A DNA stretch of 64,000 bases from Candidatus Brocadiia bacterium (lineage in GTDB: Bacteria > Planctomycetota > MHYJ01 > JACQXL01 > JACQZI01), in assembly GCA_020051675.1 (NCBI GenBank), contig JAGVQN010000085.1, forward strand, positions 8,170 to 72,169. Reading direction: 5' to 3'. This document shows positions 1 through 64,000 of this stretch, one piece after another. The notes beneath the pieces are model-generated. The model did not search any database, had not been told where the DNA came from, and saw nothing but the letters and a program-made list of their open reading frames with translations. Positions within the stretch are counted from its first letter, which is position 1; each line of letters starts with the position of its first letter. Both the position numbers and the translations under genes were made by a program.

Positions 1-112
1 GCTTCCTCCCCAGCCCGGCGACTGGCTGGCGACTTATCATGAAGGTGGGCAAACCTTTAAACAATATGTCAGTTCAAATCCGCTTTATCCCGATGAAACG
101 CGCAATAAAATA

Positions 113-814
113 GTGCTCCAGCCGATTGGGCAATTTACGGATAAGGAAAAAGAAATGCTCGGCAAGCTCAGGGAATATACGGAACTGTTTTTCCGGATGC
201 CGGTTATTCTGGCAGCGGAGGCTCCCTTGCCGCAAACCAAGATAGGCAAACGCACGCGCCGGCACGGCGGTAAAGACTTGATACAATACCAGACGGGCTT
301 CCTGATGGACGAGGTCGTATCGCCTAACCTGCCGGGGGATGCCTTTTGCTCTATGGGAATAACCATGACCGACCTTTATCCTGATGAGGACTGGAATTAT
401 GTTTTCGGGCAGGCGACCTTACGCAACAGAGTCGGTATTTATTCGCTGGTGCGTTATTTTCCTGAGTTCTGGGGAGACCCGGAAACCAAGGAAAGCGATA
501 CGCAGGCATTGCGCCGCGGATGCAGCACCCTGGCGCATGAGACCTGCCATATGCTGGGCATGGAACATTGTATCTTTTATGAATGCCTGGTTTGCGGGAG
601 CAATAGTTTGGAGGAATCAGACCGCCGACCACTCAGGCTTTGCCCGGTTTGCCTGAAAAAACTGCATTGGAATGTCAATCTTTTATCTCAAGCCGCCGCA
701 ATTAAACGCTACGAGGAACTGGAAAAATTCTATCGGGCAAATGGCTTAATGCCGGAGGCGAATTGGATTAAAAATAGGGTTTCTAGAATAAAAGCAATCA
801 GGAATAATCCATAA
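113..814 (+). CDS. Archaemetzincin-like zinc metallopeptidase. It may extend 5' beyond the window because the frame is open to nt 2.
   Basis: The motif HETCHMLGMEHC (HExxHxxGxxH) is followed by CxxC...CPVC cysteine pairs. The N-terminal LQPIG block is typical of the AmzA family. The start is GTG at 113. Confidence 0.75.
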   Translation: MLQPIGQFTDKEKEMLGKLREYTELFFRMPVILAAEAPLPQTKIGKRTRRHGGKDLIQYQTGFLMDEVVSPNLPGDAFCSMGITMTDLYPDEDWNYVFGQATLRNRVGIYSLVRYFPEFWGDPETKESDTQALRRGCSTLAHETCHMLGMEHCIFYECLVCGSNSLEESDRRPLRLCPVCLKKLHWNVNLLSQAAAIKRYEELEKFYRANGLMPEANWIKNRVSRIKAIRNNP

Positions 815-927
815 ATAAAACAAATCGAACTTGTTTGGGGACGACTCGCCAGATTACATTCAAATTGTCTTGATTTTCCCGCTGTTTTATAATATGATAA
901 TTTAATAAGGATGTTTGGAACGTAATC

Positions 928-2850
928 ATGAATAATAACCTTAACGTCTTGAATCAGATGAAGGCTAAATATCCTGATAAATTCGCATCGGAAGACGCCA
1001 TCTTCAAACACATCAATCCCGGCGACCGGATATTTATCGGGACTGCCTGCGGAGAGCCGCAATACCTCGTCAAGGCGCTCATCAATTACGTCGAGTCCAA
1101 CCCCAAGGCGTTCTTCGACGCGGAAGTGCTCCAGGTCTGGACGCTCGGCGTGGCTCCATACGCCGATGAGAAATTCAAGACCAATTTCCGCCACAACTCG
1201 TTTTTCATCGGGGAAAGCACCCGCTCCGCCGTGGGCAAAGGCAACGCGGATTATACCCCGGTATTTTTATCCGATGTCCCTAATCTCTTCCGCCGTCGCC
1301 TGCAGCCGATAGATATTTCGCTCATCCAGGTTTCCTCACCCGATGAGCACGGCTACGTCAGCTTAGGGGTGAGCGTGGATATTGTCAAGGCGGCGGTCGA
1401 GGCGAGCTCCTTGGTTATCGCCCAGATTAATTCGAATATGCCGCGCGTCCACGGAGAGACATTCATCAATATCAAAGACATTAATTTCTTTATTCCGCAT
1501 GACGAGCCTTTGCTGGAATATAATTCCGAAACGTCCAGGGAAATACAGTTAAAGATAGGCAATTATGTCTCGCGCATCATAGAGGATGGGGATACCATCC
1601 AGGTCGGTTACGGGAGCATCCCGAACGCGATATTATCCAGCCTCGCCAACAAGAAACACCTGGGCGTCCATACGGAATTGCTGAGCGAGGGACTGGTCGA
1701 GCTCATGAAATCCGGCGTCATAGATAATTCCAAAAAGAACCTGAACCACGGCAAGACCGTGGCGGCTTTTTGCATGGGCAAGAAAGAGACGTATGATTAT
1801 ATCAACGATAATCCGAGCATCGAATTCCGGGCGGTTGATTACACCAATAATCCTTTGGTCATATCAAGAATCAATAATATGGTCGCCATAAACAGCGCCC
1901 TGGAAATAGACCTGACCGGTGAATCCACGGCCGAGTCGCTGGGGAAAACTTTCTACAGCGGAATCGGCGGCCAGGCTGATTTTATGAGAGGCGCGATTCT
2001 TTCTCCCGGAGGAAAAACCATTTTGGCAATGGAATCAACCGCGGTGCACCACGAGGGTTCGCCGCAGACCGAGGGTGAAATAGTTTCCAGAATCGTCCCG
2101 TTTTTAAAGGAAGGCGCGGGCGTTACCCTGAACCGGGGCGATATCCATTACGTGGTGACCGAATACGGGATAGCATACTTACACGGCAAGAACATACGGG
2201 AACGCGCCATGGCGCTCATTGCCATCGCTCATCCGAAGTTTCGCCTCGAGCTTATCAAGGAAGCCAAAAAAGCCAACCTGATTTACCATGACCAGGCGTT
2301 CATCCCGGGGAAGAAAGGCGAATACCCGGAACACATGGAACTTTGCCGCACGACCAAAGAGGGTTTAACTTTATTCTTGAGGCCCGTTCGCATAAGCGAC
2401 GAGCCTTTGCTCAAGGATTTCTTTTATTCGCTTTCCGACCAGAGCATGTATCGCAGGTTTATTTCCACCCGGAAAGATATGAGCCATGAACGCTTGCAGG
2501 AATTTGTGGTCATTGATTATACCAGGGAGATAGTAATACTCGCTTCAATCCAGAAGGATGAGAAAGAGTTTATCGTCGGAGTGAGCCAATACGCCATAGA
2601 CGAAAACTCGCATACCGCCGAGGCGGCTTTTGTGATAAGGGACGATTACCAGAACAAGGGAATCGGGAAAGAACTGCTTTCCTACCTTACCTATCTTGCC
2701 AAGAAAAACGGGTTGCTTGGTTTTACCGCCGAGGTCCTGGTGGAAAACAAACTGATGCTCCATCTTTTTGAGAGCATGGGCTTTGACATAGAAAAAAGGC
2801 ATTCTTCAGGAGTTTGCGAGCTGAGGATGACCTTTAAAGATAAAGAATGA
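928..2850 (+). CDS. Fusion protein: acetyl-CoA hydrolase/transferase family domain (Cat1/4-hydroxybutyrate CoA-transferase-like) plus a C-terminal GNAT acetyltransferase domain.
   Basis: The N-terminal ~440 aa resemble CoA-transferase/acetyl-CoA hydrolase family proteins. The C-terminal ~190 aa carry a GNAT motif (RDDYQNKGIGKELL...). Its stop overlaps the next gene as ATGA. Confidence 0.7.
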   Translation: MNNNLNVLNQMKAKYPDKFASEDAIFKHINPGDRIFIGTACGEPQYLVKALINYVESNPKAFFDAEVLQVWTLGVAPYADEKFKTNFRHNSFFIGESTRSAVGKGNADYTPVFLSDVPNLFRRRLQPIDISLIQVSSPDEHGYVSLGVSVDIVKAAVEASSLVIAQINSNMPRVHGETFINIKDINFFIPHDEPLLEYNSETSREIQLKIGNYVSRIIEDGDTIQVGYGSIPNAILSSLANKKHLGVHTELLSEGLVELMKSGVIDNSKKNLNHGKTVAAFCMGKKETYDYINDNPSIEFRAVDYTNNPLVISRINNMVAINSALEIDLTGESTAESLGKTFYSGIGGQADFMRGAILSPGGKTILAMESTAVHHEGSPQTEGEIVSRIVPFLKEGAGVTLNRGDIHYVVTEYGIAYLHGKNIRERAMALIAIAHPKFRLELIKEAKKANLIYHDQAFIPGKKGEYPEHMELCRTTKEGLTLFLRPVRISDEPLLKDFFYSLSDQSMYRRFISTRKDMSHERLQEFVVIDYTREIVILASIQKDEKEFIVGVSQYAIDENSHTAEAAFVIRDDYQNKGIGKELLSYLTYLAKKNGLLGFTAEVLVENKLMLHLFESMGFDIEKRHSSGVCELRMTFKDKE

Positions 2851-4964
2851 TGAAAAGCACGGAAAGCAATATTAAAATACTTTTCGAGCCTAAATCCATC
2901 GCAATTATCGGGGCATCGCAGCATAAAGGGAAAATAGGCTATAAGATACTGGAAAATATTGTTGCCGGCGGATACAAAGGCAAAATCTATCCGATTAACC
3001 CGAAGGGCGGGGAGATACTAGGCATCAAGGCGTATAAGGCGATGGAAGATGTCCCGGGCGATGTAGACGTGGCGACGATAGTTGTGCCCGCGGAGTTTGT
3101 TTATCCGGCGCTTAAAGGATGCGCGGCCAAGAAGACAAAGTTCCTTTCTATCATTACTTCCGGTTTTTCGGAAATAGGCAATGTCGAGGAGGAAAAGAAA
3201 ATCGTTTCCTTTGCCCGAGAAAACGGTATGCGGATTTTGGGACCCAACATATTCGGGTTCTTTTCCGCGGGCGTTTCGCTTAACGCCACTTTCGGGCCGA
3301 AAGAAGTGAAGAAAGGCGGCGTGGCGATAATCACCCAGAGCGGTGCGCTGGGCGTGGCGATGATAGGGAAAACCGCCGTGGAAAACATCGGGCTTTCCGC
3401 GATAATCTCGGTCGGGAACAAGTCCGACCTTGACGAAACGGATTTGCTCAGGTACCTGATTAACCACGAAGAAACTAAAGTCATCATGATGTATATTGAA
3501 GGGATAAAAGATGGTGCACGCCTCGTCGGCATATTGAAAGAAGCGACTGCCAAAAAACCGGTTATCGTGGTGAAATCCGGCCGTTCCAAGCGGGGCGCCA
3601 TCGCGGCGGCATCGCATACCGGGTCTTTGGCCGGTTCGGATGAGATATTCGACGCCATCATGAAGCAATGCAATGTCCAGCGGGCGGAAAATATCAAGGA
3701 CGCGCTGGAATGGTGCAAGTTCCTTTCCAATTCACCCGTCCCCACTGCGGAAAACGCAATCATCATCACTAACGGCGGTGGCATCGGAGTCCTGGCGACG
3801 GACGCCTGCGAGAAATACGGGATAAAGCTTTATGACGATTATGAGGCGCTTAAGAAAACATTCGCGCCGGTGATGCCGTATTTCGGCTCGGCCAAGAACC
3901 CGATTGACCTGACCGGGCAGGCGGAATCTTCCCATTACAGCCTGGCATTTACGACCTCGCTTAAGAATAAGAATATTTCGTCTTTGATTTCGCTCTATTG
4001 CGAAACGGCAGTTTTTGATATCCAGAACTTCGAGCCGCTTATTGAGGAAACATACAAGAAATACAAGGCAGCCGGAAAGCCGATAGTCTTTTGCCTGGTG
4101 GGCGGTGAAAAGGTGGAGGAGTGCGTCAAGTCTTTGCGCCGCCGTGATGTGCCGGCTTTCAACGACCCTTATGAGGCCGTTTCCTGTTTGGGCGCGCTTT
4201 ATTCTTACGCGAATTATCATGGCGAAAGCTCTGAAACCATAGATAAGCCGAAACTAGATGTTAAATCCATAGAGGAGGTTATTAAAAAGGTCAGGGCGGA
4301 AAACCGCAGTTTCCTCCTTTCCAATGAAGGGCAGGCGGTTGTGAAAGCCGCCGGCATGCCTGTCCCGCAAAGCTATATCGCCCGCAATATCAAAGAAGCG
4401 GCTGATTACGCCCAAAAGATAGGTTATCCCTTGGTCATGAAAATAGTTTCCAAGGACATTCTCCATAAAAGCGATGTCGGCGGGGTGGCTCTGGATTTAC
4501 AGAATAAGAACGAGGTGATAGAAGCCTACGAAGCCATTATTAATAATTGCCGGACGCATAACCCGGCGGCCACAATTGACGGGGTGGAAGTCTCCGAAAT
4601 GGTTCCCCACGGGACGGAGCTTATAATCGGCGCTAGGCGGGATCCTTCCTTCGGGCCGATTGTCATGTTCGGGCTGGGCGGGATTTATGTCGAAGTGATG
4701 AAAGACGTCAGTTTCCGCGCCATTCCGGTCGGCCGGCGCGAGATACTTTCCATGATAAAACAAATTCGGTCTTATCCATTATTGCTCGGTGTCCGCGGCG
4801 AAGCGCAGAAGGATATCGAAAGCGTAATTGACAGCATCATAAAAGTGAGCGGGATAATTGAGTCTTGCCCCGCGATAACCGATATCGAAATAAATCCGCT
4901 GGTCGTATACGAAAAGGGCGTAAAAGCCGTGGATGCGCGGATTTTGATTTCCCATCTAAAATAA
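2847..4964 (+). CDS. ADP-forming acetyl-CoA synthetase (acetate--CoA ligase [ADP-forming]) with fused alpha and beta domains.
   Basis: An N-terminal CoA-binding domain (IAIIGAS...GKIGY) is followed by a succinyl-CoA-synthetase-like flavodoxin domain and a C-terminal ATP-grasp domain. The start overlaps the upstream stop by 4 nt. Confidence 0.8.
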   Translation: MMKSTESNIKILFEPKSIAIIGASQHKGKIGYKILENIVAGGYKGKIYPINPKGGEILGIKAYKAMEDVPGDVDVATIVVPAEFVYPALKGCAAKKTKFLSIITSGFSEIGNVEEEKKIVSFARENGMRILGPNIFGFFSAGVSLNATFGPKEVKKGGVAIITQSGALGVAMIGKTAVENIGLSAIISVGNKSDLDETDLLRYLINHEETKVIMMYIEGIKDGARLVGILKEATAKKPVIVVKSGRSKRGAIAAASHTGSLAGSDEIFDAIMKQCNVQRAENIKDALEWCKFLSNSPVPTAENAIIITNGGGIGVLATDACEKYGIKLYDDYEALKKTFAPVMPYFGSAKNPIDLTGQAESSHYSLAFTTSLKNKNISSLISLYCETAVFDIQNFEPLIEETYKKYKAAGKPIVFCLVGGEKVEECVKSLRRRDVPAFNDPYEAVSCLGALYSYANYHGESSETIDKPKLDVKSIEEVIKKVRAENRSFLLSNEGQAVVKAAGMPVPQSYIARNIKEAADYAQKIGYPLVMKIVSKDILHKSDVGGVALDLQNKNEVIEAYEAIINNCRTHNPAATIDGVEVSEMVPHGTELIIGARRDPSFGPIVMFGLGGIYVEVMKDVSFRAIPVGRREILSMIKQIRSYPLLLGVRGEAQKDIESVIDSIIKVSGIIESCPAITDIEINPLVVYEKGVKAVDARILISHLK

Positions 4965-4976
4965 AAGGAGGAGTGT

Positions 4977-6014
4977 ATGAATAAACTGGTTTTCGCATCA
5001 ATGAATAAGAATTCCGGAAAGACGAGTATCATCATCGGACTGGGCCGGGCATTGAAAATGAAGATAGGCTATATGAAACCTTTCGGCGAACGGCTGGTCT
5101 ACCATAAAAAGAGATTGTGGGATTACGATGCCGCCCTGATTGCGGGGCTGTTCGACATGAAGGAAAGCCCAGAGGAAATGACCCTCGGCTTTGAATATTC
5201 CAAGCTGCGCTATATGTATGACGAAAAACAGCTGGATAAAAAACTACATGAGATGGCCGAAAATATGGGCAAAGGGAAGGACGTCCTTTTTATCGAGGGC
5301 GGCAAGGATTTGAGATACGGTTCTGGGTTGTCTTTAGATGCGGTTTCCGTTTGTAGGCGGCTTAAAGGGGAGCTATTTATCGTATTGGACGGGGATGACG
5401 ATTCGATACTGGATGATGTCTTGTTTATCAGGAATAATATAAGCAAGGAGGGCGTAAAGCCGAAGGGCGTGATAATAAACAAGGTCAAAAACCCGGCAGA
5501 TTTCCGGGAGACGCATCTGGATATAATCAAACAGGCGGGTTTGAATGTGGCGGGAATAATCCCGTTTAAGCCGGAGCTGAATTACCTGACAGTCGGCTAT
5601 ATCGGTTATAAACTTTTTGCCAAGACACTTTCCGGGGAAAGCTCCGCCGCAGGCCGGAGCATCAAAAACATATTTATCGGGGCGACTTCGGCGGAAGCGG
5701 CGCTAAAAAGCCCGCTCTTTAAAAAGGAGGATAAGCTTATCATTACCAGCGGAGATCGGAGCGATATGATACTGGCATCCCTGGATAAAAACACCTCAGG
5801 GATACTGCTTACCAATAATATCTTGCCGCCTTCCAATATTATCGCTCGGGCTTCCGAACTTAATATCCCGCTGCTTTTGGTCAGCCAGGATACTTATCAG
5901 GCGGCAAGCCAGATAGACGATATGGAGTCGCTGCCGACCAAGGATGAAAGCGAAAAGATAAACTTAATGGAAAAGCTGGTTAAAGAAAACGTGGACCTTA
6001 AGAAGATAATCTAA
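4977..6014 (+). CDS. Stand-alone DRTGG-domain protein resembling the phosphotransacetylase N-terminal regulatory domain.
   Basis: A P-loop-like N-terminus (NKNSGKTSIIIGLG, FKP motif), GVIINKVKN, and DRSD...LTNN correspond to the E. coli Pta N-terminal domain. No catalytic Pta domain is present. Confidence 0.6.
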   Translation: MNKLVFASMNKNSGKTSIIIGLGRALKMKIGYMKPFGERLVYHKKRLWDYDAALIAGLFDMKESPEEMTLGFEYSKLRYMYDEKQLDKKLHEMAENMGKGKDVLFIEGGKDLRYGSGLSLDAVSVCRRLKGELFIVLDGDDDSILDDVLFIRNNISKEGVKPKGVIINKVKNPADFRETHLDIIKQAGLNVAGIIPFKPELNYLTVGYIGYKLFAKTLSGESSAAGRSIKNIFIGATSAEAALKSPLFKKEDKLIITSGDRSDMILASLDKNTSGILLTNNILPPSNIIARASELNIPLLLVSQDTYQAASQIDDMESLPTKDESEKINLMEKLVKENVDLKKII

Positions 6015-6017
6015 AGA

Positions 6018-6341
6018 TTATTCTTTAACGCTGATATTGGTCTGCGGGAATCCGCTTTCAACAAGCCGTTGTTTCAAATTCAGGTTGGGATGATAAAGGA
6101 TAAACCTTTCGTCAGACCGGGCGAAAACCCCGAAGATTTTCATGCAGGGTTGGCCGATATGCTCCGTGTCACGTAAATCCAGCACGATTTTTTCCCCGTT
6201 ATAGCGGTTAACGCAGTGGTTGATGACTGTTTTGATGATGCCCCTGGCCTTGCTTACCTCTTCTTCATGGCGTCCGTCCGCCGGATGATGGTCTATAAAA
6301 CGAGGGGCTTTCAGGTAAATATCATTTTCAGTAAAAGTCAT
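6018..6341 (-). CDS. Hypothetical protein.
   Basis: A 107-aa ORF with genome-typical composition and no recognisable motif. Confidence 0.35.
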   Translation of the reverse strand: MTFTENDIYLKAPRFIDHHPADGRHEEEVSKARGIIKTVINHCVNRYNGEKIVLDLRDTEHIGQPCMKIFGVFARSDERFILYHPNLNLKQRLVESGFPQTNISVKE

Positions 6342-6446
6342 AATTCAATCTCCTTTGCTGGGCAGTCAGATTGCTCTTAAATTAGTTTATCGGAAATCAG
6401 CGGAGGGATAAAGAGGTGCTTTTAGATATTTTCGGTAAATAGGATA

Positions 6447-6485
6447 TAAAAAAGCCCCCTCCCTGAAAGTATCCGGGGAGGGGGC
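6447..6485 (-). terminator. Rho-independent terminator downstream of the SPOR lipoprotein gene.
   Basis: The stem GCCCCCTCCC...GGGAGGGGGC is followed by a TTTTTT run on the minus strand. Confidence 0.6.
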
Positions 6486-6507
6486 AGGTTAAGTGATTCG
6501 TTAACGC

Positions 6508-7761
6508 CTATTTAAACTTTACCAAATCGCAATCCTTAAAGGCAGAGCGTTTTGATTGCAAACCGGGCATATCTTTTTCCGCCGCGTCTTTGGTGTCGTA
6601 GGGACCAGCATAAACGCTGACATTATCGACCCCGCCGATACGTTCATTGCGGGTGAAAACATTGGAAACTCCGTTCGCATTCAGCCAAGCCACCATGCGG
6701 CTTGCCAGGTGTTTGCCCATTTTATTGTTTTCGTAGTAAATCAGCCGGATTCCCCATTTACCGGGAGCAACTCCCGCTTCGGTGTCCGTTTTCGGGGTGA
6801 TATCCGGGGCCGGTGTTTCTTTTTCGGGTGTTACTTTGTCGGGCGGTGTTTTCTCTCCAGGTTTCTTGCCGGAGGGCTTTTGCTTCTCCAGTTCTTTCAC
6901 TTTTTCCGCCAGGCGCGGTTTGGTCTTCATTACGTTCAGGGTGATATCCTTTATATCTTTTGCCTGAACCCCTTCCGGGGGTGCGTAAACGAAAAGGCTG
7001 GGCGATACGTCCTTGTTCAACTTAACATCATTGAAAACCGCGGTAAATTCCGGCTTTTTGAGGTCTGAACCGGCTTCGTATTTCTTTATAAAATGGGTTT
7101 CTTTGTCAAAATAAAGCCTGGCCGAGGTGATGTTTAATCCTCTTGCCAGTGTCGGAGGGTTATCCTGTTTGTAGAGTTCTTCAAGCCCGGCTTCGCTTAA
7201 ATCGCCTTCGATTACCTCGCATTTTATTCCGTCGACCTTTTGCGCGGGAACCGATTTAAAACTATAAAGTTTGAGCATGGTCCTGACTGTTGCGGGCAAA
7301 TCATGCCCCACGAGCAATCCTGTCGGGTAGGGAGGGTAATAACCGTCAAACATATTATCCGGGGTGACAATGTCTTTCAAAGAGACTTTAAGGATGTTTT
7401 TCGGGGTGATAATGGCATCTCCTTGTTTATCGCTTAATTCAACCCACTGGTTTTCTCCGTCAAAGAGCATTTTATATTGTGCGCTGTAATTGGCTCCGCC
7501 TGAAACAGGCTGTGTCATTTCCGTATCGGTCAAGAGCTGGACAGGGCTCCGTCCGGCTATTTTACTGACAATTGACGCAGGGGAAGATTCCGCACCGGGC
7601 GAAAGGGAGCTCATGGTCATATTAATCGTCGCGCTGTAGCTTTCCAGGGAATCCAGCGCTTTATTGGCATCCCCTATCACTTCATTAGGCTGCCTCGGTT
7701 TTGAGCAACCGGCTCCCAATACCATAAGGGCTATAAGCCCCAGTATGACAAACCGTTTCAT
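6508..7761 (-). CDS. Lipoprotein with a proline/lysine-rich linker and a C-terminal SPOR (peptidoglycan-binding) domain.
   Basis: It has a signal peptide plus lipobox (LGAGCSK), a low-complexity KP/TP linker, and a C-terminal SPOR-like fold (GKWGIRLIYYEN...DTKDAAEK). Confidence 0.6.
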   Translation of the reverse strand: MKRFVILGLIALMVLGAGCSKPRQPNEVIGDANKALDSLESYSATINMTMSSLSPGAESSPASIVSKIAGRSPVQLLTDTEMTQPVSGGANYSAQYKMLFDGENQWVELSDKQGDAIITPKNILKVSLKDIVTPDNMFDGYYPPYPTGLLVGHDLPATVRTMLKLYSFKSVPAQKVDGIKCEVIEGDLSEAGLEELYKQDNPPTLARGLNITSARLYFDKETHFIKKYEAGSDLKKPEFTAVFNDVKLNKDVSPSLFVYAPPEGVQAKDIKDITLNVMKTKPRLAEKVKELEKQKPSGKKPGEKTPPDKVTPEKETPAPDITPKTDTEAGVAPGKWGIRLIYYENNKMGKHLASRMVAWLNANGVSNVFTRNERIGGVDNVSVYAGPYDTKDAAEKDMPGLQSKRSAFKDCDLVKFK

Positions 7762-7944
7762 ATATGCTCTCCTTTTCTAAAATAAATATAAAACTTCGGT
7801 CTACTATACTATTCATTTAGCCGAATGCAAGATAAAAATGATAATAAAGGAACGCAGCTTGTCCGCCCTGTTTTTACAGTAAAATGATTTAACTTGACCA
7901 AAGCGCGTGAAGCGGGTATAAAAGCTTCTGGAAACAGCTTAAAT

Positions 7945-8964
7945 ATGGATAAAAAACTATTTTATTGCGTTATATTAATCTTCTGCCTGGCGTCATTTCT
8001 CGTAAACGGTGAAGATGCGCCTAATTCAGGAAAAACCGAATCTTCCTTTAAAGACGGCATCGCCGCGCAGGTAAACGGGGAAATTATCACCAAAAGCGAG
8101 GTGGAAGTGGTGGCATACCAGATGAAGAGAGACAAAAAAGAGATTATTAAAGGATTGATTGAAGGCCGGTTGTTCTACCAGGCGGCGCTGGAAGAAAAGA
8201 TTGAAGTTACCGAAAAGGAGCTTGATAAGCGCATGGGAAAGCTTATGGAGCGTTACGGCGGGAGGCAGAAATTTATCGGGGATGTCCTTAAGGCGTATAA
8301 AATAACTTATGAGGATTACCGGGAAGAACTGCGCCGGGATATGCTGAAAAATAAATACGTGATAATTAAATCAAGCGGAGCTAATAAGCCGGATGAGCAA
8401 TATACAGAAATGGATATACTGGTGGATACATTTGTCAGCCCGAAGGAAATCCGCGATTATTTTGAGGCGCATAAATCCGATTATACGGGCAAAACCAAGA
8501 TCCTGGTTAAACAAATCGTTCTTAAATTTCAGGATGGAGTGTCCAAGAATGATAAAAAAGCCATCGGAGAGGCGTTATTGCCGGAATTGGCTAAAGGCAA
8601 GCCTATCGAAGAGCTGGCCGCCAAATATTCGGATGAGAAAGAGCATGAATCCGGCCCGGATAAATACATGACCGAAGATGATTTTCCGGAAAAAATCAGG
8701 GAAACGGTCTTGAAACTGGAAAAAGGGAAATACTCGCCTTTGCTTGAGACCGAAAGCGATTTCCGGATAATCCTGGTATACGATAAAATAAACACCTCCG
8801 AAGGAATAAATTCCCCGGAAATCCAGGAGCATATAAAGCAAATCATCCAGAACGCCAAAATCATGGAGGGCATGAAAAAGCTCAGGGCGCAGCTTGTTAA
8901 AAAAGCCGAGATATGGATTGATTCCTCATTCGAAATGACCGTTGAATCGCTTTCCGCTGAATAA
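7945..8964 (+). CDS. SurA/PpiD-like periplasmic chaperone with a degenerate parvulin PPIase domain.
   Basis: A signal peptide starts at MDKKLFYCV. A SurA N-terminal-like domain is present, followed by a parvulin-like segment. The ORF track starts at 7894, but ATG 7945 precedes the signal peptide. Confidence 0.6.
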   Translation: MDKKLFYCVILIFCLASFLVNGEDAPNSGKTESSFKDGIAAQVNGEIITKSEVEVVAYQMKRDKKEIIKGLIEGRLFYQAALEEKIEVTEKELDKRMGKLMERYGGRQKFIGDVLKAYKITYEDYREELRRDMLKNKYVIIKSSGANKPDEQYTEMDILVDTFVSPKEIRDYFEAHKSDYTGKTKILVKQIVLKFQDGVSKNDKKAIGEALLPELAKGKPIEELAAKYSDEKEHESGPDKYMTEDDFPEKIRETVLKLEKGKYSPLLETESDFRIILVYDKINTSEGINSPEIQEHIKQIIQNAKIMEGMKKLRAQLVKKAEIWIDSSFEMTVESLSAE

Positions 8965-8981
8965 TATGCCCAAAATATATG

Positions 8982-9010
8982 TTGACAGAAATCGGATTCT
9001 GTTTTAATAT
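8982..9010 (+). promoter_or_regulatory. Sigma70-type promoter upstream of thrS.
   Basis: TTGACA, then a 17-nt spacer, then TAATAT. Confidence 0.4.
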
Positions 9011-9054
9011 AATAACTGATATTTATAAACCGTGAGTTTTGTGGTTTTTATTAA

Positions 9055-10902
9055 GTGAACAAGGAAAAGAAATCAGAAGTCGTTGCCGTTCGCGTTAACG
9101 GGGTAATCTTAGACCTTCCCAAAGGAACCGAATCTAAGCCTGCCGGCGGTTCAGCCCAGGAGATTACGCTTCAGATGCCTGAAGGACTGGAAATACTGCG
9201 CCACAGCACCTCGCACGTCATGGCGGATGCGGTCAAGCGGCTTTTCCCGAACGCCAAGCTGGCCATCGGCCCGTCTATTGAAAACGGGTTTTACTATGAT
9301 TTTGACGTGGATACACCCTTCTCTCCGGAAGACCTTGTGAAGATAGAAAAGGAAATGGAATCCATCGTAAAATCCAAAACCCCGTTCACCCGCAAAGAGG
9401 TTTCCCGCGACGAGGCGTTGAAGCTTATGGATAACAAGGGCGAGTTTTATAAAACCGAACTTATCAACGAACTGGGCGACCAGAAAATCACGCTATACCA
9501 GCACGGCGATTTCACGGATTTATGCCGCGGCCCGCATATTCCGGATACCGGTTATGTCAGGGCGTTCAAACTCCTTTCCGCCACCGGTGCTTACTGGCGC
9601 GGCAATGAAAAGAATAAAATGCTCCAGCGCATTTACGGAACGGTTTTCCCTTCCAAAAAAGAGCTGGATGATTACCTGAAACACCTTGAGGAAGTAAAGA
9701 AACGCGACCACCGGCGGCTGGGCAAAGACCTGGACCTTTTCAGCATCCAGTATGATGATGCCGGCCCGGGCCTCGTCTTCTGGCATCCCAAAGGCGCCAT
9801 GATACGCAAACTCATAGAGGATTTCTGGCGGGATGAACATCTTAAACACGGCTATGAATTAATCTACGCGCCCCATATCGCCAAAATCGGATTATGGAAA
9901 ACCTCCGGGCACTGGGAGTTTTATAAGGAAAATATGTATTCACCCATGGATATCGACGGGCAGGAATATATCTTGAAGCCGATGAACTGCCCGGGGCATA
10001 TCCTGGTTTATAAAACAAAGATAAGGAGCTACCGCGATTTGCCTATCCGCTGGGCAGAACTGGGCACGGTTTACCGCTACGAGCGTTCGGGCGTGCTCCA
10101 GGGCTTATTCCGCGTGCGCGGGTTTACACAGGATGACGCCCACCTCTTTTGCCGGTTTGACCAGCTGGATGATGAAATAAAAGGAGTGATAAATTTAGGG
10201 TTGCACATTTTCCGCTCTTTCGGCTTTTCCGATTTCAAGATGGTTCTTTCTACTAGGCCTACGGAGAAATACGTCGGCACCATCGAGCATTGGGATAAAG
10301 CCACGGCCGCTTTGAAGAAATCCATTGAAGAAATCGGCCTGCCCTATACGGTTGCCGAAGGCGAAGCCGTTTTTTACGGGCCCAAGGCGGATATACATAT
10401 AAGTGATTCGCTCGGGCGCGATTGGCAATGCTTTACCGTCCAGGTGGATTTCAACCTGCCGGAACGTTTTGATATGGTCTACACCGCGCAGAGCGGGACT
10501 CAGGAACGGCCGGTCATGCTGCACCGCGCCTTAATGGGCTCGCTGGAAAGATTCTTCGCCATATTGATTGAACACTACGGCGGCGCGTTTCCCATGTGGC
10601 TGGCGCCAACGCAGGTAATTATTCTCCCTGTGGCCGAAGCACAGCATAATTACGCCAACGAGGTAAAAGCCGCCCTGGTGAAAGCGGGAGTGAGGGCGCA
10701 GGCGGATTTGAGGAACGAACGCCTGAGCCAGCGCATCCGCGAGGCAACCAACCAGAAAATATCTTATATGCTCGTGGTCGGCGACAAGGAAGAGGCGGAT
10801 AAAACCGTCGCCGTGCGCGAGCGCACCAAAGGCGATTTAGGACAACTTAAATTAGAGGATTTTATTAATCAGATAAAAGATGCGGTTAGTAAAAGATTGT
10901 AG
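9055..10902 (+). CDS. thrS: Threonyl-tRNA synthetase.
   Basis: It has a TGS domain, a class II aaRS core (HRRLGKDLDLFS) and an anticodon-binding domain. The start is GTG. Confidence 0.95.
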   Translation: MNKEKKSEVVAVRVNGVILDLPKGTESKPAGGSAQEITLQMPEGLEILRHSTSHVMADAVKRLFPNAKLAIGPSIENGFYYDFDVDTPFSPEDLVKIEKEMESIVKSKTPFTRKEVSRDEALKLMDNKGEFYKTELINELGDQKITLYQHGDFTDLCRGPHIPDTGYVRAFKLLSATGAYWRGNEKNKMLQRIYGTVFPSKKELDDYLKHLEEVKKRDHRRLGKDLDLFSIQYDDAGPGLVFWHPKGAMIRKLIEDFWRDEHLKHGYELIYAPHIAKIGLWKTSGHWEFYKENMYSPMDIDGQEYILKPMNCPGHILVYKTKIRSYRDLPIRWAELGTVYRYERSGVLQGLFRVRGFTQDDAHLFCRFDQLDDEIKGVINLGLHIFRSFGFSDFKMVLSTRPTEKYVGTIEHWDKATAALKKSIEEIGLPYTVAEGEAVFYGPKADIHISDSLGRDWQCFTVQVDFNLPERFDMVYTAQSGTQERPVMLHRALMGSLERFFAILIEHYGGAFPMWLAPTQVIILPVAEAQHNYANEVKAALVKAGVRAQADLRNERLSQRIREATNQKISYMLVVGDKEEADKTVAVRERTKGDLGQLKLEDFINQIKDAVSKRL

Positions 10903-10925
10903 ATTTTGGATGGTAGATTGTAGAG
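10893..10925 (+). repeat. Heptamer array (TAGATTG TAGATTT ... TAGATTG) overlapping the last codons of thrS. It is inverted relative to the array at 11341-11368.
   Basis: Direct reading of the sequence. Confidence 0.7.
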
Positions 10926-10937
10926 AGGGATAAGAAA

Positions 10938-11333
10938 ATGGACGAAGGATATAAGAAGCTAAAGATATATAAAATTGCGCATGATTTAGGCGTCAAAATA
11001 CACAAGATGTCATTAAGTTTACCTAAAATAGAAACCTTTGAAGAAGGCAGCCAGATACGAAGGTCGTCAAAATCGGTTTCCGCTAATATTGTGGAAGGGT
11101 ATGGTTTAAGAAAATACAAAAACGAATATATTCATTTTCTCTACCGTTCTTATGCCTCAAGCGTAGAAACCGTTGAACACCTGGAATATCTTTATGAAAC
11201 AAAATCATTGAATGATGAAAAGGTTTTTAAGGAGTTATTAAATAGCTATCAGGAATTAAACAGGATGCTTTTCGGGTTTATAAATGCCGTGGAAAAACAG
11301 CATAAAATGCCGGCATATATAGGCGATGAATAA
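10938..11333 (+). CDS. Four-helix-bundle protein (23S rRNA intervening-sequence protein / Avd-like family).
   Basis: A family-typical sequence is present (YKIAHDLGVKIHKM...SANIVEGYG...SVETVEHLEY). The gene has strikingly low GC relative to its flanks. Confidence 0.85.
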   Translation: MDEGYKKLKIYKIAHDLGVKIHKMSLSLPKIETFEEGSQIRRSSKSVSANIVEGYGLRKYKNEYIHFLYRSYASSVETVEHLEYLYETKSLNDEKVFKELLNSYQELNRMLFGFINAVEKQHKMPAYIGDE

Positions 11334-11340
11334 TTTACTG

Positions 11341-11368
11341 CAATCTAAAATCTATAATCTACAATCTA
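11341..11368 (+). repeat. Four tandem heptamers (CAATCTA AAATCTA TAATCTA CAATCTA). They are the reverse complement of the upstream TAGATTN array.
   Basis: Direct reading of the sequence. Confidence 0.7.
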
Positions 11369-11387
11369 ATCCCGCCAGGCGGGATTA
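11367..11387 (+). terminator. Hairpin TAATCCCGC-cag-GCGGGATTA after the four-helix-bundle gene.
   Basis: A perfect 9-bp stem. It has no strong T-run, so it could be a terminator or a processing site. Confidence 0.4.
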
Positions 11388-11409
11388 GGAAAGAAAGGAG
11401 GGATGAGCT

Positions 11410-11916
11410 ATTCCAGAATTAAGGATTAACGAAAGGATACGGATAAAAACCGTCCGGCTTATTGACGAAAACGGGGTTCAGTTAGGCGTTATTTCCACGG
11501 ACGACGCCCGCAAAATGGCGCGTGAAAGAGGGTATGATTTGGTGGAGGTTTCTCCCACAGCCGCCCCGCCGGTCTGCCGGATACTGGATTACGGAAAATA
11601 TAAATATGCCGAGCATAAAAAGCTTCAGCAGGCGAAAAAGAAACAGCATAGGATGCAGATAAAAGAAATCAGGCTCCATCCGAGAACCGAAGAGCATGAT
11701 TTTATGGTGAAGCTTAATCACACTAAGGAATTCCTTAAAAAAGGAGATAAGGTCATTGTTTGCATGGTGTTCCGAGGCAGGGAAATGGCGCACCGCGAGT
11801 TGGGCGATAAATTAATGGATCGGTTTATCAAAGAAACCGTTAATGTCGGCAAAATTGATACGCCGATAACCAGGCGCGGCTCCAGGTTTTCCATGATGTT
11901 GGCCCCGTTAAAGTAA
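11410..11916 (+). CDS. infC: Translation initiation factor IF-3 with a non-canonical AUU start.
   Basis: The in-frame N-terminus IPELRINERIRIKTVRLIDENGVQLGV matches IF-3 N-terminal domains. The frame opens after TGA 11404-11406 with no ATG before the conserved region. A Shine-Dalgarno AAGGAGG lies 8 nt upstream of ATT 11410. The ORF track started at the internal ATG 11515. Confidence 0.85.
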   Translation: MPELRINERIRIKTVRLIDENGVQLGVISTDDARKMARERGYDLVEVSPTAAPPVCRILDYGKYKYAEHKKLQQAKKKQHRMQIKEIRLHPRTEEHDFMVKLNHTKEFLKKGDKVIVCMVFRGREMAHRELGDKLMDRFIKETVNVGKIDTPITRRGSRFSMMLAPLK

Positions 11917-12084
11917 AGTGATATATTAGATGAATAAAGTCCCCCTTTCCCGCCGAAGCGGGATCCCGAGGGCAACTTCTTTGGGTTATCCATCGGGAAA
12001 CAAAGGGGAGTTGTTTTGGATGGCTAAATAATTACAAAATAAAAGTATTGTATCTGCCGAAAGGCAAGAAAGAGAAAAAGAATT

Positions 12085-12285
12085 ATGCCTAAAATGAAAT
12101 CATGCAAGTCCATTGCCAAGCGGGTCCGAGTGACCAAAAGCGGCAAGGTAAAGCGTTTCGGCATGGGCAAGCGCCATATGCTCTCCTCTAAAAACGGCAA
12201 CTGGCGGAGGAAGAAAAGATTGGGCACTTTTATTAATAAGGTGGATGAGAAGAAAATCCGCACCGCGCTGGCTAATTACAGGTAA
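12085..12285 (+). CDS. rpmI: 50S ribosomal protein L35.
   Basis: MPKMKSCKSIAKRVRVTKSGK... Confidence 0.95.
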   Translation: MPKMKSCKSIAKRVRVTKSGKVKRFGMGKRHMLSSKNGNWRRKKRLGTFINKVDEKKIRTALANYR

Positions 12286-12630
12286 AACAAAAGGGGATTG
12301 CCCCGCTGGCAAGGCGGCGTCGGGGTGGAGCTTCACTTGTCCTGTTAAACTCTTCTGTCTTTAGCGATTCTTACCGGGCCTATCCGGAATCAGGAATCCG
12401 GACCAGTAAATGTATTCTTCTTTGGGCAATCCTTGGTAGTCCTTGTGTTCAATAGCCAGTGCCGAATGCCCGTCCGGCGTGATGACCTTGCGATAGCGCA
12501 GGTTGGCAAACCACAATATATCAGGATGCAGTTTCCTTACGGAATAGAATTAGTGTAATTTCGGGACGAAGGATGGTTGGCTTAGGATAAATTCCGCTTA
12601 AGATACCCTACGCTCTTGGCGCAGGGAGCT

Positions 12631-14205
12631 TCATTGCAATGGCGGTTTTTCGATGCCCAGCTGTTTCATCTTGGCGGAAAGGTTGGGCCTGAGCATCTTC
12701 AGATACTCGGCGGCTTTGGTGATGTTCCAGCCGTTTTCCTCAAGCGCCCGGGTGATAATGTGCTTTTCTATTTCCTTCCTGCCTTCCTTCAGTATCTTGG
12801 ATTGGGTCAGGCTTTCCCCGGCCGCGCCGGCGATGGATATCTTTGTCGTGGTGTTGAGTATATGGGGCGAGATATCCTGCGCCTTCAACGTCTCATCGCA
12901 CAGGACGGTCATCCGCTTAATCTCGTTTTCCAGCTCGCGCACGTTGCCGGGCCAGTTATAGGAAATAAATATCTTCAGCGCCTCTTTATCGAGCTCTTTC
13001 CTTGCGGAATTAGTCTCCTTGGCAATCTTATCCAGGAAGTGGCTTGCCAATAGCGGGATATCATCTTTTCGCTCCTTTAAAGGAGGAAGGGTAATCGGTA
13101 TTACATTCAGCCGGTAGAAAAGGTCTTCGCGGAATTTCTTCTGCTGGACGAGTTCGCGGATATCCTTGTTGCTCGCGGTTACCAGGCGCACATCCACCTT
13201 GATAATATCTTTTCCGCCGATTGGCCTCAGTTCACCTTCCTGTATGACGCGCAGTAGTTTCTTCTGCATCTCCGGGCTCATATCGGCGATTTCATCCAGG
13301 AAAAGGGTTCCCTTATCAGCCAGCGCGAAAAGCCCTTTCCGGTCCTGGTTGGCGCCTGTAAAAGCGCCTTTGGCATATCCGAAAAGCTCGGCTTCCAGGA
13401 GCGATTCCGGAATCGCCGTGCAATTCTGCGAAAGGAATTTTTCCCCGGCGCGCGGCCCGTTAAAGTGTATCGCCCGGGCGATGAGCTCCTTCCCGGTGCC
13501 GCTTTCGCCCTGTATCAAAACCGCGAAAGAGGTGTCCTTGGCCTTTTCCAGCAGGCGGTAGATTTCCTGCATCTTCGGGCTCTGGCCGATGATATTGCCG
13601 TATTGATATTTTACCTGCAGTTCTTTTTCTATCGTTTCCAGCTTGTCACTCAGTTGTTTATTCAAGAGATGTATTTCAGCGCGCTGGGCGGCGTTTCTGA
13701 TGGCAATCGTCGCGTAAGAGGCAAACGCCTCGACGAGATTAACATCGTAATCCGAGAAGGTTTCGGATTTATTGGGCGCTTCTATTTTATTCAACACTTC
13801 AATCACGCCTATCAAATCGCCTTCCGGGGTGATAAGCGGGGTGGAAAGTATATTACGCGTCTTGTAGCCGGTCATCTTATCTATCAACTGCATAAAGTGC
13901 GGGTCGTTGTATGTATCCGGGCAGATTACGCTTTTCTTTTCCTGGGCGGTGTGCCCGACGATCCCCTTGCCCATCGGGACGGTTATCTTGATATCGGATT
14001 TCTGGGCAATCCGGCTTTCCATCTGGTTGGTTTCCGGGTTATACATAAATAAGGAACTGCGTTCGGCCTTCAGCACCTCGGTCGCCTTATCCAGGATAAA
14101 ATTAAGCAGTTTGTCCATATTGGGTTCTGCGACCATTGCCTTGGAAATATCAATGAGTGAAATCAGGTCTTCGGAGCGGAGCGTTGATTTAATGTCAGGA
14201 GGCAT
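12631..14205 (-). CDS. Sigma54-dependent transcriptional activator (bacterial enhancer-binding protein) with an N-terminal GAF domain.
   Basis: A GAF domain is followed by an AAA+ sigma54-interaction domain (GESGTGKE Walker A, GAFTGA motif) and a C-terminal Fis-type HTH. Confidence 0.9.
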   Translation of the reverse strand: MPPDIKSTLRSEDLISLIDISKAMVAEPNMDKLLNFILDKATEVLKAERSSLFMYNPETNQMESRIAQKSDIKITVPMGKGIVGHTAQEKKSVICPDTYNDPHFMQLIDKMTGYKTRNILSTPLITPEGDLIGVIEVLNKIEAPNKSETFSDYDVNLVEAFASYATIAIRNAAQRAEIHLLNKQLSDKLETIEKELQVKYQYGNIIGQSPKMQEIYRLLEKAKDTSFAVLIQGESGTGKELIARAIHFNGPRAGEKFLSQNCTAIPESLLEAELFGYAKGAFTGANQDRKGLFALADKGTLFLDEIADMSPEMQKKLLRVIQEGELRPIGGKDIIKVDVRLVTASNKDIRELVQQKKFREDLFYRLNVIPITLPPLKERKDDIPLLASHFLDKIAKETNSARKELDKEALKIFISYNWPGNVRELENEIKRMTVLCDETLKAQDISPHILNTTTKISIAGAAGESLTQSKILKEGRKEIEKHIITRALEENGWNITKAAEYLKMLRPNLSAKMKQLGIEKPPLQ

Positions 14206-14222
14206 ATATAATGTTGCTTAAA

Positions 14223-14246
14223 AGGTTACCCCGCTTTGCGGGGTTA
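14223..14246 (-). terminator. Palindromic element GGTTACCCCGCTTTGCGGGGTTAC. It acts as a terminator-like hairpin after the M16 gene and is a member of the GTTACC repeat family.
   Basis: It is the reverse complement of the element at 17297-17319, differing by 1 mismatch. A second related hairpin lies at 14263-14293. Confidence 0.55.
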
Positions 14247-14323
14247 CAAGAGGTTATAAGAAGTTACCGCCCTTGCCTGTTGGCGGGGTAACCTTCTGTA
14301 ACATCCTGCAACTCGTTTTCCCT

Positions 14324-15613
14324 CTACTTTGCCAAGAAGTACACCGTGTCCAGCTTTATCTTATCCGCCATGCGGATAACGTCTTTCTTGGTAACCGATC
14401 GTAACTTTTCCCTTAGTGTTTCCAGAGAATCCGTCCGCTGGTTGATAAGTTGTTCCAGCGTATACCCTATATAAGAAAACGGCATGTCGCGGATGGTTTT
14501 ATAACGGTCGTCAATGGACTTAATGGTTGCAGACATCTCATCGTCAGAGACGTTGCCTTTTTTGATCTCGTTAACCTGTTCCTTGATGATATTGACCGCC
14601 GGCTCGAATTTATCCGCCCCGATGCCCGCCTGGACGAACATCAAACCCTTATTGCGTTCCAGAGACGAAGAGGCGTAATAAGCCAGTCCCGCTTTCTCGC
14701 GGACATTCAGGAATAGTTTGGAATGGGGGAACGCACCGAGCACCCCGTTAAATATCATCATCGGGAAAACATCCTCGTCGCTCCAGGTGGTGTAGGTGCG
14801 GAAGCCCATGACCAGTTTGGCCTGCTCGGAATCTTCCGCCTTTTCCCGGACGATATTTTCCTTGTCAACCTTTTTATTGACGAATGTCGCCGGCACTTCG
14901 GCGATTGTTTTGTCGCGCTTTACGGAAAATATCCGCCGAACGGATTTTTCTATCTTATCCGGGCTGAACGTTCCGTGGATAAAAATATCTATCGGATATT
15001 TATAAATAACCGCTTGGAGCCGCTTCAATAGCGCCTCGCCGTTCAGACAATCGATATCCTCGATTCTTCCTTCATCATAGATGCGGTAAGGCTCGGAGTG
15101 GCACATTTCCTCCACGCAGCGTTGGTGGGCGTAGGCGATTTTGTTATCCTTCAGCCCGCTTATTTCATTCCGGAGGTTGCGCTTTTCCTGCGCCACGTAA
15201 TCCGCCGGAAGCCCTTTATTCTTTACCAGTGGCTCGGCAAGAAGCCTTTTTAAGAATGCCAACCCGTTTTCCAAGACATGCGCCTTTTCCGGCAGGAACC
15301 GGTCAGCCACGCCTTCAAAGTGGAATTCCAAAAGGTGGCGTTCTCCGATTTTACTGACATCGCTCCCGAAGCTTGCCCCGTAAAGCGAATCGAGATACGC
15401 CACGATTTTTCGCATGTTCGGATATTTCCTGCACCCGCGCAGAAGAACGCTGGTCAAGAGGGAATTAGCGGTAACGTTTTCATCCAGCGGGGTGTGGATA
15501 AAGAGCTTTAGGTAAACAGTTTTAAACTGGTCTGTCGGGCACAGGTACAGGTTAATCCCCGAACCAAGACTTACTTTGCTGAATGAGCGTATTTCTTTTT
15601 CCATGGTTTTCAT
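14324..15613 (-). CDS. M16 (pitrilysin/insulinase) family peptidase-like protein, possibly non-catalytic.
   Basis: The length and fold-typical N-terminus match the M16 family, but no canonical HxxEH was seen (HLLEF is present instead). The likely start is MKTMEKE. The ORF track extends to 15661. Confidence 0.55.
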   Translation of the reverse strand: MKTMEKEIRSFSKVSLGSGINLYLCPTDQFKTVYLKLFIHTPLDENVTANSLLTSVLLRGCRKYPNMRKIVAYLDSLYGASFGSDVSKIGERHLLEFHFEGVADRFLPEKAHVLENGLAFLKRLLAEPLVKNKGLPADYVAQEKRNLRNEISGLKDNKIAYAHQRCVEEMCHSEPYRIYDEGRIEDIDCLNGEALLKRLQAVIYKYPIDIFIHGTFSPDKIEKSVRRIFSVKRDKTIAEVPATFVNKKVDKENIVREKAEDSEQAKLVMGFRTYTTWSDEDVFPMMIFNGVLGAFPHSKLFLNVREKAGLAYYASSSLERNKGLMFVQAGIGADKFEPAVNIIKEQVNEIKKGNVSDDEMSATIKSIDDRYKTIRDMPFSYIGYTLEQLINQRTDSLETLREKLRSVTKKDVIRMADKIKLDTVYFLAK

Positions 15614-15690
15614 GCCATAACTATAACACCTGGCAATGGAAATGCAAGAAAATCCCGACATAGGGTGTCGGGATAACTTTTCGCAGTGGT

Positions 15691-15706
15691 TAGGGCTATA
15701 GCCCTA
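15691..15706. promoter_or_regulatory. Perfect 16-bp palindrome TAGGGCTATAGCCCTA in the divergent intergenic region.
   Basis: Direct reading. It is a candidate operator. Confidence 0.4.
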
Positions 15707-15865
15707 TACCATCAAAATAGTTATGATGTTTGGGAAAAGGCAACAGAACGTTAGGGTATCAGAATACCAGGTTGCCGGAGCATTAGATTTTTAATCACAT
15801 CTGATAATCTGATGAACTGATACACTGATATTCTTTGTCCGTCAGGACTATGTTGATTGTTTTTA

Positions 15866-15894
15866 TTGACAACCTGATATATGTAAATTAAAAT
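15866..15894 (+). promoter_or_regulatory. Sigma70-type promoter for the dehydratase operon.
   Basis: TTGACA, then a 17-nt spacer, then TAAAAT. Confidence 0.4.
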
Positions 15895-15930
15895 CATTGT
15901 CCTACATGTATTTTAGATTAGGAGCAAAAT

Positions 15931-17235
15931 ATGAACAAATATCCGACCGAGCAATTGAAATCATGGGATAAGGCAAAAGAAATCAGGACAAATTATTACA
16001 AGAATTACGCTAAAGCGCATGATAAAGGCGGCCTCAGGTGGGCAGGCGGCGCCTGGTCCTTCGGCGCGATTCCGGCGGGATTGGGAGATGATGTCTACCC
16101 GATAACCGGAGAGCCTTACGGCGCATCAATCGCCTGGAACAAGGATTTCGCCGTCCGTTGCCAGGAAGCCACGGAAAAATACGGGTTCGCCCGTGACCTT
16201 TGCTCCTACATGCGCAGTTATTGGGGCTCGATATTGTTGGATGAATACGCCTTCGGCGGAAAATTCCCCAAGCCCGATTTTATGTGGCAGGACCATATCT
16301 GCTGCAGCCATGCCAAATGGTACCAGGTGGCCAGCGACCTGGAAGGCGGCATCCCGACATTCTGCGTTGATGTTGCGGTCGGTCCGGAAAATGCCGTAAC
16401 GGAAAACAGGCTTAATTACGTGGTTAACCAGATGCATGAAGGCATCGCCTTCCTGGAAAAAACCACCAAGCGCAAATATAACGATGAAAAACTAATCGAT
16501 GCGGTTTATAACGAATGCCGGGCGACCTCCGCCTGGGCGGAAGTATGCGTCTTGAATAAAACCGTGCCGGCTCCGCTGGATGAAAAGACCATGTATTCAT
16601 TATATGTATTAGGCACATTGATGAAACACCACAAAATAGTGGCGGATTATTATGAAGAACTGCGGGACGAGGTAAAAGACCGCGTGAAACGGGGCATCGC
16701 CGCCGTTCCGAACGAGCGTTGCCGGGTGATGAGCGATACCCAGCCGCCTTGGGCGTTCCTCAAGGTATTCAGGTATCTGGAAAAGTTCGGCTGCGTCTCC
16801 ATCGGCTCGCTTTATACCTTCGGGCTTATCGGCCTCTGGGAAGAAAAACCGGACGGCACTTGGGGCGCCAAGACCACTCCCCAGCAAAAAGGCATCAAGA
16901 TAAAGACGCGTGACCAGGCTTTAAGGATTCTGGCTGAATGGAATCTTGCCAAGCCGGAATGGCAGCATTTCTATTCGCCGGCATTAAAGAGCGATATGAT
17001 GATACGCATCGCCAAGGAATGGAAGCTTAACGGCGTAATGTTACATTATAATAGGGGCTGTGAAGGCTTATCACTTGGTATTGCTGAAAATAGATTAGCC
17101 CTGCAAAAAGCCGGATTCCCGGTAATGACCTTTGAAGGCAACATGGGCGATGAAAGGGAATTCGACGAAGCGCGCACCATGACCAGAATCGATACATTCA
17201 TGGAAACATTGAACCTAAAGAAACTGGAGGACTGA
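15931..17235 (+). CDS. 2-hydroxyacyl-CoA dehydratase / benzoyl-CoA reductase (HgdB/BcrC/BadD) family subunit.
   Basis: The size and sequence pattern are family-typical, and the gene is paired with an activase gene downstream. Confidence 0.65.
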
Positions 17236-17296
17236 GGAGTTGCAGAAGATTACAAAGATGTTACATAATGTTACAGTAACCTTTTGTAACTTATAG

Positions 17297-17319
17297 TAAC
17301 CCCGCAAAGCGGGGTACCC
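17297..17319 (+). terminator. Palindromic element GTAACCCCGCAAAGCGGGGTACC. It acts as a terminator-like hairpin and belongs to the GTTACC repeat family.
   Basis: It is preceded by GTTAC-rich repeats at 17259-17296. Confidence 0.5.
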
Positions 17320-17356
17320 TTATTAGGTAACATTTTATTTCACGAAAGGAGCAAAC

Positions 17357-18145
17357 ATGATTACCGCCGGCGTTGATATGGGAGCCAAAACCATTAAGAT
17401 TGTCATCCTTAAAGATAAAAAGATTATCGGGAAATCCATGATTCTGGGCGGATTCGACCAGCGCGCCTCGGCCGAAAAGGCATTTGCCGAAGCGCTCTCC
17501 GCGGCAAAGGTAACCAGGAACGATATTGAAAGAATCACGGTTACCGGAATCGGCAAAAAGGAAGTCTATATGCATCCGCCTATTTCAGCCGACGCGGAAG
17601 TGACCGAAGTGACCGCCGATTCGCGCGGCGCGGTCACCCTTTACCCGACGGCCCGGACCGTGGTCGATGTCGGTGCCGAAGAAGGGCGTGGCATAAAGTG
17701 CGATGCCACCGGCAAGGTCATAGATTTCGCGGTGAATGAGAAATGCGCGGCAGGCGCCGGCTCATTTACCGAGGCCATGGCTCGCGCTTTGGAAGTGAAG
17801 ACAGAGGAAATCGGAAACCTTTCCATGCAGTCACAGCAGGCCGTGGCGATGAATGCCCAGTGTGCGGTCTTTGCCGAATCTGAAGTCGTCTCTCTGGTCC
17901 ACGCCAAAACCCCTAAGGCGGATATCGCCCGTGCGGTTCACGATGCCATTGCCAGCCGCATTACATCAATGGTGCGCCGTATCGGGATAGAAAAAGACGT
18001 CGTGCTTATCGGGGGCGTTTCCCGGAACAAAGGCTTTGTCGAATCTCTTAAGAAAAGTTTGGAAGTGGAAAACCTCCTCATTCCCGAAGAGCCCGAATAC
18101 GTCGGCGCGTTAGGCGCGGCGGTCATGGCCGCGGAAAAGAAATAA
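17357..18145 (+). CDS. Acyl-CoA dehydratase activase (BadF/BadG/BcrA/BcrD/HgdC ATPase family).
   Basis: It has an ASKHA-fold N-terminus (MITAGVDMGAKTIKIVI) and a conserved cysteine region (NEKCAAGAG). Confidence 0.8.
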   Translation: MITAGVDMGAKTIKIVILKDKKIIGKSMILGGFDQRASAEKAFAEALSAAKVTRNDIERITVTGIGKKEVYMHPPISADAEVTEVTADSRGAVTLYPTARTVVDVGAEEGRGIKCDATGKVIDFAVNEKCAAGAGSFTEAMARALEVKTEEIGNLSMQSQQAVAMNAQCAVFAESEVVSLVHAKTPKADIARAVHDAIASRITSMVRRIGIEKDVVLIGGVSRNKGFVESLKKSLEVENLLIPEEPEYVGALGAAVMAAEKK

Positions 18146-18179
18146 CGGGTAATTATTCACCGCAGAGGGCACAAGAGAA

Positions 18180-18887
18180 TTATTTCTCTTCCTCTATTCT
18201 CCTAAAGAATTTTAGATGGTGAGTGACTTTATTATCTTTGAGGGAATAGATAAAATAACAAGGTCCGCCTGAACAGCTATGAGTATGTCCCCAAGCTTTA
18301 ACCAGTACTTCTGAAGAATTCGGTGACCAGCCGATGGCATCCATGTAATAATGGTCATAGGGATACTTGTCGTTATATGTATTGTTTTTCCATATATCTT
18401 TCGTAATATCAAAAAACATGTCAGATATATGTCCGTAAAGTCCAGTTCCGATTTCCGAAATAGTCCCATCTGTTTCATTTATCATAAAAATGCTTGTCGT
18501 AGCTAAATCACTTCCCGCATGGTCATTTATAATTATTTTGCGACTATCCGGCGACCATAATACATAACATGATCTTTTGTATTCATAAACCAATTGATCT
18601 ATGTGGTTAGTTTTTATATCCATAAGCCAGATTTGAAAGTCATCGGGATATTCTTTTATCGGATTAGGGTTTTCTTTTTGATAAAGTGTATAATGAGCGT
18701 CAGGTGATGTTATGCGTTGTTTTTCCATTTCACCCTCGTCCCTGAGAAGGAGAATGGTTTTGTTTATTTTATACTCATTAATCCATTCTAAACCTTTGGG
18801 TATTTCTGTTTCTGATGTGCGGCCTATGAAAATTACTGTTACAATAAAAAGAGTGCAAAATATGCAAAGTGTTAATAACTTCTTCAT
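18180..18887 (-). CDS. Membrane-anchored protein with TolB/PD40-like beta-propeller repeats.
   Basis: An N-terminal TM helix is present, along with WSPDS/WSPNS repeat motifs. The gene is very AT-rich relative to its neighbours. Confidence 0.5.
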   Translation of the reverse strand: MKKLLTLCIFCTLFIVTVIFIGRTSETEIPKGLEWINEYKINKTILLLRDEGEMEKQRITSPDAHYTLYQKENPNPIKEYPDDFQIWLMDIKTNHIDQLVYEYKRSCYVLWSPDSRKIIINDHAGSDLATTSIFMINETDGTISEIGTGLYGHISDMFFDITKDIWKNNTYNDKYPYDHYYMDAIGWSPNSSEVLVKAWGHTHSCSGGPCYFIYSLKDNKVTHHLKFFRRIEEEK

Positions 18888-18920
18888 AATTCACGCCTTC
18901 CTGTTTTCTTACAGAAAGAA

Positions 18921-20219
18921 TCATTTCAATACCGGCACTAAATTAAATCCCTGCGGAATGATTACAACCGATGCTCTTGGTCGTAAGGATTCCAATATCT
19001 TGTCTAATGTCTCCTGCACATCTTTAACAAGATTTATTTCCATATCCTGAACCATCTTATCGCTCAGCGCGGTTTTCATGTAAATATTATAATCACGTGC
19101 CTTGATAAGGGTGCATAAAGCGGTGTGGCCGTTTATCGCGAAATTACGCCTTAATTTTTTCTCTAATTCAGCAAGATTCTTATACTTCAGCCACGGCAGG
19201 AATGTGTCCGAGCCGATTCCTTGGGCGCATTCGCCTAAAACCAGCATGCTCCCTTTCTTCTTTAATCCCTTGGAAGCGTGCTCGATGGTTTTATGGGTTT
19301 GGATAAAGGTGATGTCCGAAGGGAATCCGCCGGCAGAGGCGATAATGAAATCGGCCGGCCTGGCAAGATTCCTTGTATAGGTTCTTTTTACTAGGGTGCA
19401 GCCTTTTTCATGAGCTTTTCTTATATCGCCGCAGAAGAAGTGCGAAACCTCCCGCTCTGAATTCAAAACCATATCTATGGAGAAGATGGTCTTGCCCCTT
19501 TCTTTCAGGAGCTTTATGATTTCCATAAGGTCCTCGTGCACCGGGTTTTTGGAGAGTTTCCCAAGCTCGGCATGCGGGTTTTTCCCCGCCTTCGGTTTCT
19601 GATTGAACACCAGGCTATGGTTATGGAGAACGGTATTATAGTCCGCGCATCCGGGCGTAATCAGTTTCCGGCCGCCTGAAAATCCGGCAAAGTAATGGAA
19701 CTGTATCACCCCGCAGGTGATTATCTTATCCGCTTCGGTTATCGCGCGGTTTAAAGAGGCTTCGGTCCCGCGAGAAGTCCGGCCGACATATTCGAGCTGC
19801 CGAAGGTCGCGGCAGTCGTGGTCGACTATTTTAAATGTCTTGTAAATCTTTTCTCCCACCAGCGCTTTGAGTTCCGCTTTTGAATGGGAAGGATGTGTGC
19901 CGCGTGTGATGATGATGGTGATATCGGATGCTGGAATCCCGCACGCCTTAAGCCGTGTGGCGAGAATTTCCAGAACCGGCTGGGAATATCCCCTGCGGCT
20001 TTTATCCGGGATGGCGATTGTTACCTTATCGCCCTTCCTAAAATTGCGGTTGAAAGGCAATGCATTGATGGGTTTATCCAGCGCCTTGTTTAGGGATTGT
20101 TTGAAATTACTGACCGGCGGCGTTTTCTTTATATCCAGAACCTTGAATTTTATATGGCCGGGAATCTTGAGCCTGATTTGGCTTTTGCCGTAGGGAAGAG
20201 AGATAGTTTTATATTCCAT
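18921..20219 (-). CDS. LarA-family protein (nickel-pincer-cofactor-dependent 2-hydroxyacid racemase family).
   Basis: The motif HYFAGFSGGRKLITPG matches the LarA motif containing the cofactor-tethering Lys. The length is ~430 aa. Confidence 0.7.
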   Translation of the reverse strand: MEYKTISLPYGKSQIRLKIPGHIKFKVLDIKKTPPVSNFKQSLNKALDKPINALPFNRNFRKGDKVTIAIPDKSRRGYSQPVLEILATRLKACGIPASDITIIITRGTHPSHSKAELKALVGEKIYKTFKIVDHDCRDLRQLEYVGRTSRGTEASLNRAITEADKIITCGVIQFHYFAGFSGGRKLITPGCADYNTVLHNHSLVFNQKPKAGKNPHAELGKLSKNPVHEDLMEIIKLLKERGKTIFSIDMVLNSEREVSHFFCGDIRKAHEKGCTLVKRTYTRNLARPADFIIASAGGFPSDITFIQTHKTIEHASKGLKKKGSMLVLGECAQGIGSDTFLPWLKYKNLAELEKKLRRNFAINGHTALCTLIKARDYNIYMKTALSDKMVQDMEINLVKDVQETLDKILESLRPRASVVIIPQGFNLVPVLK

Positions 20220-20257
20220 AGAATCTTCTAATCTCTGTGACCTCTGTGGTCGTAATT

Positions 20258-21982
20258 CTATTTATCCTCAATCCGCGGGAACAGGGGTTTTGATTTGGCA
20301 ACCTTCCCCTTCACCTGTCCCCATTCAAGCGCCTTGGGCATCTTTAGATGTTCCGGTATATTAAAGCCCCGCTCCGCTACGCTCCGCGGGACGATAGGGA
20401 GTCCCCCGAAAATGTCGGGGGCGCCATCTGTTTTTCCATTACCGATGCCCAGTTGTAATAATATCGCATCCGCGGTTTGCGGCATAAAGGGCGAAATCCA
20501 GACCGCGATGATGCGGATAGTCTCGACCAGCGTATATAAAACCGGTTTCAGGCGTTCTGGGTCCTGCTTTGCCAGCGACCAGGGCTTGGCCTCTTCTATA
20601 AACTTATTGGCGCGTTTCACCACTTCCCAGATTCTTTCCAGCGCCGCGCTGAACTGGAGTTTGCCCAGTTCCTTATCCACGCTTACCTTCAAGTCCTCAA
20701 GCATTTCCTTAAGCTCTTTTGAATCCGCTGTATCAGGAAAGTACGGGATTTCTCCCTGGAAATATTTCTCTATCATGGTGAGCGTCCGCAAAAGGAGATT
20801 GCCCAAATCGTTCCCTAAATCGTTATTATAGCGTCCCATTAAAGCCGGGTATGAGAAATCTCCGTCCAGCCCAAACGGCACTTCGCGGAGGAGAAAATAT
20901 CTAACCCCATCAACTCCGAATTTATCGACCACATCCTGCGGGTAAACGACGTTGCCCTTGGATTTGGATATCTTTTCCGAGTTCATCGTCCACCAGCCGT
21001 GGGCAAAGACCTGTTTGGGCGGCTCGACCCCGGCGGAAAAGAGCATCGCTGGCCAGATGACCGTGTGGAACCAGAGGATATCCTTGGCGATAAGGTGAAT
21101 CTCCGCCGGCCAGAGTTTCCTGAATTGCTTCTCGTCAGCCGGATAGCCGATTGCCGAGATGTAGTTAATCAGCGCGTCAAACCAGACCCAGATGACCTGC
21201 GGAGCCGTCCCATTCGAGGACGCCCGATTATCGGGTGCCCCTGCCTTGCCGTCAGGCAGGCCCGAAACGGAGTGGAGCGGGGCAGCGACGTCCCGACCCT
21301 CCGGTCGGGAAGAAGGCAGCTCCGGCATGTTCACTCCCCAGTCGAATGCCGAGCGGCTGATTGAGATATCGTCGATTCCCGTTTCCAGCCGGTAAATTAT
21401 TTCATTATACCTGCTCTTGGGCAGGACGAAATCAGGATGCGCCTTGAAATATTCCAGGAGTTTCTGCTGGTATTTGGAAAGCCTGAAGAAATAGTTGGTT
21501 TCTTCGGTATGCTCGGCAGGGCGCTTGCAAATCGGGCATAAGGGCACGGCCAATCCGGCCTGTTCTTTCAGCTCATCCTTTAAAAGATAGCGTTCGCACG
21601 GGACGCAATACCAGCCGGCGTATTTGCCTTTGTAGATATCGCCGGAAGCGGAAATCTTCCTGAAGAGCGTTTGGACAGCCGCTTCATGCTTCGGGTCGGT
21701 TGTGCGGATAAATCCATCGTTGGTGATATTGAGTATCTTCCAGACCGCCTGGTATTTGGGCACGAGCGTATCCACGAGCTCCTTGGGGGTGATGCCTTTT
21801 TCCTTGGCAGCGCGGGCGATTTTCTGCCCGTGCTCGTCCGTCCCGGTCAGGTAGAAAACCTCGTCGCCCTTCATCCGGTGGTAGCGCGCCAGGACGTCTC
21901 CGGCAATGGTCGTGTATGCCGTGCCGATGTGCGGCTCCGCGTTTACATAATATATCGGGGTGGTGATATAAAATTTAGCCAT
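20258..21982 (-). CDS. metG: Methionyl-tRNA synthetase (core enzyme, no C-terminal tRNA-binding domain). It carries a GC-rich in-frame insertion.
   Basis: It has PIYYVNAEPHIGTAY (HIGH region), a KMSKS-like region (KISKSKGN) and zinc-knuckle cysteines. The start is placed at MAKFYITTP. The ORF track begins 25 codons further upstream. Confidence 0.9.
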   Translation of the reverse strand: MAKFYITTPIYYVNAEPHIGTAYTTIAGDVLARYHRMKGDEVFYLTGTDEHGQKIARAAKEKGITPKELVDTLVPKYQAVWKILNITNDGFIRTTDPKHEAAVQTLFRKISASGDIYKGKYAGWYCVPCERYLLKDELKEQAGLAVPLCPICKRPAEHTEETNYFFRLSKYQQKLLEYFKAHPDFVLPKSRYNEIIYRLETGIDDISISRSAFDWGVNMPELPSSRPEGRDVAAPLHSVSGLPDGKAGAPDNRASSNGTAPQVIWVWFDALINYISAIGYPADEKQFRKLWPAEIHLIAKDILWFHTVIWPAMLFSAGVEPPKQVFAHGWWTMNSEKISKSKGNVVYPQDVVDKFGVDGVRYFLLREVPFGLDGDFSYPALMGRYNNDLGNDLGNLLLRTLTMIEKYFQGEIPYFPDTADSKELKEMLEDLKVSVDKELGKLQFSAALERIWEVVKRANKFIEEAKPWSLAKQDPERLKPVLYTLVETIRIIAVWISPFMPQTADAILLQLGIGNGKTDGAPDIFGGLPIVPRSVAERGFNIPEHLKMPKALEWGQVKGKVAKSKPLFPRIEDK

Positions 21983-22300
21983 ATCGGGATAATTTATATC
22001 AGAATAGGCGTAATTGTAAAGTAAAAACGGAGTTGTCAAACAAGGAGATTTAAGCAACTACAGACGCACACCGATAAACTCGGATTTATTTATATCAGTG
22101 TCCATCTGCCCCTAAAGGGAAGCTTTGCACTGTGTATCGGTGGATACATATATGGTTTTCAGGCGACTTTTATTTGATTTCTAAAGTCAATTAAAGTAAG
22201 ATATGTCTCACTCCTCCCGTTGAAATGGGATTCGGGGACACCCGATTACAGGGAGTTCCTGTAGGGGGTGCTTTTTCGTCTTATAGAAAGAAAGGGAAAT

Positions 22301-23716
22301 ATGATGAAGATATATATGGGAATGCTCATGGGCTTGGTAATTGGGGCTGTTTTAGCGGCAGGATGCGCTTCTTCAGGCAGTATAAAAAAGGCGGACAATT
22401 ATTTCCAGGAAGGGTTGAAATGCCTTAATCAGCAAAACGCCGATATGGCGATTGATAATTTCAATAAGGCAATCGAACTTAATCCCAATCATGCGGACGC
22501 TTATTTAGAGCGGAGCATAGCGTATATGTTAAAAGGAAGTAAAACCGAAGATAAAAAGAAAGATGAAAAGAAAAAGTATCAGGAAGCGGCCTTTGCGGAT
22601 GCCAATAAGGCAACCCAGTTAGACCAGAAGTCGCCGAAATGCCATTACTATATGGGAGAAGCTTACAGCGAAATGAAGAAGGCGGATGAAGCGATCGTCG
22701 AATACAGTAAAGCCATTGAACTGGATTTGAATTATATAGATGCTTATTACCAGCGAGGGTATGTTTATCTTGCCGGAAAAGGCGAGGGGAAACCGGCTAT
22801 TGCGGATTTTACCAAAGTAATCGCGCTTAATCCAACGTATCCGGATGTTTATTTTTACCGCGGGATGTCTTACGAAAAAGACGGGGATAACCTTAAAGCG
22901 CTCGCCGATTATTCCGAGGATATAAAGATAAATCCGAAACACTTGGAAGCTTATATGAACCGCGGAATAATTTATGAAGTGCTGGGTGACTACGAAAAAG
23001 CGTTGGATGATTATGAATTAATAATTAAGCTTGACCCGGAAAATCCCAGGACTTACCTTAACCGCGGTATAGTTTACCAGAAAAATAACGATTACGTTAA
23101 CGCCATTGCGGATTTTACCAAAGCCATAGAAATGGAACCGTCTTTTGACAAAGCCTATGTCAACCGAGGATTTAATTATTACACGACAGGCGATTTAAAG
23201 AATGCCATGGCTGATTATAATCAGGCGATTAAGATTAATCCGGATTCCGCCATCGTTTATATGGGATTGGGGCTGGTTTATAAGGCGTCCGGCAATTTTG
23301 ATAAAGCCATCGAATGTTATGATAAAGCGTTGAAAATAAATCCCGATTATGCCGAGGTCTATAAATGCCGAGGTTCGGCTTTGCATATGAAAGGTGATTA
23401 CGACAAAGCGATTGAAAATTACACTAAAGCAATCGAATTAAAGTCAAATATGACAGATGCTTATTATAATCGGGGGCTTTCTTATGAAAACCTCCAGCAA
23501 TTTGATAAAGCCATTACCGATTATATCCAAGTCGTTAAGCTGAATCCCAAAGATACGGAGGCTTATTTCAGTATCGGTTTGTGCTATGTCCAAAAAAGAG
23601 ATGCCGTTAATGCCGAGGATAGTTTCAAGAAAGTCCTTGAAATTAACCCTAAGCATCAGGATGCCCAAGATGCCCTCAAAGAATTGGAAAGAATAAAAGA
23701 AGAATCTCAGCAATGA
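22301..23716 (+). CDS. TPR-repeat lipoprotein.
   Basis: It has a signal peptide with lipobox (LAAGCAS) and more than 10 tandem 34-aa TPR repeats. Confidence 0.7.
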   Translation: MMKIYMGMLMGLVIGAVLAAGCASSGSIKKADNYFQEGLKCLNQQNADMAIDNFNKAIELNPNHADAYLERSIAYMLKGSKTEDKKKDEKKKYQEAAFADANKATQLDQKSPKCHYYMGEAYSEMKKADEAIVEYSKAIELDLNYIDAYYQRGYVYLAGKGEGKPAIADFTKVIALNPTYPDVYFYRGMSYEKDGDNLKALADYSEDIKINPKHLEAYMNRGIIYEVLGDYEKALDDYELIIKLDPENPRTYLNRGIVYQKNNDYVNAIADFTKAIEMEPSFDKAYVNRGFNYYTTGDLKNAMADYNQAIKINPDSAIVYMGLGLVYKASGNFDKAIECYDKALKINPDYAEVYKCRGSALHMKGDYDKAIENYTKAIELKSNMTDAYYNRGLSYENLQQFDKAITDYIQVVKLNPKDTEAYFSIGLCYVQKRDAVNAEDSFKKVLEINPKHQDAQDALKELERIKEESQQ

Positions 23717-23739
23717 ATAGGCATACGACAGCTTGATTT

Positions 23740-24159
23740 ATGCGTATTTTAGGGATTGATTACGGGACGAAAAGAGTCGGGCTGGCTATTAGCACAGAGA
23801 AAGAAACCATGGCATTGCCTCATAGTGTCATAGAAACCGAAGACTCCGCCGAAAAGCTTTCCGCAATCAGCGATATCGCCCGGTCGGAAAATATCGGTAA
23901 AATCGTCATCGGCATCCCTTATAAATACGATGGGTCTTTGGGTGAGCGCGCCAAAGCGGTGCTAGAATTCGCCGAGGCCTTAAAGAAGGAACTGTCGCTT
24001 TCTGTGGAAACGTATGACGAAAGATTATCCACCGTGGAATCGACCGAGAGGCTTCGTGAATTAAATCTCAATCGTAAAGATAAGCGCAAACGGATTAACG
24101 CCGTTGCCGCGCAGATAATACTGCAGGGGTATCTGGACAGCCAAAAGCCTGTCGGATAA
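23740..24159 (+). CDS. ruvX: Holliday junction resolvase-like protein RuvX/YqgF.
   Basis: MRILGIDYGTKRVGLAIS... Confidence 0.85.
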   Translation: MRILGIDYGTKRVGLAISTEKETMALPHSVIETEDSAEKLSAISDIARSENIGKIVIGIPYKYDGSLGERAKAVLEFAEALKKELSLSVETYDERLSTVESTERLRELNLNRKDKRKRINAVAAQIILQGYLDSQKPVG

Positions 24160-24299
24160 ATATCAAATTATTTTGACCACGCCATAAATCGAAGTTATAG
24201 TTATTTATTCTGAATTTGTAGAAACATTGTGTATTCAATTAGTCCCGATAGTCATCGGGATCCCCCCGATGTAACGTCGGGAGAAAAGGAGAGATTGAT

Positions 24300-25502
24300 A
24301 TGGCAGGATTGGATTTCCTACAGCCCTACCTGGACGACCTCAAGGCAAAAGGCATTTATAATTACGTTAAAGTGGTGGAAAGCGCTCAGACGCCTACCTG
24401 TATAGTCAACGGCAAAAAGGTGGTGAACCTTTCCTCCAATAATTACCTCGGGTTGGCGACCCATCCCAAACTGAAGGAAGCCATGATAAAGGCGACGGAG
24501 AAATGGGGAGTCGGCGCCGGCGCGGTCAGGCCGATTATCGGCACCATGACCATCCATAAGGAACTGGATGAAAAACTCGCCAAATTCAAGAAAGTGGAAT
24601 CAGCCCTGACTTTCGTCGCGGGCATTGCCGCCAACCGCGGAAGCATCCAGGCGATTCTTACCAATCCATTGAATAAAGATGAAGAAGGCGAATATGTTGT
24701 TATCAGCGATGAATTGAACCACGCCAGTATTATTGATGGAGTCCGCTTGACAAAGGCAAAAAGGAAGATATTTAAGCATAAGGATATGGCTGATCTCAAA
24801 AAGGTGCTGGAAGAAAGCAAAGGCGCGCCGCGCATCATGATTATTACCGATGGCGTATTCAGCATGGACGGCGATATCGCCCCGCTGGATAAGATTTACG
24901 AACTCGCCAAGCAATACGGCGCGTTCACCATGGTTGATGACGCTCACGGAGAAGGTGTCCTCGGCAAAAACGGGCGCGGAACGGTTGATCACTTTGGACT
25001 CCACGGCAAGTGGGATATTGATATGGGCACTCTTTCCAAGGCATTGGGCTGTCTGGGCGGTTATATCGCCGGGACCAAGAACCTGACCGAATATCTGATT
25101 CACCAGGCGCGTCCGTTCCTGTTCTCCACAGGGCATCCTCCGGGAGTCGCTGCAGCCTGCATCGCGGCAATAGACGTGCTGGAAACAGAGCCGGAAATAC
25201 ATGCCAGGCTCTGGGAAAACGCTGATTTCTTTAAGAAGGGTTTAAGGCAGTTGGGATTGGATATCGGCGAAACCGTCACCCCGATTGCGCCGATTATCGT
25301 GGGCGAAGAAAGGAAAGCCATGGAACTCGCCAAGAAGCTCTTTGAAGAAGGCGTTTTGGGCGTGGGCATTGTCTTCCCGACCGTTGCAAGGGGAAAAGCC
25401 AGGGTAAGGACAATCGTTACGGCGACGCACACAAAAGAGGAACTGACCTTCGCGCTTGACAAAATCGGCAAGGTTTGCAAGTCGCTGGGGATAATTAAAT
25501 AA
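24300..25502 (+). CDS. PLP-dependent acyltransferase of the Kbl/BioF family (glycine C-acetyltransferase or 8-amino-7-oxononanoate synthase).
   Basis: It has the class-II aminotransferase fold and the PLP lysine region GTLSKALG. Confidence 0.8.
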   Translation: MAGLDFLQPYLDDLKAKGIYNYVKVVESAQTPTCIVNGKKVVNLSSNNYLGLATHPKLKEAMIKATEKWGVGAGAVRPIIGTMTIHKELDEKLAKFKKVESALTFVAGIAANRGSIQAILTNPLNKDEEGEYVVISDELNHASIIDGVRLTKAKRKIFKHKDMADLKKVLEESKGAPRIMIITDGVFSMDGDIAPLDKIYELAKQYGAFTMVDDAHGEGVLGKNGRGTVDHFGLHGKWDIDMGTLSKALGCLGGYIAGTKNLTEYLIHQARPFLFSTGHPPGVAAACIAAIDVLETEPEIHARLWENADFFKKGLRQLGLDIGETVTPIAPIIVGEERKAMELAKKLFEEGVLGVGIVFPTVARGKARVRTIVTATHTKEELTFALDKIGKVCKSLGIIK

Positions 25503-25520
25503 ACCGGTAAAAGAAGTAAT

Positions 25521-25547
25521 AATGGGGTGATTCCGAAATGAATCACC
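25521..25547 (+). terminator. Hairpin GGGGTGATTC-cgaaat-GAATCACCCC after the kbl/bioF-family gene.
   Basis: A perfect 10-bp stem. Confidence 0.5.
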
Positions 25548-25889
25548 CCATATCCAATCCATTTAAGCATAGGTTTAAAATGAATATAATGCGCTTTTAG
25601 GCAGGGGGTTATTTACACCTCCCTATAAAGAGATATCCCACCCAGTTAAATCAGTGTCCTTCCTGCTTACAAAATGTTATATTCGTCCTATACAAGCGTT
25701 ATAGGACTCCTATAAAAGAATAATATGCCCCCTTCCAGGGATTTCTTCCTCCTTTGATGTTTTTTCGGTTTTGCTACATCGGATGGTATCAGCGGTTGCG
25801 GTTATTATTTTATTGCATTCGGACGGCTATTTGATATACTCCTTCAATAACTTATAACCAGTAGCGTTTGCTTAAAAAGGACGCATGAT

Positions 25890-27200
25890 ATGAAAAAGGC
25901 GATAGATTTAATCAAGTCCAAAAAAGCCAAGGTCGGAATTATCGGGATGGGATATGTTGGGCTTCCCCTGGCGCGCCTGTTTGCCCGGAACGGATTCGCC
26001 GTTATCGGATTCGATATCGATACGGAAAAGATTAAAAACCTGAACGTGGGTAAGAGTTACATTAAACATATTACTTCGGATTCCGTAAAAGAAATGCTCC
26101 GGCAGGGTTTCCGGGCCAGCAATAATTTTAAGGAGCTTAAAACCACGGATGCCATTATTATCTGCGTGCCGACTCCGTTGACCAAGATGCGCGAGCCGGA
26201 CCTTTCTTATATCGTTAAGACCGCCGAGGTGATTTCGCAGAACCTGCGCAAGGGGCATCTGGTTGTTTTGGAAAGCACCACTTATCCGGGGACGACGGAC
26301 GAAGATGTCCTTCCGATACTGGAGAAATCGGGCCTCAAATTCGGGAAGGATTTCCTCTTGGCATTTTCGCCGGAGCGCGAAGACCCGGGGAATCCCGTTT
26401 ATTCCACGGAGAAGATACCGAAGATTGTCGGCGGGGTGAACCGGGAATCCGGAGAGCTTGCCGCGCTTTTATACGGGAGCGTAGTCAAAAACGTCGTGCC
26501 GGTCTCCAACGCGCGCGTTGCCGAATCGGCAAAACTTTTGGAAAATATTTACCGCTGTATCAATATCGCCATGGTCAACGAGCTTAAGATGCTCTTTGAC
26601 CGAATGGGCATAGATATCTGGGAAGTGATAAGGGCCGCATCCACGAAACCCTTCGGGTTCCATCCGTTTTATCCGGGTCCGGGGCTGGGCGGTCATTGCA
26701 TCCCGATAGACCCGTTTTACCTTACCTGGAAGGCGCGACAGTATGAAATGCCGACCCGGTTTATCGAACTGGCCGGAGAGATTAATACCAATATGCCTTA
26801 TTACGTGGTCACCAGGACAATCGATGCCTTAAACGAGCGAGGCAAATCCATTAAGGGCGCCAGGATACTTATTCTCGGCGCGGCTTATAAAAAGGATGTG
26901 GATGACATGCGCGAATCGCCGTCCATCCGCCTGATAGAAATACTGGGAGAAAAAGGCGCCAAGGTTTCTTACAACGACCCATATATCCCGAAGTTCCCAC
27001 ACTTGCGACAGCATAAAATTACGCTTAAGTCGCAGGAGCTGACTGCGGAACTTCTTAAGAGACAGGATGCGGTGGTGATCGCCACGGACCATTCGATTTA
27101 TGATTATCAGTGGATTGTGAAGAACTCTGCGCTTGTTGTAGATAGCCGTAACGCCACGGCGAAGGTGACGGCAGGGAGAGAGAAGATAGTTAAGGCGTAG
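25890..27200 (+). CDS. Nucleotide-sugar dehydrogenase (UDP-N-acetyl-D-glucosamine/mannosamine dehydrogenase, WbpA/WecC-like).
   Basis: It has an N-terminal Rossmann motif (GIIGMGYVGLPLA) and a UDP-glucose/GDP-mannose dehydrogenase family core. Confidence 0.85.
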   Translation: MKKAIDLIKSKKAKVGIIGMGYVGLPLARLFARNGFAVIGFDIDTEKIKNLNVGKSYIKHITSDSVKEMLRQGFRASNNFKELKTTDAIIICVPTPLTKMREPDLSYIVKTAEVISQNLRKGHLVVLESTTYPGTTDEDVLPILEKSGLKFGKDFLLAFSPEREDPGNPVYSTEKIPKIVGGVNRESGELAALLYGSVVKNVVPVSNARVAESAKLLENIYRCINIAMVNELKMLFDRMGIDIWEVIRAASTKPFGFHPFYPGPGLGGHCIPIDPFYLTWKARQYEMPTRFIELAGEINTNMPYYVVTRTIDALNERGKSIKGARILILGAAYKKDVDDMRESPSIRLIEILGEKGAKVSYNDPYIPKFPHLRQHKITLKSQELTAELLKRQDAVVIATDHSIYDYQWIVKNSALVVDSRNATAKVTAGREKIVKA

Positions 27201-27209
27201 AGTTTTGTC

Positions 27210-27270
27210 ATTCCTGCGTAAGCAGGAATCCAGTGTGCAAAGATTCGGGATTCCGTGTCAGGCACGGAAT
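27210..27270 (+). terminator. Two tandem 8-bp-stem hairpins: ATTCCTGC-gtaa-GCAGGAAT and ATTCCGTG-tcagg-CACGGAAT.
   Basis: Direct reading. They lie between the dehydrogenase and phosphomutase genes. Confidence 0.4.
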
Positions 27271-27286
27271 GACGGAGAGAAAAGCT

Positions 27287-28681
27287 ATGGGAATTTTTAA
27301 AGCATACGATATCCGCGGAAAATATCCTTCAGAACTCGACGAGTCTAAGGCATATATCATCGGCCGGGCGATCGCCAGATATTTCAGAGTAAAGCAGGTT
27401 GCTGTTGGGTGCGATGTCCGCTTGTCATCTGATTCTATACGGGACGCCTTGGTCAAGGGGTTAGCGGATGAAAACATCGCGGTGACGGATATCGGAGTTG
27501 CGACCACGCCCATGTCCTATTTTGCCAGCGCCGTTTACGAATTTCCGGCAACGGTCATGGTGACCGCCTCACACAATCCACCTGAATACAACGGATTCAA
27601 AATCTGCCGCGAGAACGCCATTGCCTTATCAGAGAAAACGGGATTGCTGGATATAAAGAAAATAGCGGATGAAATTACGGGGAAATATAAATACGAACCG
27701 GCCCAAGTTAAAACTGTTTCTCTTGATATCAGGGCTGATTATAAAAAGCTTATTCTGAATTTGGTCAAGATATCCAAGCCGACAAAGATTGTGGTTGATA
27801 CAGCCAATGGCGCGGTCGGGACGGTATTTGAAGATATATTTCCTAATAAACAATTTTACGCCGGAGGCGGATCCGCCTTTGGCGGAACCTATACGCCGTT
27901 ATGTTTTAAGCCGGACGGAAGATTCCCGAATCACGAGCCTAATCCGATGAATGACGAGAACCTGGCAGATATCAAGAAAGCGATATTAAAGGAAAAAGCA
28001 GATTTCGGGATAGCCTTTGACGGGGACGGCGACCGGTGCATGTTCCTGGATGAAAAGGCCGAGCGGATTCCGAGCGACATGGTTTCCGCCCTGATTGCGC
28101 GGGAGATGATTGCCGCGGAGCCCGGTGCGGCGATTGTTTATGATCTGCGTTCAAGCTGGGCGGTCAAAGAGGAAATCGCCAAAGCCGGAGGCAAACCAAT
28201 CAGGGATCGGGTAGGTCACGCATTTATCAAGGAGACTATGAGGAAGAACAATTCGCCTTTTGCCGGGGAGCTGTCAGGCCATTATTATTTCCGCCAGAGT
28301 TATACTAGCCCTAAGAGCGCGGAAACGGTTCGCTGGTTCGCGGATTCCGGGATTGTCGCCTTTGTCAATTTTATAAACGCCGTGACGCGCATAGGTAAGC
28401 CTGTTTCGGAGATTATCAAGCCTTTCAGGCGCTATTTTGCCTCGGGCGAGCAGAATTTTAAGGTGAAGGACAAGGATGCCGCTATGGAAAATATTTCCCG
28501 CGAGTTTAAAGACGGCAGGCAGGATACGCTGGACGGTGTGACCATAGAATATCCGGATTGGTGGCTGAACTTAAGGCCTTCCAATACCGAACCGCTTTTA
28601 AGGCTTAACTTGGAAGCCAAGACTAAGGAAAAGCTGGATAAAATAACGGACCGGTTGGTAAAGATAATTAAGGGAAATTAA
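27287..28681 (+). CDS. Phosphomannomutase/phosphoglucomutase (alpha-D-phosphohexomutase family).
   Basis: It has the TASHNP active-site serine loop and the GFDGDGDR metal-binding loop. The start is MGIFKAYDIRG, with GGAGAG as a Shine-Dalgarno. Confidence 0.85.
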   Translation: MGIFKAYDIRGKYPSELDESKAYIIGRAIARYFRVKQVAVGCDVRLSSDSIRDALVKGLADENIAVTDIGVATTPMSYFASAVYEFPATVMVTASHNPPEYNGFKICRENAIALSEKTGLLDIKKIADEITGKYKYEPAQVKTVSLDIRADYKKLILNLVKISKPTKIVVDTANGAVGTVFEDIFPNKQFYAGGGSAFGGTYTPLCFKPDGRFPNHEPNPMNDENLADIKKAILKEKADFGIAFDGDGDRCMFLDEKAERIPSDMVSALIAREMIAAEPGAAIVYDLRSSWAVKEEIAKAGGKPIRDRVGHAFIKETMRKNNSPFAGELSGHYYFRQSYTSPKSAETVRWFADSGIVAFVNFINAVTRIGKPVSEIIKPFRRYFASGEQNFKVKDKDAAMENISREFKDGRQDTLDGVTIEYPDWWLNLRPSNTEPLLRLNLEAKTKEKLDKITDRLVKIIKGN

Positions 28682-28705
28682 CCTCGGGCTATATGTTTGG
28701 GGTAA

Positions 28706-30112
28706 TTGTTGGTTATGACAAGAGAAATAACCGCGGCGGACCGCCGTAAGGGATTAAATATATCCATCTGGGACGGGGTCTTCGCCACCATACACGGGAC
28801 GCTGGTGGGTGGCATGTTTGTTACCGGTTATGTTAATACTCTTGGAGCAACCAATATTCACTTTGCGCTTTTGACCGCTTTGCCTTCTTTGGCGTTAGTC
28901 ATACAAATTTTCATTGCATATTGGCTGCAATCATTATCTTCACGCAAGCCGCTTTCCGTAATCACCGCGGGCGTATCCAGATTCAGTTGGTTTCTTATGC
29001 TATTTCTTCCTTTTCTTTTTATTAAGAGCAAGGCGCTAACTATTTTCTTTATCCTGTATATTTTAGCCGCGCTTACCGGCGCCATGGCCGGGAATCCCTG
29101 GACTTCGTGGATGTCCGACCTGGTTCCGAAGCAATTGCGGGGCAGGTATTTCAGCAGGCGCAATATGATTTGCACAATAGTCGGCGCGGTTATCGTAATA
29201 CCCGCCGGATATTTTATAGATTATAGAAAACCGATCGGTGAATATATAAGCCGGTTTTTACCGGCATTCGATTGCCTGACCAGAGAAGAAACCTTCATGT
29301 TTATTGGTTTTGGTGTTCTTTCGATAGTTGGCGTACTTGCGGCAGTTTTATCAACGATATATTTGATTCGCCAGCCCGAACCGCCTTTTACCACGCCGGA
29401 AAATCCGCGTAAACCATTAATGTTATTACAATACATTAAAATTACCTTAGCAGATAAGAAATTTAAGACTTTTATCATATTAATTTGCATCTGGAATGTT
29501 ATTAACAGCCTTGCGTCGCCGTTTTGGATGCCATACCTCATGAATAATATAAAATGGGATTATTCCGCGATAGGATATTATACGTTTGTTAACAATAGTT
29601 CCCGAATTCTCGGATTACTAATTTGGGGAAAACTGATTGATCGTTATGGTTGCAAGCCGATAATCATGGTAGCAATATTTTTCGGGTCATTCCATCCCTT
29701 ATACTGGATTGTTTCAGACTCTAACTTTAGCCTTATGATTTATCTGGACGGCATTTCCAGCGGTTTTATGTGGTCAGGCATGGAAATCGCCCTATTTAAG
29801 ATGCTGTTAGGATATGCGCCCCAAAACCATAAAGAGATGTATTATGCCGTATATACAATAGTTACGAGTTTGGTTGCCGCGCTTCCGCAGTTCCTGATTG
29901 GGTATATTGCGGATTTAATCCCGCCGGGCTTCGTTTTCCTTTCCCTGGATTTTGTAAAATGGATATTCTGGTTTACAGCAATCGGAAGATTTATATTCCT
30001 GATACCTTTTGCAAAGATGATAAGCGAGCCGGAAAGCAAGCCAGTTCTGTATTTTATTGATAATATTATGGGCAGAGTGAAAGGGTGGTTCGGTTTTTCA
30101 GGAACACCTTAA
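28706..30112 (+). CDS. MFS transporter.
   Basis: About 12 predicted TM helices and a size typical of the major facilitator superfamily. Confidence 0.7.
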   Translation: MLVMTREITAADRRKGLNISIWDGVFATIHGTLVGGMFVTGYVNTLGATNIHFALLTALPSLALVIQIFIAYWLQSLSSRKPLSVITAGVSRFSWFLMLFLPFLFIKSKALTIFFILYILAALTGAMAGNPWTSWMSDLVPKQLRGRYFSRRNMICTIVGAVIVIPAGYFIDYRKPIGEYISRFLPAFDCLTREETFMFIGFGVLSIVGVLAAVLSTIYLIRQPEPPFTTPENPRKPLMLLQYIKITLADKKFKTFIILICIWNVINSLASPFWMPYLMNNIKWDYSAIGYYTFVNNSSRILGLLIWGKLIDRYGCKPIIMVAIFFGSFHPLYWIVSDSNFSLMIYLDGISSGFMWSGMEIALFKMLLGYAPQNHKEMYYAVYTIVTSLVAALPQFLIGYIADLIPPGFVFLSLDFVKWIFWFTAIGRFIFLIPFAKMISEPESKPVLYFIDNIMGRVKGWFGFSGTP

Positions 30113-30121
30113 ATGGCTTGC

Positions 30122-30508
30122 CTACTTAAGTTTATTGACCATTTCCTCATCCAGCCGTTTCAGTTTCTGTTTGGTATCAACCATGACGATGGTGGTTTCC
30201 CCTTCCACTACCAGTCGGCCTGATCCTTTCTCGGTTATTTTATACTGGAAGATAAAGCTGGCGCCGCCGAATTTGGATATCCAGGTATCAACCACAATCG
30301 TTTCGCCGTAGTGGGAAGGCGAGCGGTAATCAACGCGTGCTGAAGCGACCATAAAGAAAACCCCTTTGTCGTGGTAGGCTTTCAGGTCCACCCCGCGCCT
30401 GTTCATGTAATCGGTTCGGGCGCGCTCGAAGAACTTGAGGTAGTTTGCGTAATAAACCACATTGCCGCAATCGGTATCTTCATAATATATTTTTATTTCC
30501 ATTGCCAA
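30122..30508 (-). CDS. YbgC/4HBT-family acyl-CoA thioesterase (hotdog fold).
   Basis: MAMEIKIYYEDTDCGNVVYYANYLKFFERAR... Confidence 0.8.
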   Translation of the reverse strand: MAMEIKIYYEDTDCGNVVYYANYLKFFERARTDYMNRRGVDLKAYHDKGVFFMVASARVDYRSPSHYGETIVVDTWISKFGGASFIFQYKITEKGSGRLVVEGETTIVMVDTKQKLKRLDEEMVNKLK

Positions 30509-30603
30509 GCTCCTTAATCGTATATCTTGACTTGTTCCCGCCTATAATATAAAATTTCTGAATTGAAGTAAAACTTTATCGAATTAAAAGCGAGGCATGC
30601 GAT

Positions 30604-31248
30604 ATGAAAATATTTTTGGATACGGCAAACCTGAAAGATATCAAGCAGGCGCAGGATATGGGAATTCTGGACGGAGTGACCACGAACCCGACCTTGATTT
30701 CCAAGGAACAGAAATCCTTTAAAGAACTGGTCAAAGAGATTTGCGCCATAGTCAAGGGCCCGGTAAGCGCGGAAGTGGTCGGAAAAACCGCTGGCGAAAT
30801 GGTTAAAGAGGCGGAGGGCCTCGTAAAAATCGCCAAGAATATCGTGGTGAAAATACCGATGACGGCCGAAGGCCTTAAAACGGCAAACAGCTTGTCTTCC
30901 CGGGGGATAAAGACCAATGTTACTTTGTGTTTCAGCGCGCTCCAGGCGATACTGGCTGCCAAAGCCGGAGCGACTTATATGAGCGTCTTTGTCGGGCGGC
31001 TGGATGATGCGGGGCACGTCGGAATGGATGTCGTCCGCCAGATTAAGCAGATTTATCTCAATTACAAATTTTCCACGGAGATAATCGTGGCAAGCATCCG
31101 GCATCCTTTGCACGTGGTGGAAACGGCGCTTTCAGGTGCGGATATTGCGACCATTCCTTACGCGGTATTTGAAAAGATGTTTAAGCATCCCCTGACCGAG
31201 GACGGAATAGAGATTTTCCTTAAAGATTGGGCAAAGGTAAAGGGGTAA
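30604..31248 (+). CDS. tal: Transaldolase / fructose-6-phosphate aldolase family.
   Basis: [13 protein letters not shown]...GVTTNPTLI, and it is ~215 aa long. Confidence 0.9.
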
Positions 31249-31254
31249 CCGCTT

Positions 31255-32064
31255 TTGGGCATATTTAAAATGTATCGCTATTTGGCAATAGTTTGTTTGT
31301 TGGGCATAGTCTTTACCGCTTCGGCCTGCCCGAGCCTGCCAAAACGGGGAGAGTATCCTTCGGATAATAATTTCTTAGAGGGGGATAAAAGTTTTTATGA
31401 AGGAGATTTTGAATCCGCGATAAGCTATTACCAAGTGTATTTAAATAACAATTCAGATTCGGCTTTTGCCGGCGAGGCATGGATGAGGGTGGGTTTAAGC
31501 CGCCTGGCATTGAGTGATTACGATAAAGCGCTGAACGATTTGCTTAAAGCGGAGGGTAAAACCAAGAGGTCTTTTTTAAAGGCGCAGGTTTTCGGGGCAA
31601 TCGGCAGGTGTTATCTTTTTAAAAGAGAATATGAGCATGCCGCGCGTTATTTTAAAAAAGCATTATCCGCGGACGAAAACGCCTTACCCAAAGACGAAAT
31701 TCTTTTTAACCTGGCAACGGCTTTGATGAGAAGCGGCCGATGGGATGAAGGAATCAATTATTTCAAGCGGTTGATACAATCCCATCCGGAAAGCCGCTAT
31801 GCCGAAGCGGCCAAGGAACGTCTTTATTTCCCGCCCAATAATTTCGTGGTCCAGCTTTCCAAATACCAGGATAAGGAAAACGCCGAAGAGGAAATAAAAG
31901 AGCTGAGCGAGAAAAAAGACATCAAAACTTCTTTGAAAATTATGTTGATAGGAGGCGAACAATATTATTTTATATGGGCGGGCAGTTTTTCTTCCTGGGA
32001 AGCGGCTTTTAAAAAGGCTGAGGAAATCCAGGCAAAAGGCGTGGAAGCGATAGTCGTCCCTTAG
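31255..32064 (+). CDS. TPR lipoprotein with a C-terminal SPOR domain (YbgF/CpoB-like).
   Basis: It has a lipobox (TASACPS) and TPR repeats, and its C-terminus is SPOR-like. The start is TTG at 31255, or alternatively ATG at 31270. Confidence 0.6.
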   Translation: MGIFKMYRYLAIVCLLGIVFTASACPSLPKRGEYPSDNNFLEGDKSFYEGDFESAISYYQVYLNNNSDSAFAGEAWMRVGLSRLALSDYDKALNDLLKAEGKTKRSFLKAQVFGAIGRCYLFKREYEHAARYFKKALSADENALPKDEILFNLATALMRSGRWDEGINYFKRLIQSHPESRYAEAAKERLYFPPNNFVVQLSKYQDKENAEEEIKELSEKKDIKTSLKIMLIGGEQYYFIWAGSFSSWEAAFKKAEEIQAKGVEAIVVP

Positions 32065-32090
32065 TTGTAAAAATTAGGAAAGGAGACGGT

Positions 32091-32867
32091 ATGGGATATC
32101 AGAACATAATGTACGAAATGAAAGAAGGATTGGCTTTTGTTACTATCAACCGCCCGCAGAAACTGAACGCGCTCAATGATGACGTCATAAACGAATTGTT
32201 CGAGGCTTTTTATGGCATAAAGAAAGACGATAGCGTCAAGGCGGTATTGATTACCGGCTCGGGCGACAAGGCGTTCGTCGCAGGGGCGGATATAAAAGAG
32301 CTTTTCGAGTTAAATCCCATTACCGGCAAGGCAAAGATGCTCAAAGGGCAGGCGCTTTTTAGCCTGATTGAAAATGCGGGAAAACCGGTGGTAGCCGCGA
32401 TTAACGGATTTGCCTTAGGCGGCGGGTGCGAACTTTCCTTGGCATGTACCGTGAGGTTTGCTTCGGAGGATGCCAAGTTCGGACAACCGGAAGTGAATCT
32501 GGGGATTATCCCCGGTTATGGCGGAACGCAAAGGCTTAGCCGCCTGGTCGGCAAAGGGCGGGCTTTGGAATTGATTCTTTCCGGAGATATTATAAATGCG
32601 GCAGAGGCTTACAGGATCGGATTGGTAAACAAGATTTATCCAAAGGATAAATTATTGGAAGAGGCGGAGAAATTCTGCCGTAACCTTATGTCCAAAGGAA
32701 CAAAAGCGCTTCAGTATGCCATGGAAGCGGTGAACAAAGGGCTAAACCAGACATTGGACGATGGATTGAACCTGGAGGCGAATTTATTCGGGTTGCTTTG
32801 CGCGACCGAAGACATGAAAGAGGGCTTGACGGCGTTTCTGGAAAAAAGGAAGCCGGAGTTTAAATAA
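32091..32867 (+). CDS. Enoyl-CoA hydratase/isomerase (crotonase family).
   Basis: It carries the crotonase signature, including ...GGGCELSLACT... Confidence 0.85.
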   Translation: MGYQNIMYEMKEGLAFVTINRPQKLNALNDDVINELFEAFYGIKKDDSVKAVLITGSGDKAFVAGADIKELFELNPITGKAKMLKGQALFSLIENAGKPVVAAINGFALGGGCELSLACTVRFASEDAKFGQPEVNLGIIPGYGGTQRLSRLVGKGRALELILSGDIINAAEAYRIGLVNKIYPKDKLLEEAEKFCRNLMSKGTKALQYAMEAVNKGLNQTLDDGLNLEANLFGLLCATEDMKEGLTAFLEKRKPEFK

Positions 32868-32870
32868 AAT

Positions 32871-32946
32871 GTTACAAGTTACAGGTTTTAAGTTATAAGT
32901 CGCTTGGTTAATAACATTGTAACCTGTAACTTTTAACTTGTAACTC
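32871..32946 (+). repeat. Long imperfect hairpin built from GTTAC/GTAAC motifs (GTTACAAGTTACAGGTT ... AACCTGTAACTTTTAACTTGTAAC).
   Basis: Direct reading. A related hairpin, CAAGTTA...TAACTTG, lies at 33746-33777 on the other side of the phosphoesterase gene. Confidence 0.55.
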
Positions 32947-32955
32947 TTATGCCGT

Positions 32956-33720
32956 ATGAAACGAGCGATAATATCGGACATACACGGGAATCTTGAAGCC
33001 CTGAAAGCTGTTCTGGATGATATCAAAGCCAAAGGCGTTTCGGATATCATATGCCTTGGCGATATTATCGGATACGGTCCCAACCCGCGCGAGTGCCTTA
33101 AACTGATTCAGGATTGCGGTTCGGTTTGTATCAAAGGAAACCACGAAGAGGCCGTCCTTTACATCGGGATAAACTTTAATGTCGAAGCGGGCCTGGCGGT
33201 TGATTGGACCAGGAACGAAATAAACTCAGTGAAGTATGACCCGGTAGAAACCGAAATGATGTGGAATTTTATCGGGGAACTGCCCCGTTTGCATGAGGAA
33301 GATGATTTTTTATATGTGCACGCCTCCCCGAAAGAGCCTGTCCGCGAGTATCTTAGGCCTTCAGATGTAACCAATGCTGAAAAAATGCAGGATAATTTTA
33401 ACCTTGTCAGGCATAAATGCTTTTGCGGGCATACGCACGAGCCGGGTGCCTTTGTCCAGTATACGGACGAATCGGTTTCTTTTTACCGTCCGGCTGATAT
33501 CAAGAGCGTTTATAATCTTGATGAGAATAAATGCATAATTAATGCGGGGTCGGTCGGCCAGCCGCGGGATAATGATAACCGGGCTTGTTATGTGATAATG
33601 GAAGATAATAAGGTTTCTTTCCACCGGCTGGCGTATAATTACAAAGAAACGATGAAGAAAATTCTGGATACAAAGGTGTTGCCCAAAATGCTGGCGGTAA
33701 GATTACATGCGGGGAAATGA
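32956..33720 (+). CDS. Calcineurin-like metallophosphoesterase.
   Basis: DIHGN...GDIIGYGP...GNHE motifs are present. Confidence 0.75.
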   Translation: MKRAIISDIHGNLEALKAVLDDIKAKGVSDIICLGDIIGYGPNPRECLKLIQDCGSVCIKGNHEEAVLYIGINFNVEAGLAVDWTRNEINSVKYDPVETEMMWNFIGELPRLHEEDDFLYVHASPKEPVREYLRPSDVTNAEKMQDNFNLVRHKCFCGHTHEPGAFVQYTDESVSFYRPADIKSVYNLDENKCIINAGSVGQPRDNDNRACYVIMEDNKVSFHRLAYNYKETMKKILDTKVLPKMLAVRLHAGK

Positions 33721-33786
33721 TATAATGTTTCAGGTTAAAAGTTTCAAGTTAGATGTTATGTGGTTGTTAACTTGTAACTTCCCAAT

Positions 33787-34668
33787 ATGAAAGTTGTTAA
33801 AACTTTTCCTCGTTTACCTAAACGCCAGCGCGAAAGCCATAAGGGCGATTACGGGCGTATTCTTATTGTTGCCGGTTCCCGCGGGATGAGCGGTGCCGCG
33901 CGGCTTGCCGCAGAAGGCGCGCTGCGTTCAGGCGCCGGGTTGGTTACGGTTGCCACGCCGAAAAGCCAGCAGCCGATTCTGGCAAGGAAAACTGCTTGCC
34001 CGATGACTTATCCGCTTCCGGAAACCAAAGAAGGGTCTCTTTCCCTTAAAGCCTTGCCCGAAATCCTTAAATTAATTAACAATTCGCAATTTAACGTAAT
34101 TGCCTTGGGGCCCGGTCTTTCCCAAAATCCGCAAACGGTAAAATTAGTCTTATCGTTAGTGCCTATTATAAAAGTTCCTACAGTAATTGATGCTGACGGG
34201 TTGAACGCTTTAAGCAAGGATGTAAATATTCTAAAGAAAGTCAAGGTGCCGGTTATTCTGACTCCGCATCCGGGGGAAATGAATAGATTGATAGGTTCAA
34301 AGGTTCAATCGTTCAAGAGCTCAAGAGTTAAGATTGCTGTAGATTTTGCAAAGCGATACAAAGTTATTATTGCATTGAAAGGATACCAGACGGTTGTTAC
34401 GGATGGAAATAAAGTCTATATTAATAAAACCGGCAATCCGGGAATGGCCACCGGCGGAAGCGGGGATGTTTTGACCGGTGTCATTGCAGGACTACTGGCT
34501 CAAAGGGTTAAATCCGAAATTCTCACTCCGTTCCAAGCCGCCCAGCTCGGCGTTTATATCCACGGCCTGGCCGGCGATTTAGCCGCCAAAGACAAGGGTG
34601 AGATTTCGCTTATCGCGACGGATATTTTGGAATACCTGCCTGTTGCCTTAAAAAGAGTATCAGGATAG
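33787..34668 (+). CDS. nnrD: ADP-dependent NAD(P)H-hydrate dehydratase (YjeF C-terminal / carbohydrate kinase family).
   Basis: HKGDYGRILIVAGSRGMSGAA and GDVLTGVIAGL motifs are present. Confidence 0.85.
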   Translation: MKVVKTFPRLPKRQRESHKGDYGRILIVAGSRGMSGAARLAAEGALRSGAGLVTVATPKSQQPILARKTACPMTYPLPETKEGSLSLKALPEILKLINNSQFNVIALGPGLSQNPQTVKLVLSLVPIIKVPTVIDADGLNALSKDVNILKKVKVPVILTPHPGEMNRLIGSKVQSFKSSRVKIAVDFAKRYKVIIALKGYQTVVTDGNKVYINKTGNPGMATGGSGDVLTGVIAGLLAQRVKSEILTPFQAAQLGVYIHGLAGDLAAKDKGEISLIATDILEYLPVALKRVSG

Positions 34669-34800
34669 CAGAGTATCAGCCGCCAGAGGTGCCCGCTCCG
34701 CCGAGACGAGGCGAGAGCCTCGCCAGCAGCCGGGAGTAACAGAATATCAGATTTCTGCGTCTTTCCCGAAAGCCTCATTCTGCCCGTACAGGCTATTATC

Positions 34801-34825
34801 GAGCCTGTCCGCAGGCTCTTTTTTT
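34801..34825 (+). terminator. Canonical Rho-independent terminator: GAGCCTG-tccg-CAGGCTC followed by seven T residues.
   Basis: Direct reading. Confidence 0.75.
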
Positions 34826-34836
34826 GACCCCCGGAT

Positions 34837-35100
34837 GGTATGCAGATATTAGTAATAGGGTATGCAGATGTCAGTAATAGGGTATGCGGATGTTAGTAAT
34901 AGGGTATGCAGATATTAGTAATAGGGGATGCAGATATTAGTAATAGGGTATGTAGATGTTAGTAATAGGGTATGCAGATGTCAGTAATAGGGTATGCGGA
35001 TGTTAGTAATAGGGTATGCAGATATTAGTAATAGGGTATGTAGGTATTAGTAATAGGGTATGCAGATATTAGTAATAGGTAATGAGGATATTAGTAATAG
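34837..35100. repeat. Twelve tandem copies of a 22-bp unit with consensus GGTATGCAGATATTAGTAATAG. Each unit contains the palindrome TATTAgTAATA.
   Basis: Units begin at 34837, 34859, and so on up to 35079. Variants are confined to positions 7-14. Units 2-4 are identical to units 7-9, which is a higher-order repeat. Confidence 0.9.
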
Positions 35101-35112
35101 CCTATTTTCCAT

Positions 35113-35152
35113 GGGTGTGTAGGGGTCGGGGGGGTAGGGTATAGGGGGGCGG
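35113..35152 (+). other. G-rich tract with G-quadruplex potential (GGG..GGGG..GGGGGGG..GGG..GGGGGG).
   Basis: Direct reading. Confidence 0.5.
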
Positions 35153-35184
35153 CTTCTTTATGTTGTCAATATCCCTTTGTTTTG

Positions 35185-35198
35185 TTACCAAACGGTAA
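35185..35198. promoter_or_regulatory. Palindrome TTACC-aaac-GGTAA, a candidate upstream activator site.
   Basis: It lies ~200 bp upstream of the sigma54 -24 element. Confidence 0.4.
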
Positions 35199-35271
35199 TT
35201 TTGTTACATTTCAGTAATAATAAAATCTGTAAACATTAATATATTAATTATTGACAAAAACGTTTCCTTTT

Positions 35272-35287
35272 GGTAACATTCATTACC
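35272..35287. promoter_or_regulatory. Palindrome GGTAA-cattca-TTACC, a candidate upstream activator site.
   Basis: It lies ~110 bp upstream of the sigma54 -24 element. Confidence 0.4.
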
Positions 35288-35383
35288 GTTTAGTAACGTA
35301 TAGATTTGTGTCTAACGCCTTTGTTTATAATGAGTTAGATATGATTAACTAATTAACTTAATTAACTAATAAATTTACTTACT

Positions 35384-35399
35384 TGGCACGCTTTTTGCT
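35384..35399 (+). promoter_or_regulatory. Sigma54 (RpoN) promoter: TTGGCACG-cttt-TTGCT.
   Basis: It matches the consensus YTGGCACG-N4-TTGCW exactly and sits ~50 nt upstream of the giant gene ATG. Confidence 0.75.
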
Positions 35400-35447
35400 A
35401 TATCTTAAATTGATATATATGTATATTTATTTAGAAAGAGAACGATA

Positions 35448-38400
35448 ATGAAAAACAGCGCCCTATTATTAGCCTTTTTAGCCGTGATTATCCTCATTCC
35501 GTCAACCGTTTTTGCCTTTGAATCCGAGCCGCCCCCGATTGTCAAAAAGGCGCAGTTCGAATCGGTTAAAGACGGCGTTTGGAGCGACCAGAATACCTGG
35601 GATCCGATAGGCGTGCCCGATACCGGTGATACCGCGACCGTAAAGCATACCGTAACGATTAACGGCAATGTCAAATGCGGTAATGTTACGGTAAATGCAA
35701 CAAAAACCCTGACGATAATGGGTCCCGCTTCGCTTACTATTGATAGCGGTTCGCAGATTGTCAATAACGGGACGTTTGTGGTAAACGGCGCGGGCGGATT
35801 GGCAGAACTCACTTCAAACGGACTTGCAAGTTTTACGATAGCGGGTGCGAGCTGGAACGGCACCTGCGGATTTACTAATTTTTCCTATCCTTTTACCCTT
35901 AATACGACCCCTGCTACTTTCCAGGTCGGCAAATTCGGCAATCTTACTATCGGCGCTTTCACGGTTGGAAGTAACGTCAATCTTAGCGGTTATCTTATTT
36001 CAACCGGCCAGATTAACGTTATCTCCACTCTTAATATGGGCGGAAATTCTTTGACCGCCGGCGCCGGCATCTCGACCAGTTCCGGCAGCTGGATTACCGG
36101 CGGCGGTACCATCAACTGCAACGGCGGCATGTTTAATATTTCCGGGCGGGTGGATTTATCGCCCGGTTCGATTCTTAATATGCCCGGCGGCGCTTCGGCA
36201 AACGGGCAATACGGGATAAGCGTCTATGGAACCGGCTGCGTTTCTGCCACCGGCTCCGCGGGAAATTTTGTCTATATCAATAAATCAGGCACGTATTATC
36301 CGTATATTTATTTACAGGATGCCTCAAACTGCCTGTTTGATTATTGCTCTATCACCGGATTTGGCTCGTCTTCCGCCACTACAACCTCAGGTATATATGC
36401 GGCATCGGTAGATGGGAATGCCAGCCTTAGTATGGGCGCAGGGAATGAAGGATTAACCATTAAAAACTGCACCATCCGCGACGGAAATTATGGCGGTATC
36501 TGGCTCGCTACTTGTACCGGCAACATAATAAGCGCTAACACCATCTACAATTGCCCGGAATGGGGAATCAAGGTAGGAAACAGCCAGGCCGGTAGCAATA
36601 ATCATCAAATAGGTAATAATACTATTTATAATTCAACTTCAGGAACGAACGGATACGGGATAGGGTTGTACACTACAGCCGCCGATAATTGTTTTTCTTC
36701 TTTTCCGATTAGTAACACCACGATTTACAATTGCCGTTACGGGATTACCGCCACAGGTGTTAGCGGAACGGGCGCTAATACCGTGGAGCAGATTTTCAGG
36801 GATTGCAGCCTGGGAACGCTCGGGCAGAATTCTGTTGCCGATGTCGGCTTTGGAGTGAGTGTTACTAACTGCGGGCTTAGGCTGGAAAATTGCGTTCTGG
36901 CAAGCCCGACCGAAGTGGAAGCCACCAATATAGATTCTAACGACGACCGCATCGTTTCTTACAGGCACGATAATGTCCCGGGGTTGGTCAGGGTCTGGGG
37001 CGACTGGCGCCCGACCGACGCCGGACAGCTTATCCTGATAAGATACGATACGGCTTTGGTTGCCGGCGTGACCAACGATGCCAATATCCAGAAGATAGTT
37101 GAATTCGGGCCGTGCGCGGCGGCAATGGCGCCAGTCGGAGGCACTACGTATGGGACCAGGGGCGTCAGCCGTTTCAGGACCGGCACACTGCAAAACGGCG
37201 CCGGGATAGAATTCGTCGGCATCACCACGCCTAACTGGGCGCCGGTTTTAGTCCGTTCAGTCGGCGATAACACCTACTCTATTTTAATCGAAGGAAGCGG
37301 GCTAAAGGCCTGCAAGTTTTCCGCCTATGCCGCGGAATTCCAGAATATCAGCGGCACATTAATTTCTTCCACCGGATATCTTGCCCCTACTTCTGTTGGC
37401 GGTTATCTTTCACTGGATTACTGCACTTTTAAGAATACTTTTGCCGGCGCGACCCGGCACATTGCCCTGCAGGAAGGCGGTAATGTCATTACCCGCAGTT
37501 ACACGACATTTGATACCTCGGCGACGTATGATGTCCGGGTGGATAATAATACTAATATTACATTCACTAATTTTATCAATTCCCGTGCAAATACAGCGGA
37601 TGAAAACGAGCCAACTGGCGGGACAGTGGCATGGTCAAATCCGGGAAAGACCTATTACGCGGTTGCTACCTTTACGTGGGATAATCCGCTTACCTGGAGT
37701 TTAAGTCCCGGTGGCCCAAGCAATGTCGGACCGCCGACCATTAATGATAACGTGGTCATTACGGCGTATACCGTAACAATCTCTACCGCGCCCGGCACGG
37801 TTTCCTGCACGAACCTGACGGTCAGCGATGCCGGTGTGCTAAGATTCAACCCTACTGTTGCGGCCCGTTCATTGATAATAAAAAATGGCGGGATTATATC
37901 AAATACCGGCACGATTAATTTCCAGAGTAACGTGAATCCGGTGACCATTACGGCGCAAACCTTAACTAATCCAAGCATGGTGATATATAAAGGGAATGAT
38001 TTAACCTGGTTAGCCGGGTTAAACCTGGTTCTTGCGGGGATAGATTATCAGCGAGCGATGAATCCAAGCGCGGCCGTAGGTATTACTTTTAGCGGCAATA
38101 TGCAGACCCAGACCGTAACCGTCACGAATGACAGTAACCTGACGCTTGACGGCGGCGGGACTTCTATTTCCTGGACCGCGCTGGGCGATATATACGTCGG
38201 CACAGCCGCCACCGCCGGCACTTTGCAACTCAAGCCTGAAACCGGGCTCAAGATTCTATGCGGCTCTAACGGGCAATACGGCCTGATTGTGGATTCGCTG
38301 GGCACTTTGACCGCCACCGGAACAGCGGCCGGCGACCGCGACTGCCGGATTACCTCTGCGTCTTCTTTCCGCTCGTATATATATTGCATGGCAGGCTCGC

Positions 38401-41400
38401 TTTCCAAATTCCAGAACTGCGAGATTTATGAGTTGGGATATAACCAAGGGTCGCCTTATACAAAAGACGGATTATTCGTTGAAAATGTTAATAATGCCGT
38501 CGCAGGACAAGGACTTACGATTGACTCCTGCAACCTGCATCACTCTTACGCCGGGTTTATGAGTAATGCCATCACCAACGCATCTATTACCAACTGCAAT
38601 GTTTACAATAACAGTTGGGTTGGGGTATATTTGTGGGCTTCTTCTTTCGCGGGCAATACCTTCAATACCGTAACTAATAGTGAATTCTATAATAATGGAT
38701 GGGGGCTTTTGGTTGGCTATAGTAATAAGAATACCTTTACTAACAATACCGTGCATAATAACTATAGCGGCGGGTTATACGAGAATTGCTGTGGTGATAA
38801 CACGTGGACAGGCGGTTCATCTTACGGTAATACCATGTATGGTGTAACAATAATTAATACACAATATAACGGGGTCTATACACCAAGTACATTTACTAAT
38901 ATCCAGTTTGGTAACCCCACTGCCAATAGCATAGGTGATGTGAGGCTGTCTACAACCGCTTCTGATATTACTTATGCCGTCTTCCAGAATTGTCTTTTCA
39001 ATAGCACGAATGAAGTGGTTTGGCTAAACCCAACCGCTGTGAAAGCCGGTTCCTATCTCATCTCCTATAGGCACGACCAGGTAGCTGGAGCAATCCGTAT
39101 CTTTGGCGATTATGTCCGTTCAGCCGGTACAGAGGATTGGAATTTTACCGACCCTTATACAGGTACCGCATTAGACGCCAATACCGCCAAGACCATCACC
39201 TTTATGGCCGGCCCAAGCGGGCTTAACGGCGGGACATCACGTTTCAGATTGGAAACCGGCGCTACGCTGGACATGGCTTCCGGGAACACCACGCCCGTTA
39301 ACATCACCTCAGTCAAGGCGTCCGCTGGATTGTATTACAACATGATTCTTACCGGAACGGTTAACGCCAATTGCTATAAGTTTGAAAATGTCGGATACGA
39401 TGCCGCCAACTCCAATTACGGGCTGGAAATCCGCTCGCCCGCGGCAAATATTACCCTGACCAACGGCACTTATGCCAACTATAAATCAGACAGCCAGTTC
39501 CTCTATTTCAATAACACCGCCACCTTCGGCGACAACTTAACCATAAGCGGATGCTCCTTTGATAATTCCGCCTGGTATGATGTCTGGACCAATATCGGCG
39601 CGGCGCAGTATATTACCTTTACTAATTACAGCAACGATTACCCGAATACCAAGGACTATGAACAGCAGGGCTATGCGGACTGGCTTGTCACGGGCGCGTG
39701 GACGACCGCAAAAGACGGCAACTGGTGGGAACCGCAGACATGGAACAACGCCTCGGTCCCGCCCGACTGGACGGATGTAACCATTAACCACGCCGTAAAC
39801 GTAACCGGCACGGTCAAGACCGGAAACATTACAATTAACTCCGGCGGCTTGGGACTTAACGGCGCGGCGCAGAATACCACACTCCAGGTCTTGGCCGGAA
39901 TGACGATAACCAATAACGCTTCAATCAGCGTTACGAATGATACCAATACAGTAAAACTTACTTCGTCCGGAGTAGGCTTCCCTGATTATTTTATCTTTAC
40001 AGGCAACCCTATAAATTTAAACAGTAAGAGTATGACCATAGGATTATGCCAGTCTCAATCGGTTATTACCGTGCCAAACCTTTCCGTCCTGACCATAGAT
40101 AACGATTTACGGACGATTACTACGACTATTCAGGCAGGCGGTGAATTGAAGCACCAGACCTCCGGCAAGGAATGGAGCGCAAGCGGTAATATTTCCGTGT
40201 CAGGGATATTACGCCTGGGTAACAACACCCTGACCAGGATTAACTGCTTAAGCGTAGACGGGCAATATGGGATAGAAGTAAATGCAGGTGGTTATTTTGA
40301 AGCATTGGGTACTTCAGCTGATGCCCGTGATTGCCAGATTTCAAACGGTGGTCCCAGCACCTATAAGCCTTACATATATCTAAAAGACCTGTCCGGGACA
40401 TTATTAAGATATGTAACGGTTTCCTATGTTGGGACCAGCACGGCAACAAGCAAGTTCGGTATATATGCGCAAGCGGTGGATGGGCAGAACCCGGCACAGG
40501 GTGTGGAAGGCTTGCTGATAGAAGCCTGTAATATTTATAATTGTTATACAGGTATTGTTTTGGACGGCTGTTCCGGCAACAGGATAGCCCGCGACGGGGC
40601 AGGCAACGCCTCCTGGGTCCACGACAACTACGACGGCATCAGGATTATGGGCGGAACGAACCTGACCACGATAGAAAAAACCTATGTCTATTCGCAGACC
40701 AACATCGCGCTTATCCTGGACGGAGGGACAATCACCCAGACCCTGAGCGATATGTGGATAAGCAAAAATAAATACGGCTTGGGGCTTTACCAATCAGGGA
40801 CGGATGTGCCCAGGGATATGGTAATAAACTCTGTGATTACCTCGTCAACCACAGCGGATATTTATTGCCAGCCGGGCACGGCTCACGAATTAATTTTGCG
40901 CAATACGGCATTAAGCTCGACCAATGAAATAGACCCGGCGGCGTTGCCTTCCGTTGTAGGCGCATGGATAATCTCCCAGATGCACGACCAGATTCCCGGC
41001 CGGACCGTTATTTGGGGCGACTTTTCGTCTTCAGCCCTTGGCAATCCCCTAAAGTTTAACTATGCGGATGCCAGTTACCCCGGCGCCGGCGACGCCAATA
41101 CCCGGAAGTCTCTCTTGTTTGGCCCGTGCAGTATTGTCGCCAGGGATAACGAATCTCTGATTAATATTGATTCCAATTCGGTTTTACAACTTAAGGGTGG
41201 GATGGGTTTGGCGCAGGCTACGCAGGTGACGACATATACCGGCGCCACGCGGTTTCGATCAATAGAAGTATACGGCACGATAGATGCTAATAACGTTATT
41301 ATCTCCGGCCATGACAGCGCCGGGGTGCGGGTTAATGCAAGCGGAACAATAGCTGATTTTGCAAATATTACTTTTACGAATAGCGGGACCGGAGGCGCGC

Positions 41401-44400
41401 GCCATCTCCATATCGTTAACGGCCAGAGCAAAACCATCGATGGTTGTTCATTTGACGATTCTAATACGGTCGGCAAAGATATCGACGTGTCCGACAACGG
41501 GGTCAACCCGACGATTATTACCTTTACTAACTATACCAATACCGCGCCCGGTTCAAAGGATGCGGAAAGCGGTAGCAGCCGGGCAATCTGGAAAAGCACC
41601 ATCGCCCTTTTTAACCCAGAAACAATAATGCCGGGGACGATCTATCAGGGCGATGCCAATGTCGGAATGTTAAAATTCAATGTCGCGCCTTCTTTGCCTG
41701 CCGGTGCCGTCTGCAGTGAAACCCTGCTCACTTATGTCGCCGTGACGCTGACCGGCGGAGGCGCTTTCAGCGATTCAGATATCAGCGCCGTCAAGATATA
41801 CCGGGATACCGATGCAAGCAATAGTTTTGACCCGACCAAAGACACATTAATTTCTACCCCAGTCTCATTCACCGGTTGGTATGTAAATATCCCCTTGGTC
41901 CCGGCGCAGGACGTTCTCACCGGCACCAATATGTTTTTTGTCGCGTATGACATATCAAGGACGGCCGGTCCGGTGACAATCGGCGCACGTTTAGTGGATA
42001 ATAATTATTTTACGGTGAGCGCTCCTCATGATAAAGCGGTTCTATCGCAGTTTACCGCAGGTCCCGTGGGGATTACGCCGGTAGACTGGAAATCCGACCT
42101 GCAATTAAGGAAAGATCCGGCCGACGGATGGACAGGTAACGATATTTATACCTTGGACGGGCAGAACGAAAATATCATTAGCAATACAGTCAACACCCTG
42201 GTCGCCTCATATTATATCAGGATAGAAAATGACGGCGGCTTGCTTGGTAACTTTTCTGTTACCGGCGATGCCGGCTCGGCAGGATGGTTCGTGACTTATT
42301 ACAGCGCTATCAGCGGCGATATAACTTCCGGTATAACAGGTCCGGGTATTTTATTGAATCTTGCTAATGCTGCAACGTGGGATTTTACCGTTGGTTTGGA
42401 ACCGCAGGGGCAGGTAACCGGCGCATCAAAGGCGCTGAAAATCTGGTCCAGGCCTAAAGATGAAGCGGCAACAACATTACAAGACTTGGTTAAATGCACT
42501 ACTTATATTTATTCCAATCGTTCTGACTTGGCGGTAAAAGCGCAAGGTGGCAGTTACTCGACGGACGACACCTTTGACCCGCCTACCGAACAGAAACTTT
42601 CCGCGACTATAAACAAGAATACCATGGTTACTTATTATGTCCGGATACAAAATGACGGTACGGCGAACGACCAAATCACCGTCACCGGCACATCAGCCGC
42701 TTCGCTCGGGACAGGCTGGACGGTAAGATACTACGACTCCGGCAATACGGATATCACCACCAACATGACTAATGGATTAGGGTGGCTTAGTCCTGTATTA
42801 ACTTCAACCGGCACGACGGAAATCCGTGTTGAAGCGACCGCGACCGATACCGCGGTTGCCGGCACATACACCATCATCGTATATGGGCAATGCAACGGGG
42901 CGCCATCCAGGCAAGACCAGGTTAAAATTGCTTTGACTGTCAATTCTGTTTATAAAGCTGATGCAATGGTCAAAAAAGGAACGGAAGACGATTCTCAATA
43001 CTTAACCGACAACATAGACGAAACCATCCCCGCCGCGCAGGTTAAAAACACCTCTATTAGTGTCGGCGGAATTGCTTCATATTATATTAAACTGCAAAAT
43101 GACGGCAACGTAACGGATAACTTCACCATAACCGGCACGAATGCCTCACAGGGCGTTACCGGGGGTACATGGTGGGTAACGTATTATTATGGAACGGTTG
43201 ATATAACCTCGGATGTAATCGCTAATAAATGGCTTTCCCCTCCGGTAGCCGTTGGCAGCAATATTGTTTTAACCGCGTATATATATAACCAAATCGGCGC
43301 CACCGGCAACGTTAAGGACGATTATCTTACCGTCATATCATATAACAATTCTGCCCAAAAAGACGCGGTAAAGATGATAACATCTTGCGGACAGCTCCAG
43401 CAGCCCGATGCGATGGTAAGCAATAATGCGGGGCAGGACGGAAATACGAATGAAACTTACGATACGACGCTTACCCCGACCGCGACCTCTCAGGTAATAA
43501 CGCAAACTGTTCCTTCTTATGTCGTTGTTCCCGGGTCAGAAGTAACCTATTATATTACACTGCAGAACGACGCTATTAATAACGACACCTTTTCCATCAC
43601 CGCGGCGTCCCCGACCGGCGCGGGAACAGGTTCAGGATGGCTCATAACGTATTACACGTATTCCACAATGACGGATATTACGGCAAATGTGCTCAATTAT
43701 GCCGGAGGGGGATACGGCACGCCGTCTATTATCGCTAACGGAGGCGCCATTACCATAACCGCCGTAGTTAGCTATAATTCTGCCCTGGTTGGGACGAACG
43801 TTACCAAAGAGATATATATATATGTAAACAGCGGCGCTAATGCAAGCAAGCGGGACGTGGTTAAATGCGTCGCCAAAACGGCCAATTACCAGCCCGACCT
43901 TTATTCTTCGGCATCAACAGGGGGTACATGGGTGACGGATAACACCTATAGCGCTACTCCGGAGACCCAGATGCAAACAAAGGTTTTTGATAACGGACAA
44001 ACTGTTACGTATTATTACAGGATACAAAATGACGGAACTTATGCCACCGGCGGCGCAAGCTATTCGATTACCGGAACCGATGGTGATGTCGGTTCGTGGA
44101 CAATTACTTATTACTATGACGGTGCGGTTGTTGCCAATGATATGCCTGATCCGTGGGAAGAAATAGATATTACAAACGGTTGGTTACCGGGAAACTTTAA
44201 CGTCGGCGAAACCAAGCAACTGATCGTTCTGATAACGGCGAAGAGTGCAGCCAGAGGAGCCACCGCTAATTTTGACATATACGCTACGCGTATAGAAACG
44301 GGTGAAACAGATACGGCAAGAATTAGAGCACAGGCGCCATCGCCTGATTTATGGATTAACAAAGATAATGGCGCGGTTTGGACAGGTAAGGATAGCTATG

Positions 44401-47400
44401 CGCCTACAGCGCAAATAACCAGCACGCTTACCGCCGGTTCCACGGTGGTTACTTATTATTTTACCTTGGAAAACGAGACCTCGCTTGCGGATACATTCTC
44501 CATGACTGCGAGTGGAACAAGTGGCGCAGGATGGTTCATTACTTATTACGACCAGTCGGCCGCCCCGGGAAACGATATTACCGCGCAGATAACCACTCCG
44601 AATACAGGCTGGCTCGCCGGTAATGTCAATGCCGCCTCCACCAAGGGTATAAGAGCGGAAGTAGAATACAATGCCTACGTCGCTTCCGTAAACCAGACCA
44701 AATCCATTACTATCTATGCTTTTTCCACCTGCCTGCCGGCAGGCACGCCGGGATTCTATGATGCCGTTGCCGGGCAGGTAACGAGCGCTTCTTATAAACC
44801 GGATATGCTTGCCAAAAAGGCGAGTGATGCATACAGCTTCGATAATATTTGGAATTCTGATTCAACCGTCCAAAACCTGTCGGCGACAGTCAGCAATAAC
44901 CAGACAGTAACTTATTACTACAAGCTCGAAAACGAAGGCACATATACCGCCACAAGCTATTCCATCACCGGCCACTCGGGAAATATTGGTAACTGGTGGA
45001 TAACGTATTATACCGACCCGGATGGCGATGGCGGGCAGATAGACGAAAATCCGATTTCTATAACTATGCCGGGATACGCTACGGTGTCGCTTACTCCCAC
45101 GGGCGTGGCGTATTTAAGGGTTAATATATATGTAACCGCGCTTGAAGCGCCCGGGCAAAGCCGCGTCTTTAAGATATACGCCACCAAAACGGATACCAAT
45201 GAGGCGGATTCAGCCCAGATTACCGCGCAGGTGCCGGGCACGGACGCCCTGATTACGTTTAATTATGATCCTGATGTGACATCCTCCACATGGAAGACAA
45301 ATAATGTTTATGAAACCGCTATCCCAAACAGCACGCAGATTGTCAGCCGGACGACCGAGGCAAACACGGCGGTTTCTTATTACATAATGATACAAAACGA
45401 CGGCGGGGCGCTTGATACTATTTCCATTACCGGAATATCATCAGCACAGCTTGGCGCCGGTTGGTGGATTACCTATTACGATTCGTTCGACAGCGTTAAC
45501 GATATTACTGGGCAGGTCATCGGCGGTGGTTATCCGATAATTAACCTGGGCGCAACCCTGACCGCTACCATGCGGTGCGAAGTTTGCTATGACAACGCGG
45601 CCTATATCGGGCAAACCAAGGATGTTTATATCGTGGTAAACTCAACCACAATCGCCGGCTCAAGCGACGTCATAAACGCGCAGATTGTTACCGCGAATTA
45701 TAAGCCTGATTTATTATCTAAACCTGCTGGTGGTGGATATACTGGCAGTGATGGTTATTCATCCGATTCGGCTAACCTAAACCAGGCAACAAATATTAAT
45801 AACTATCAGCTTTTAACTTATTACTATCAAATCCAGAATGATGGTAACTATAATTCGCCTGGTTATACTATAACCGGGGGCGGCAATGCGGCGAAATGGT
45901 GGATAACTTATTATGATGACGGCGCGCTTTTGGAAAACATAAGCGACGATACCCCCGTTACCGGGACAAACGGAGCCGGGCTTGTTACCGGGGCCGGTTA
46001 TTACACCGGTGCGATAACACAAGGGCAATCTAAATATTTGCGCGTTAATGTTTATGTGGAAAATGATTCTGCCGCGGCGAGCCAGACATTTAGGATATGG
46101 GCGACCAAAACAGATACAGGCGAAACCGACGCCGGACAGATAGTAGCTACGGTAACAAATTCTTATACGGTTGATGCGATGTACCAGAAAGCCACCGGCG
46201 GGAGCTACGCTAACACAGACAACGTATACGAAACCCCCGCGCCGACCGGCGATGCCACGCAGAATCAGATAGTAACCAGGGCTTATCCATCAGCGGGGAA
46301 TCCGGTTACTTATTTTGTCAGGCTGGAAAACGAAGGTAATACGGATACTACCTATACCGTAACCGGTGCGGTAACGACATATTCTCTGACAGGTTCGTGG
46401 ACAATCAGTTGTTATAACTCTACCACCGTGTTTAACGGTTCAACCGATATTACAACGGATATCGCCGGAGCAGGCTGGGTCTCGCCCGCAATAGACCGTT
46501 CACCGACATACGGCGGAGTAACCAACTACAAAGACATCACGGTTGTCTTTATTCCGTCGATTGATTTAACCGGAGCATTCAGCTGCACCACCGTAGCGCG
46601 TGCCCGTTCAAACCTGGGAACGGCGCCGGCCGATTCTGTGATTGTCACCACGCTTATGTCAACGGAATATAAGCCCGATGCCGAGATAAATAACGGCGGC
46701 GGATATACGGGAAATAATGTATGGAATACCGACGGGAGCGGCGCGAATAACCAGACCAAAACTACCGACCGCAATGTTGCCGCGACATATAAAGTGCAAC
46801 TCGGCAACGACGGCAATATCAATGAAACCTTCACCATGACCGGCACTTCATCCGCCCAGCTGGGCACCGGCTGGACGGTATCCTATTACAGCGATGCCGG
46901 ATATCTTACCGAAGTAACGAATGATGTTGTGATTACCGGATATGCCACGGTCGCCGTAGGCCTCGGCGCGACGAGCGAAGTCTTATGGATTAAAGTAACG
47001 CCGGATAACACAGTCGCCGGGAACTCAACCGTTACCGCGACCGTTACGGCAATATCTTCCAACGATAATTCCAAGAAAGATGCGGTATCCATGGCGACCA
47101 CGGTTAACAATGCCTATCAGGTGGATGCGCAGATTAACCAGAGCGGCTGGACCGGGGATAACCAATACTATCCTCCGACCGACCAGATAGCCAGCGCCGG
47201 ATTTAACAATAAGCAAACGCTTACATATTATATAAAGATACAAAACGAAGGTAACACCAACGAAACCATTAAATTAACCGGCGAGGGCACCCCGGCCGGC
47301 GACAAATGGATAGTCAGTTATTACGATAACAGCGGTGCCGGCAGGACAGATATTTCGCAGAATGTCATTACGACATTGAATTATACCGTAGCGCTTACCC

Positions 47401-50400
47401 GCTATAACCAGGCCGGATACCAGACAACCGATACGCAAATATGGGCGGAAATAACGGCTTTGACATATACCGCGGGCGCTGAAACATTTGATACCTCGGT
47501 CTGGGCGATAGTCCAGGGCGGGACAGGCAATGAAAAATCGGATAAAGTAATTGCCCGCGCCACCGTAAACAATATTTACCAGGCGGACAGCATGGTGAAA
47601 TTAGGTACGGAAGACGACGGCTCATATTATTACGACGGAGATTATGCCTGGGATCTTACAGGCTCGCCGTATTATGAAACTATGCCGCCGACGAACCAGG
47701 CGAAAAGCGCCAATACGGATAATGTTACCCCGGCTTCTTATTATATCAAGATACAAAACGACGGTAACACCACGGAAAATATAACCGTTACCGGAACGGG
47801 CACTTGGACTGCTGGGACTTACGGTGCGCTCGGTGGTTGGGGCACGGTGACATATTATGATGATACTCCGGCGGTGCCTTCGCTCGCCGGCGGCGGAGCG
47901 GATGTAACCAACTCCGTCCTTAACGGAACTTATACCAAGAGCCTCTTAAGATTCGCCGGTGAATCGACTCCCGACTATAGATTAATTCGTGTCTTGGTAC
48001 ATCCGTATAATACCGCGGCGAGTGATTCGACTTACGATGTCTATGCGATTGCCAATTCAACAGCCGGCGGGGCAACTAAACTGGATGCAATTAAGACGCT
48101 TTCACAGGTAAAAAGCAACTACCGCCCTGATTTGATAGTTAAGCGCGGCGGTTATGGTGATCCGGATTATTTAAGAGACGGCCCTTTGTATTATCCTGAT
48201 GCGGTAGGCGACCAGGTTAAATCGCAAACGCTGACCAACCGCCCGAGCGCGGCAACGGTTACATATTATGTAAAGGTCCAGCAGGATGGCATTCTTAACG
48301 ATGATACTATTTCCATTGTCGGAAACGCCAGCGCCGGCGGATGGTGGGTTTCTTATTATGAAATCGCCAACGAGGCGGAGATTCCCGGAAGCGCGATTAC
48401 AAACGAGGTGACTGTTGACGGCAAGGCGTATGCCCTGACAAGCGGGACGAGCCAGCTGGTCAGGATAATCGTTACCGCGGATATTAATGTAGCGGGCGGC
48501 AATGTCTTCACGGCGACCTTAACGGCGACGTCAAACAAACAACCCGCTAAACAGGACAGGATACTTGCGGTTACGACAAATAATACTTATTATATGACAG
48601 ATGCCTGGATATCTGCTACCGATTCGTCATCGTATACCGGTGATGGGGTTAATGACTACACTCCGCCTCCGGCATTAGCGGCGCACAAAAAGGCATTATC
48701 GGTTTTCGATTTCGCGCCAACCACGTATTACATCAAGGTGGAAAACGACGGAAACGTCGCAGATACGATAACTGTCCAGGGGAATACCGGCAACGCGGAT
48801 TGGGTGGTGTCGTATTATGAAGATACCAACGGTATTTATAACGCCGCTGACCCGGATATAACCGCCTTGGTAATCGGGACAGGCTGGGCGCAGTCCATTA
48901 CCGCCAAAAATACAAAACAAGTCAGGATGTGGATTACCCCGCAACCGACGGCCTTGAGCGGGACGATCTATACTTCGGTTGTTTCTTTGGCGTCAACGGG
49001 AAACCCGGCGGCCGGAGCCAAAGACCATGTCCAGGGGACAACCACAGTGTATGTTACTTCTTACCGCAGCGATATCATGGTCAAGCAGGCGGATACGAGT
49101 TATGCTTCGACTTCCGCATATGAAACAACTCCATCCTCTCAGGTAAGGAGCCAGTTCGTCGGGCGCGGCCAGTACATCACGTATTACCTGAAAATACAGA
49201 ATGACGGAAATGCCGGCGATACGCTTTCCCTGACCGGTACAGGAGCGGATGGCCAGGGGTGGTTCATCAGTTATTACGAGGATAACGGAGTGTTGGAAAC
49301 GTACGAAAACGGCGTTGATATTGATATTTCCTCCAGCGTTTCCGGAAGCGGATATTCTTGGGCTTTGGCGAATGCGGAAACTAAAAATATTATCATTCGC
49401 ATGTTACCGCTTTGGGGCGTGGCTTCCAGCACCTCAAAGACGGTTTACGTTGGCGTTACTTCCTGGGCGAATGCCGGGCAGGATATCTGCCAGATTACCT
49501 CAACCGCCCAGGCGGGATATCAGCCGGATAATTCGATACGCACTTCTGCCGAGGTTTCGTTTACCGGAGATGGCCAATATGCTGTTCCATACTATGGAGT
49601 TGGTAATAGCGGCTGGTTTGGCATAGAGCAATTAAAATCACAAACCATTACCGAAACGGGCAGGACAGTTACATATTATGTTACGGTACAGAATGATAGC
49701 AATACCAATGATTCATTGACCGTGACAGGGACGGCCGGAGACGGCACTGATTGGTTTGTGACTTATTATAATGAAACCGGCGGCGCTAATATCACCGCAA
49801 ATGTGATTAACGGGACATGGACTGCGGGACCTTTGGCCCAAAACGAAGCGGATTCCCGGATTATCCGTGTTGAAATGACCGCGCGGACAGGGCTGGCCGG
49901 GACGAGTTCAAAAACACTGGACATTAAGACATATTCTGTCCAGGACGGAACCAAATATGATACGGTCCGTGCGCAGGCGACGGTCCAGAGCTTCTCCAAG
50001 CCTAATACCCTGGTCAAGGAAGATGCGGATGGCGCATACCTGGGCTCAGGCGATTACAATGCTACGGCCATAAACCAGACCAGGGGCCCGATCAGCGTGG
50101 CGAATTCAGCTGTCGTGACGTATTATACGCAGATAGCCAATGACGGAAACATCGTTGAAGGCTATTCCGTGACCGCGGTAAAGACGGCCGGCTGGTTTGT
50201 CACATTCTACCAGGCGCCGGACGGCGATGATAATGATTCATCGGACGATACGATAATCAATTATGCCTCATCGACCTTTACCTGGAGCACGGGAAACCTT
50301 GCCATCGGAGGCGTCAAATATTTAAGGATTAACGCGGAGCCTTCCAACCAATACGGAAGCGTGCCCCAATATCTATATATAACGGCCTCTTCGACCTCAA

Positions 50401-53400
50401 GCGCAAAGGATGTGGTGATGTGCTCTTCGGTTGTTTCGCACAGCAACAAGCCCGATGCCCTCTTGACAAAAGAAGGATACGGGGATACATCGGTTAAAGG
50501 AACGTATCAGTATAACGACGCGTATTATCCGCCGACCGGCCAGATTACATCAACGGCGATAGCCAATAACCAGGCTCTTACATATTATATCTGGATAGAA
50601 AACGACGGAAACACCAATGAAACATATCTTATTACCGGTTCTTCGCCGTCTTCCGGATGGTGGGTGACATATTATGAGGATGCTTCGGGCGTAACCGATA
50701 TTTCCGCGAATGTAAAAGCCGGCACATATCAGGCCGTTACTACCGGAGTGATAATGGAGCCATATTCCATCACAGGGTTAAAACGGGTGATAAGGATGGT
50801 GGTCACGGCTGATAATACCCTTAACGGGACAAACGCCGCGACCTTTGTGGTAAAAGCGACTGATTCAAGCTTAGCAACCGATACGGTCGGGGTGACATTT
50901 ACCGTTAATACGACTTACCAGGTTAATGCATCCATCGGGAGTGTTACCGGCGGTCCGTATACGGGAGAATCTGTTTATACCCCGTCGACAGCATTAGATC
51001 CGAACCAGGCGGTTTCCCGGACGGCTAATACCAATAAAATAGTTACTTATTATGTGAAAGTGGTTAATGAAGCGAACGTGACCGATACGATTACTTTAGC
51101 CGTCGCAGGTTCAGGGGCCGGATGGTGGATTACTTATTATGATCCGGCCAGCGCGAACATTACCGCTAATATGATAAGTTCCGGCTGGGCAACTTCGTTT
51201 ACCCGTAACCAGTCAAAGGAAATCAGGATTGAGATTACTCCTGACGGCTCGGTGATAGGCACGGCGATGCTGCCGGTAACCGTTACCGCGACTGCCTCAG
51301 GCGGCGTGGTTGATTCTGTCCTGGCGAAAACCACGGCGCAAAGGCCCGATGTGTTGATTAAGGGCAACGGTTACGGCGATGCGTCAGTCAAAGGGACGTA
51401 TACTTATAATGATATATACTCGCCGACGAGCCAGATTACATCAACAGTCATTACCAATAACCAGGTGCTTACATATTATATATGGATAGAGAATGACGGA
51501 AACGCCAATGAAACAGCATATGCCGTTACAGGCACTTCATCCTACGGCGGATGGATTGTCTCTTATTATGATGGCGCCAGCGGAGAGGATGACAGTATTA
51601 CGGCAACTGTAGGACTTGGCACATATAATCCCGGCAATGCCGGAACAATGGAGCCGTATTCGGTAACAGGATGGAAACGCGTCATCCGTATGCGCGTAAC
51701 GGCCACAAACAACCTGGCGGGCAGCGCAGCTGGGTCGTTTATCGCGCGCGTATCTGACGCAAGCGGAAATACGGATACCGTCGGCGTGAATACTACGGTG
51801 GTTACGGATTATAAGGTCAATACGTCTGTCAAGACCGAATCCGGCTCTTATACGGGAGACGTTAAGTATACGCCTCCGGATGCTTTGGACCCTGACCAGA
51901 CCGTGACCAATACTGTTGCCAGCGGTTCTGTTCTGACATATTATGCCAAAGTAGTTAACGAAGGGAACGTTACGGACACCCTCTCGGTAACAGGAACCGG
52001 CAGCTCGGCCGGGTGGTGGGTGAGTTATTACACGGTGCCGGGCGGCGCGGATATTACCGCTAATATCACAAATCCGGCAGTTGGATGGTCAACTTCATTT
52101 ATCCGTAACGAGATAAAAGAAGTCAAGATTCTTGTCCAAGCGGATACCAACGGGCCGGACGGCGGAAACAGCAAGGCAATCAGCATTACTGCCTGGTCTA
52201 CGCTTTCCACAACCAAGTATGATTCGGGCTTGATTAAGACAACCGTCGTGACAACACGTAAACCCGATCTCTTAATCAGCCTGGATAATGTTGTTTTCAG
52301 CGGCGACGGAGATTACGAAGACGAAATCGCGCCGATTTCCGCCAACCAGACCAAAACCGGCTCCGGCGAGAATAACGAGGTGATAACTTATTACGTCAAG
52401 CTGCAGAACGAAGGCAACCTGGGAGAAACATATACTGTTTCAATGACCTTGCCCGGAAGCGGCTGGGTAATAACATTCTATGATAATACGGATACGATAC
52501 GCTCGCTCCCATGGGTAAGCGGAACTATTACCAAAACCGATTCCATCACGGTTAAAATACTGGTGATGCCGGTCGGCAAAAATAACGGCGACAGCGGCGA
52601 TTTGATTATCTATGCCAAATCAACCGATGATATTACCAAGGTTGATGCGGTTGATGCCAAGACAACGGTAAGCGCGGCGAATATCCTTTATCCGCAGGAT
52701 TATAAACAGGTCGGGACGACCCCGGTATTCATGGGCCAGGCGGCTCCGGGGGTTACGGTCGAACTGTGGGATATTACCGGCGGATTACCCGGGACGCAGG
52801 TAGTTACTAGCACTGCCGACGTAAATGGTTATTGGAGAATGAAAGTGACCGGCGCTTTAAGCGTAGGCGGTCATACCTTTAAAACGATTGCCGGCGGAGT
52901 AGAGGGCCAGCCCAGGCCGATTACTGTCGAGGCGGTCGCTCCGGCAACTGTGCCGGTAATAAATTCTCCTGGAGAGAATGATTATATTAAGGATACGAAT
53001 AAACCTTTGATAACAGGAAATGCCGGCGTGGCAAATGCCGGACAGGTTATAACCGCTACGGTTAATATCAATACGACCGCAACCGAGTTATATGACATGA
53101 ATATCGGCACCGCCACGGTACTGGGCGACGGTTCGTATACGATAAATCTTACAAGACCGTTACCCAGGGGGACGCGCCAGATTGCCCTGATTTGTAACGG
53201 AGTATTGAGCGATTTAAGGACGGTCATTCTGGTTGACCCGATCGGCGTACTCTATGATGATGTAACCAACCAGCCGATTGACGGAATGGAGGTAAGCCTG
53301 TGGAGATCGACGACCGACGGGGCGTTTACCTGGACTTTGTGCCCGGTGGGCGGACTGGCCGGCGAAATCGGCGGTCCGGTCGGCGTCACTAACCCGCAAA

Positions 53401-56400
53401 CTTCAGGCTGGACCGGCGTGGCAGGCCAGTACCAGTTCCTCTTAGGACAGCCTGCGGTCGGTACGGCTTATAATTATAAAATAGTGGTTACGAATTCTTC
53501 CGGGTATTCTTTCCCGTCGAGCGTTGCTTCTTATCAGGCGATTACGTCTACGATAATCGGCTCGGCCGGAACGGCAAGCATCCCGGCGTTTATCGACCTC
53601 TTCCCGGGCGACCCGGTGACCAGGACTATTTATGTCGATGATACGACTTATTTAGGGGTAGCGCCGTCGGTGGCGAGAAACCTCTCGATCGGCGGCTATT
53701 TCGAAATGGATAATTCGGAACTTGATTTAATATACGCGGATATACCGCTCTCGCCGGCGGCGACTCTATTGCGGATTACCAAGGCGTCAAACAAGCCGGA
53801 GGTTTCTATCGGAGATATCCTGACCTATGAAATCAAGATTATTAACAGTAACGCCTCGCCGGTTAAGAATGTTTATATCAGGGATATCATGCCGGCCGGC
53901 TTTAAGTATATTGACGGCTCGACCATGATAGATAATACGACCAAGCTGGCTGATCCCACAGGCGGCCGGACAAGAATCTTTAACGTCGGCACGGTAGCGG
54001 CGCAATCCACAAAAATAATACGTTACCAGTTGGTGGTCGGAACAGCCGTGACCTTCGGCGAGTATAAGAATACCGCCCAGGCCGAGTATGCCGGCGGCGT
54101 GGTGATATCAAACAAGTCCCAGGTAAAGGTCAGGGTAATCCCGGACCCGGTGTTTGATTATGCCACGATAATCGGCAAGGTGTTTAACGATTATGACGGA
54201 AACGGAGTCCAGGGTGAAAACGAACCTGGTATTGACAGGGTAAAGATCATAACCGAAGACGGGATTATGGTAGAAACCGACCAGTACGGCAAATACCACA
54301 TCGCCGGATTAAAACCCAAGACCAAGCTTTTGAAGGTGGTCGAGAGCTCATTGCCGATAGGCGCGGAATTCACCACGCCCAATCCGGTCATGGTGCGCTT
54401 TACTTTAGGCGGCCATCTGGAAAAGGTTAATTTCGGATTGAAGCTCGCCCAGTCAGCCGATTCCATGGAAAGGCGCATTGTAAAGGTGAATATAAAGGTA
54501 GTCACCACGCCCGAAGGGAATCCCCAGGTATCGGTTGCCGGGGCTCCGGTCAGGATGATGTTCCCGCCGAAGAGGGAAGGCGCCACGGAGAAACGCGTCA
54601 GGGTGCAGATCGGGTACAGCATGTTAGCGCTTGACGAAAACGGCAATTACAACGGCGAATACGTACTGCTTCCGGGCGAGACGACCTTAAAGATCTGGGC
54701 GGAAAACAGGTGGGGATACGAGAAGGAAGAGCGCCATGCGGTTTCACTGCCTTCGCTGGAAGTAAAAATCTACCGCGAAGACGACCGTCCCGCATTGACG
54801 CCCGAACTGGGATTGGTCGTGGCACCTGAAATACTGAATATAAAAGCCGGCCGCCTGGCCGAGGCCGCCCGGTTTAAGATAATCACCAACTACGGGCAGT
54901 TTATCAATAAATGGAAACTGGTAATATACGAACCTGTCCGCGGCGGGGCATGGTTGCCGCAGGAAAAGCCTGATGGTTTGATGGCTTCCGCGGAAAGCAC
55001 AGAACGAACGGACGCTTTGATTGCCGAAGAATTCGCCGAAGCCGAAGGCAAAGCGCCGGCCGGGTACCAGGTATTCTACGAAAGGACCGGCACCGGCAAG
55101 GATATCGATAAAGATATCATCTGGGAAGGCCGTTCGACAGACCGGGGCAAGATGGTTGATATGGATAAAGCCTATAAATACAAATTATTTGTCGAAGGCA
55201 GAGACGGCAATGTCGATATGACCAGGGAAGGCCAGCTGATTGTGGTTTCCTTCTGGGCGGAGAAACTCAGGAAGGTATTCGGGATAGATGTTCCGCTGGT
55301 CGGAGGGGCAAAGCTTACACCGGCGATCGGGCCTATCCAGACAGCCTCCGGGACAAACATAAACACATCCGGCAAGGTCTATTCAATCAGCGGCAAGACC
55401 GACCCCAAAAATAAGATTGTTATTTCAACCCCGGGCTCCAAAGTCGCGGGCGTTGAGGTTGAGCCGTTTGAAGACGGCAGCTTCGAAACAGAAGTCTATG
55501 TTTCGGCGACCGAAGGCAGGATGTTGATAGAAGCGATTACGCCCGATAAACAGCGGCGCGTCCAGAGGTCGGAAAATATCAAGGCGCCCGAAAAGAGGGA
55601 AGAAGGCTACTTAGTCCTGAACGGGTTGATTGATACGCAGTTCGGCTCGAACAACGCTTCCGGCGCGCTTGATGCCACCAGGAACGATAAGACCATGCGC
55701 GACGGCTCTTACGGGACAGGCCGGGCAGCGCTATTCCTTAAGGCGCGGCTGGGCGAATACCAGCTGACTTCGTCCTTTGACAGCCAGCGCGAAGACAAAG
55801 AATTATTCAAGTTTATCGATCCGGATAAATTCTACCCGCTCTATGGAGACAGCTCGGTCCGGACCGATGTGGCGGATAATACCCAGGGAATGTTCTACGT
55901 CAAGGTGGAGCGCGAACAATCAAGCGCTATGTGGGGCAATTACTCAACCGGTTTCAGCGGGACGGAGCTTGCCCAGTATAACCGCGGCTTCTACGGGGCA
56001 AAGATACAATTGGCCAAGCCGTTTTTCTCGACTACCAATGCGACTTTATTCGTGGCGGAAGCCAAGCAATTGGCCAGCCATAACGAAATCAGGGCGACCG
56101 GCGGCTCATTGTATTACTTGAAAGACAGGTACTTAATGGAAGGCAGCGAAAAGATTGCAATTGAAGTGCGCGATAAAGTCAACGGCATGACCATCTCTTC
56201 CTCCGTGATGAGTGCCGGCGCGGATTATGAAATAGATTACAAGAACGGCCGTATCATATTCTATCAGCCGATCGCTTCGGTCGCGTCCAGCAACACGATA
56301 ATCTCTACGGAACTCCTGGACGGTAACCATGTTTATATCGTGGTGGATTACGAATACGATGCTTCAAGGCATTCGACAAAGAACGCCAGCGGCTTGAGGA

Positions 56401-58286
56401 TAACCCAGCCGGTCGGGAAGAGTATCGATTTAGGCCTGACTTATGTTACCGAAGAAAAACCATTATCGGATTACAGCCTGATGGGAACGGATTTCAAAGT
56501 CAGATTGCCCCGAAGCCTCGGGAATATCGGCTTTGAATATGCCTCAAGCGAATCGGAAAGCATCCCGGGGTTTATTTCCTACGACGGCGGTTTTGATTTC
56601 GCGACGCTGCCCACCTCCCAGAGCGCAGACGGGGCGGCTTATAAGCTGAACCTCAACTTTGACCTGGGGCTGGCGTTTACCAAAGTGGCTAACGAAGTCA
56701 TGTTTGCCGGATATTTCCAGAATATAGAAAAAGGATTTTCTTCGGGACAGAGCATATTCCAGCAGGGGACGACCAAATTCGGGTTTACGACCACGGCGAA
56801 GCTAACCCAGCGTGATAATTTACTGATCAGGTTTGACGGGCAGCAGCTGGATGCCTCCGGCGGCAACACCGCTTCGGCAACCCAAGTCGGGGCGGACTCC
56901 AGCCAGTCCTTGAATATTCAGGTAACGCATGACCAGGCGCCGTTAAGGCTGACCGGGTCGTATCAGTACCAGGCGACCGGCAAGCCGATATACAACTCGC
57001 TTATGCGCGATGAAGGCTCGCAGATATTGGCGGTGAGGGCGGATTATCAGGTCAACAAAGAATGGACGCTCTCTGTAGAACAGCAGGGGGTCCTGGCCGG
57101 GAAACCCAATAACCAGACGACCCTGGGCGGCGCTTTAAAGCTGACCGAAAAAGAGCGGCTTGACCTGTCGACCACCATGGGCACGCTCGGTAATGCGGTC
57201 CAGGCGGGGATAACCAGCCAGGTAAGCGATAAGCACGCGCTCTATACCAAGTATCAGGTGAGCGAAGACAAAGCCGGCAATAAAGCCTACTCGACGATAT
57301 TCGGGGAAAGGAAACAGGTTTCCAAAGATGTCGGCATATACCGTGAAGAAAGATTCAGCGGCAGAAATACTGCCGAGGATACCCAGTACAGCGGCTTAAT
57401 GGGATTGGATTATATCCTGAACCAGTATTGGTCGATGGGCGCTAATTACGAAAGAAGCCAGGTTGATAATATCCACGGCACGCTGACTTCAAGGGATGTC
57501 GCGTCGATCGGTCTTTCCTATAACTCGCATCCGAGGGAGAAAGACCCGAGCCAGGTAAAAGGATATATGCGGTTTAATACCCGTCTGGAGTATAGGCTAG
57601 ACAAAGGCGCGCCGGACAGGAATTCAATCCTGACCGCCAACAAGCTCTATTACCAGTTTAACGGAGACGCATCCAGTATCGTCAAGATGAATTACAGCAA
57701 GACAAATAACGATACCACCGGAGAGGTGGAAGCCGAATTTACGGAAGTGAGCGTTGGCATGGCGTATCGCCCGATAAACAACGACAAATACAACCTGTTA
57801 ACCAAGATTACTTACCAGACAGACCGCACTCCGCGGAATCTGGAGCCGATGGTCTCCAACCTGGAAAGCGCGATGATACTCTCCCTGGAAGGCGCGGTGG
57901 ATTTGAATCCAAAGATGCAGGCCCTGGGCAAGCTCGCGTATAAACAGGCGACCGAAGAGACCGGCAACCACGGCTCGCTGACCAGCAGCACTTACTTGAT
58001 TGCGCCGCGGTTTAACTATAAGATAGAATCCGCCAGCAAGATAATCAATAACTGGATAGTCGGCGTGGAATACCGGATGCTCGTGGCACAGCTCGCGGAA
58101 GACCAGAAGTCCGGATTTGTCCTGGAGTTTGAAAAAGAACTGACCAGGTACAATAGCCCGGTCGGCCCGATGGGCGTCAACCTGGGATTCGGCTATAACT
58201 TCACCGATTTCACGGATGACCTATCCGTCTATGACGATGATTACAGCGTAAAAGGATTCTTTATCCGCTTAAGCACGAAGTTCTAA
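35448..58286 (+). CDS. Giant (7,612-aa) cell-surface protein. It has a signal peptide, three paralogous right-handed beta-helix modules, about 23 tandem CARDB/DUF11-like Ig-fold repeats, a classical DUF11 conserved-repeat domain, SdrD-B/Cna-B-like domains, and a C-terminal outer-membrane beta-barrel (autotransporter-like).
   Basis: A single stop-free 22.8-kb ORF. The signal peptide is MKNSALLLAFLAVIILIPSTVFA. PbH1-type beta-helix repeats are present (NCTIRDGNYGGIWL...IYNCPEWGIKV). The recurring repeat motif is TYYxxIQNDGN...GWWxTYY. An SdrD-B-like segment reads GKVFNDYDGNGVQGENEPG. The last ~890 aa show amphipathic beta-strand periodicity and end in ...FFIRLSTKF. Confidence 0.9.
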   Translation: MKNSALLLAFLAVIILIPSTVFAFESEPPPIVKKAQFESVKDGVWSDQNTWDPIGVPDTGDTATVKHTVTINGNVKCGNVTVNATKTLTIMGPASLTIDSGSQIVNNGTFVVNGAGGLAELTSNGLASFTIAGASWNGTCGFTNFSYPFTLNTTPATFQVGKFGNLTIGAFTVGSNVNLSGYLISTGQINVISTLNMGGNSLTAGAGISTSSGSWITGGGTINCNGGMFNISGRVDLSPGSILNMPGGASANGQYGISVYGTGCVSATGSAGNFVYINKSGTYYPYIYLQDASNCLFDYCSITGFGSSSATTTSGIYAASVDGNASLSMGAGNEGLTIKNCTIRDGNYGGIWLATCTGNIISANTIYNCPEWGIKVGNSQAGSNNHQIGNNTIYNSTSGTNGYGIGLYTTAADNCFSSFPISNTTIYNCRYGITATGVSGTGANTVEQIFRDCSLGTLGQNSVADVGFGVSVTNCGLRLENCVLASPTEVEATNIDSNDDRIVSYRHDNVPGLVRVWGDWRPTDAGQLILIRYDTALVAGVTNDANIQKIVEFGPCAAAMAPVGGTTYGTRGVSRFRTGTLQNGAGIEFVGITTPNWAPVLVRSVGDNTYSILIEGSGLKACKFSAYAAEFQNISGTLISSTGYLAPTSVGGYLSLDYCTFKNTFAGATRHIALQEGGNVITRSYTTFDTSATYDVRVDNNTNITFTNFINSRANTADENEPTGGTVAWSNPGKTYYAVATFTWDNPLTWSLSPGGPSNVGPPTINDNVVITAYTVTISTAPGTVSCTNLTVSDAGVLRFNPTVAARSLIIKNGGIISNTGTINFQSNVNPVTITAQTLTNPSMVIYKGNDLTWLAGLNLVLAGIDYQRAMNPSAAVGITFSGNMQTQTVTVTNDSNLTLDGGGTSISWTALGDIYVGTAATAGTLQLKPETGLKILCGSNGQYGLIVDSLGTLTATGTAAGDRDCRITSASSFRSYIYCMAGSLSKFQNCEIYELGYNQGSPYTKDGLFVENVNNAVAGQGLTIDSCNLHHSYAGFMSNAITNASITNCNVYNNSWVGVYLWASSFAGNTFNTVTNSEFYNNGWGLLVGYSNKNTFTNNTVHNNYSGGLYENCCGDNTWTGGSSYGNTMYGVTIINTQYNGVYTPSTFTNIQFGNPTANSIGDVRLSTTASDITYAVFQNCLFNSTNEVVWLNPTAVKAGSYLISYRHDQVAGAIRIFGDYVRSAGTEDWNFTDPYTGTALDANTAKTITFMAGPSGLNGGTSRFRLETGATLDMASGNTTPVNITSVKASAGLYYNMILTGTVNANCYKFENVGYDAANSNYGLEIRSPAANITLTNGTYANYKSDSQFLYFNNTATFGDNLTISGCSFDNSAWYDVWTNIGAAQYITFTNYSNDYPNTKDYEQQGYADWLVTGAWTTAKDGNWWEPQTWNNASVPPDWTDVTINHAVNVTGTVKTGNITINSGGLGLNGAAQNTTLQVLAGMTITNNASISVTNDTNTVKLTSSGVGFPDYFIFTGNPINLNSKSMTIGLCQSQSVITVPNLSVLTIDNDLRTITTTIQAGGELKHQTSGKEWSASGNISVSGILRLGNNTLTRINCLSVDGQYGIEVNAGGYFEALGTSADARDCQISNGGPSTYKPYIYLKDLSGTLLRYVTVSYVGTSTATSKFGIYAQAVDGQNPAQGVEGLLIEACNIYNCYTGIVLDGCSGNRIARDGAGNASWVHDNYDGIRIMGGTNLTTIEKTYVYSQTNIALILDGGTITQTLSDMWISKNKYGLGLYQSGTDVPRDMVINSVITSSTTADIYCQPGTAHELILRNTALSSTNEIDPAALPSVVGAWIISQMHDQIPGRTVIWGDFSSSALGNPLKFNYADASYPGAGDANTRKSLLFGPCSIVARDNESLINIDSNSVLQLKGGMGLAQATQVTTYTGATRFRSIEVYGTIDANNVIISGHDSAGVRVNASGTIADFANITFTNSGTGGARHLHIVNGQSKTIDGCSFDDSNTVGKDIDVSDNGVNPTIITFTNYTNTAPGSKDAESGSSRAIWKSTIALFNPETIMPGTIYQGDANVGMLKFNVAPSLPAGAVCSETLLTYVAVTLTGGGAFSDSDISAVKIYRDTDASNSFDPTKDTLISTPVSFTGWYVNIPLVPAQDVLTGTNMFFVAYDISRTAGPVTIGARLVDNNYFTVSAPHDKAVLSQFTAGPVGITPVDWKSDLQLRKDPADGWTGNDIYTLDGQNENIISNTVNTLVASYYIRIENDGGLLGNFSVTGDAGSAGWFVTYYSAISGDITSGITGPGILLNLANAATWDFTVGLEPQGQVTGASKALKIWSRPKDEAATTLQDLVKCTTYIYSNRSDLAVKAQGGSYSTDDTFDPPTEQKLSATINKNTMVTYYVRIQNDGTANDQITVTGTSAASLGTGWTVRYYDSGNTDITTNMTNGLGWLSPVLTSTGTTEIRVEATATDTAVAGTYTIIVYGQCNGAPSRQDQVKIALTVNSVYKADAMVKKGTEDDSQYLTDNIDETIPAAQVKNTSISVGGIASYYIKLQNDGNVTDNFTITGTNASQGVTGGTWWVTYYYGTVDITSDVIANKWLSPPVAVGSNIVLTAYIYNQIGATGNVKDDYLTVISYNNSAQKDAVKMITSCGQLQQPDAMVSNNAGQDGNTNETYDTTLTPTATSQVITQTVPSYVVVPGSEVTYYITLQNDAINNDTFSITAASPTGAGTGSGWLITYYTYSTMTDITANVLNYAGGGYGTPSIIANGGAITITAVVSYNSALVGTNVTKEIYIYVNSGANASKRDVVKCVAKTANYQPDLYSSASTGGTWVTDNTYSATPETQMQTKVFDNGQTVTYYYRIQNDGTYATGGASYSITGTDGDVGSWTITYYYDGAVVANDMPDPWEEIDITNGWLPGNFNVGETKQLIVLITAKSAARGATANFDIYATRIETGETDTARIRAQAPSPDLWINKDNGAVWTGKDSYAPTAQITSTLTAGSTVVTYYFTLENETSLADTFSMTASGTSGAGWFITYYDQSAAPGNDITAQITTPNTGWLAGNVNAASTKGIRAEVEYNAYVASVNQTKSITIYAFSTCLPAGTPGFYDAVAGQVTSASYKPDMLAKKASDAYSFDNIWNSDSTVQNLSATVSNNQTVTYYYKLENEGTYTATSYSITGHSGNIGNWWITYYTDPDGDGGQIDENPISITMPGYATVSLTPTGVAYLRVNIYVTALEAPGQSRVFKIYATKTDTNEADSAQITAQVPGTDALITFNYDPDVTSSTWKTNNVYETAIPNSTQIVSRTTEANTAVSYYIMIQNDGGALDTISITGISSAQLGAGWWITYYDSFDSVNDITGQVIGGGYPIINLGATLTATMRCEVCYDNAAYIGQTKDVYIVVNSTTIAGSSDVINAQIVTANYKPDLLSKPAGGGYTGSDGYSSDSANLNQATNINNYQLLTYYYQIQNDGNYNSPGYTITGGGNAAKWWITYYDDGALLENISDDTPVTGTNGAGLVTGAGYYTGAITQGQSKYLRVNVYVENDSAAASQTFRIWATKTDTGETDAGQIVATVTNSYTVDAMYQKATGGSYANTDNVYETPAPTGDATQNQIVTRAYPSAGNPVTYFVRLENEGNTDTTYTVTGAVTTYSLTGSWTISCYNSTTVFNGSTDITTDIAGAGWVSPAIDRSPTYGGVTNYKDITVVFIPSIDLTGAFSCTTVARARSNLGTAPADSVIVTTLMSTEYKPDAEINNGGGYTGNNVWNTDGSGANNQTKTTDRNVAATYKVQLGNDGNINETFTMTGTSSAQLGTGWTVSYYSDAGYLTEVTNDVVITGYATVAVGLGATSEVLWIKVTPDNTVAGNSTVTATVTAISSNDNSKKDAVSMATTVNNAYQVDAQINQSGWTGDNQYYPPTDQIASAGFNNKQTLTYYIKIQNEGNTNETIKLTGEGTPAGDKWIVSYYDNSGAGRTDISQNVITTLNYTVALTRYNQAGYQTTDTQIWAEITALTYTAGAETFDTSVWAIVQGGTGNEKSDKVIARATVNNIYQADSMVKLGTEDDGSYYYDGDYAWDLTGSPYYETMPPTNQAKSANTDNVTPASYYIKIQNDGNTTENITVTGTGTWTAGTYGALGGWGTVTYYDDTPAVPSLAGGGADVTNSVLNGTYTKSLLRFAGESTPDYRLIRVLVHPYNTAASDSTYDVYAIANSTAGGATKLDAIKTLSQVKSNYRPDLIVKRGGYGDPDYLRDGPLYYPDAVGDQVKSQTLTNRPSAATVTYYVKVQQDGILNDDTISIVGNASAGGWWVSYYEIANEAEIPGSAITNEVTVDGKAYALTSGTSQLVRIIVTADINVAGGNVFTATLTATSNKQPAKQDRILAVTTNNTYYMTDAWISATDSSSYTGDGVNDYTPPPALAAHKKALSVFDFAPTTYYIKVENDGNVADTITVQGNTGNADWVVSYYEDTNGIYNAADPDITALVIGTGWAQSITAKNTKQVRMWITPQPTALSGTIYTSVVSLASTGNPAAGAKDHVQGTTTVYVTSYRSDIMVKQADTSYASTSAYETTPSSQVRSQFVGRGQYITYYLKIQNDGNAGDTLSLTGTGADGQGWFISYYEDNGVLETYENGVDIDISSSVSGSGYSWALANAETKNIIIRMLPLWGVASSTSKTVYVGVTSWANAGQDICQITSTAQAGYQPDNSIRTSAEVSFTGDGQYAVPYYGVGNSGWFGIEQLKSQTITETGRTVTYYVTVQNDSNTNDSLTVTGTAGDGTDWFVTYYNETGGANITANVINGTWTAGPLAQNEADSRIIRVEMTARTGLAGTSSKTLDIKTYSVQDGTKYDTVRAQATVQSFSKPNTLVKEDADGAYLGSGDYNATAINQTRGPISVANSAVVTYYTQIANDGNIVEGYSVTAVKTAGWFVTFYQAPDGDDNDSSDDTIINYASSTFTWSTGNLAIGGVKYLRINAEPSNQYGSVPQYLYITASSTSSAKDVVMCSSVVSHSNKPDALLTKEGYGDTSVKGTYQYNDAYYPPTGQITSTAIANNQALTYYIWIENDGNTNETYLITGSSPSSGWWVTYYEDASGVTDISANVKAGTYQAVTTGVIMEPYSITGLKRVIRMVVTADNTLNGTNAATFVVKATDSSLATDTVGVTFTVNTTYQVNASIGSVTGGPYTGESVYTPSTALDPNQAVSRTANTNKIVTYYVKVVNEANVTDTITLAVAGSGAGWWITYYDPASANITANMISSGWATSFTRNQSKEIRIEITPDGSVIGTAMLPVTVTATASGGVVDSVLAKTTAQRPDVLIKGNGYGDASVKGTYTYNDIYSPTSQITSTVITNNQVLTYYIWIENDGNANETAYAVTGTSSYGGWIVSYYDGASGEDDSITATVGLGTYNPGNAGTMEPYSVTGWKRVIRMRVTATNNLAGSAAGSFIARVSDASGNTDTVGVNTTVVTDYKVNTSVKTESGSYTGDVKYTPPDALDPDQTVTNTVASGSVLTYYAKVVNEGNVTDTLSVTGTGSSAGWWVSYYTVPGGADITANITNPAVGWSTSFIRNEIKEVKILVQADTNGPDGGNSKAISITAWSTLSTTKYDSGLIKTTVVTTRKPDLLISLDNVVFSGDGDYEDEIAPISANQTKTGSGENNEVITYYVKLQNEGNLGETYTVSMTLPGSGWVITFYDNTDTIRSLPWVSGTITKTDSITVKILVMPVGKNNGDSGDLIIYAKSTDDITKVDAVDAKTTVSAANILYPQDYKQVGTTPVFMGQAAPGVTVELWDITGGLPGTQVVTSTADVNGYWRMKVTGALSVGGHTFKTIAGGVEGQPRPITVEAVAPATVPVINSPGENDYIKDTNKPLITGNAGVANAGQVITATVNINTTATELYDMNIGTATVLGDGSYTINLTRPLPRGTRQIALICNGVLSDLRTVILVDPIGVLYDDVTNQPIDGMEVSLWRSTTDGAFTWTLCPVGGLAGEIGGPVGVTNPQTSGWTGVAGQYQFLLGQPAVGTAYNYKIVVTNSSGYSFPSSVASYQAITSTIIGSAGTASIPAFIDLFPGDPVTRTIYVDDTTYLGVAPSVARNLSIGGYFEMDNSELDLIYADIPLSPAATLLRITKASNKPEVSIGDILTYEIKIINSNASPVKNVYIRDIMPAGFKYIDGSTMIDNTTKLADPTGGRTRIFNVGTVAAQSTKIIRYQLVVGTAVTFGEYKNTAQAEYAGGVVISNKSQVKVRVIPDPVFDYATIIGKVFNDYDGNGVQGENEPGIDRVKIITEDGIMVETDQYGKYHIAGLKPKTKLLKVVESSLPIGAEFTTPNPVMVRFTLGGHLEKVNFGLKLAQSADSMERRIVKVNIKVVTTPEGNPQVSVAGAPVRMMFPPKREGATEKRVRVQIGYSMLALDENGNYNGEYVLLPGETTLKIWAENRWGYEKEERHAVSLPSLEVKIYREDDRPALTPELGLVVAPEILNIKAGRLAEAARFKIITNYGQFINKWKLVIYEPVRGGAWLPQEKPDGLMASAESTERTDALIAEEFAEAEGKAPAGYQVFYERTGTGKDIDKDIIWEGRSTDRGKMVDMDKAYKYKLFVEGRDGNVDMTREGQLIVVSFWAEKLRKVFGIDVPLVGGAKLTPAIGPIQTASGTNINTSGKVYSISGKTDPKNKIVISTPGSKVAGVEVEPFEDGSFETEVYVSATEGRMLIEAITPDKQRRVQRSENIKAPEKREEGYLVLNGLIDTQFGSNNASGALDATRNDKTMRDGSYGTGRAALFLKARLGEYQLTSSFDSQREDKELFKFIDPDKFYPLYGDSSVRTDVADNTQGMFYVKVEREQSSAMWGNYSTGFSGTELAQYNRGFYGAKIQLAKPFFSTTNATLFVAEAKQLASHNEIRATGGSLYYLKDRYLMEGSEKIAIEVRDKVNGMTISSSVMSAGADYEIDYKNGRIIFYQPIASVASSNTIISTELLDGNHVYIVVDYEYDASRHSTKNASGLRITQPVGKSIDLGLTYVTEEKPLSDYSLMGTDFKVRLPRSLGNIGFEYASSESESIPGFISYDGGFDFATLPTSQSADGAAYKLNLNFDLGLAFTKVANEVMFAGYFQNIEKGFSSGQSIFQQGTTKFGFTTTAKLTQRDNLLIRFDGQQLDASGGNTASATQVGADSSQSLNIQVTHDQAPLRLTGSYQYQATGKPIYNSLMRDEGSQILAVRADYQVNKEWTLSVEQQGVLAGKPNNQTTLGGALKLTEKERLDLSTTMGTLGNAVQAGITSQVSDKHALYTKYQVSEDKAGNKAYSTIFGERKQVSKDVGIYREERFSGRNTAEDTQYSGLMGLDYILNQYWSMGANYERSQVDNIHGTLTSRDVASIGLSYNSHPREKDPSQVKGYMRFNTRLEYRLDKGAPDRNSILTANKLYYQFNGDASSIVKMNYSKTNNDTTGEVEAEFTEVSVGMAYRPINNDKYNLLTKITYQTDRTPRNLEPMVSNLESAMILSLEGAVDLNPKMQALGKLAYKQATEETGNHGSLTSSTYLIAPRFNYKIESASKIINNWIVGVEYRMLVAQLAEDQKSGFVLEFEKELTRYNSPVGPMGVNLGFGYNFTDFTDDLSVYDDDYSVKGFFIRLSTKF
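50448..52260 (+). repeat. Recent in-frame tandem duplication (~894-906 nt, 2 copies) inside the giant gene. Each copy encodes a pair of DUF11-like repeats.
   Basis: The copy starting KPDALLTKEGYGDTSVKGTYQYND...YYIWIENDGNTNE matches the copy starting RPDVLIKGNGYGDASVKGTYTYND...YYIWIENDGNANE with high identity. Confidence 0.75.
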
Positions 58287-58624
58287 AATTAAAAAGAGGG
58301 GTCCTCCGACGCAAAGTTGGGGGGCAACCTTTCCGAATTTAGTGCGTAAGCTTTCCCGTTAGGACTACAAGTAAAAGACTGCACTCACGAAAAATACTAG
58401 TACGCATTAAACTAACCGTACTAATCTAGTTTGGGTGGGGAGACTAGAGATTCTTTCCCCCCGCAGAAAACTGAAAATATCACCTTCTTCCTACCTGCCC
58501 TTTCCTCTCCTCTCAGCACCCAATCCGGTGTCCCAAATTAATTTAAAGAGGGTGTTTCCGACGGAAAGTCAAAGTGAGAATAAGGATGAAACGAAAGCTT
58601 TAGAGCAGCTAAAATATGTGGTTA

Positions 58625-59881
58625 TCAAGCCCGGTAGATAATCCTGCCGTTGACCATGGTCAGGATAGCTTTTGGGGCGGTTTCTATCAGGTTTTGCCTG
58701 ACCCTTTCCGGAGGGGTGATATTGCGCCTTAAGGGGAAAACCGTCAGGTCGGCCAAAAAGCCCGGCTTTAATTCGCCCAGCTTTTTATCCGCCCCCAGGG
58801 TCTTTAGGCCGTTGGTTATCCCCATCCGGAACAACTGAGAAGTGTTCATGCCGGAGTAATTATCCTGGATGTATTTCATCTCGCTCAAGATACTCAAATC
58901 CGCGTTGCTCCCCAGCCCGTCCGTGCCGAGCGCGATGGTCACTTTCTTTTTGAGGAGCTTCCTGAACGGGTGGTTCCGGTGCCCGAAATAATTATGGCTG
59001 TTCGGGCAGAAAACGACATTTACTCCGGCTTTGGCAATCAGGTTGATATCCCGGTTGGAAAGATAATTGCAATGGACAAAAAACGCCGGCGCTTTTAAAA
59101 CACCCAGCTTCGCCATATACTGGACGGAGGTCGTGCCGGGGTGTCGCCAGTAATGGTTATCCCGGCCTATTTTTTTAAGGTATGCCCTGATTTTTCCGGT
59201 GCCCTTGGTCATGAGCTCGTTTTCGTCCTTAAGCTCGCTTAAATGGGTGGAAAAGGGCATCTTCTTTTTCTGCGCTAAATTGAAGAGCGATTTATACAGT
59301 TCCGCCGATACGGAATACGGCGCGTGAGGCGCCACTCCGATCCGGACTAAATCATTGTCGGTAATTTTTTTTATGCGTTTGGCTAATCCGGTAAAGCTCT
59401 GCGCTGCGGTCAGCGGATTAAGGTCGACGATTTCTTCAAAGACAACCCGCCTGATTTTCGCCGTTTTATGGGTGCTCCAGGTATGCGCCATGTGGGTATG
59501 GTCGCCGGCCATGGTTACCCCGTTTTGCGTCAGGATATCGTATCCGTTTAAAGTGGATTTTTTGTAATCTTCGGAATTCATGCGCAGGCGCATGCTGATG
59601 ACCTTTTCCGCCCAGTCGGTGAATGATTGGGGCGGCAGCAGGTGTTTTTCTCCGGAAGGCGGGGTTCCGCCGTAGGTCGCCGGTCCCTCTAGGTGGGTAT
59701 GGGGGTTTACCAGTCCCGGTATAATCATGGCGTCGCCCAGGTTGAGAATACCGTTGCTGGAAGGTTTGCTCGTAAGAGGGAACTTGCCGCTCTGGGTGAT
59801 TTTGTTCCCTTCCACCCTGACCGCGCCGTTTTCGATAAGCGTTTCCGGGTCTACCATTAAAAACTTTGCCCGCAGTATCAT
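58625..59881 (-). CDS. Amidohydrolase-family protein (MtaD/SsnA/chlorohydrolase-like deaminase).
   Basis: It has the N-terminal metal-binding HxH (GLVNPHTHLEG) and a size typical of the family. Confidence 0.75.
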   Translation of the reverse strand: MILRAKFLMVDPETLIENGAVRVEGNKITQSGKFPLTSKPSSNGILNLGDAMIIPGLVNPHTHLEGPATYGGTPPSGEKHLLPPQSFTDWAEKVISMRLRMNSEDYKKSTLNGYDILTQNGVTMAGDHTHMAHTWSTHKTAKIRRVVFEEIVDLNPLTAAQSFTGLAKRIKKITDNDLVRIGVAPHAPYSVSAELYKSLFNLAQKKKMPFSTHLSELKDENELMTKGTGKIRAYLKKIGRDNHYWRHPGTTSVQYMAKLGVLKAPAFFVHCNYLSNRDINLIAKAGVNVVFCPNSHNYFGHRNHPFRKLLKKKVTIALGTDGLGSNADLSILSEMKYIQDNYSGMNTSQLFRMGITNGLKTLGADKKLGELKPGFLADLTVFPLRRNITPPERVRQNLIETAPKAILTMVNGRIIYRA

Positions 59882-59899
59882 TTTTGTTTTAGCGCCCGA

Positions 59900-60652
59900 T
59901 TATAAGATATTTTTCAACTCGCCGATATTATTAAGCGTCATATCGGCTTCAAGTTTTTTATCCAGCCGGACGGATTTAAACTCGCCCTGTAAGACCCGGA
60001 TGGTAAATATCCCGGTTTCCCTGGCGCCGGCAAAATCATCATAAGGATTATCGCCGACGTAAACGGTTTCCCCGGGTTTCAAGCCCAGCTTTTCCACGGC
60101 CAGTTGGTAAACAAACGGGTTGGGTTTTAAGTATGGCTTTTCGTAATCCGCCGTATAGACGATTGCGTCGAACGGCTTACCCGCCTTCTCCCACCCCAGT
60201 GTTTTCAGCTTCAAGCGTTGCATCTGCGGATGGCCATCGGTTAACAGCCCTATTTTATAATATTTCTTCAAATATGCAAGAAGTAACGGCACATTTTTAT
60301 AGGGCTTAATCCTGGCGGTGCCGGAGTGGTAAATCCTTAAAACGTCATCCAATAGTTTTGCCCCGCCGGCGGCCTGGCTCGCGGAAGGCGGCGAATAAAC
60401 CCCGATAATTTCCAGGAAATCCTTGAACAGGAATTCATAGTGGCTGGTTTTGATTTTCCAGATGCGGTAAAGAAGCTCCAATGTCAGCTTTTTATCCAGG
60501 TATCTTTTTTTGTGGAGATAGTTCGCGACGTTTTTAAAGGAGGCATCCAGGTATTGCATCTTATCGTAAAGCGTATTGCCCAGGTCAAAGAGGACGCCCT
60601 TGGCCTCCGGGAGCGCCCTGCCTTTCATCCTGAGCTGGTTTGTTTTATTCAT
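59900..60652 (-). CDS. HAD-superfamily hydrolase.
   Basis: It has HAD motif I (VLFDLGNTLYD) and motif IV (VGDNPYDDFAGA). Confidence 0.7.
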   Translation of the reverse strand: MNKTNQLRMKGRALPEAKGVLFDLGNTLYDKMQYLDASFKNVANYLHKKRYLDKKLTLELLYRIWKIKTSHYEFLFKDFLEIIGVYSPPSASQAAGGAKLLDDVLRIYHSGTARIKPYKNVPLLLAYLKKYYKIGLLTDGHPQMQRLKLKTLGWEKAGKPFDAIVYTADYEKPYLKPNPFVYQLAVEKLGLKPGETVYVGDNPYDDFAGARETGIFTIRVLQGEFKSVRLDKKLEADMTLNNIGELKNIL

Positions 60653-60655
60653 TCG

Positions 60656-61201
60656 TTATAATCCTAATTCCGCGTTTATGGATTTCATCGCCTCCAGCGA
60701 GATATTGATGAATTTATCCAGGTCAAATGAAAGTTCGGAAGAAGCCAGGATGGCGTTGCGGTTGGCGCCGGCGGCGAAGCGCTTTTCCTTCATCCGGCTT
60801 TTGGCAAACTCCGCGGTTACCGCGGAAAGCTTTTTTTCCGGGCGGATTAAAGCGCAGGCGACCAGGAACCCGGTTATCGGGTCGGCGCAGTAGATGGCTT
60901 TTTCCATGGGCGTCTCGCGCGGCTTTTTATCCGCGTGCGCCTTGATGGTGTTGATTATCGCCTCGCTGATGCCTTTGCCGGCAAGCCATTCGGCGGTGAC
61001 CAGTCCGTGCCGCTCCGGAGAGTTTTTGGTTTCCTCGTAATCCAGGTCGTGTAGCAGGCCCGCCATGCCCCATTCTTCCTCATCGGCTTTTAATTCTCTG
61101 GCCAGGAATTTCATGACAGCTTCAACCGACAGGATATGCTTACGGAGGTTGATATTGGCAATGTGCGATTCCATTAATTTAAGCGCTTCATCTCGTGTCA
61201 T
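60656..61201 (-). CDS. HD-domain phosphohydrolase.
   Basis: The H...HD motif (LLHDLDY) lies within an HD-domain-sized protein. Confidence 0.75.
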   Translation of the reverse strand: MTRDEALKLMESHIANINLRKHILSVEAVMKFLARELKADEEEWGMAGLLHDLDYEETKNSPERHGLVTAEWLAGKGISEAIINTIKAHADKKPRETPMEKAIYCADPITGFLVACALIRPEKKLSAVTAEFAKSRMKEKRFAAGANRNAILASSELSFDLDKFINISLEAMKSINAELGL

Positions 61202-61202
61202 A

Positions 61203-62537
61203 TTATTGTTTCCCGTTTTCTTTTGGGATAGAGAAACTTCCGCCTTTAAGCTCTATTTTTCCCCAGGAACCGTTAGACATCAAGCCGCCCGCGCCCGTGT
61301 GAATGACCGCCTCGGTGCCGGTTCCCGCCATGTTTTTCGTCCATATCCTGACTTCGTTCCTGGACTTAATGGTAATAAGCTGGTCTTTGGGAATCCATAC
61401 CAGTATTTCGCAGCTCAAAACCGAATTTTCCTGGTTGGTAAGGATGACATTCCCTTCGGCGCGGACTTCCTTAATCCCGTTGGTTTCCTGGTTAAGGAAA
61501 AGGGTCATCATATCCGTTCTTAACACCCCTTTGGAAGTAACCGTGGGTGTAAGCGTTTCGCCGGCCGGTTCTTCGGTTGGCACGTTATTAATATCCAATT
61601 TCGCGGTTGACTGGATTGCCCGCACCTTATTTTTGAATACAATCTTCTGGTAATACGGATAGATAAAAGCATCGCCTTCGCAGGTAATCCAGAGCGAGGA
61701 TGTATTGCCGGGCTTATTGGCCGGGGCATTGGCGGCGTTGGGCGGCGAATCGGTTAACAAGACGCTTTTTTTTCCTTTCAAGGCGATGACGCTTTCATTT
61801 AATACCGGGTCGCACAGTTCCATGATATCAGCTTTTAACACAAGCGTTTTGTTGGTGTCGGTGGAAGCCTCGGCGGGCCCGCCCGACGGCGAGGCCGGCG
61901 CTATGCGGGCCAGGAGCGCCTTATTGAAAACCACTTTCCTGAATTCGGTCTTGGTTGTTTTGCTGGCGGCGTTAAAAGAGCTGTCGATAATAATGGCGTT
62001 AAAGCTGTTTGCCGTCAGGGTGATTCCGCCGCTTTGGGTAAGTGTTATCGGTTTAGTGGAATATACAAATATTTCTTTCGGGAATTTATCTTTACCGCTC
62101 AGTAATTTTATGCCGAGCTCGGTTGTCTTGATTTTCCAGGTGTCATTTAAGGAGGAATCCGGGTTGCCGGGCATTTCCAGGTAGACGCTGTTTTTGAATA
62201 TGGCGGTGTTGTTATCCTGGGAAATGACTCCCTCATCCGCCTGCAGGACCAGATACCGGTTTGTCGGGGTGTTCACCCCTTCTTCCAAACCCAGGTAATA
62301 AGTGACCACCAGCGTTTTTAGCTGGTATTCGTTTTTGCTTTTATTGATAATGGCTTTTTCGCCTTTAGCCTGCCAGATAAGGGTTTCTTTTTCATATTGT
62401 GAATAAGACCAGCCGCCTTCGATAACCTGCTGCTTTTCAACCGGGGCGCGGGACGGGTCTTCCGCCTGCGCTAAAAGGCGCACGGCAGGAATAATCCCGC
62501 AAATAATAAATAATAAACAGGAGATAAATTTTCCCAT
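61203..62537 (-). CDS. Secreted OstA-like protein, possibly an LptC/LptA-type LPS-transport periplasmic component.
   Basis: It has a signal peptide and repeated OstA-like beta-jellyroll signatures (AEGNVILTNQENSVLSCEILVW...). Its start overlaps the kdsD stop as TAATG. Confidence 0.45.
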   Translation of the reverse strand: MGKFISCLLFIICGIIPAVRLLAQAEDPSRAPVEKQQVIEGGWSYSQYEKETLIWQAKGEKAIINKSKNEYQLKTLVVTYYLGLEEGVNTPTNRYLVLQADEGVISQDNNTAIFKNSVYLEMPGNPDSSLNDTWKIKTTELGIKLLSGKDKFPKEIFVYSTKPITLTQSGGITLTANSFNAIIIDSSFNAASKTTKTEFRKVVFNKALLARIAPASPSGGPAEASTDTNKTLVLKADIMELCDPVLNESVIALKGKKSVLLTDSPPNAANAPANKPGNTSSLWITCEGDAFIYPYYQKIVFKNKVRAIQSTAKLDINNVPTEEPAGETLTPTVTSKGVLRTDMMTLFLNQETNGIKEVRAEGNVILTNQENSVLSCEILVWIPKDQLITIKSRNEVRIWTKNMAGTGTEAVIHTGAGGLMSNGSWGKIELKGGSFSIPKENGKQ

Positions 62538-63517
62538 TAAACCAATCCTACATCCAATAAATCCTGGACATCCAGCATTCCGACCGGGCGTTTTCTGCCG
62601 TCAACTACGGGTAGCTCGTCTATCTTCTTTTCTTTAAGGATGCGCAATGCTTCCACTGCCAATGAGTTAGCGGTGGTTGTTAATGGGTTTGCCGTCATGA
62701 TGGATTTGACGGGGCGTGTCAGTATGTCAGGGCTTTTCTCTATGTGGCGCCTGAGGTCGCCGTCCGTGAAGATGCCGACCAGCTTTCCGGATTTGTTTAT
62801 GATGTTTACCGCTCCGGCGCGCTTTTGGGTGATGATGACCAGCGCGTCTTTTAACGGGCGGTCTTCCCGGATGACCGGATGGAGCTTTCCGGAGCGCATG
62901 ATTTCTTTCACTTTAAGCAGTCGCCTGCCGAGCTCTCCGCCCGGATGGTATAAAGCGAACTGTTCCCTGGTGAATTTGCGGTGCTTGAAGACCGTCAAAG
63001 CCAGTGCGTCGCCTAATGCAAGCATTGCCGTGGTAGATGCCGTCGGGACGATATCCCAGGGGCAGGCTTCTTTTATCTTGCCGGTTTCCAGGACGACATC
63101 GCTCAATTTGCCGATGGTGGATTTAGCCGAGCCGGTCATGGCGATGACCACCGCGCCGATTTTCTTTACGGCGGGCAGGAGTTTTACGACCTCTTCGGTT
63201 TCCCCGCTATTGGATAACAAGAGAACGATATCGTTTTTGGCGAGCCGTCCCAGGTCACCGTGGTAGGCTTCAGCCGGATGGAGGAAAAGCGAGGGCGTGC
63301 CGGTTGAAGCCAGCGTTGCTGAAATCTTTTCGCCTATTATTCCGGTTTTACCCATTCCGGTCACGACTACCCGTCCTTTGCAGGAAAGGAGCATCCCGAC
63401 CGCTTTCTCAAAAGAGGCGTCTATCCGCCCGGAAAGGGATTGTATTGCCTTTATTTCAGACAACAAAACGGTCCTCGCGTATTTAATATCCATATAAGTT
63501 GAGCATTTTACCAGCAA
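62537..63517 (-). CDS. kdsD: Arabinose-5-phosphate isomerase KdsD/KpsF (SIS domain plus tandem CBS domains).
   Basis: It has a SIS domain (VVTGMGKTGIIGEKISATLASTGTPS) and C-terminal CBS pairs. Confidence 0.85.
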   Translation of the reverse strand: MLVKCSTYMDIKYARTVLLSEIKAIQSLSGRIDASFEKAVGMLLSCKGRVVVTGMGKTGIIGEKISATLASTGTPSLFLHPAEAYHGDLGRLAKNDIVLLLSNSGETEEVVKLLPAVKKIGAVVIAMTGSAKSTIGKLSDVVLETGKIKEACPWDIVPTASTTAMLALGDALALTVFKHRKFTREQFALYHPGGELGRRLLKVKEIMRSGKLHPVIREDRPLKDALVIITQKRAGAVNIINKSGKLVGIFTDGDLRRHIEKSPDILTRPVKSIMTANPLTTTANSLAVEALRILKEKKIDELPVVDGRKRPVGMLDVQDLLDVGLV

Positions 63518-63557
63518 TATTCCCGAAAAGCAAGTTAAATTATATTTGAAATAAGTG

Positions 63558-63586
63558 CGGCGTGTTTATATAATGAAATATTGCAG
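63558..63586 (+). promoter_or_regulatory. Sigma70-type promoter for the site-2 protease gene.
   Basis: TTGAAA, then a 17-nt spacer, then TATAAT. Confidence 0.45.
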
Positions 63587-63600
63587 AGGGGGTTTATTGA

Positions 63601-64000
63601 ATGGATATAATCTGGTTAATAATATCGTTTACAATATTGGGTTTTTCCGCGATTATCCACGAATGCGCCCATGGATGGGTTGCTTATAAGCTGGGAGATA
63701 ATACGGCTTATTATCAAGGACGGATAACGCTTAATCCGCTAAAACACATAGACCCTTTTATGACCATTATATTGCCATTGGTGCTTTTTTTCACCAGCGG
63801 GTTTGTTTTTGGGGGCGCAAAGCCGGTTCCGATAAACCCGTATAATTTCCGTGATTCGGAAAAAGGGATGATGCTAAGCAGTCTGGCCGGTCCTTTTTCC
63901 AATTTGCTTCTGGCGATAACAGGGTTTTGTTTCTTTCTGTTGTTTGCTTTTCTGGCGAATAAAACGACCTTTAATCCGCGTTTATTGGAATTTAATATAA
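63601..64000 (+). CDS. Site-2 protease family (M50) membrane metalloprotease. It is 3' partial and runs off the end of the window.
   Basis: HECAHG (HExxH) sits in the first TM helix. Hydrophobic TM segments follow. A Shine-Dalgarno GAGGGGG lies upstream. This gene is not in the ORF track because it has no stop in the window. Confidence 0.7.
   Translation, partial: MDIIWLIISFTILGFSAIIHECAHGWVAYKLGDNTAYYQGRITLNPLKHIDPFMTIILPLVLFFTSGFVFGGAKPVPINPYNFRDSEKGMMLSSLAGPFSNLLLAITGFCFFLLFAFLANKTTFNPRLLEFNI

Follow-up and report, generated by a model that had tools for sequence, protein, structure and literature searches.

A conserved operon of a CoA-transferase-GNAT fusion, an ADP-forming acyl-CoA synthetase and a Pta N-domain-like protein as a candidate control module for acyl-CoA and acetate metabolism

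Gene organization of the locus

The window analysed in this study is a stretch of 64,000 nucleotides from a Candidatus Brocadiia bacterium (contig JAGVQN010000085.1, positions 8,170 to 72,169). Three coupled genes, here called g1, g2 and g3, lie at 928-6014 of its + strand:

865..893, + strand: candidate promoter TTGTCT-17 nt-TATAAT, 10/12 consensus matches, in the 113-nt gap 5' of g1
928..2850, + strand: g1, 640-aa fusion of a CoA-transferase and a Pat-type GNAT
928..2277, + strand: g1 CoA-transferase domain (residues 1-450), family I, 4-hydroxybutyrate/acetyl-CoA:short-chain-acid type, with catalytic Glu250 and oxyanion motif G345-x-G347-G348-Q
2290..2847, + strand: g1 Pat-type GNAT module (residues 455-640), with putative catalytic base Glu565 and motif A Q575-x-x-G578-x-G580
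2847..4964, + strand: g2, 705-aa alpha-beta-fused NDP(ADP)-forming acyl-CoA synthetase with phosphohistidine sites His257 and His540
4966..4971, + strand: Shine-Dalgarno sequence AGGAGG, 5 nt 5' of the g3 start codon, read off the sequence
4977..6014, + strand: g3, 345-aa stand-alone P-loop (dethiobiotin-synthetase-like, AAA_26) and DRTGG protein of the Pta N-domain type

The open reading frames fall exactly at the gene coordinates listed, all on the + strand, and the three-gene coupling of the original prediction thus stands. At their junction g1 and g2 share 4 nt (ATGA), g2 starting within the stop codon of g1, and 12 nt separate g2 from g3. Promoter-like sites are no more numerous in the region than in shuffled sequence, so that 865..893 can only be called a candidate operon promoter. 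The predicted gene identities were borne out as well, with every Pfam score far over the gathering score. In g1 we found AcetylCoA_hydro (171 bits), AcetylCoA_hyd_C (205 bits) and the GNAT domain Acetyltransf_1 (43 bits), as claimed for a CoA-transferase-GNAT fusion. The alpha/beta-fused NDP-forming acyl-CoA synthetase g2 has CoA_binding, Succ_CoA_lig, Ligase_CoA_2 and ATP-grasp_5 domains and both catalytic histidines. AAA_26 and DRTGG are present in g3, whose alignment to the Pta model PRK05632 (708 positions) spans model positions 3-367; g3 is a stand-alone homologue of the Pta N-domain.

Domains and catalytic residues

The CoA-transferase domain of g1 matches PDB 9vag (probably Thermus TtCoAT) with 391 bits and C. 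aminobutyricum AbfT (3gk7) with 373 bits, and the catalytic Glu238 of AbfT corresponds to Glu250 in the alignment. In the clade of the window's g1, Glu250 is kept in 80/82 and GxGG in 82/82, and the domain is as conserved as the GNAT (71% vs 68%). This is the pattern expected of a working active site, and we infer the N-terminal domain to be a working family I CoA-transferase. Among divergent full-length CoA-transferase-GNAT representatives, however, the catalytic Glu is replaced in 28/70 and GxGG is often degraded, while the GNAT residues are retained in 63-67 of the 70. Hence the fusion architecture as such can do without CoA-transferase catalysis, and the case for the metabolic cycle in the model proposed below is the weaker for it. 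The AF2 model of g1 (pLDDT 67) was too poor for the packing of its two domains.

Pat/PatZ (Pka) of Salmonella and E. coli is a type I lysine acetyltransferase in which a dead NDP-forming acyl-CoA-synthetase-like domain is followed by a C-terminal GNAT. In structure and NCBIfam comparisons, the g1 GNAT has only Pat-type lysine acetyltransferases as its best matches: residues 710-881 of the Pat structures 9it0/9isq (73 bits), the GNAT of S. lividans PatA 4nxy (70 bits), mycobacterial Pat (42-44 bits) and NF058543 'acetyltransferase Pat' (75 bits, where the curated cut-off is 460). The g1 module also contains the Pat N-terminal extension 'YPxHxE...LRP...DEP...YRRF', and E565 aligns with the Pat catalytic base E809 (9it0). 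It had been argued that a GNAT region lacking acetyl-CoA-binding motifs would speak against such a function; motif A (Q575-N-K-G578-I-G580) and Glu565 are both conserved. There are weak secondary matches to RimI, ArsN1 and AAC(6') models. The canonical Pat target motif PxxxxGK was found in none of g1, g2 and g3.

The synthetase g2 matches the ADP-forming 4-hydroxybutyrate-CoA ligase of N. maritimus (8wzu) with 515 bits and the Ca. Korarchaeum ACD (4xyl) with 412 bits for its alpha and 205 bits for its beta subunit, and it falls under NCBIfam equivalog cut-offs (e.g. TIGR02717, 503 bits vs 567). His257 and His540 are both invariant in 43/43 family members, which argues for a live enzyme and not a dead sensor; g2 thus appears to be a working ADP-forming acyl-CoA synthetase. 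The analogy to Pat that had been drawn for the locus holds for both proteins, the g1 GNAT being Pat-type and g2 being homologous to the Pat N-terminal domain (273 bits), yet g2 has kept both catalytic histidines.

The AF2 model of g3 (pLDDT 88, pTM 0.86) gave Foldseek matches to the dethiobiotin synthetase 1dts (E 1e-8), the AF1212 DRTGG protein 2ioj (TM 0.81) and the E. coli Pta N-domain 7t85 (TM 0.72). The invariant residues of 44 orthologues define a family motif, K44-K-R-L-W-D-Y-D51 together with T257-G-G-D-R-S-D263. The idea of a regulatory domain detached from Pta holds as far as homology is concerned, but the P-loop of g3 is intact (G14-K15-T16, GKT invariant in 44/44 orthologues), unlike the GLT of E. 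coli Pta.

Distribution and conservation of the operon

The full-length g1 fusion occurs in more than 8000 database proteins (64-100% identity) and, at 68-79% identity, in the 80 species genomes that we compared. Both g2 and g3 are near g1 in 38 of these 80, and in 30 of the 38 the order g1-g2-g3 is strictly collinear. In the 30 collinear operons the 4-nt overlap of g1 and g2 is the modal junction (19/30), and the junction is <=5 nt in 28/30. Pairwise divergences of the three genes correlate (rho 0.29-0.48). Anchored on g3 in metagenomes, g2 lies directly upstream in 67/74 evaluable loci, and g1 is found at ~90% of the loci with enough sequence; g3 is tied to g1 at least as closely as to g2. 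The collinear operon occurs in at least 14 phylum-level lineages, Asgard archaea among them, and the module is common in uncultured anaerobes. The grouping is not a chance adjacency, and the co-occurrence on which the original prediction had been made to depend is found across many phyla. The module had also been called unusual; it is so in being uncharacterised, but it is widespread and not rare. Around g1 no gene besides g2 and g3 recurs in the 80 genomes, and at about one third of the g1 loci both g2/g3 and Acs are missing from the vicinity. Some genomes carry several g1 paralogues, with three in tandem in one locus (L053) and second copies in two others (L082, L083).

Links to protein acetylation

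AMP-forming acetyl-CoA synthetase is the classic target of Pat. An AMP-forming acyl-CoA synthetase is encoded within 8 kb of g1 in 10/80 loci, none of which has collinear g2-g3, and seven of the ten are full-length (~656-680 aa). The two that were scanned (L033, L047) score 1004 bits on TIGR02188 AcsA (cut-off 725), and the one in L033 ends in the Pat target motif SGKIMRR. In Microseira, an ACD-GNAT protein, g1 and AcsA stand in a row. We also found CoA-transferase-GNAT-HDAC triple fusions (P0295, P0301) and HDAC genes directly adjoining g1 (L070, L074). Together with the Acs adjacency, these HDAC associations point to proteins as the substrates of the GNAT. Within the 64-kb window there are no genes for AMP-forming Acs, sirtuins or HDACs.

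Discussion

The domain identities, the intact catalytic residues and the conservation and coupling of the operon are established. On this basis g1-g2-g3 is probably an uncharacterised control module for acyl-CoA conversion into acetate and ATP in anaerobes. More specifically, the operon might both run and regulate an acyl-CoA/acetate/ATP node by means of a CoA-transferase/ACD cycle, a built-in lysine acetyltransferase and a sensing partner, a proposal that we regard as having about an even chance of being correct. An acylation system or an energy-conservation node with a detached Pta regulator had been offered as alternatives; the two are not mutually exclusive, and the data favour their combination.

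The enzymatic activities, the proposed cycle, the targets of acetylation and the function of g3 are all read here from sequence. The three genes would form one horizontally mobile operon of an anaerobe. Via phospho-His257 and His540, g2 would catalyze acyl-CoA + ADP + Pi <-> acid + CoA + ATP, and the N-terminal domain of g1 would catalyze acyl-CoA + acetate <-> acid + acetyl-CoA through a thioester at Glu250. The two might constitute a CoA-transferase/synthetase cycle of the ASCT/SCS kind. Run forward, it would allow many short-chain acyl-CoAs to yield ATP via a single synthetase; in reverse, a single ATP-to-ADP activation could be used for many acids. The C-terminal part of g1 would be a Pat-type lysine acetyltransferase reading the acetyl-CoA/acyl-CoA state, with the CoA-transferase domain standing in for the synthetase-like sensor domain of Pat. 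It might acylate the enzymes of the node. A likely target, where present, would be AMP-forming acetyl-CoA synthetase, whose acylation would prevent an ATP-wasting ACD/Acs futile cycle; g2, g3 and g1 itself are further possible targets. As a nucleotide- or metabolite-binding partner, g3 might bind g1 and/or g2 and tune both.

Each part has known relatives. As in Pat, the g1 GNAT (same N-terminal extension, catalytic Glu and motif A) follows a large CoA-thioester-binding domain, an NDP-forming synthetase homologue is present, and there is a link between g1 and AMP-forming Acs in other genomes. However, the partner of the g1 GNAT is a family I CoA-transferase with catalytic residues kept in the g1 clade, the synthetase homologue is encoded separately and is catalytically intact, and there is a third partner, g3. 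The type I-V scheme of bacterial acetyltransferases does not include a CoA-transferase-GNAT architecture (PMC8556138), and our literature search found no paper on this architecture or on the g1-g2-g3 operon. TtCoAT (TT_C1083) of T. thermophilus, the nearest relative with a solved structure (probably 9vag) for the CoA-transferase domain of g1, is a stand-alone acetyl-CoA:short-chain-acid CoA-transferase and the main KAT-dependent acetylated protein of that organism, with KAT TT_C1711, deacetylase TT_C0104 and the pseudo-enzyme regulator ADLP (bioRxiv 10.1101/2025.10.31.685773). Lysine acetylation and an adjacent nucleotide-binding accessory protein take part in its regulation. The acetyltransferase of TtCoAT works in trans from a gene elsewhere, whereas the g1 GNAT is fused in cis, and its accessory protein is an alanine-dehydrogenase-like NAD+ sensor instead of a P-loop/DRTGG protein with a co-encoded ACD. 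With characterised ACDs (4xyl, 8wzu) g2 shares all five subdomains, the alpha-beta order and both phosphohistidine sites; in the literature searched, no characterised ACD is described as translationally coupled to a CoA-transferase-GNAT gene or as having a PtaN-like partner.

The two-domain fold of g3 is that of the allosteric N-domain in class II Pta (E. coli, 7t85) and of DVU3031 of D. vulgaris, a stand-alone AAA+DRTGG protein encoded in the por-pta-ack lactate-oxidation gene region and needed for growth on L-lactate (PMC4481167, PMC10102598). Like DVU3031, g3 is stand-alone and encoded next to acetyl-CoA-to-acetate enzymes. Distinctive features of g3 are the lack of a PTA_PTB catalytic domain, the Walker-A lysine, which E. 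coli Pta does not have, an invariant KKRLWDYD motif of its own, and its partner, an ACD and/or a CoA-transferase-GNAT protein and not Pta/AckA. The ASCT/SCS cycle (acetate:succinate CoA-transferase/succinyl-CoA synthetase) of anaerobic eukaryotes and trypanosomatids pairs a CoA-transferase with an NDP-forming CoA synthetase (PMC12817287). Both pairings would turn acyl-CoA into free acid with ATP gain, but the enzyme subfamilies differ, the presumed g1-g2 shuttle would be acetate/acetyl-CoA and not succinate/succinyl-CoA, and g1-g2-g3 has in addition an acetyltransferase fused to its CoA-transferase and a PtaN-like protein.

The loss of the catalytic Glu in 28/70 fusions with otherwise intact GNATs raises the question of whether the CoA-transferase domain of g1 might be an acyl-CoA-binding regulatory or oligomerisation domain, the operon then being an acylation switch with the ACD as substrate or partner and no significant cycle. 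This would agree with the sensor domain to which Pat-type modules are normally joined (PMC8556138). We consider it unlikely, though not negligibly so: the clade of the window's g1 keeps Glu250, GxGG and a domain conservation like that of its GNAT, and TtCoAT, the nearest stand-alone relative, has enzymatic activity. If the CoA-transferase is active, it might instead serve to make acyl-CoA from free acids (propionate, butyrate, lactate, 4-hydroxybutyrate etc.) and acetyl-CoA for the fused GNAT, the resulting non-acetyl lysine acylations reporting the acids present and the ACD refilling the CoA-thioester pool. There is a precedent in E. coli, where YdiF makes lactyl-CoA that the GNAT YiaC uses for lysine lactylation (PMC9636275), a CoA-transferase there also supplying the acyl donor for a GNAT acting on protein lysines; those genes are, however, separate and unlinked, belong to other subfamilies and involve neither an ACD nor a PtaN-like protein. 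TtCoAT takes many short-chain acids when acetyl-CoA is the donor, substrate channelling would predict a GNAT fused with a live CoA-transferase, and multiple g1 paralogues would fit differing acid specificities. Fusions with a dead CoA-transferase domain cannot work in this way, and we rate this donor role slightly below the purely regulatory one.

Two further explanations seem very improbable to us. The GNAT might N-acylate a small molecule (an amine, amino acid or antibiotic, for example), with an acyl-CoA supplied by the CoA-transferase or ACD, in a biosynthetic or detoxifying, and not regulatory, operon; the GNAT superfamily is very broad, and the weak secondary matches of g1 would be in line with this. 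But all strong matches of the module, N-terminal extension included, are Pat-type, the HDAC and Acs associations indicate protein substrates, and no biosynthetic genes are conserved around the operon. An equally improbable case is an operon dedicated to activating or interconverting 4-hydroxybutyrate and 4-hydroxybutyryl-CoA. It is suggested by the matches of g1 to 4-hydroxybutyrate CoA-transferase structures (338-391 bits) and by the best match of g2, the ADP-forming 4-hydroxybutyrate-CoA ligase (NF045493/8wzu). However, the scores of g1 and g2 lie far under equivalog cut-offs (e.g. 610 bits vs 1300), named relatives such as TtCoAT are broad in specificity, and Acs is the alternative neighbour of g1. 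Since only g2 and g3 recur around g1 in the 80 genomes, neither a 4-hydroxybutyryl-CoA dehydratase nor a succinic semialdehyde reductase accompanies it. Beyond the window, the operon that we propose to be a regulated acyl-CoA/acetate/ATP node is also found in Promethearchaeota and Poribacteria; in Poribacteria it is surrounded by hydrogenase and formate-dehydrogenase-like genes, a context that suggests fermentative energy metabolism.

Layout of the locus

The three open reading frames, here called g1, g2 and g3 (640, 705 and 345 aa), follow each other on the forward strand at 928-6014 and take up ~5 kb in total. The features of the locus are:

865-893: promoter-like site TTGTCT-17-TATAAT, a candidate only; such matches are no commoner than in shuffled sequence
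928-2850, + strand: g1, a CoA-transferase domain (residues 1-450) joined to a Pat-type GNAT domain (residues 455-640)
2847-2850, + strand: g1/g2 junction, an ATGA overlap of the g1 stop codon TGA (2848-2850) with the g2 start codon ATG (from 2847)
2847-4964, + strand: g2, an alpha-beta-fused ADP-forming acyl-CoA synthetase (ACD)
4966-4971, + strand: AGGAGG preceding g3, within the 12 nt from the g2 stop to the g3 start
4977-6014, + strand: g3, a stand-alone protein of the Pta N-domain (PtaN) type
6018-6341, - strand: convergent 107-aa ORF just past g3, without Pfam or NCBIfam match

Promoter and terminator scans of the module region gave nothing exceeding shuffle expectation. Since the gene at 6018-6341 is convergent, the unit ends with g3; this ORF is not kept beside the operon in other genomes. 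The module is flanked by an archaemetzincin-like gene, the 107-aa ORF of no known kind, a SurA-like gene and thrS, and these genes do not look connected with it. Searching the 64-kb window by tblastn gave no match for AMP-forming acetyl-CoA synthetase (Acs), sirtuin or HDAC. A single ORF of 7612 aa elsewhere in the window (35448-58286, + strand, 22.8 kb) has Pfam matches only to Beta_helix/NosD (around residue 1000) and DUF11/SdrD_B (around residue 6100), most of its length being family-less; it probably encodes a giant protein of the surface or adhesin-like type.

The fusion protein g1

The N-terminal part of g1 matches the Pfam families PF02550 (AcetylCoA_hydro, 171 bits) and PF13336 (AcetylCoA_hyd_C, 205 bits; gathering cut-offs 24), with the GNAT domain behind them, and residues 1-450 align with solved 4-hydroxybutyrate and short-chain CoA-transferases at 338-391 bits. 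Glu238 of the C. aminobutyricum enzyme AbfT, the catalytic residue that forms the acyl/CoA thioester, aligns with Glu250 of g1 in the motif GVHTE. Glu250 is invariant in 43 orthologues and kept in 80 of the 82 members of the g1 clade of the window. The oxyanion/CoA-binding motif GxGG(Q/F) is present as S344-G-I-G-G-Q349 (GIGGQADF), and G345, G347 and G348 are each kept in 82/82 clade members. We therefore place residues 1-450 in the AcetylCoA_hydro/4-hydroxybutyrate subfamily of the family I CoA-transferases, with CoA transfer as the predicted reaction. An equivalog assignment as butyryl-CoA:acetate or 4-hydroxybutyrate CoA-transferase was not reached (TIGR03948, 302 bits vs a cut-off of 675), and hence the substrate of g1 cannot be assigned.

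PDB 9vag, the best structural relative of this domain, is very probably the stand-alone CoA-transferase TtCoAT of Thermus thermophilus; its N-terminus has Lys5-Lys6 as described for that enzyme (bioRxiv 10.1101/2025.10.31.685773). An invariant lysine of g1, K18, is aligned next to K5/K6, which are acetylated in TtCoAT; as other CoA-transferases also carry Arg or Lys there, K18 is a weak lead for an acetylation site. Compared with the family consensus and TtCoAT, g1 of the window has an insertion of ~9-11 residues (AVHHEGSPQTEGE) at 2041-2085 (residues ~372-386). The AF2 model of full-length g1 (pLDDT 67, pTM 0.56) suffered from an alignment too shallow in diversity and hence offers no view of how the GNAT faces the CoA-transferase.

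Strong matches of the GNAT domain (455-640) were to Pat-type protein acetyltransferases only. In the PDB these were Pat 9it0/9isq (73 bits), the GNAT of S. lividans PatA (70 bits) and Mt/Ms Pat (42-44 bits), with Sulfolobus Pat also among the top matches; the best NCBIfam match of the region was NF058543 (Pat, 75 bits, under the cut-off of 460). Both kinds of matches make experimentally established protein acetyltransferases its closest relatives. The domain has the Pat N-terminal extension 'YPxHxE...LRP...DEP...YRRF'. Motif A (Q/R-x-x-G-x-G/A) reads Q575-N-K-G578-I-G580 (Q kept in 80, G578 in 79 and G580 in 80 of the 82 clade members), and Glu565, kept in 79/82, aligns with the catalytic base of Pat (E809 by position in PDB 9it0; E234/E235 in mycobacterial Pat). 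Thus the acetyl-CoA-binding motifs to be expected of the GNAT domain in the original prediction are retained in g1 and across its clade. We ruled out that g1 is a type I or II Pat, as its fused domain is a CoA-transferase and the homologue of the synthetase is intact and encoded by a gene of its own, g2; nor does it fit type III, IV or V as defined in PMC8556138.

The synthetase g2 and the PtaN-type protein g3

All subdomains of g2 (CoA_binding, Succ_CoA_lig, Ligase_CoA_2 and ATP-grasp) score over the Pfam cut-offs and make up a complete five-subdomain ACD. Full-length alignments were obtained with 8wzu, the ADP-forming 4-hydroxybutyrate-CoA ligase of Nitrosopumilus (515 bits), and with the Korarchaeum ACD subunits in 4xyl (412 and 205 bits); the synthetase-like domain of Pat gave 273 bits. 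Whereas this domain of Pat is without its catalytic histidine (PMC8556138), g2 has both: His257 (alpha phosphohistidine, SHTGS loop) and His540 (beta, HKSD) are invariant in 43/43 relatives. Equivalog assignment was not reached for acetate-CoA ligase (TIGR02717, 503 bits vs 567) or 4-hydroxybutyrate-CoA ligase (NF045493, 610 vs 1300).

In g3, Pfam finds a BioD-like P-loop domain (AAA_26, 70 bits) followed by DRTGG (78 bits), and the protein aligns to positions 3-367 of the Pta model PRK05632 (110 bits vs a cut-off of 418). It is not a phosphotransacetylase: it ends at residue 345, has no PTA_PTB domain and stays under the PRK05632 cut-off. In the AF2 model, which is confident (pLDDT 88), a P-loop domain like that of dethiobiotin synthetase is joined by a DRTGG domain, with dethiobiotin synthetase (1dts), AF1212 (2ioj) and the N-domain of E. 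coli Pta (7t85) as structural neighbours. Invariant in the g3 family are the P-loop residues G14-K15-T16 and a motif of its own, KKRLWDYD; in place of this G-K-T, E. coli Pta has G-L-T. Pta is reported to bind allosteric effectors such as NADH, ATP, pyruvate and PEP. In A. fulgidus the DRTGG protein AF1212 presumably neighbours the ACD AF1211. Two assignments that had been made from the sequence at the outset hold: g2 as an alpha/beta-fused NDP-forming acyl-CoA synthetase, by its subdomains and both histidines, and g3 as a stand-alone homologue of the Pta N-terminal domain, by Pfam, the PRK05632 alignment and the structural matches.

Conservation of the operon

A g1-anchored scan with one genome per species gave >550 relatives, of which we analysed the best 80 loci, from Bacteria and Archaea, with 68-79% identity over the full length. 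By its closest homologues, the source of the window is probably a Planctomycetota MAG. Both g2 and g3 are near g1 in 38 of these best 80 loci and strictly collinear with it in 30; the g1/g2 overlap is 4 nt in 19 of the 30 collinear operons and the junction ≤5 nt in 28. Besides g2 and g3 no gene recurs around g1 in the 80 loci. The operon is found, among other lineages, in Planctomycetota, Spirochaetota/Leptospirales, Bipolaricaulota, Aerophobetes, WOR-3, Gemmatimonadota, Zixibacteria, Dehalococcoidales, Thermotogae and Syntrophaceae/deltaproteobacteria, in the archaeal Theionarchaea, Thermoplasmata and Woesearchaeota, and, by separate look-ups, in Promethearchaeota (Asgard) and Poribacteria. 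Overall the sequences number in the thousands and represent 14 phyla or more, with 64-79% identity over both domains of life. The pairwise divergences of g1, g2 and g3 correlate (rho 0.29-0.48), which fits a transfer of the three genes as a block.

A metagenome scan anchored on g3 found g2 immediately 5' in 67/74 evaluable loci and g1 also present at ~9/10 of the loci with sufficient sequence. Five loci (L118, L120, L121, L135 and L162) have g1 directly followed by g3 with g2 missing, and four have the g2-g3 pair without g1. By these counts the g3 clade of the window is tied to both g1 and g2. The variant orders g1-g3 and g2-g3-g1 (the latter in locus L093) suggest that g3 partners with g1 and not with the ACD alone. 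The three genes thus recur together in other genomes, as the original prediction had it, in both the g1- and the g3-anchored scans, and conservation in two independent scans rules out chance adjacency. A frameshift or assembly artefact as the source of the fusion is likewise ruled out by full-length fusions in >8000 proteins and 80 species genomes.

Several variants of the locus were noted. Nitrospirota carry a divergent ACD and PtaN-like pair beside g1 on the opposite strand, and at six of their loci (L014, L016, L021, L058, L073 and L075) a conserved, family-less, membrane-like protein of ~160 aa lies directly 3' of g1. A tandem g3 pair stands behind g2 in L006, L025, L042, L050 (Spirochaetota) and L104, with ~55% and 51% identity to g3 of the window. 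The deltaproteobacterial MAG locus L053 has three tandem g1 paralogues (8001-13746), and in the Promethearchaeota and Poribacteria loci the operon is followed, at a distance of a few kb, by a second g1 copy (L082, 16468-17923; L083, 17318-17887). In the Poribacteria locus (L083) the operon is enclosed by two stretches (1-7898 and 13300-17223) that between them encode membrane-bound hydrogenase/complex-I-like subunits, the protease HycI and a molybdopterin/Fe-S/flavin oxidoreductase of 1307 aa; this context points to a fermentative, formate- or hydrogen-linked energy metabolism.

Links to protein acetylation

That Pat reversibly acetylates a lysine of Acs is the standard example of how acylation controls metabolism in bacteria. 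An AMP-forming acyl-CoA synthetase lies ≤8 kb from g1 at 10 of the 80 loci, none of which has collinear g2-g3, and seven of these synthetases are full-length (~656-680 aa). The two that we scanned (L033 and L047) are true AcsA (1004 bits vs a cut-off of 725), and that of L033 ends in ...SGKIMRR with the lysine acetylated by Pat. By a rough estimate, if a genome has one or two of these genes, chance would place one within a 16-kb window in ~1% of cases. In L047 (Microseira wollei NIES-4236, 5781-13046) a 915-aa ACD–GNAT protein resembling Pat, g1 and AcsA stand in a row on one strand; the ACD–GNAT keeps its catalytic His (ASHTGSLAG), whereas type I Pat is described as being without it. A second culturable carrier with g1 next to Acs is Lyngbya sp. 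CCY1209. Together with the HDAC fusions and neighbours below, this gene context indirectly supports AMP-forming acyl-CoA synthetases as putative targets of the g1 GNAT, acetylated on their catalytic lysine.

An exhaustive profile search gave at least 70 further clusters (50% identity) of full-length CoA-transferase–GNAT fusions beyond the 64-79% clade. Two of their representatives, P0295 (1013 aa) and P0301 (955 aa), have an extra C-terminal HDAC-type lysine deacetylase domain (268-287 bits), and the CoA-transferase Glu is replaced in both (HTD and HSG). An HDAC gene also adjoins g1 in a Dehalococcoidales locus (order HDAC-g1-g2-g3) and in a Lyngbya locus. Writer and eraser thus occur on one chain in P0295 and P0301, and such a fusion would be hard to explain if the GNAT were not a protein lysine acetyltransferase.

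Enzyme or sensor

Among 70 diverse fusions the catalytic Glu of the CoA-transferase is kept in 42 and replaced in 28, by Asp in 12 and by Q, G, F, V, I, C, S, T, P or A in the remainder. These substitutions are real, since the neighbouring LG(I/V)H(T/S)x motif aligns well. Asp in place of the catalytic Glu reportedly makes another CoA-transferase a hydrolase. The GxGG motif is often degraded as well, while 63-67 of the 70 fusions retain the GNAT residues. Because Glu and GxGG are lost while the GNAT motifs persist, it looks from these alignments as if the fusion architecture tolerates, and repeatedly underwent, conversion of the CoA-transferase to a pseudo-enzyme. Such domains parallel the dead synthetase domain of Pat. 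The series from live to dead CoA-transferases would then represent an enzyme becoming a sensor, and the writer-eraser triple fusions agree with this.

The main rival to a bifunctional g1 follows from the same series: its CoA-transferase domain might serve solely as a sensor for the GNAT. In the clade of the window, the CoA-transferase (71%) and the GNAT (68%) are equally conserved, and as Glu250 (80/82) and GxGG (82/82) are retained, we treat g1 as predicted to be bifunctional. Two other explanations rank low. A dedicated 4-hydroxybutyrate pathway would suit the likeness of g1 and g2 to 4-hydroxybutyrate enzymes; the scores of both stay under the respective equivalog cut-offs. Against a small-molecule acyltransferase, the kinship of the GNAT with protein acetyltransferases and the writer-eraser fusions point to protein substrates.

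Discussion

Sequence, predicted structures and gene neighbourhoods are the basis on which we infer all functions of the module. With a bifunctional g1, g2 would catalyse acyl-CoA + ADP + Pi <-> acid + CoA + ATP, and the CoA-transferase of g1 might equilibrate other short-chain acyl-CoAs with acetyl-CoA via acetate, so that both together would form an ASCT/SCS-type cycle. The Pat-type GNAT might then acetylate the enzymes of this node according to acyl-CoA status. Acs would be the best-supported class of targets, and acetylating it would keep ACD and Acs from running a futile cycle. Further candidates are g2, g3 and g1 itself, none of which has the canonical Pat target motif PxxxxGK. With its intact P-loop, g3 might be the ligand-sensing partner of g1 and/or g2.

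Parts of this scheme are supported by precedents. In Thermus, the acetyl-CoA:short-chain-acid transferase TtCoAT is the chief protein whose acetylation depends on the KAT, and an adjacent pseudo-enzyme that senses a nucleotide controls it (bioRxiv 10.1101/2025.10.31.685773). YdiF provides lactyl-CoA for the GNAT YiaC (PMC9636275). The orphan AAA+DRTGG protein DVU3031 of D. vulgaris, encoded in the por-pta-ack region for lactate oxidation, is required for growth on L-lactate (PMC4481167, PMC10102598). Orphan proteins consisting of the Pta N-domain only, including DVU3031, known so far by its phenotype, thereby gain a definite partner pair for testing.

Each domain of the module belongs to a known family; what we did not find described is the fusion as a class of lysine acetyltransferases, nor the operon that joins it to a live ACD and a protein consisting of PtaN alone. 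Known bacterial acetyltransferase architectures comprise five types, I-V, and the CoA-transferase–GNAT architecture is missing from this scheme (PMC8556138). In databases g1-type proteins are named only 'GNAT family N-acetyltransferase' or 'acyl-CoA hydrolase/GNAT'. The literature that we searched (full text, with few subscription papers) does not describe the fusion, the operon or a stand-alone PtaN with an ACD, although an earlier mention is possible, and it yielded no published regulator of an ADP-forming synthetase. Tentatively, and with more doubt than confidence, we propose that CoA-transferase–GNAT proteins might constitute a sixth, very widespread class of prokaryotic lysine acyltransferases, in which a live or fossil CoA-transferase gates or feeds the GNAT and which, in the operon, assembles with a live ACD (Pat rebuilt in trans) and a PtaN-type nucleotide/metabolite sensor. 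If this is true, the operon would be a self-contained, horizontally transferable switch coupling substrate-level ATP synthesis to protein acylation in anaerobic bacteria and archaea including Asgard. The module ties an acetyltransferase architecture to the ADP-forming synthetase, the alternative link of acetyl-CoA with acetate, which fermenters and archaea use to gain ATP. Being compact (three genes), it is directly testable by heterologous expression.

Other architectures were noted among the divergent cluster representatives. P0248 and P0250 (960-967 aa) carry ~340 N-terminal residues with 4Fe-4S motifs before the CoA-transferase–GNAT, and P0319 (568 aa) combines a response-regulator receiver domain with the CoA-transferase, the GNAT being missing.

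Follow-up and report, generated by a model that had tools for sequence, protein, structure and literature searches.

A PF05635 gene between thrS and infC belongs to a cross-phylum class of genes enclosed by inverted heptamer arrays

Intervening sequences (IVSs) that carry an ORF are known from the 23S rRNA genes of Coxiella burnetii and Leptospira, and they resemble the locus described here in placing an ORF of the S23p family in the loop between stem-forming terminal inverted repeats. The Coxiella IVS consists of an S23p ORF, a 28-bp terminal inverted-repeat stem within which RNase III cuts, and a variable number of tandem GACAGAT heptamers (PMC4990558). A protein of the same Pfam family, Avd, is the accessory variability determinant of diversity-generating retroelements (DGRs); it forms a pentameric basic barrel to which, in the DGR complex, an RNA stem-loop is bound (10.1101/2023.10.23.563531). 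Intergenic tandem heptamers, as found here, have also been described as dispersed repeats, namely GGGAATC in Xanthomonas, GGGGAYT/STRR in Nostoc, and TAACTGA in Beggiatoaceae, cyanobacteria and Bacteroidetes (PMC4692102, PMC4679880). Xanthomonas campestris has 186 heptamer arrays, 70 inverted pairs among them, and four units is the commonest array size (PMC4692102, PMC4679880); one GGGAATC array overlaps the start of XCC0516, the gene of a crystallized four-helix-bundle (4HB) pentamer (PMC4692102 supplement). Both papers treated the heptamers as G-quadruplex formers or as the sites of an unknown regulator, and drew no connection to PF05635. Outside rRNA, a connection between heptamer arrays and 4HB genes was not reported in any paper that we found in the literature accessible without subscription.

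We analysed a 64-kb stretch of DNA (the window) in which a 4HB gene of the PF05635 family lies between thrS and infC (Table 1). Direct reading of the sequence confirmed the central claim of the initial annotation, that this gene is enclosed by inverted heptamer arrays; the downstream array reads as it was described there, and the upstream array is present but opens with AAGATTG rather than with the reported TAGATTG. The last two codons of thrS and its TAG stop codon (10900-10902) lie inside the first heptamer units, and the third and fifth units of this array (TGGATGG and TAGAGAG) are degenerate. Both arrays were called at period 7 by Tandem Repeats Finder. Allowing up to one mismatch, TAGATTNTAGATT has four matches in the 64 kb, all of them at the cassette, against an expectation of 0.40, and none of 100 shuffles reached four matches. 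Neither the thrS-ORF nor the ORF-infC spacer contained promoter-like sites on the sense strand or terminator-like sites, and Rfam gave no match within 10700-11600. The ATT start of infC aligned with ATT starts in two relatives (L001 and L003).

Table 1. Features of the thrS-infC cassette and of other heptamer arrays in the window
Feature	Position	Strand	Description or basis
thrS (threonyl-tRNA synthetase), host gene 5' of the cassette	9055..10902	+	ORF list; 71-75% identity to ThrS in three Planctomycetota MAGs
Upstream (5') array, AAGATTG TAGATTT TGGATGG TAGATTG TAGAGAG	10893..10927	+	Five units; fits the family consensus NNRGATR
Shine-Dalgarno (SD)-like GAGAGGG	10923..10929	+	9-15 nt 5' of the 4HB ATG; inner base of the predicted stem
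4HB protein gene, 131 aa, PF05635 / TIGR02436 ('23S rRNA intervening sequence protein', S23p)	10938..11333	+	Profile HMM, AF2, Foldseek
Downstream (3') array, CAATCTA AAATCTA TAATCTA CAATCTA	11341..11368	+	Four exact reverse complements of the 5' units
Hairpin CTAATCCCGC-CAG-GCGGGATTAG	11366..11388	+	Up to 10 bp, CAG loop, without U tract; not scored as a terminator
infC SD AAAGGAGGG	11395-11403	+	Sequence
infC (IF3), host gene 3' of the cassette	11410..11916	+	ATT start, in frame with 11515-11916
Short single-arm array, TATCCGG AATCAGG AATCCGG	12381..12403	+	3' of rpmI
Solo inverted arrays, GTTACAA x4, 17 nt, TTGTAAC x4, gene-less	32868..32949	+	Fill the spacer between the enoyl-CoA hydratase and metallophosphoesterase genes

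The product of the 4HB ORF matched PF05635 (E=1.3e-25, 90.1 bits, cut-off 33.8) and TIGR02436 (E=2.9e-26, 91.8 bits, cut-off 24). PF05635 was the sole domain matched in the ORF, with no transposase or nuclease domain. The AF2 model (pLDDT 92.7) comprises four long helices, and Foldseek aligned it with 2GSC (XCC0516; TM 0.81/0.92, rmsd 1.2 Å), 2RLD (TM 0.71/0.85) and 4DWL (Avd; TM 0.73/0.85); the fold is a bundle like those of XCC0516 and BT_0352. The PDB homologues were recovered with a profile, a single-sequence search of the PDB being empty, and 2GSC and 2RLD have five chains each. By analogy with XCC0516 and Avd, the 4HB protein is predicted to be a pentamer.

Although the protein shares its fold and Pfam family with Avd, the two are only ~12% identical, and the cassette has no reverse transcriptase, template repeat or variable repeat nearby; heptamer arrays, moreover, have not been described for DGRs. 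The statement of the initial annotation that no reverse transcriptase is nearby held for the region searched, as none was found by Pfam domains in ORFs of at least 150 aa at 1-22 kb of the window, and the DGR reading was rejected because of this absence. PADLOC and PHROGs gave no match for the protein. A phage vehicle is likewise unsupported, since the 4HB subfamily is absent from the viral contigs of IMG/VR.

We surveyed 74 non-redundant loci of 4HB homologues alongside 417 control windows, defining an array as at least three units and using a detector tolerant of degenerate units (+1/-2 scoring was too strict). Arrays were detected upstream in 65/74 loci, downstream in 50/74 and on both sides in 44/74, compared with 20/417 controls (5%); the downstream array was undetected in 24/74 loci, and a few loci (L010, L018 and L091) had arrays in direct orientation. 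Lag-7 autocorrelation was 0.41 on the 5' side of the ORF and 0.40 on the 3' side, versus ~0.26 at other lags and within the ORF. The heptamer sequence varies by locus but the two arms of any locus agree, with 8.5 six-mers common to both arms within a locus versus 3.1 between loci (p=5e-21). The 65 loci yielded the consensus NNRGATR, and GAT was present in 46/65 upstream consensus units and ATC in 40/50 downstream ones. Arrays typically comprised ~3-6 heptamers, most often 4-5 units, and began at a median of -1 nt relative to the stop codon of the upstream gene. The upstream neighbour was co-oriented in 65/71 loci and both neighbours in 47/62, and cassettes were found in sense orientation within housekeeping operon spacers such as atpG|atpD and trpE|trpG. 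An SD-like core preceded the ORF in 34/74 family loci versus 12/74 control windows. A divergent second 4HB subfamily has the same array-ORF-array layout, built of units without the GAT core (AAGTTAA, AATTAAG, CACAATG), and ~8/10 cyanobacterial plasmid 4HB genes, 30-36% identical, share this layout with G-rich units. The thrS-infC cassette belongs to a large cross-phylum class of PF05635 genes enclosed by inverted heptamer arrays.

These counts bear on an account of the arrays in which they are neutral by-products of slippage in permissive spacers, symmetrical through intrastrand gene conversion, and in which the 4HB gene has long been resident and was lost from the relatives. The imperfect arms, the unit numbers of which are uncorrelated (rho -0.02), would fit this account, as would the faster change of the arrays relative to the ORF, and polymerase slippage has been invoked for the bacterial excess of heptamer repeats (work cited in PMC4692102). 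We nevertheless consider it very improbable, given the presence of arrays at 65 of the 74 4HB loci (control windows, 5%), their constant polarity relative to the ORF and their conserved core. Furthermore, arrays are kept at orthologous sites over deep divergence, and one architecture is shared by two divergent subfamilies and by the rRNA intervening sequences.

The initial annotation had proposed that the gene is an inserted cassette, and that related genomes should be compared for an empty site. Such sites were found in three Planctomycetota relatives (L001, L002 and L003, with ThrS 71-75% identical), in which thrS adjoins infC across a spacer of ~35-150 bp and there is no 4HB gene. Closely related 4HB genes in differing host contexts share a heptamer family, which implies that the arrays travel with the ORF. 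These sequence comparisons support a view of the gene and its arrays as a single inserted unit, insertion versus loss at thrS-infC being judged from the three relatives. The hairpin 3' of the downstream array, noted there beside the heptamers, does exist; however, the empty spacer of L003 contains a homologous hairpin (atcccgtc-attc-gacgggat), and we therefore assign it to the ancestral thrS-infC spacer, outside the insert.

The GC content of the ORF is indeed below that of its surroundings (0.34 versus 0.48 for the window), but a reading of it as a sign of recent arrival was not upheld. Low GC was found in 68/69 family loci, follows the GC content of the host (r=0.88) and is also present in cassette copies that have long been inherited vertically, so that it is no mark of recent arrival, and recent transfer was rejected as its explanation. 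At other sites, the divergence of cassettes equals that of host genes, and the dN/dS of the 4HB protein (0.04-0.19) indicates strong purifying selection. Once inserted, the cassette is inherited vertically at these sites as a stable resident rather than as a fast-moving selfish element.

In REPIN-RAYT systems, a small gene is flanked by inverted short repeats that also occur as gene-less intergenic hairpins, and the repeat families are genome-specific and show long vertical inheritance. An element of this kind at the DNA level would use the arrays as terminal repeats for insertion, with solo hairpins as non-autonomous derivatives and the 4HB protein as a propagation or maintenance factor. The empty sites in L001-L003, the movement of arrays with the ORF between host contexts, the diversity of the housekeeping operons occupied and the distribution of close 4HB homologues across phyla, archaea included, are all consistent with such a mobile cassette. 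So are the solo inverted arrays on the same contigs and in the window, and the 186 arrays and 70 inverted pairs of X. campestris, one of which overlaps the start of XCC0516. We nonetheless regard it as unlikely. The ORF has PF05635 only, the terminal sequences are locus-specific, unlike the ends recognized by transposases, and both long-term vertical inheritance, at a divergence matching that of the host genes, and the absence of the subfamily from IMG/VR viral contigs argue against mobility. No direct duplication of a target site was visible outside the arrays at the thrS-infC cassette, six-frame phmmer found no second 4HB copy in the 64-kb window, and no transposase was found within 10 kb of the 4HB gene; neither the 'iterons' of the initial annotation nor a transposition mechanism found support. 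Judged as a transposable element (IS or MITE), the cassette has empty sites but lacks a recognizable transposase. The likeness to REPIN-RAYT is one of architecture only, as no catalytic motif is known in the 4HB protein, RAYT being an HUH nuclease, and the REPIN repeats are a fixed palindrome whereas the cassette repeats are tandem heptamers.

The link to rRNA intervening sequences that the initial annotation had drawn proved apt. Both the minimum free energy and the centroid folds of 10880-11400 pair 10893-10925 with 11338-11370 (z=-5.0), so that the S23p ORF is surrounded in the predicted folds by a long terminal inverted-repeat stem, as in the IVSs. Tandem heptamers lie just 5' of the ORF at thrS-infC, as do three to four GACAGAT units in Coxiella (PMC4990558), and GACAGAT read as ACAGATG fits NNRGATR. 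In Coxiella, too, the ORF is in sense orientation within the host transcript, and the unit number of the IVS varies between strains (PMC4990558). The cassette differs from the rRNA elements in its location, an mRNA operon spacer (thrS|infC) rather than helix 9, 25 or 45 of 23S rRNA, and its ORF, which has an SD-like site, shows strong purifying selection; the Coxiella ORF, by contrast, is in decay and apparently goes untranslated.

Across the survey, at least 15 long-range flank-to-flank pairs were predicted in 62/74 loci, with a median of 30 versus 15 when the 3' flank was swapped from another locus; that the flanks of different loci also pair appreciably counts against the stem, as do the uncorrelated unit numbers of the two arms, the 24 loci in which a downstream array was undetected and the few with direct-orientation arrays. 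Complementarity of the arms was ~84% in the best register. Mismatches between arms were not enriched in G:U (60 versus 44, p=0.14) and half were of the transversion type, and this imperfection points to a shared family of units rather than to a helix compensated base by base. We favour, with a probability of about 0.5, the reading that the region is an intervening-sequence-type array-ORF-array cassette in an mRNA spacer, the arms of which pair in the transcript.

Under this intervening-sequence-type reading, the cassette, without a promoter or terminator of its own, would be transcribed by read-through from thrS, and the two arrays would pair in the transcript to form an interrupted stem of ~26-30 bp around the ORF. 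By analogy with the rRNA elements of Coxiella and Leptospira, for which this was found experimentally, the stem may be a substrate of RNase III. Cleavage would release the 4HB message, leaving the thrS message to end, and the infC message to begin, in the stem halves, and harm to the host operon would be limited by this release from the operon transcript. With the units repeated in tandem, the pairing would tolerate their gain and loss. Cleavage by RNase III is known from the rRNA copies only, and the ORF of the Coxiella copy is decaying, unlike that at thrS-infC. Intervening-sequence-type elements would on this reading extend beyond rRNA into undisturbed essential operons (thrS-infC, atpG-atpD and trpE-trpG), and residence there without disruption implies a built-in, RNA-level way of staying harmless.

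The stem by itself leaves the period of 7 unexplained. Stop codons in all frames were rejected as the reason for the period, as many units (for example, CAGGATG and GGTTCAA) have no stop, and DGR-like adenine mutagenesis was rejected as the source of unit variation, the changes not being limited to A positions. It is conceivable that the arrays are binding sites of the pentameric 4HB protein, on RNA or on duplex DNA, with one 7-nt unit per subunit, for autoregulation of the cassette and, via solo arrays, of a set of operon spacers. Proteins that read a 7-nt period have precedents in HutP, which recognizes UAG-N4 repeats, and in the omega repressor of pSM19035, which recognizes WATCACW heptads. 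Pentameric Avd, furthermore, binds an RNA stem-loop (10.1101/2023.10.23.563531). Binding would be consistent with the conservation of the GAT and ATC cores (46/65 and 40/50) amid varying neighbouring positions, with the prevalence of arrays of 4-5 units (four in Xanthomonas) alongside five-chain PDB homologues, and with the tendency of solo arrays to match the heptamer family of 4HB flanks on the same contig. The similarity of heptamer families also climbs with protein identity, unlike host contexts included, but co-inheritance explains this co-variation equally well. We find binding doubtful on balance: a protein that binds single-stranded RNA would be unable to read both the GAU and the AUC arms, and with a second subfamily lacking the GAT core and cyanobacterial units being G-rich, the binding specificity would need to co-evolve.

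The thrS-infC arrays fit the description of the dispersed heptamer class (~4 units, intergenic, near the 3' end of the upstream gene, in inverted pairs). Like cassette arrays, the dispersed repeats mostly have four units, lie between co-oriented neighbours close to where the upstream one ends, and frequently form inverted pairs, and several hold a GAT/ATC core; they differ in being mostly solo rather than flanking PF05635 genes. We propose, tentatively, that PF05635 proteins and tandem heptamer arrays may be a single widespread two-part system, in which the pentamer would bind, process or propagate array hairpins. If so, rRNA intervening sequences with an ORF, cyanobacterial STRR, Xanthomonas GGGAATC and the TAACTGA of Beggiatoa and Bacteroidetes would be faces of one element, and a function would be provided both for a family of >12,000 sequence clusters and for a class of repeats unexplained since 1990.

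Two hitherto separate puzzles, the purpose of the S23p/Avd-like family outside retroelements and the reason for dispersed tandem heptamers, are now co-located in a fixed geometry across many phyla, which brings the question within reach of tests on cultured organisms. X. campestris has 186 mapped arrays and, in XCC0516, a crystallized member whose start bears one of them. For genome annotation, the arrays delimit cassettes and account for the otherwise odd genes of low GC by which conserved pairs of genes are interrupted. The same geometry was observed across Planctomycetota, Omnitrophota, Nitrospinae, cyanobacteria, Xanthomonas and Coxiella.

Solo arrays and 4HB flanks of one contig tend to share a heptamer family. 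The initial annotation had held that arrays common genome-wide as simple low-complexity sequence would speak against a cassette; arrays of other units do occur in the window, at 32868-32949 and 12381-12403, but these are structured inverted arrays rather than simple low-complexity sequence. The former fold into a long, imperfectly paired hairpin (z=-3.3), and the latter, with its single arm, may be a remnant.

The thrS-infC spacer of the window holds an IVS-type cassette, resembling an intervening sequence (IVS) of 23S rRNA, in which an ORF of the four-helix-bundle family (4HB; also 23S rRNA intervening sequence protein or S23p) stands between inverted heptamer arrays. The initial annotation had described this arrangement, which held with small corrections from the sequence, PF05635/TIGR02436 and Tandem Repeats Finder. 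The ORF is a clear family member, and its AlphaFold model (pLDDT 92.7) superposes on the crystallized Xanthomonas 4HB protein XCC0516 (2GSC, rmsd 1.2 A), as well as on BT_0352 (2RLD) and the Bordetella phage Avd (4DWL), an accessory protein of diversity-generating retroelements. Both arrays have a period of 7, the downstream array begins 8 bases 3' of the ORF stop, and TAGATTNTAGATT with at most one mismatch had four matches in the 64 kb window (0.4 expected), all at the 4HB locus. No sense-strand promoter-like or terminator-like sites were found in the thrS-ORF or ORF-infC spacers.

Features of the 4HB locus and other repeats in the window
Feature	Position	Strand	Details
thrS	9055-10902	+	stop TAG at 10900-10902
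Upstream array, 5 heptamers	10893-10927	+	AAGATTG TAGATTT TGGATGG TAGATTG TAGAGAG; overlaps last thrS codons
Shine-Dalgarno-like sequence	after upstream array	+	GAGAGGG
4HB ORF	10938-11333	+	131 aa; PF05635/TIGR02436
Downstream array	11341-11368	+	CAATCTA AAATCTA TAATCTA CAATCTA; reverse complement of upstream units
Hairpin, 10-bp	11366-11388	+	after downstream array
infC	ATT start at 11410	+	3' of hairpin
Single-arm array	12381-12403		TATCCGG AATCAGG AATCCGG; ~100 nt 3' of rpmI, within 345-nt non-coding stretch
REP-like hairpins	14222-14292, 17256-17325		CCCCGC(TTTG/AAAG)CGGGG; both orientations across the two sites
Period-8 array	15799-15834		CTGATAAT CTGATGAA CTGATACA CTGATATT
Gene-less inverted arrays	32868-32949		GTTACAA x4, 17 nt, TTGTAAC x4; fills spacer between enoyl-CoA hydratase and metallophosphoesterase genes
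22-mer array	34837-35100		GGTATGCAGATATTAGTAATAG, 12 tandem copies, 90% matches
7612-aa ORF	35448-58286		

Searching 185,579 species genomes for ThrS yielded three Planctomycetota MAGs (71-75% identity), and the search for an empty site proposed in the initial annotation was borne out in all three: infC, with an ATT start, directly follows thrS across spacers of about 35, 150 and 65 bp that lack the 4HB gene. The empty spacer of one relative, L003, carries a hairpin (atcccgtc-attc-gacgggat) matching that of the window, so the window hairpin is older than the insert, which lies between the thrS stop codon and the hairpin. Downstream, rpmI is not followed by rplT in the window (12286-12630) or in the relative L001 (5600-5722), so the customary infC-rpmI-rplT grouping is not intact in this lineage.

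The array-ORF-array layout is a general architecture, apparently undescribed before, of which the cassette in the window is one case. Close homologues were aligned and the alignment was used to scan metagenomes, which gave 80 loci (48-70% identical), and 74 non-redundant loci, including the window, were used for statistics. Base identity at lag 7 was 0.41 on the upstream side of the ORF and 0.40 on the downstream side, against ~0.26 at other lags and inside the ORF. Runs of at least three heptamers occurred upstream in 65/74 loci, downstream in 50/74 and on both sides in 44/74, compared with 20 of 417 control windows. Upstream flanks shared 8.5 six-mers with their own reverse-complemented downstream flank and 3.1 with those of other loci (p=5e-21). 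The unit itself varies by locus (ACAGATA, CCGGATA, CAGGATG, CAAGGTT, GTGCGTC and others); NNRGATR fits most units of the window's subfamily, typically in 4-5 copies. Additional 4HB genes on three contigs (L015, L045, L075) each have their own, different inverted arrays. The layout recurs in a divergent subfamily from Omnitrophota, Nitrospinae and Anaerolineales, whose units lack GAT, and in about 8/10 cyanobacterial plasmid 4HB genes (30-36% identical). In a minority of loci (L009, L010, L018, L083, L091) the arrays are direct or of reversed polarity relative to the ORF, which may reflect tandem cassettes or rearrangements. One metagenome contig (L059, 1-2250) is saturated with CAAGTTA/AAGCTTG-type arrays (>15, of up to 13 units), many forming inverted pairs around a GGTTTCCCGCCGGAGGCGG-like hairpin, all 5' of its 4HB gene.

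The cassettes reside in housekeeping operons, such as atpG|atpD-like, histidine kinase|response regulator, gatB and trpE|trpG, and the median start of the array relative to the upstream stop codon is -1 nt. In 65/71 loci the gene upstream has the same orientation as the ORF; in 47/62 both neighbours do. One cassette (L029, 2331-2852) splits the very conserved pair formed by ATP synthase gamma and the atp gene that follows it, and two organisms carry cassettes within trpE|trpG (L100 and L108 401-778) encoding 56-59% identical proteins. Because ORF divergence at shared sites equals that of the host genes, with dN/dS of 0.04-0.19, the cassettes are long-term residents encoding a functional protein. 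Since 4HB proteins 75-85% identical keep a common heptamer family in differing host contexts, the arrays move with the ORF. No reverse transcriptase was found among the ORFs of at least 150 aa in 1-22 kb of the window, in line with the initial annotation. The low GC of the ORF that it had noted was confirmed as well (0.34 against 0.48 for the window) but is no sign of recent arrival, being a trait of the 4HB family (ORF AT-richer than its host in 68/69 loci, yet following host GC, r=0.88). Mobility of the cassette at the DNA level is a less probable reading. Sequences labelled Ca. Scalindua, Gemmatimonadota, Cloacimonadota and a Thermoplasmata archaeon match the window protein at 62-70% identity; the archaeal MAGs from the ThrS search have a ThrS only 45-47% identical, which points to horizontal spread or to exceptionally strong conservation.

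The predicted fold of the window transcript pairs the two arrays (z=-5.0), as do predicted folds at 62/74 loci. Complementarity between the arms is only about 84%, with no G:U excess, and their lengths are uncorrelated; the arms represent a common unit family, not a compensated helix. In Coxiella, the IVS comprises an S23p ORF, a 28-bp terminal stem that is cut by RNase III, and tandem GACAGAT units in variable number (PMC4990558). By the best-supported mechanism, the arrays would pair in the transcript and the stem would be processed at the RNA level. That the arrays are instead binding sites for the 4HB protein is less probable. Avd is reported to bind an RNA stem-loop (10.1101/2023.10.23.563531), and for TAACTGA repeats a role as sites of an unidentified regulator has been proposed (PMC4679880). 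Xanthomonas has 186 GGGAATC arrays, 70 in inverted pairs, one overlapping the start of XCC0516, an overlap on which the authors are silent (PMC4692102). The literature searched contained no paper tying heptamer arrays to 4HB genes outside rRNA.

Heptamer arrays also occur apart from 4HB genes. The gene-less pair begins 1 nt past a stop codon and is predicted to form a long hairpin (z=-3.3). Other solo pairs like it are present in L012, L014, L020, L036, L037, L041 and L065, all contigs with 4HB homologues. No inverted partner was seen for the single-arm array. The period-8 array, in a divergent spacer before a 2-hydroxyglutaryl-CoA dehydratase-like gene, shares the GAT core of the heptamers. 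Both REP-like hairpins lie amid short repeats containing GTTAC/GTAAC, and may thus represent an intergenic element dispersed in this genome. The 22-mer array is situated ~350 nt 5' of the 7612-aa ORF.

Follow-up and report, generated by a model that had tools for sequence, protein, structure and literature searches.

A tandem array of 22-bp units separates a housekeeping gene cluster from a giant gene in the 64-kb stretch of planctomycete DNA analysed here (the window), and its position raises the question of whether it takes part in the control of that gene or is a repeat that has expanded in a spacer. The original prediction, made from the sequence, had suggested an array of cooperative binding sites for a regulator or nucleoid protein, or a module for phase variation. 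We analysed the anatomy of the array, its neighbourhood, the occurrence of its unit elsewhere and the orthologous region of a relative.

The predicted array of 12 units is real. Tandem Repeats Finder (TRF) delimits it at 34837–35100, with no strand assigned, as 12.0 head-to-tail copies of period 22 (score 409, 90% matches, zero indels, consensus GGTATGCAGATATTAGTAATAG), and a pattern search and a table of the units support this delimitation. The units are spaced by exactly 22 bp and span 264 bp in total, with a G+C content of 32% versus about 48% in the window. Every other tandem repeat in the window has a TRF score of 55 or less. When up to three mismatches are allowed, GGTATGCAGATATTAGTAATAG has 11 matches in the window, all of them within the array, and none in 100 dinucleotide-preserving shuffles. 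As stated originally, the array is not a CRISPR, because its units are contiguous and no spacers lie between them. No open reading frame of at least 50 aa overlaps the array, the ORF list containing merely frames of 20–21 aa that reach its last units, and the array is non-coding. An 11-nt palindrome, AATAG-C-CTATT, is located at 35096–35106, where the last unit meets the flanking unique sequence.

Internally, the array consists of few distinct variants, several of which are common to blocks of units. Units 1, 4, 9 and 11 match the consensus exactly, whereas unit 12, at the promoter-proximal edge, is degenerate and differs from it by four mismatches. All changes in units 1–11 are transitions, save one T-to-G change in unit 5. 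Units 2–4 are identical to units 7–9, from which growth by block duplication had been proposed; this is borne out by the longest exact internal repeat, which measures 78 bp and starts at 34849 and 34959, and by the self-identity of the array, which peaks at a shift of 110 bp, that is, five units.

Other structural claims did not survive closer inspection. The palindrome TATTA-G-TAATA, said to be embedded in every unit, is perfect in seven units, whereas in units 2, 3, 6, 7 and 8 it carries one or two changes, at unit positions 12 and 14 and always in the left arm; broken in 5 of the 12 units, it is therefore not the conserved part of the unit. Nor is variation strictly confined to a 7-nt sub-window, since outliers occur in units 5 and 12: the variable unit positions are 7, 8, 10, 12 and 14, to which unit 5 adds position 3 and unit 12 shows changes at positions 2, 3, 7 and 8. 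An asymmetric 14-mer core, AGTAATAGGGTATG, is invariant in 10 of the 12 units, but given six or seven variable positions such an invariant run is no longer than expected by chance (P = 0.12–0.14), and the clustering of variation in the units was tested and is not significant (P of about 0.13). Finally, 22 bp correspond to 2.095 turns of B-DNA at 10.5 bp per turn, leaving a rotation of about 34 degrees from unit to unit that accumulates to about 377 degrees, or about one full turn, over the array. The sites are therefore not all on the same side of the helix, as had been assumed, and phasing on one face fails unless a bound protein alters the helical repeat.

The array lies between the intrinsic terminator of the NnrD transcription unit (34801–34825, plus strand; terminator scan and sequence) and a G-rich tract with five G runs (35113–35152). 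The terminator, GAGCCTG-TCCG-CAGGCTC followed by a run of seven T residues, has a 7-bp stem with five GC pairs and a 4-nt loop. The gene for NnrD (33787–34668, plus strand), an NAD(P)H-hydrate dehydratase of the Carb_kinase family (Pfam PF01256, E 2.9e-59), is the last of the housekeeping cluster upstream of the array, and the best named match of its product is MBI4835423.1 from a Planctomycetes MAG (76% identity). By its NnrD homologues, the source belongs to the Planctomycetota. Three copies of AGAGTATCAG / AGAATATCAG (34654–34663, 34670–34679 and 34741–34750) are found around and after the NnrD stop codon, before the terminator. On the other side, the giant ORF (35448–58286, plus strand; ORF list) codes for 7612 aa with a signal-peptide-like N-terminus, a right-handed beta-helix and DUF11 domains (Pfam PF13229 and PF01345), and has an orthologue in the relative described below; its product is probably a secreted or surface protein.

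Elsewhere the window has the content of ordinary chromosome. It contains thrS-infC-rpmI, metG, sugar-nucleotide enzymes, transaldolase, enoyl-CoA hydratase and metallophosphoesterase genes in addition to the NnrD gene, and no gene for replication, partition, transposition or phage functions was found in its 64 kb. A sigma-54 activator gene of the GAF-AAA+-HTH_8 type (12631–14205) is located 21 kb from the array and is a candidate activator only. Several dispersed sequence words were also observed in the window. Three short intergenic regions (14206–14323, 17236–17356 and 32868–32955) contain five or six GTTAC/GTAAC words each, whereas most other intergenic regions contain none. In the first two of these regions, oppositely oriented and about 82% identical copies of an element of about 63 nt surround the hairpin CCCCGC-N3-GCGGGG, and the third consists of GTTACAA-like heptamers that follow one another in inverted arrangement; together they look like a dispersed family of REP/MITE-like repeats. 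In addition, 9-mers with at most one mismatch to the DnaA box TTATCCACA occur 29 times in the window versus 13.3 (sd 3.7) in shuffles, mainly on the minus strand and scattered over coding sequence without clustering.

A search for the 22-mer elsewhere had been recommended as a check for a dispersed repeat. Within the window no copy of the unit was detected outside the array. For public collections, we scanned genomes, metagenomes and viral contigs, none of which include the source contig, with a 21-nt pattern across the unit junction. The 596 Gb of species-representative genomes yielded two single-copy matches versus about one expected by chance, the metagenome collection yielded three contigs of one unrelated element, and the viral contigs yielded none. 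Among the genomes, the matches stand upstream of dnaN in a Lachnospiraceae MAG and, in Sediminihaliea, upstream of an antitoxin-like gene; in the three contigs, which are of hot-spring type, the match precedes a small gene. No tandem array was found at the L001 or L002 matches, and each match, L006–L008 included, comprises a single copy. The single-copy matches in public collections are thus at about the level of chance. An exact look-up of five window proteins that neighbour the array found no other contig.

The comparison with other genomes rests on one syntenic relative, the Planctomycetes MAG GCA_016207825.1 (L003). The order MFS, thioesterase, TAL, TPR, ECH, metallophosphoesterase, NnrD and giant gene is common to both genomes, and the giant orthologue of L003 has 7634 aa and is 63% identical over 2450 aa. 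Searches of a protein collection with the N-terminus of the giant protein gave no matches, despite this orthologue in an NCBI MAG, and the collection searched appears to lack giant proteins or to make them inaccessible. Among four further relatives of NnrD (L009–L012), the region downstream of NnrD is non-syntenic or the sequence ends there. At the orthologous locus of L003 the tandem array is absent. Positions 35183–35401 of the window align to L003 12883–13099 with 67% identity (E 4e-24), delimiting a control module of about 220 bp, while no alignment was obtained upstream of its first palindrome (site A), where L003 carries an additional FG-GAP gene together with unrelated non-coding DNA (495 bp). 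Two further genes distinguish the L003 locus from that of the window, namely an FG-GAP/ASPIC gene fused onto the end of the NnrD operon (10858–12387) and a small PDDEXK_3 gene between the conserved promoter and the giant gene (13156–13545), and remnants of either gene were looked for around the array and not found.

The aligned stretch contains two palindromes of the TTACC-N4-GGTAA type and a promoter, and it represents a phylogenetic footprint of an enhancer-plus-promoter module. Site A (TGTTACCAAACGGTAAT, 35182–35198, no strand assigned) is found as an identical 17-mer at L003 12883–12899, and site B (TTACCGTTTAGTAA, 35283–35296, no strand assigned) aligns to L003 12983–12996. The spacing between them is exactly 98 bp in both genomes (35185 and 35283 in the window, 12885 and 12983 in L003). 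About 100 bp downstream of site B, the sigma-54-type -24/-12 promoter TGGCACGCTTTTTGCT (35384–35399, plus strand) is the sole consensus match in the window, and the 18-mer that includes its flanking AT is identical in L003, which likewise has one match (13082–13097). The location of the array in the upstream region of a sigma-54-type promoter, as originally described, is therefore upheld. The centres of sites A and B lie about 218 and 120 bp upstream of the inferred start site, which is expected near 35410. Because such a layout is the general architecture of sigma-54 promoters, we infer that the two sites bind a sigma-54 activator, for which they are predicted enhancers.

Further sequence features were noted within this region. 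A third site, TTAC-N6-GTAA, at 35204–35217 is unconserved in L003. Between site B and the promoter, the place where a DNA-bending site would be expected, short AT-rich repeats (ATTAACTA / ATTAACTTA) with a period of 8, 9 or 17 fill 35344–35381; they too are unconserved, and L003 has a 14-nt inverted repeat in their place (13055–13083).

The bEBP enhancers are the upstream activating sequences (UAS) of sigma-54 promoters, dyad sites located about 80–250 bp upstream of the -24/-12 element and conserved with it, and this likeness belongs to sites A and B and not to the array. Its units are direct repeats without conservation in L003 and without a linked activator, and they stand further upstream: the end of the array is separated by 82 bp from site A and by 284 bp from the -24 element, and the array covers about 310–570 bp upstream of the inferred start site. 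Since L003 keeps the paired sites and the promoter without an array, the array is outside the conserved control logic of the giant gene, and in the alignment it falls outside the conserved control module. It should be noted that absence in L003 would indicate dispensability in that lineage and not lack of function in the source lineage. An origin of the unit as an amplified enhancer half-site, or from a 'proto-unit' in L003, was considered with candidates at L003 12828–12849 (17/22), L003 12992–13009 and window 35208–35219 (11/12), and rejected. When 1057 windows of the same sequence are ranked by similarity to the unit, the enhancer region comes 7th to 37th, and coding sequence contains equal matches, and for this reason the likeness to enhancer words is not counted as evidence.

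Adjacent to the array, the five G-tracts that had been reported at 35113–35152 are present and fit a G-quadruplex (G4) motif. The tract (plus strand; regex scan) is 68% G and comprises five runs of at least G3, including G7 and G6, at 35113–35115, 35122–35125, 35128–35134, 35137–35139 and 35144–35149. Its segment 35113–35149 is the sole canonical G4 motif of the window (at least four runs of at least G3 with loops of 1–7 nt), and ViennaRNA with the G-quadruplex option on predicts a quadruplex for the tract. In L003, a G4 motif is found on the minus strand at 12741–12770. The distance to site A is about 36 bp in the window versus about 115 bp in L003, and the strands are opposite; a tract of this type upstream of site A is therefore kept in position in both genomes, while strand and sequence are not. 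With approximately three G4 motifs in the 85 kb of both loci, the probability that a second one falls by chance in that 150-bp neighbourhood is about 0.005 (a rough estimate). Because such a chance co-location is unlikely, the G/C-run tract, unlike the array, may be a retained feature.

Taken by its structure, the array probably belongs to a known kind, the bacterial intergenic minisatellite or VNTR. Units of 22 bp, within the range of about 10–100 bp typical for this kind, recur in tandem far beyond chance; the variant blocks common to several units and the degenerate edge are signs of slippage or unequal exchange; and the repeat is unconserved at the orthologous site of L003, the one relative compared. 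With moderate confidence, we consider it a young, dispensable and lineage-specific minisatellite that arose in a distal spacer free of constraint, through slippage and the duplication of a block. In the first step of this scenario, a 22-bp AT-rich segment in the distal upstream region of the giant gene would have been amplified by replication slippage or unequal exchange. Its units would then have gained a few transition mutations, after which the array would have expanded again through the duplication of a block of about five units (110 bp). The main effect would be that the spacer between terminator and enhancer became longer by 264 bp, and the copy number is probably unstable.

Support for the minisatellite comes from the lack of any sign of constraint, since the clustering of variation is insignificant and the palindrome is broken in five units in one arm, and the array region matches no Rfam family and resembles no plasmid or phage. 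Bacterial genomes are well known to contain intergenic VNTRs that expand through slipped-strand mispairing, for example VNTR-105 and VNTR-141 of Wolbachia (PMC3287509). Like the array, VNTRs of the Wolbachia type consist of non-coding head-to-tail units with few variants, higher-order blocks and a palindromic segment, and they are lineage-specific and explained by slipped-strand mispairing and concerted evolution. They differ in that the unit of the array is shorter (22 bp) and in that a VNTR is defined by copy-number polymorphism, whereas the array is known from one sequence.

Two observations serve as counterpoints to neutrality. The array is the sole sizeable tandem repeat in 64 kb and is located at the control region of an exceptional gene, adjoining the only G4 motif, a placement that looks non-random. 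Moreover, AGTAATAGGGTATG is invariant in all but two units, and a period of 22 bp is shared with several systems of protein-binding repeats.

These counterpoints lead to the reading that survives best beside the minisatellite, in which the array is an accessory platform for protein binding; we regard it as unlikely. A regulator or nucleoid-associated protein would coat the 264 bp and so influence the distant sigma-54 promoter, either silencing it or insulating it against the operon upstream, or the array would serve the activator as a reservoir or decoy. The regular 22-bp period resembles that of iteron-type arrays, the 14-nt core varies little, and the DNA is AT-rich and lies about 85 bp upstream of the conserved enhancer-like palindromes. 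The word T[TC]AGTAA is common to the units and to the right arms of site B and of the 35204–35217 site, and in the junction of units 11 and 12, TTAGTAATAGGTAATGA, 14 of 17 positions agree with site B read as its reverse complement. However, this similarity between unit and enhancer is at background level by the ranking given above, and the array is missing from L003, which keeps the module. The arguments for cooperative binding on which the original interpretation had rested also fail, as the palindrome is not present in each unit, the sites spiral round the helix without a common face, and a constrained core beside a variable sub-window is not borne out by the distribution of changes; in addition, no candidate binding protein is encoded alongside the array. 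Of that interpretation, the non-CRISPR and non-coding nature of the array, its growth by blocks, its position upstream of a sigma-54 promoter and the G4 motif stand, whereas the reasoning towards a binding array does not.

Less probable again is a composite reading, which we hold to be doubtful, in which the array and the G-rich tract would form a newly evolved accessory platform that recruits or sequesters a DNA-binding protein in dependence on repeat number, so that copy-number variation in the population tunes the giant protein. Such a platform would act as a rheostat of the hmw type, discussed below, at the level of the enhancer and not within the promoter.

A simple copy-number rheostat, or phase variation, in which slippage alters the number of units and with it the expression of the giant surface protein, appears more doubtful still. 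The downstream gene codes for a giant and probably surface-exposed protein, a class that is often under contingency loci, the recent block duplication indicates a dynamic array, and homopolymer runs of G7 and G6 adjoin it. The precedent is provided by hmw1A/hmw2A of Haemophilus influenzae, where the number of 7-bp repeats in the promoter is inversely correlated with the transcript level (PMC2424069). There, as here, a tandem repeat of about 9–28 copies is located upstream of a gene for a very large protein that is secreted or on the surface (PMC2424069, PMC8262952). The two cases differ in that the hmw unit of 7 bp lies within the promoter or 5' leader, whereas the 22-bp unit lies upstream of an inferred enhancer, and in that the promoter next to the array is of the sigma-54 type. 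Contingency repeats are placed in an ORF or between promoter elements, and the array is in neither position. It stands upstream of both enhancer-like sites, about 310–570 bp from the inferred start site, and a change in its length would therefore leave the enhancer–promoter and -24/-12 geometry intact. Furthermore, slippage is much harder with units of 22 bp than with those of 1–7 bp, which weighs against a rheostat.

Although the repeat is real, its copy number or internal order might in part be an assembly artefact, which would make the count of 12 units unreliable; we consider this very unlikely. The exact internal repeat of 78 bp and the span of 264 bp exceed many short reads and k-mers, and the source is apparently one contig of 111,827 bp derived from a metagenome. 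Against this, the distinct variants follow a consistent order, both junctions to unique sequence are clean, and no sign of a chimera was seen.

A transcribed repeat RNA, acting as a protein sponge or a structured leader, is highly improbable. The plus strand of the array folds better than shuffles (z = -4.2), but this fold results from pairing between the palindromic segments of separate units, and the minus strand gives z = +0.65. On the plus strand, the array is directly preceded by a strong terminator and by no promoter-like site, and it is unconserved in L003. With Rfam 15, no match reached the gathering score in the window, and between 34600 and 35500 only chance-level matches were obtained (E of at least 1.8). 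An RNA element was rejected on the combined basis of the Rfam result, the pairing between units and the terminator context.

Binding arrays of mobile elements share superficial features with the locus. Tn7-type transposon ends carry several 22-bp TnsB-binding repeats and are inserted just downstream of a conserved gene, and the array likewise consists of 22-bp direct repeats directly after the terminator of a housekeeping gene. It differs in having 12 perfectly tandem copies without transposition genes, a second end or a terminal inverted repeat, and synteny with L003 includes the giant gene and its promoter. Plasmid iterons measure 22 bp in R6K and pPS10, 17 bp in RK2 and 19 bp in F and P1 (PMC4980987). 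As in these origins, tandem 22-bp direct repeats adjoin an AT-rich stretch (35200–35447), whereas plasmid iterons occur in 3–7 copies, versus 12 here, and iteron origins have an adjacent rep gene and DnaA boxes in an origin-like context, neither of which accompanies the array. A role as replication-origin iterons, partition centromere or transposon end is hardly credible and effectively refuted by context, because the window lacks rep, par and transposase genes and the array is flanked by housekeeping genes and the giant gene. In addition, no cluster of DnaA boxes lies nearby, the cumulative GC skew is monotonic with no turn, a comparison with 72,556 plasmid and 50,697 phage records revealed no similarity, and the chromosomal synteny is common with L003, which is without the array.

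If the array is an ordinary minisatellite, it would serve as a strain-typing marker, and be a likely trouble spot for assembly, in an uncultured planctomycete lineage. More informative than the array are the conserved enhancer-like module and the G-run tract, which is conserved in position and switched in strand. The module, with its palindromes spaced by 98 bp and its sigma-54 promoter, precedes orthologues of about 7600 codons and offers a testable handle on how giant genes are switched on. Should the array modulate this promoter after all, repeat-based tuning of expression would extend to a longer unit, to a promoter that depends on an enhancer and to an environmental phylum of free-living bacteria.

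Follow-up and report, generated by a model that had tools for sequence, protein, structure and literature searches.

The NtrC-activated promoters of the glnAp2 type in enterobacteria have a TGGCAC-N5-TTGC core and depend strictly on their activator. At least two dyad activator sites lie approximately 100-220 bp upstream of such promoters, and the activator combines a Fis-type HTH_8 domain with an AAA+ domain and the GAFTGA motif. A related arrangement has been described in the PEP-CTERM/PrsR-PrsK-PrsT regulon of Proteobacteria, in which a 17-nt activator motif is followed by a sigma-54 promoter; a dedicated activator belongs to the system, as does a TPR protein (Haft et al. 2006, PMC1569441). 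Giant proteins that exceed 30,000 aa, contain many transmembrane regions and have a divergent SecA DEAD helicase domain have been reported in Omnitrophota (West-Roberts et al. 2023, doi 10.1101/2023.11.21.568195). The words sigma, promoter and rpoN are absent from that survey and from a 2026 preprint (doi 10.64898/2026.06.07.730766); thus, the regulation of giant genes is not addressed in either. The expression of giant genes of at least 20 kb in bacteria, in its timing as in its mechanism, is essentially unstudied. In this report, we analysed a 64-kb stretch of DNA (the window) containing a giant gene, and found that this gene is very likely transcribed from a sigma-54 (RpoN) promoter, with an activator acting at upstream sites of the form GTTACC-N4-GGTAAC. 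From the sequence evidence, we place the probability of this reading at roughly 0.85. Sigma-54 control of this gene is canonical, and the regulation is of a known kind.

The locus shares with glnAp2 the -24 GG/-12 GC core, the upstream dyads, the HTH_8, AAA+ and GAFTGA type of activator and, we propose, activator dependence. The sites, however, are 16-bp GTTACC-N4-GGTAAC sequences, whereas those of NtrC read TGCACC-N5-GGTGCA. At its N-terminus, the probable activator carries a TPR domain in place of the receiver domain of NtrC. The target is one giant gene for a secreted protein rather than a metabolic operon, and the activators considered here score under the NtrC equivalog cutoffs. The likeness to the PrsR regulon lies in the activator motif that precedes a sigma-54 promoter and in the involvement of both an activator and a TPR element. 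PrsR motif 1, however, ends in TTTACA and lies approximately 63 nt from its promoter, whereas the sites described here are approximately 96-195 nt away. PrsR is also a receiver-domain protein, and the lipoprotein PrsT is separate from it; in the present case, activator and TPR region are fused. Against the PrsR equivalog model TIGR02915 (cutoff 502.6), a GAF-domain activator encoded in the window scores 310.9 bits, and TPR-type activators from other loci score 298.3, 281.6 and 209.0. The C-terminus of the giant protein (...DDDYSVKGFFIRLSTKF) lacks a PEP motif, a transmembrane segment and an Arg tail, and an NCBIfam search of its last 600 aa gave no match. Given the missing sorting signal and the scores under the TIGR02915 cutoff, we rejected membership in the PEP-CTERM/PrsR regulon.

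The giant gene itself occupies 35448-58286 on the forward strand and encodes 7,612 aa, beginning with an N-terminal signal peptide and ending in ...RLSTKF. A Pfam search of all 7,612 aa detected Beta_helix, NosD, DUF11 and SdrD_B domains only, with no SecA DEAD domain; the protein is predicted to be of a secreted beta-helix type, and its host is an uncultivated groundwater bacterium. It thus resembles the Omnitrophota giant genes in being a very long single ORF from such a bacterium, probably for a surface-exposed, adhesion-type protein. Its length, however, is far below 30,000 aa, and on its Pfam domains it does not belong with the giant proteins of West-Roberts et al. An ortholog in the nearest relative (GCA_016207825.1; this locus is hereafter L066) is 61% identical over 2,153 aa, and homologs in two metagenomic loci, L085 and L082, are 31% identical. 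A homolog search with the first 700 aa and a scan of genome collections both returned no match; these negatives reflect the limits of the tools, because the 61%-identical ortholog exists. Synteny through the upstream NnrD gene placed the giant gene downstream in none of 65 GTDB genomes, and the best NnrD matches among GTDB representatives were Omnitrophota MAGs at only 54% identity.

The sigma-54 promoter, TTGGCACGCTTTTTGCTAT, lies at 35383-35401 on the forward strand, with the -24 GG at 35385-86 and the -12 GC at 35397-98. An earlier note, made from the sequence alone, had pointed to an RpoN -24/-12 match at 35384-35399, and this match (TGGCACGCTTTTTGCT) proved to be the sole exact occurrence of TGGCACG-N4-TTGCW on either strand of the 64-kb window; shuffled sequences gave an expectation of 0.01. 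On the forward strand, the core parses as TTGGCACG-CTTT-TTGCT (35383-35399), and exactly 10 nt separate GG from GC within TGGCAC-N5-TTGC, as expected of a sigma-54 promoter. When up to two mismatches were allowed, 11 further matches appeared in the window, all of them with two mismatches and at chance level. Among other sigma-54-like matches in the window, that at 12103-18 was dropped because it lies inside rpmI on the wrong strand, and that at 15631-46 because its GG is lost in the relative. The promoter of the giant gene is 49 nt from the ATG (35448-50), on the same strand and inside a 779-bp intergenic region. Known sigma-54 geometry, in which transcription begins approximately 12 nt past the -12 GC, predicts a start near 35410 (35409-35411, forward strand), 38 nt before the ATG; the earlier note had predicted the same position. 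A search for an RpoN box in the window and in all fetched loci gave no match. The window does hold an activator gene with an intact GAFTGA loop, which implies that the organism uses sigma-54 and has rpoN.

Upstream of this promoter lie three 16-bp candidate activator sites of the form GTTACC-N4-GGTAAC: S1 (GTTACCAAACGGTAAT, 35184-35199), S2 (GTTTCCTTTTGGTAAC, 35262-35277) and S3 (ATTACCGTTTAGTAAC, 35282-35297), the last of these 20 bp from S2. S1 and S3 are reverse complements of one another at 15 of 16 positions. With up to two mismatches, the window contains five such sequences (1.85 expected), and three of the five are packed into the 114 bp considered here, a clustering for which our own Poisson estimate is approximately 1e-8. 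The arrangement is that expected of activator sequences, with at least two dyads approximately 80-250 bp upstream of a sigma-54 promoter. The first of two dyads proposed earlier, TTACC-aaac-GGTAA at 35185-98, is the core of S1. The second, GGTAA-cattca-TTACC, is correctly placed at 35272-87, but it was mis-parsed, because it spans two adjacent sites and joins the right arm of S2 to the left arm of S3. A literature search for the site sequence returned primer noise only.

Comparison with L066 yields a footprint of these elements. This comparison consists of a single close ortholog, supplemented by distant analogues. The flanking coding DNA is 72-75% identical between the two loci, and homology 5' of the gene starts exactly at S1. 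The sigma-54 promoter is identical at 18 of 18 positions and S1 at 16 of 16, the latter within a block conserved at 22 of 22. S2 is conserved at 14 of 16 positions, with both differences confined to the spacer, and S3 at 12 of 16; in L066 the latter reads GTTACCGGTTGGTAAT, nearer the consensus. The DNA between the sites has diverged (30/57 and 45/86, approximately 52%), as has the leader (16/46). The spacing has nevertheless been kept within 2 bp, with site centres at approximately -219, -141 and -121 here and at -217, -139 and -119 in L066. Thus, the promoter core is conserved between diverged flanks, and the arms of the sites are conserved while their spacers vary; the former is expected of a sigma-54 promoter and the latter of activator sequences.

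The same layout recurs in metagenomes. A scan for TTACC-N4-GGTAA followed, after a gap of 170-200 bp, by TGGCACG-N4-TTGC yielded 18 loci in 13 non-redundant groups. Because the pattern itself demanded the promoter and one site, evidence comes only from the additional features of these loci. One such feature is the extended palindrome GTTACC...GGTAAY, present in 11 of the 18 loci and 9 of the 13 groups although the search did not require it (binomial p of approximately 3e-6); several loci also contain a second perfect site. Two of the promoters precede ORFs homologous to the giant protein, of at least 2,855 aa in L085 (E = 0) and at least 1,502 aa in L082 (E = 8e-52); the ORF behind a third promoter, in L075, is unrelated, spans at least 2,945 aa and carries Laminin_G_3 domains. 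Near-identical promoters are found in L082, L085, L090, L075 and L089, and the same core also in L092. Further, L090, L092 and L094 were found independently of the scan, through protein homology, and the first two of these combine a site and a sigma-54 promoter with genes for signal-peptide proteins. The earlier note had itself named recurrence of the dyads at other sigma-54 promoters as a test of its proposal, and they do recur, including before homologous giant genes. Judging from these sequences, giant surface-protein genes with this shared layout appear to be off by default and turned on by a dedicated activator. In this group of loci, small selfish-looking ORFs (PDDEXK_3, zinc-ribbon) are repeatedly inserted between promoter and giant gene.

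Several other explanations of the region deserve consideration. The gene could be transcribed by a housekeeping sigma factor, from a sigma-70-like TTGACA-17-TGnTAACAT element at 35251-35279 (forward strand) or from TATAAT at 35326-31, with S1-S3 serving a repressor or a class I activator as operators and the TGGCACG...TTGC being incidental. The first element matches at 10 of 12 positions and has an extended -10 TG, and S2 and S3 overlap its -10 and start region. The HGD operon of this window has a similar, conserved TTGACA-17-TAAAAT in front of it, so the organism does use such promoters; further, the perfect TATAAT lies in a conserved block and could belong to a sigma-70 promoter that has no -35. 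In L066, however, the -35 reads TGGCTA (3/6) and the -10 reads TAACGC (4/6), with the invariant final T lost, whereas the sigma-54 element is fully retained. In this AT-rich spacer, the number of sigma-70-like hexamers is also near chance (5 against 3.0 expected), and in seven or more loci it is the sigma-54 element that keeps its place with respect to the sites. We thus rejected the 35251-79 promoter, which the earlier note had offered as an alternative, as unconserved in L066, and consider housekeeping transcription very unlikely. Still less credible is the idea that the dyads have no specific regulatory role and belong to an intergenic, GTAAC-rich repeat, of the REP or MITE type, that is spread across the genome. 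Three intergenic elements in the window (14206-14323, 17236-17356 and 32868-32955) do contain five to six GTAAC/GTTAC pentamers with approximately 10-bp phasing, and such clusters are absent from control loci totalling approximately 0.95 Mb. These elements, however, are missing at the orthologous positions of the relative, where S1-S3 are kept, and none contains the GTTACC-N4-GGTAAC 16-mer at up to two mismatches; moreover, sites of the S1-S3 type recur with sigma-54 promoters in unrelated metagenomes. The repeat was rejected as the source of S1-S3 because it is unconserved and without the 16-mer. That the promoter sequence arose by chance, or is a decayed motif, and is inactive seems the least probable of all, in light of the 0.01 matches expected in the window, the perfect conservation of the element amid non-coding flanks that are approximately 52% identical, and its recurrence in homologous loci. 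Together, the conservation in the ortholog, the recurrence of the motifs, the loci found through protein homology and the lack of conservation of the rival promoter support the earlier proposal that expression of the giant gene depends on sigma-54 and an activator.

An important question is which protein acts at S1-S3. The earlier note drew attention to an activator encoded at 12631-14205 on the reverse strand. This is a genuine enhancer-binding protein, with Pfam GAF, Sigma54_activat and HTH_8 domains and an intact GAFTGA loop, but a link between it and S1-S3 was not found, and in five loci it is a TPR-type activator that adjoins such sites. The promoter and sites could operate as we propose with the GAF protein as their activator: its gene is the only activator gene in 64 kb, the protein is conserved highly enough to cluster at 90% or above with that of the relative, and no conserved sigma-54 promoter adjoins its gene, so that its target should be elsewhere. 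On the other side, the gene lies on the opposite strand, 21 kb away, and shares its operon with an M16 peptidase. Genes for TPR-AAA+-HTH_8 activators lie directly upstream of the sites in L082, L085, L090, L092/L093 and L094, and over the AAA+ and HTH regions the identity of the GAF protein with these activators is only 44%. Its recognition helix (RPNLSAKMKQL) differs from that of the TPR type (RPSLYRKMKQL) at three positions, which we take, by analogy with Fis, to be DNA contacts. The GAF protein also scores under the cutoff of every named activator family. Its best NCBIfam match is NifA (TIGR01817; 401.7 bits, cutoff 528.85), with which it shares the three-domain GAF-AAA+-HTH architecture; however, nif genes are not nearby, TGT-N10-ACA sites are absent at the giant-gene promoter and, with its score under the cutoff, we did not classify it as NifA. 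These observations make the GAF protein a rather unlikely activator of the giant gene. Most probably, judging by the neighbouring genes in the analogous loci, the activator is a protein with a TPR sensor, AAA+ and HTH_8 domains that is encoded outside the window. No activator gene adjoins the promoter in the window or in L066. Searches for a TPR-type activator from the lineage of the window (GCA_016207825.1 and its read sets) by word index, exhaustive HMMER and contig look-ups found none. In L096, no site was found in the 1.3 kb downstream of the activator gene; L095 and L097 end at most 92 nt from the activator gene and so are uninformative on sites.

The remainder of the upstream region contains several further features. 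The upstream gene, for an NAD(P)HX dehydratase (33787-34668, by Pfam), ends with an intrinsic terminator-like hairpin and T-run (34801-34825, forward strand), found in a terminator scan, which marks the upstream limit of the regulatory region. Beyond it, at 34837-35100, a 22-bp unit (GGTATGCAGATATTAGTAATAG) is repeated 12 times in tandem; Tandem Repeats Finder detected no other array in the window. This array is missing from the nearest relative, and arrays of 22-bp period occupy the same position in L085 and L075; none was found elsewhere in 1.14 Mb of fetched loci. It is a putative accessory element upstream of S1-S3. Between the array and the sites is a G-rich patch (35113-35152, forward strand), and comparable G- or C-rich patches are present in L085, L075 and L066. 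The DNA between the sites and the promoter (35308-35337, forward strand) contains two conserved blocks, GTGTCTAA (35308-15; 8/8 identical in L066) and TTTATAATGAGTTAG (35323-37; 12/15), and TTTATAATGAG from this region is found also in L085 and L092. These blocks may be a candidate site for a DNA-bending protein; the IHF consensus WATCAR-N4-TTR is absent between sites and promoter in this locus and in the others, with the exception of L089. A purine-rich putative ribosome-binding region, AGAAAGAGAA, lies 6-15 nt before the ATG (35433-35442, forward strand). Rfam and tRNA scans of 34600-35600 gave no matches.

The arrangement of these elements suggests how the gene could be switched. RNA polymerase with sigma-54 would hold the -24 GG and -12 GC as a closed complex that is unable to open alone. 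Dimers of an enhancer-binding AAA+ activator would bind the proximal pair S2/S3 and the distal S1, build a hexamer and loop over the AT-rich DNA that separates them from the promoter. Hydrolysis of ATP would then open the promoter, with transcription beginning near the predicted start. Because the closed complex needs the activator to open, the gene would be silent unless the activator is switched on.

A wider reading, which we put forward only tentatively and hold to be less likely true than false, is that these elements constitute a dedicated, conserved switch for giant surface-protein genes in uncultivated PVC/Omnitrophota-like bacteria. Its four parts would be, on an equally speculative footing, TPR-sensor activators, GTTACC-N4-GGTAAC sites, a near-invariant TGGCACG-N4-TTGC(T/A)TAT promoter and, in some loci, the array. 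The TPR-sensor activator family is rare, with approximately 19 clusters at E <= 1e-10 among 1.84 billion representatives. The arrays, where present, have 12-17 units with a 22-bp period, and each unit contains an ATACC/GGTAT word that is one base off the half-site; such an array could tune activation as an architectural element, or could serve as a phased landing pad of low affinity.

Control by sigma-54 would mean that a giant gene is silent by default and then answers to one activator that senses one signal. The combined promoter and site motif offers a handle for finding further members of the regulon in metagenomes, and the compact cassette is suited to a heterologous sigma-54 host, despite the uncultivated state of the organisms themselves. 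The TPR-type activator is the candidate sensor, and its partner or ligand would reveal the trigger for these adhesion/predation proteins.

A single exact match to the core TGGCACG-N4-TTGCW is present in the window (0.01 matches expected), in the 779-bp gap between the NAD(P)HX dehydratase gene (33787-34668) and the giant ORF (35448-58286; 7,612 codons). The sigma-54 promoter motif that the earlier note placed upstream of the giant gene is real; no second convincing one was found in the window, where matches with two mismatches stay at chance level. The promoter (TTGGCACGCTTTTTGCT, 35383-99) is the last element in the gap, preceded in order by a terminator-like hairpin (34801-25), twelve copies of a 22-bp unit (34837-35100), a G-rich patch (35113-52) and an AT-rich stretch. 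Both dyads noted earlier, TTACC-aaac-GGTAA at 35185 and GGTAA-cattca-TTACC at 35272, are present in the AT-rich stretch, but their parsing must be revised. Repeat analysis finds 35184-99 and 35282-97 to be reverse complements at 15 of 16 positions, and comparison with other loci defines the unit as GTTACC-N4-GGTAAC, with three copies in the window. With mismatches scored over 12 positions and centres counted from the predicted start at 35410, these predicted activator sites are S1 (35184-99; one mismatch; -219), S2 (35262-77; one; -141) and S3 (35282-97; two; -121). The second dyad straddles the S2/S3 junction, and both dyads belong to this larger site family.

The giant protein begins with a predicted signal peptide (MKNSALLLAFLAVIILIPSTVFA/FE), contains Beta_helix/NosD, DUF11 and SdrD_B domains, and ends in ...RLSTKF. 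Because of the signal peptide and these domains, a secreted or surface location would fit. Its C-terminus (58185-58283; ...GFGYNFTDFTDDLSVYDDDYSVKGFFIRLSTKF), with a final Phe and alternating hydrophobic residues, recalls the signature at the end of outer-membrane beta-barrel proteins; it may serve as an anchor of the autotransporter kind.

The nearest relative is the MAG GCA_016207825.1, labelled “Planctomycetes bacterium”, which by exact look-ups has proteins in the same 90% clusters as the window's. Among GTDB representatives, the best matches to the neighbouring housekeeping gene are Candidatus Omnitrophota MAGs (no more than 54% identity), in which giant-gene synteny is absent. The relative's contig (locus L066) is syntenic with the window up to the dehydratase gene; beyond it come an additional FG-GAP gene, the regulatory region, a PDDEXK_3 gene of 129 aa and a giant gene of 7,634 aa, the product of which is 61% identical to the window's giant protein over 2,153 aa. 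The regulatory elements are preserved: S1 block, 22/22 identical; S2, 14/16, with the spacer alone changed; S3, 12/16; the GTGTCTAA block, 8/8; the TTTATAATGAGTTAG block, 12/15; and the promoter TGGCACGCTTTTTGCTAT, 18/18. The DNA between S1 and S2 (30/57), that between S3 and the promoter (45/86) and the leader (16/46) have diverged, and flanking coding DNA is 72-75% identical. Site centres lie at -217, -139 and -119 in L066 versus -219, -141 and -121 in the window. To judge from this alignment, the regulatory module has its upstream limit at a rearrangement breakpoint, since homology resumes exactly at S1. Between its dehydratase gene and regulatory region, L066 carries a 509-aa FG-GAP/ASPIC gene (11664-13193); the window counterpart of this stretch (34669-35182) holds the 22-bp array instead, and the array is not detectable in L066.

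The best sigma-70-like match of the region, TTGACA-17-TGnTAACAT at 35251-79, was rejected as a promoter; its L066 counterpart reads TGGCTA / TAACGC. Two putative sigma-70-type promoters conserved with the relative exemplify the housekeeping promoters of the organism: TTGACA-17-TAAAAT before the 2-hydroxyacyl-CoA dehydratase operon and TTGCAT-16-TATAGT before the M16-peptidase/GAF-activator operon (window 15867-15895 and 15600-15640).

A single metagenome scan with the pattern TTACC-N4-GGTAA, a gap of 170-200 bp and TGGCACG-N4-TTGC returned 18 loci in 13 non-redundant groups. The promoter and one site are present in these by construction, and only features outside the pattern count as evidence. 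The extended form GTTACC...GGTAAY occurs in 11 of the 18 loci (9 of the 13 groups; binomial p ~3e-6), and a second site is present in several: in L080, two perfect 16-mers lie at -214 and -110, and each of L082 and L085 carries a pair of perfect sites. In the latter two, the ORF (cut by the locus end) is homologous to the window's giant protein (L085, at least 2,855 aa, 31% over 2,386 aa, E = 0; L082, at least 1,502 aa, 31% over 699 aa, E = 8e-52). In L075, of which L089 is a short relative, the gene is of another kind: the sites and promoter of L075 are followed by a 71-aa zinc-ribbon ORF and then by an ORF, unrelated to the giant protein, that runs to at least 2,945 aa and has many Laminin_G_3 domains. 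The promoter consensus across these loci is near-identical, TGGCACG(G/C)T(A/T)TTTGC(T/A)TAT. The dyads do recur at other sigma-54 promoters, including those before the homologous ORFs of L085 and L082; the motifs and their position, conservation and recurrence are plain in these comparisons.

In several loci (L066 13962-14351; L075 498-713; L089; L092 ~2450-2674), small ORFs separate the sigma-54 promoter from the gene for the giant or large protein; the window has none. These are ORFs for a protein of the PDDEXK_3 nuclease fold and for a zinc-ribbon protein of 71 aa, and one of ~75 aa; the leader seems to be a recurrent insertion place for small genes. The 23S_rRNA_IVP (four-helix-bundle) gene between thrS and infC (10938-11333; another in L090, 952-1329) is, like PDDEXK_3, a small gene of the sort scattered through intergenic regions of such genomes.

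Which activator serves the sites? The gene at 12631-14205 does encode a GAF-AAA+-HTH_8 activator, as stated earlier. In L082 and L085, the same-strand gene directly upstream encodes TPR repeats, Sigma54_activat and HTH_8 (704 and 666 aa). Relatives of the TPR region proved to be very few: an exhaustive HMMER search of 1.84 billion proteins gave 19 cluster representatives (E <= 1e-10), none a TPR-type activator of the window's own lineage. Their contigs, to which no DNA pattern led, repeat the arrangement. L090 has the activator gene, TGTTACGATTGCGTAACA, ATGGCACGGTATTTGCATATA and the gene of a large He_PIG protein; L092/L093 have GTTACCAAATCGTAAT at the activator stop codon, TGGCATGATATTTGCAT, a small ORF and a signal-peptide protein gene; L094 has two sites after the activator, then the contig end. 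No site was found within 1.3 kb downstream of the activator in L096, and the L095 and L097 contigs end too early to be informative. TPR-type activators are therefore paired with GTTACC-type sites at five loci (L082, L085, L090, L092/L093 and L094). Across AAA+ and HTH, the GAF activator is 44% identical to the TPR-type proteins; its recognition helix is RPNLSAKMKQL versus RPSLYRKMKQL and relatives, comparison with the relative found no conserved sigma-54 promoter next to its gene, and its score reaches the cutoff of no named activator family. Because of the five pairings and these features of the GAF activator, the cognate activator is probably a TPR-type protein encoded beyond the window (probability roughly 0.6); that the GAF activator fills this role is an improbable, minority possibility. 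The comparative evidence thus argues for sigma-54 and activator control of the giant gene, as first proposed, with the site parsing and the likely activator corrected. In L073, the GTTACC-site/sigma-54 promoter follows the gene of a 349-aa activator that has no sensor domain.

In the established sigma-54 scheme, RpoN holoenzyme forms a closed complex that an AAA+ activator hexamer opens at the expense of ATP. Here, we infer activator binding, DNA looping, a start site and a signal. The holoenzyme would bind the -24 and -12 elements as a stable closed complex, and activator dimers on S2, S3 and S1 would assemble into the hexamer; the 20 bp that separate S2 from S3 make up roughly two turns of the helix. 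Looping would be permitted by the AT-rich 86 bp that lie between S3 and the promoter (76% A+T over the 110 bp immediately upstream of the promoter). A bending protein at the conserved TTTATAATGAG block might assist, since no canonical IHF site was found between the sites and the promoter. ATP hydrolysis would then open the promoter, and transcription would start at ~35410, giving a ~38-nt leader that includes a purine-rich ribosome-binding region.

At three sigma-54-driven giant genes, the GTTACC-N4-GGTAAC sites are immediately preceded by arrays of 22-bp period, each array followed by a G- or C-rich patch: in the window (34837-35100, 12 units), L085 (8949-9292, ~17 units in perfect register) and L075 (1-109, at least five units, at the contig end). 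Their units are dissimilar, the sole common word being ATACC/GGTAT, one base from the half-site TTACC. No further such array was found in the 1.14 Mb of fetched loci, where the only other arrays (period of at least 15 bp, at least three copies) are in L073 (133 bp) and L050 (15 bp); that of L073 (372-960, ~4 copies) lies downstream of its promoter. L082, L090 and L066 are without an array, so the module does not require one. Other repeats differ by locus. CACAGAT(T/G)A-type short repeats and inverted repeats (CCACAGAT...ATCTGTGG) surround metagenome-locus sites and promoters and are not in the window (L075 721-738; L082 ~7195-7310; L085 ~8680-8790; L089; L090 4820-4910 and 5020-5040); the first codons of the L090 gene also hold one. 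Between co-directional window genes lie GTAAC/GTTAC-rich inserts of ~90-120 bp (14206-14323, 17236-17356 and 32868-32955), with pentamers phased at ~10 bp; two of the three have in common GAGTTGCAG... and the hairpin GTAACCCCGCAAAGCGGGGTA. The 16-bp site was not found in the three, and they are absent at the orthologous positions of GCA_016207825.1 (gaps of 14, 17 and 72 nt). They resemble a repeat of the REP or MITE type that is specific to the lineage.

A word-index protein search and a genome-collection scan found no relative of the first 700 aa of the giant protein (35448-37547). Such negatives are weak, because the 61%-identical ortholog in an NCBI MAG was missed; giant proteins seem poorly covered by these indexes.

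In kind, the window promoter is a canonical sigma-54/activator promoter. Its architecture is like that of NtrC-type enhancers, whereas its site sequence and geometry are not. The closest described parallel is the PEP-CTERM/PrsR-PrsK-PrsT regulon, in which secreted proteins are encoded in single-gene operons with long upstream regions that bear an activator motif and a sigma-54 promoter, and which includes a TPR protein (PMC1569441). Membership in that regulon was rejected: the giant protein has no PEP-CTERM signal, the activators score under the PrsR cutoff, and motif and spacing differ. Regulation is not discussed in the Omnitrophota giant-gene literature. We tentatively raise the possibility, itself rather doubtful, that the promoter and its sites belong to a switch which is conserved in poorly known bacteria and controls their giant surface-protein genes. 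Such a switch would make the question of what triggers giant genes a testable one.
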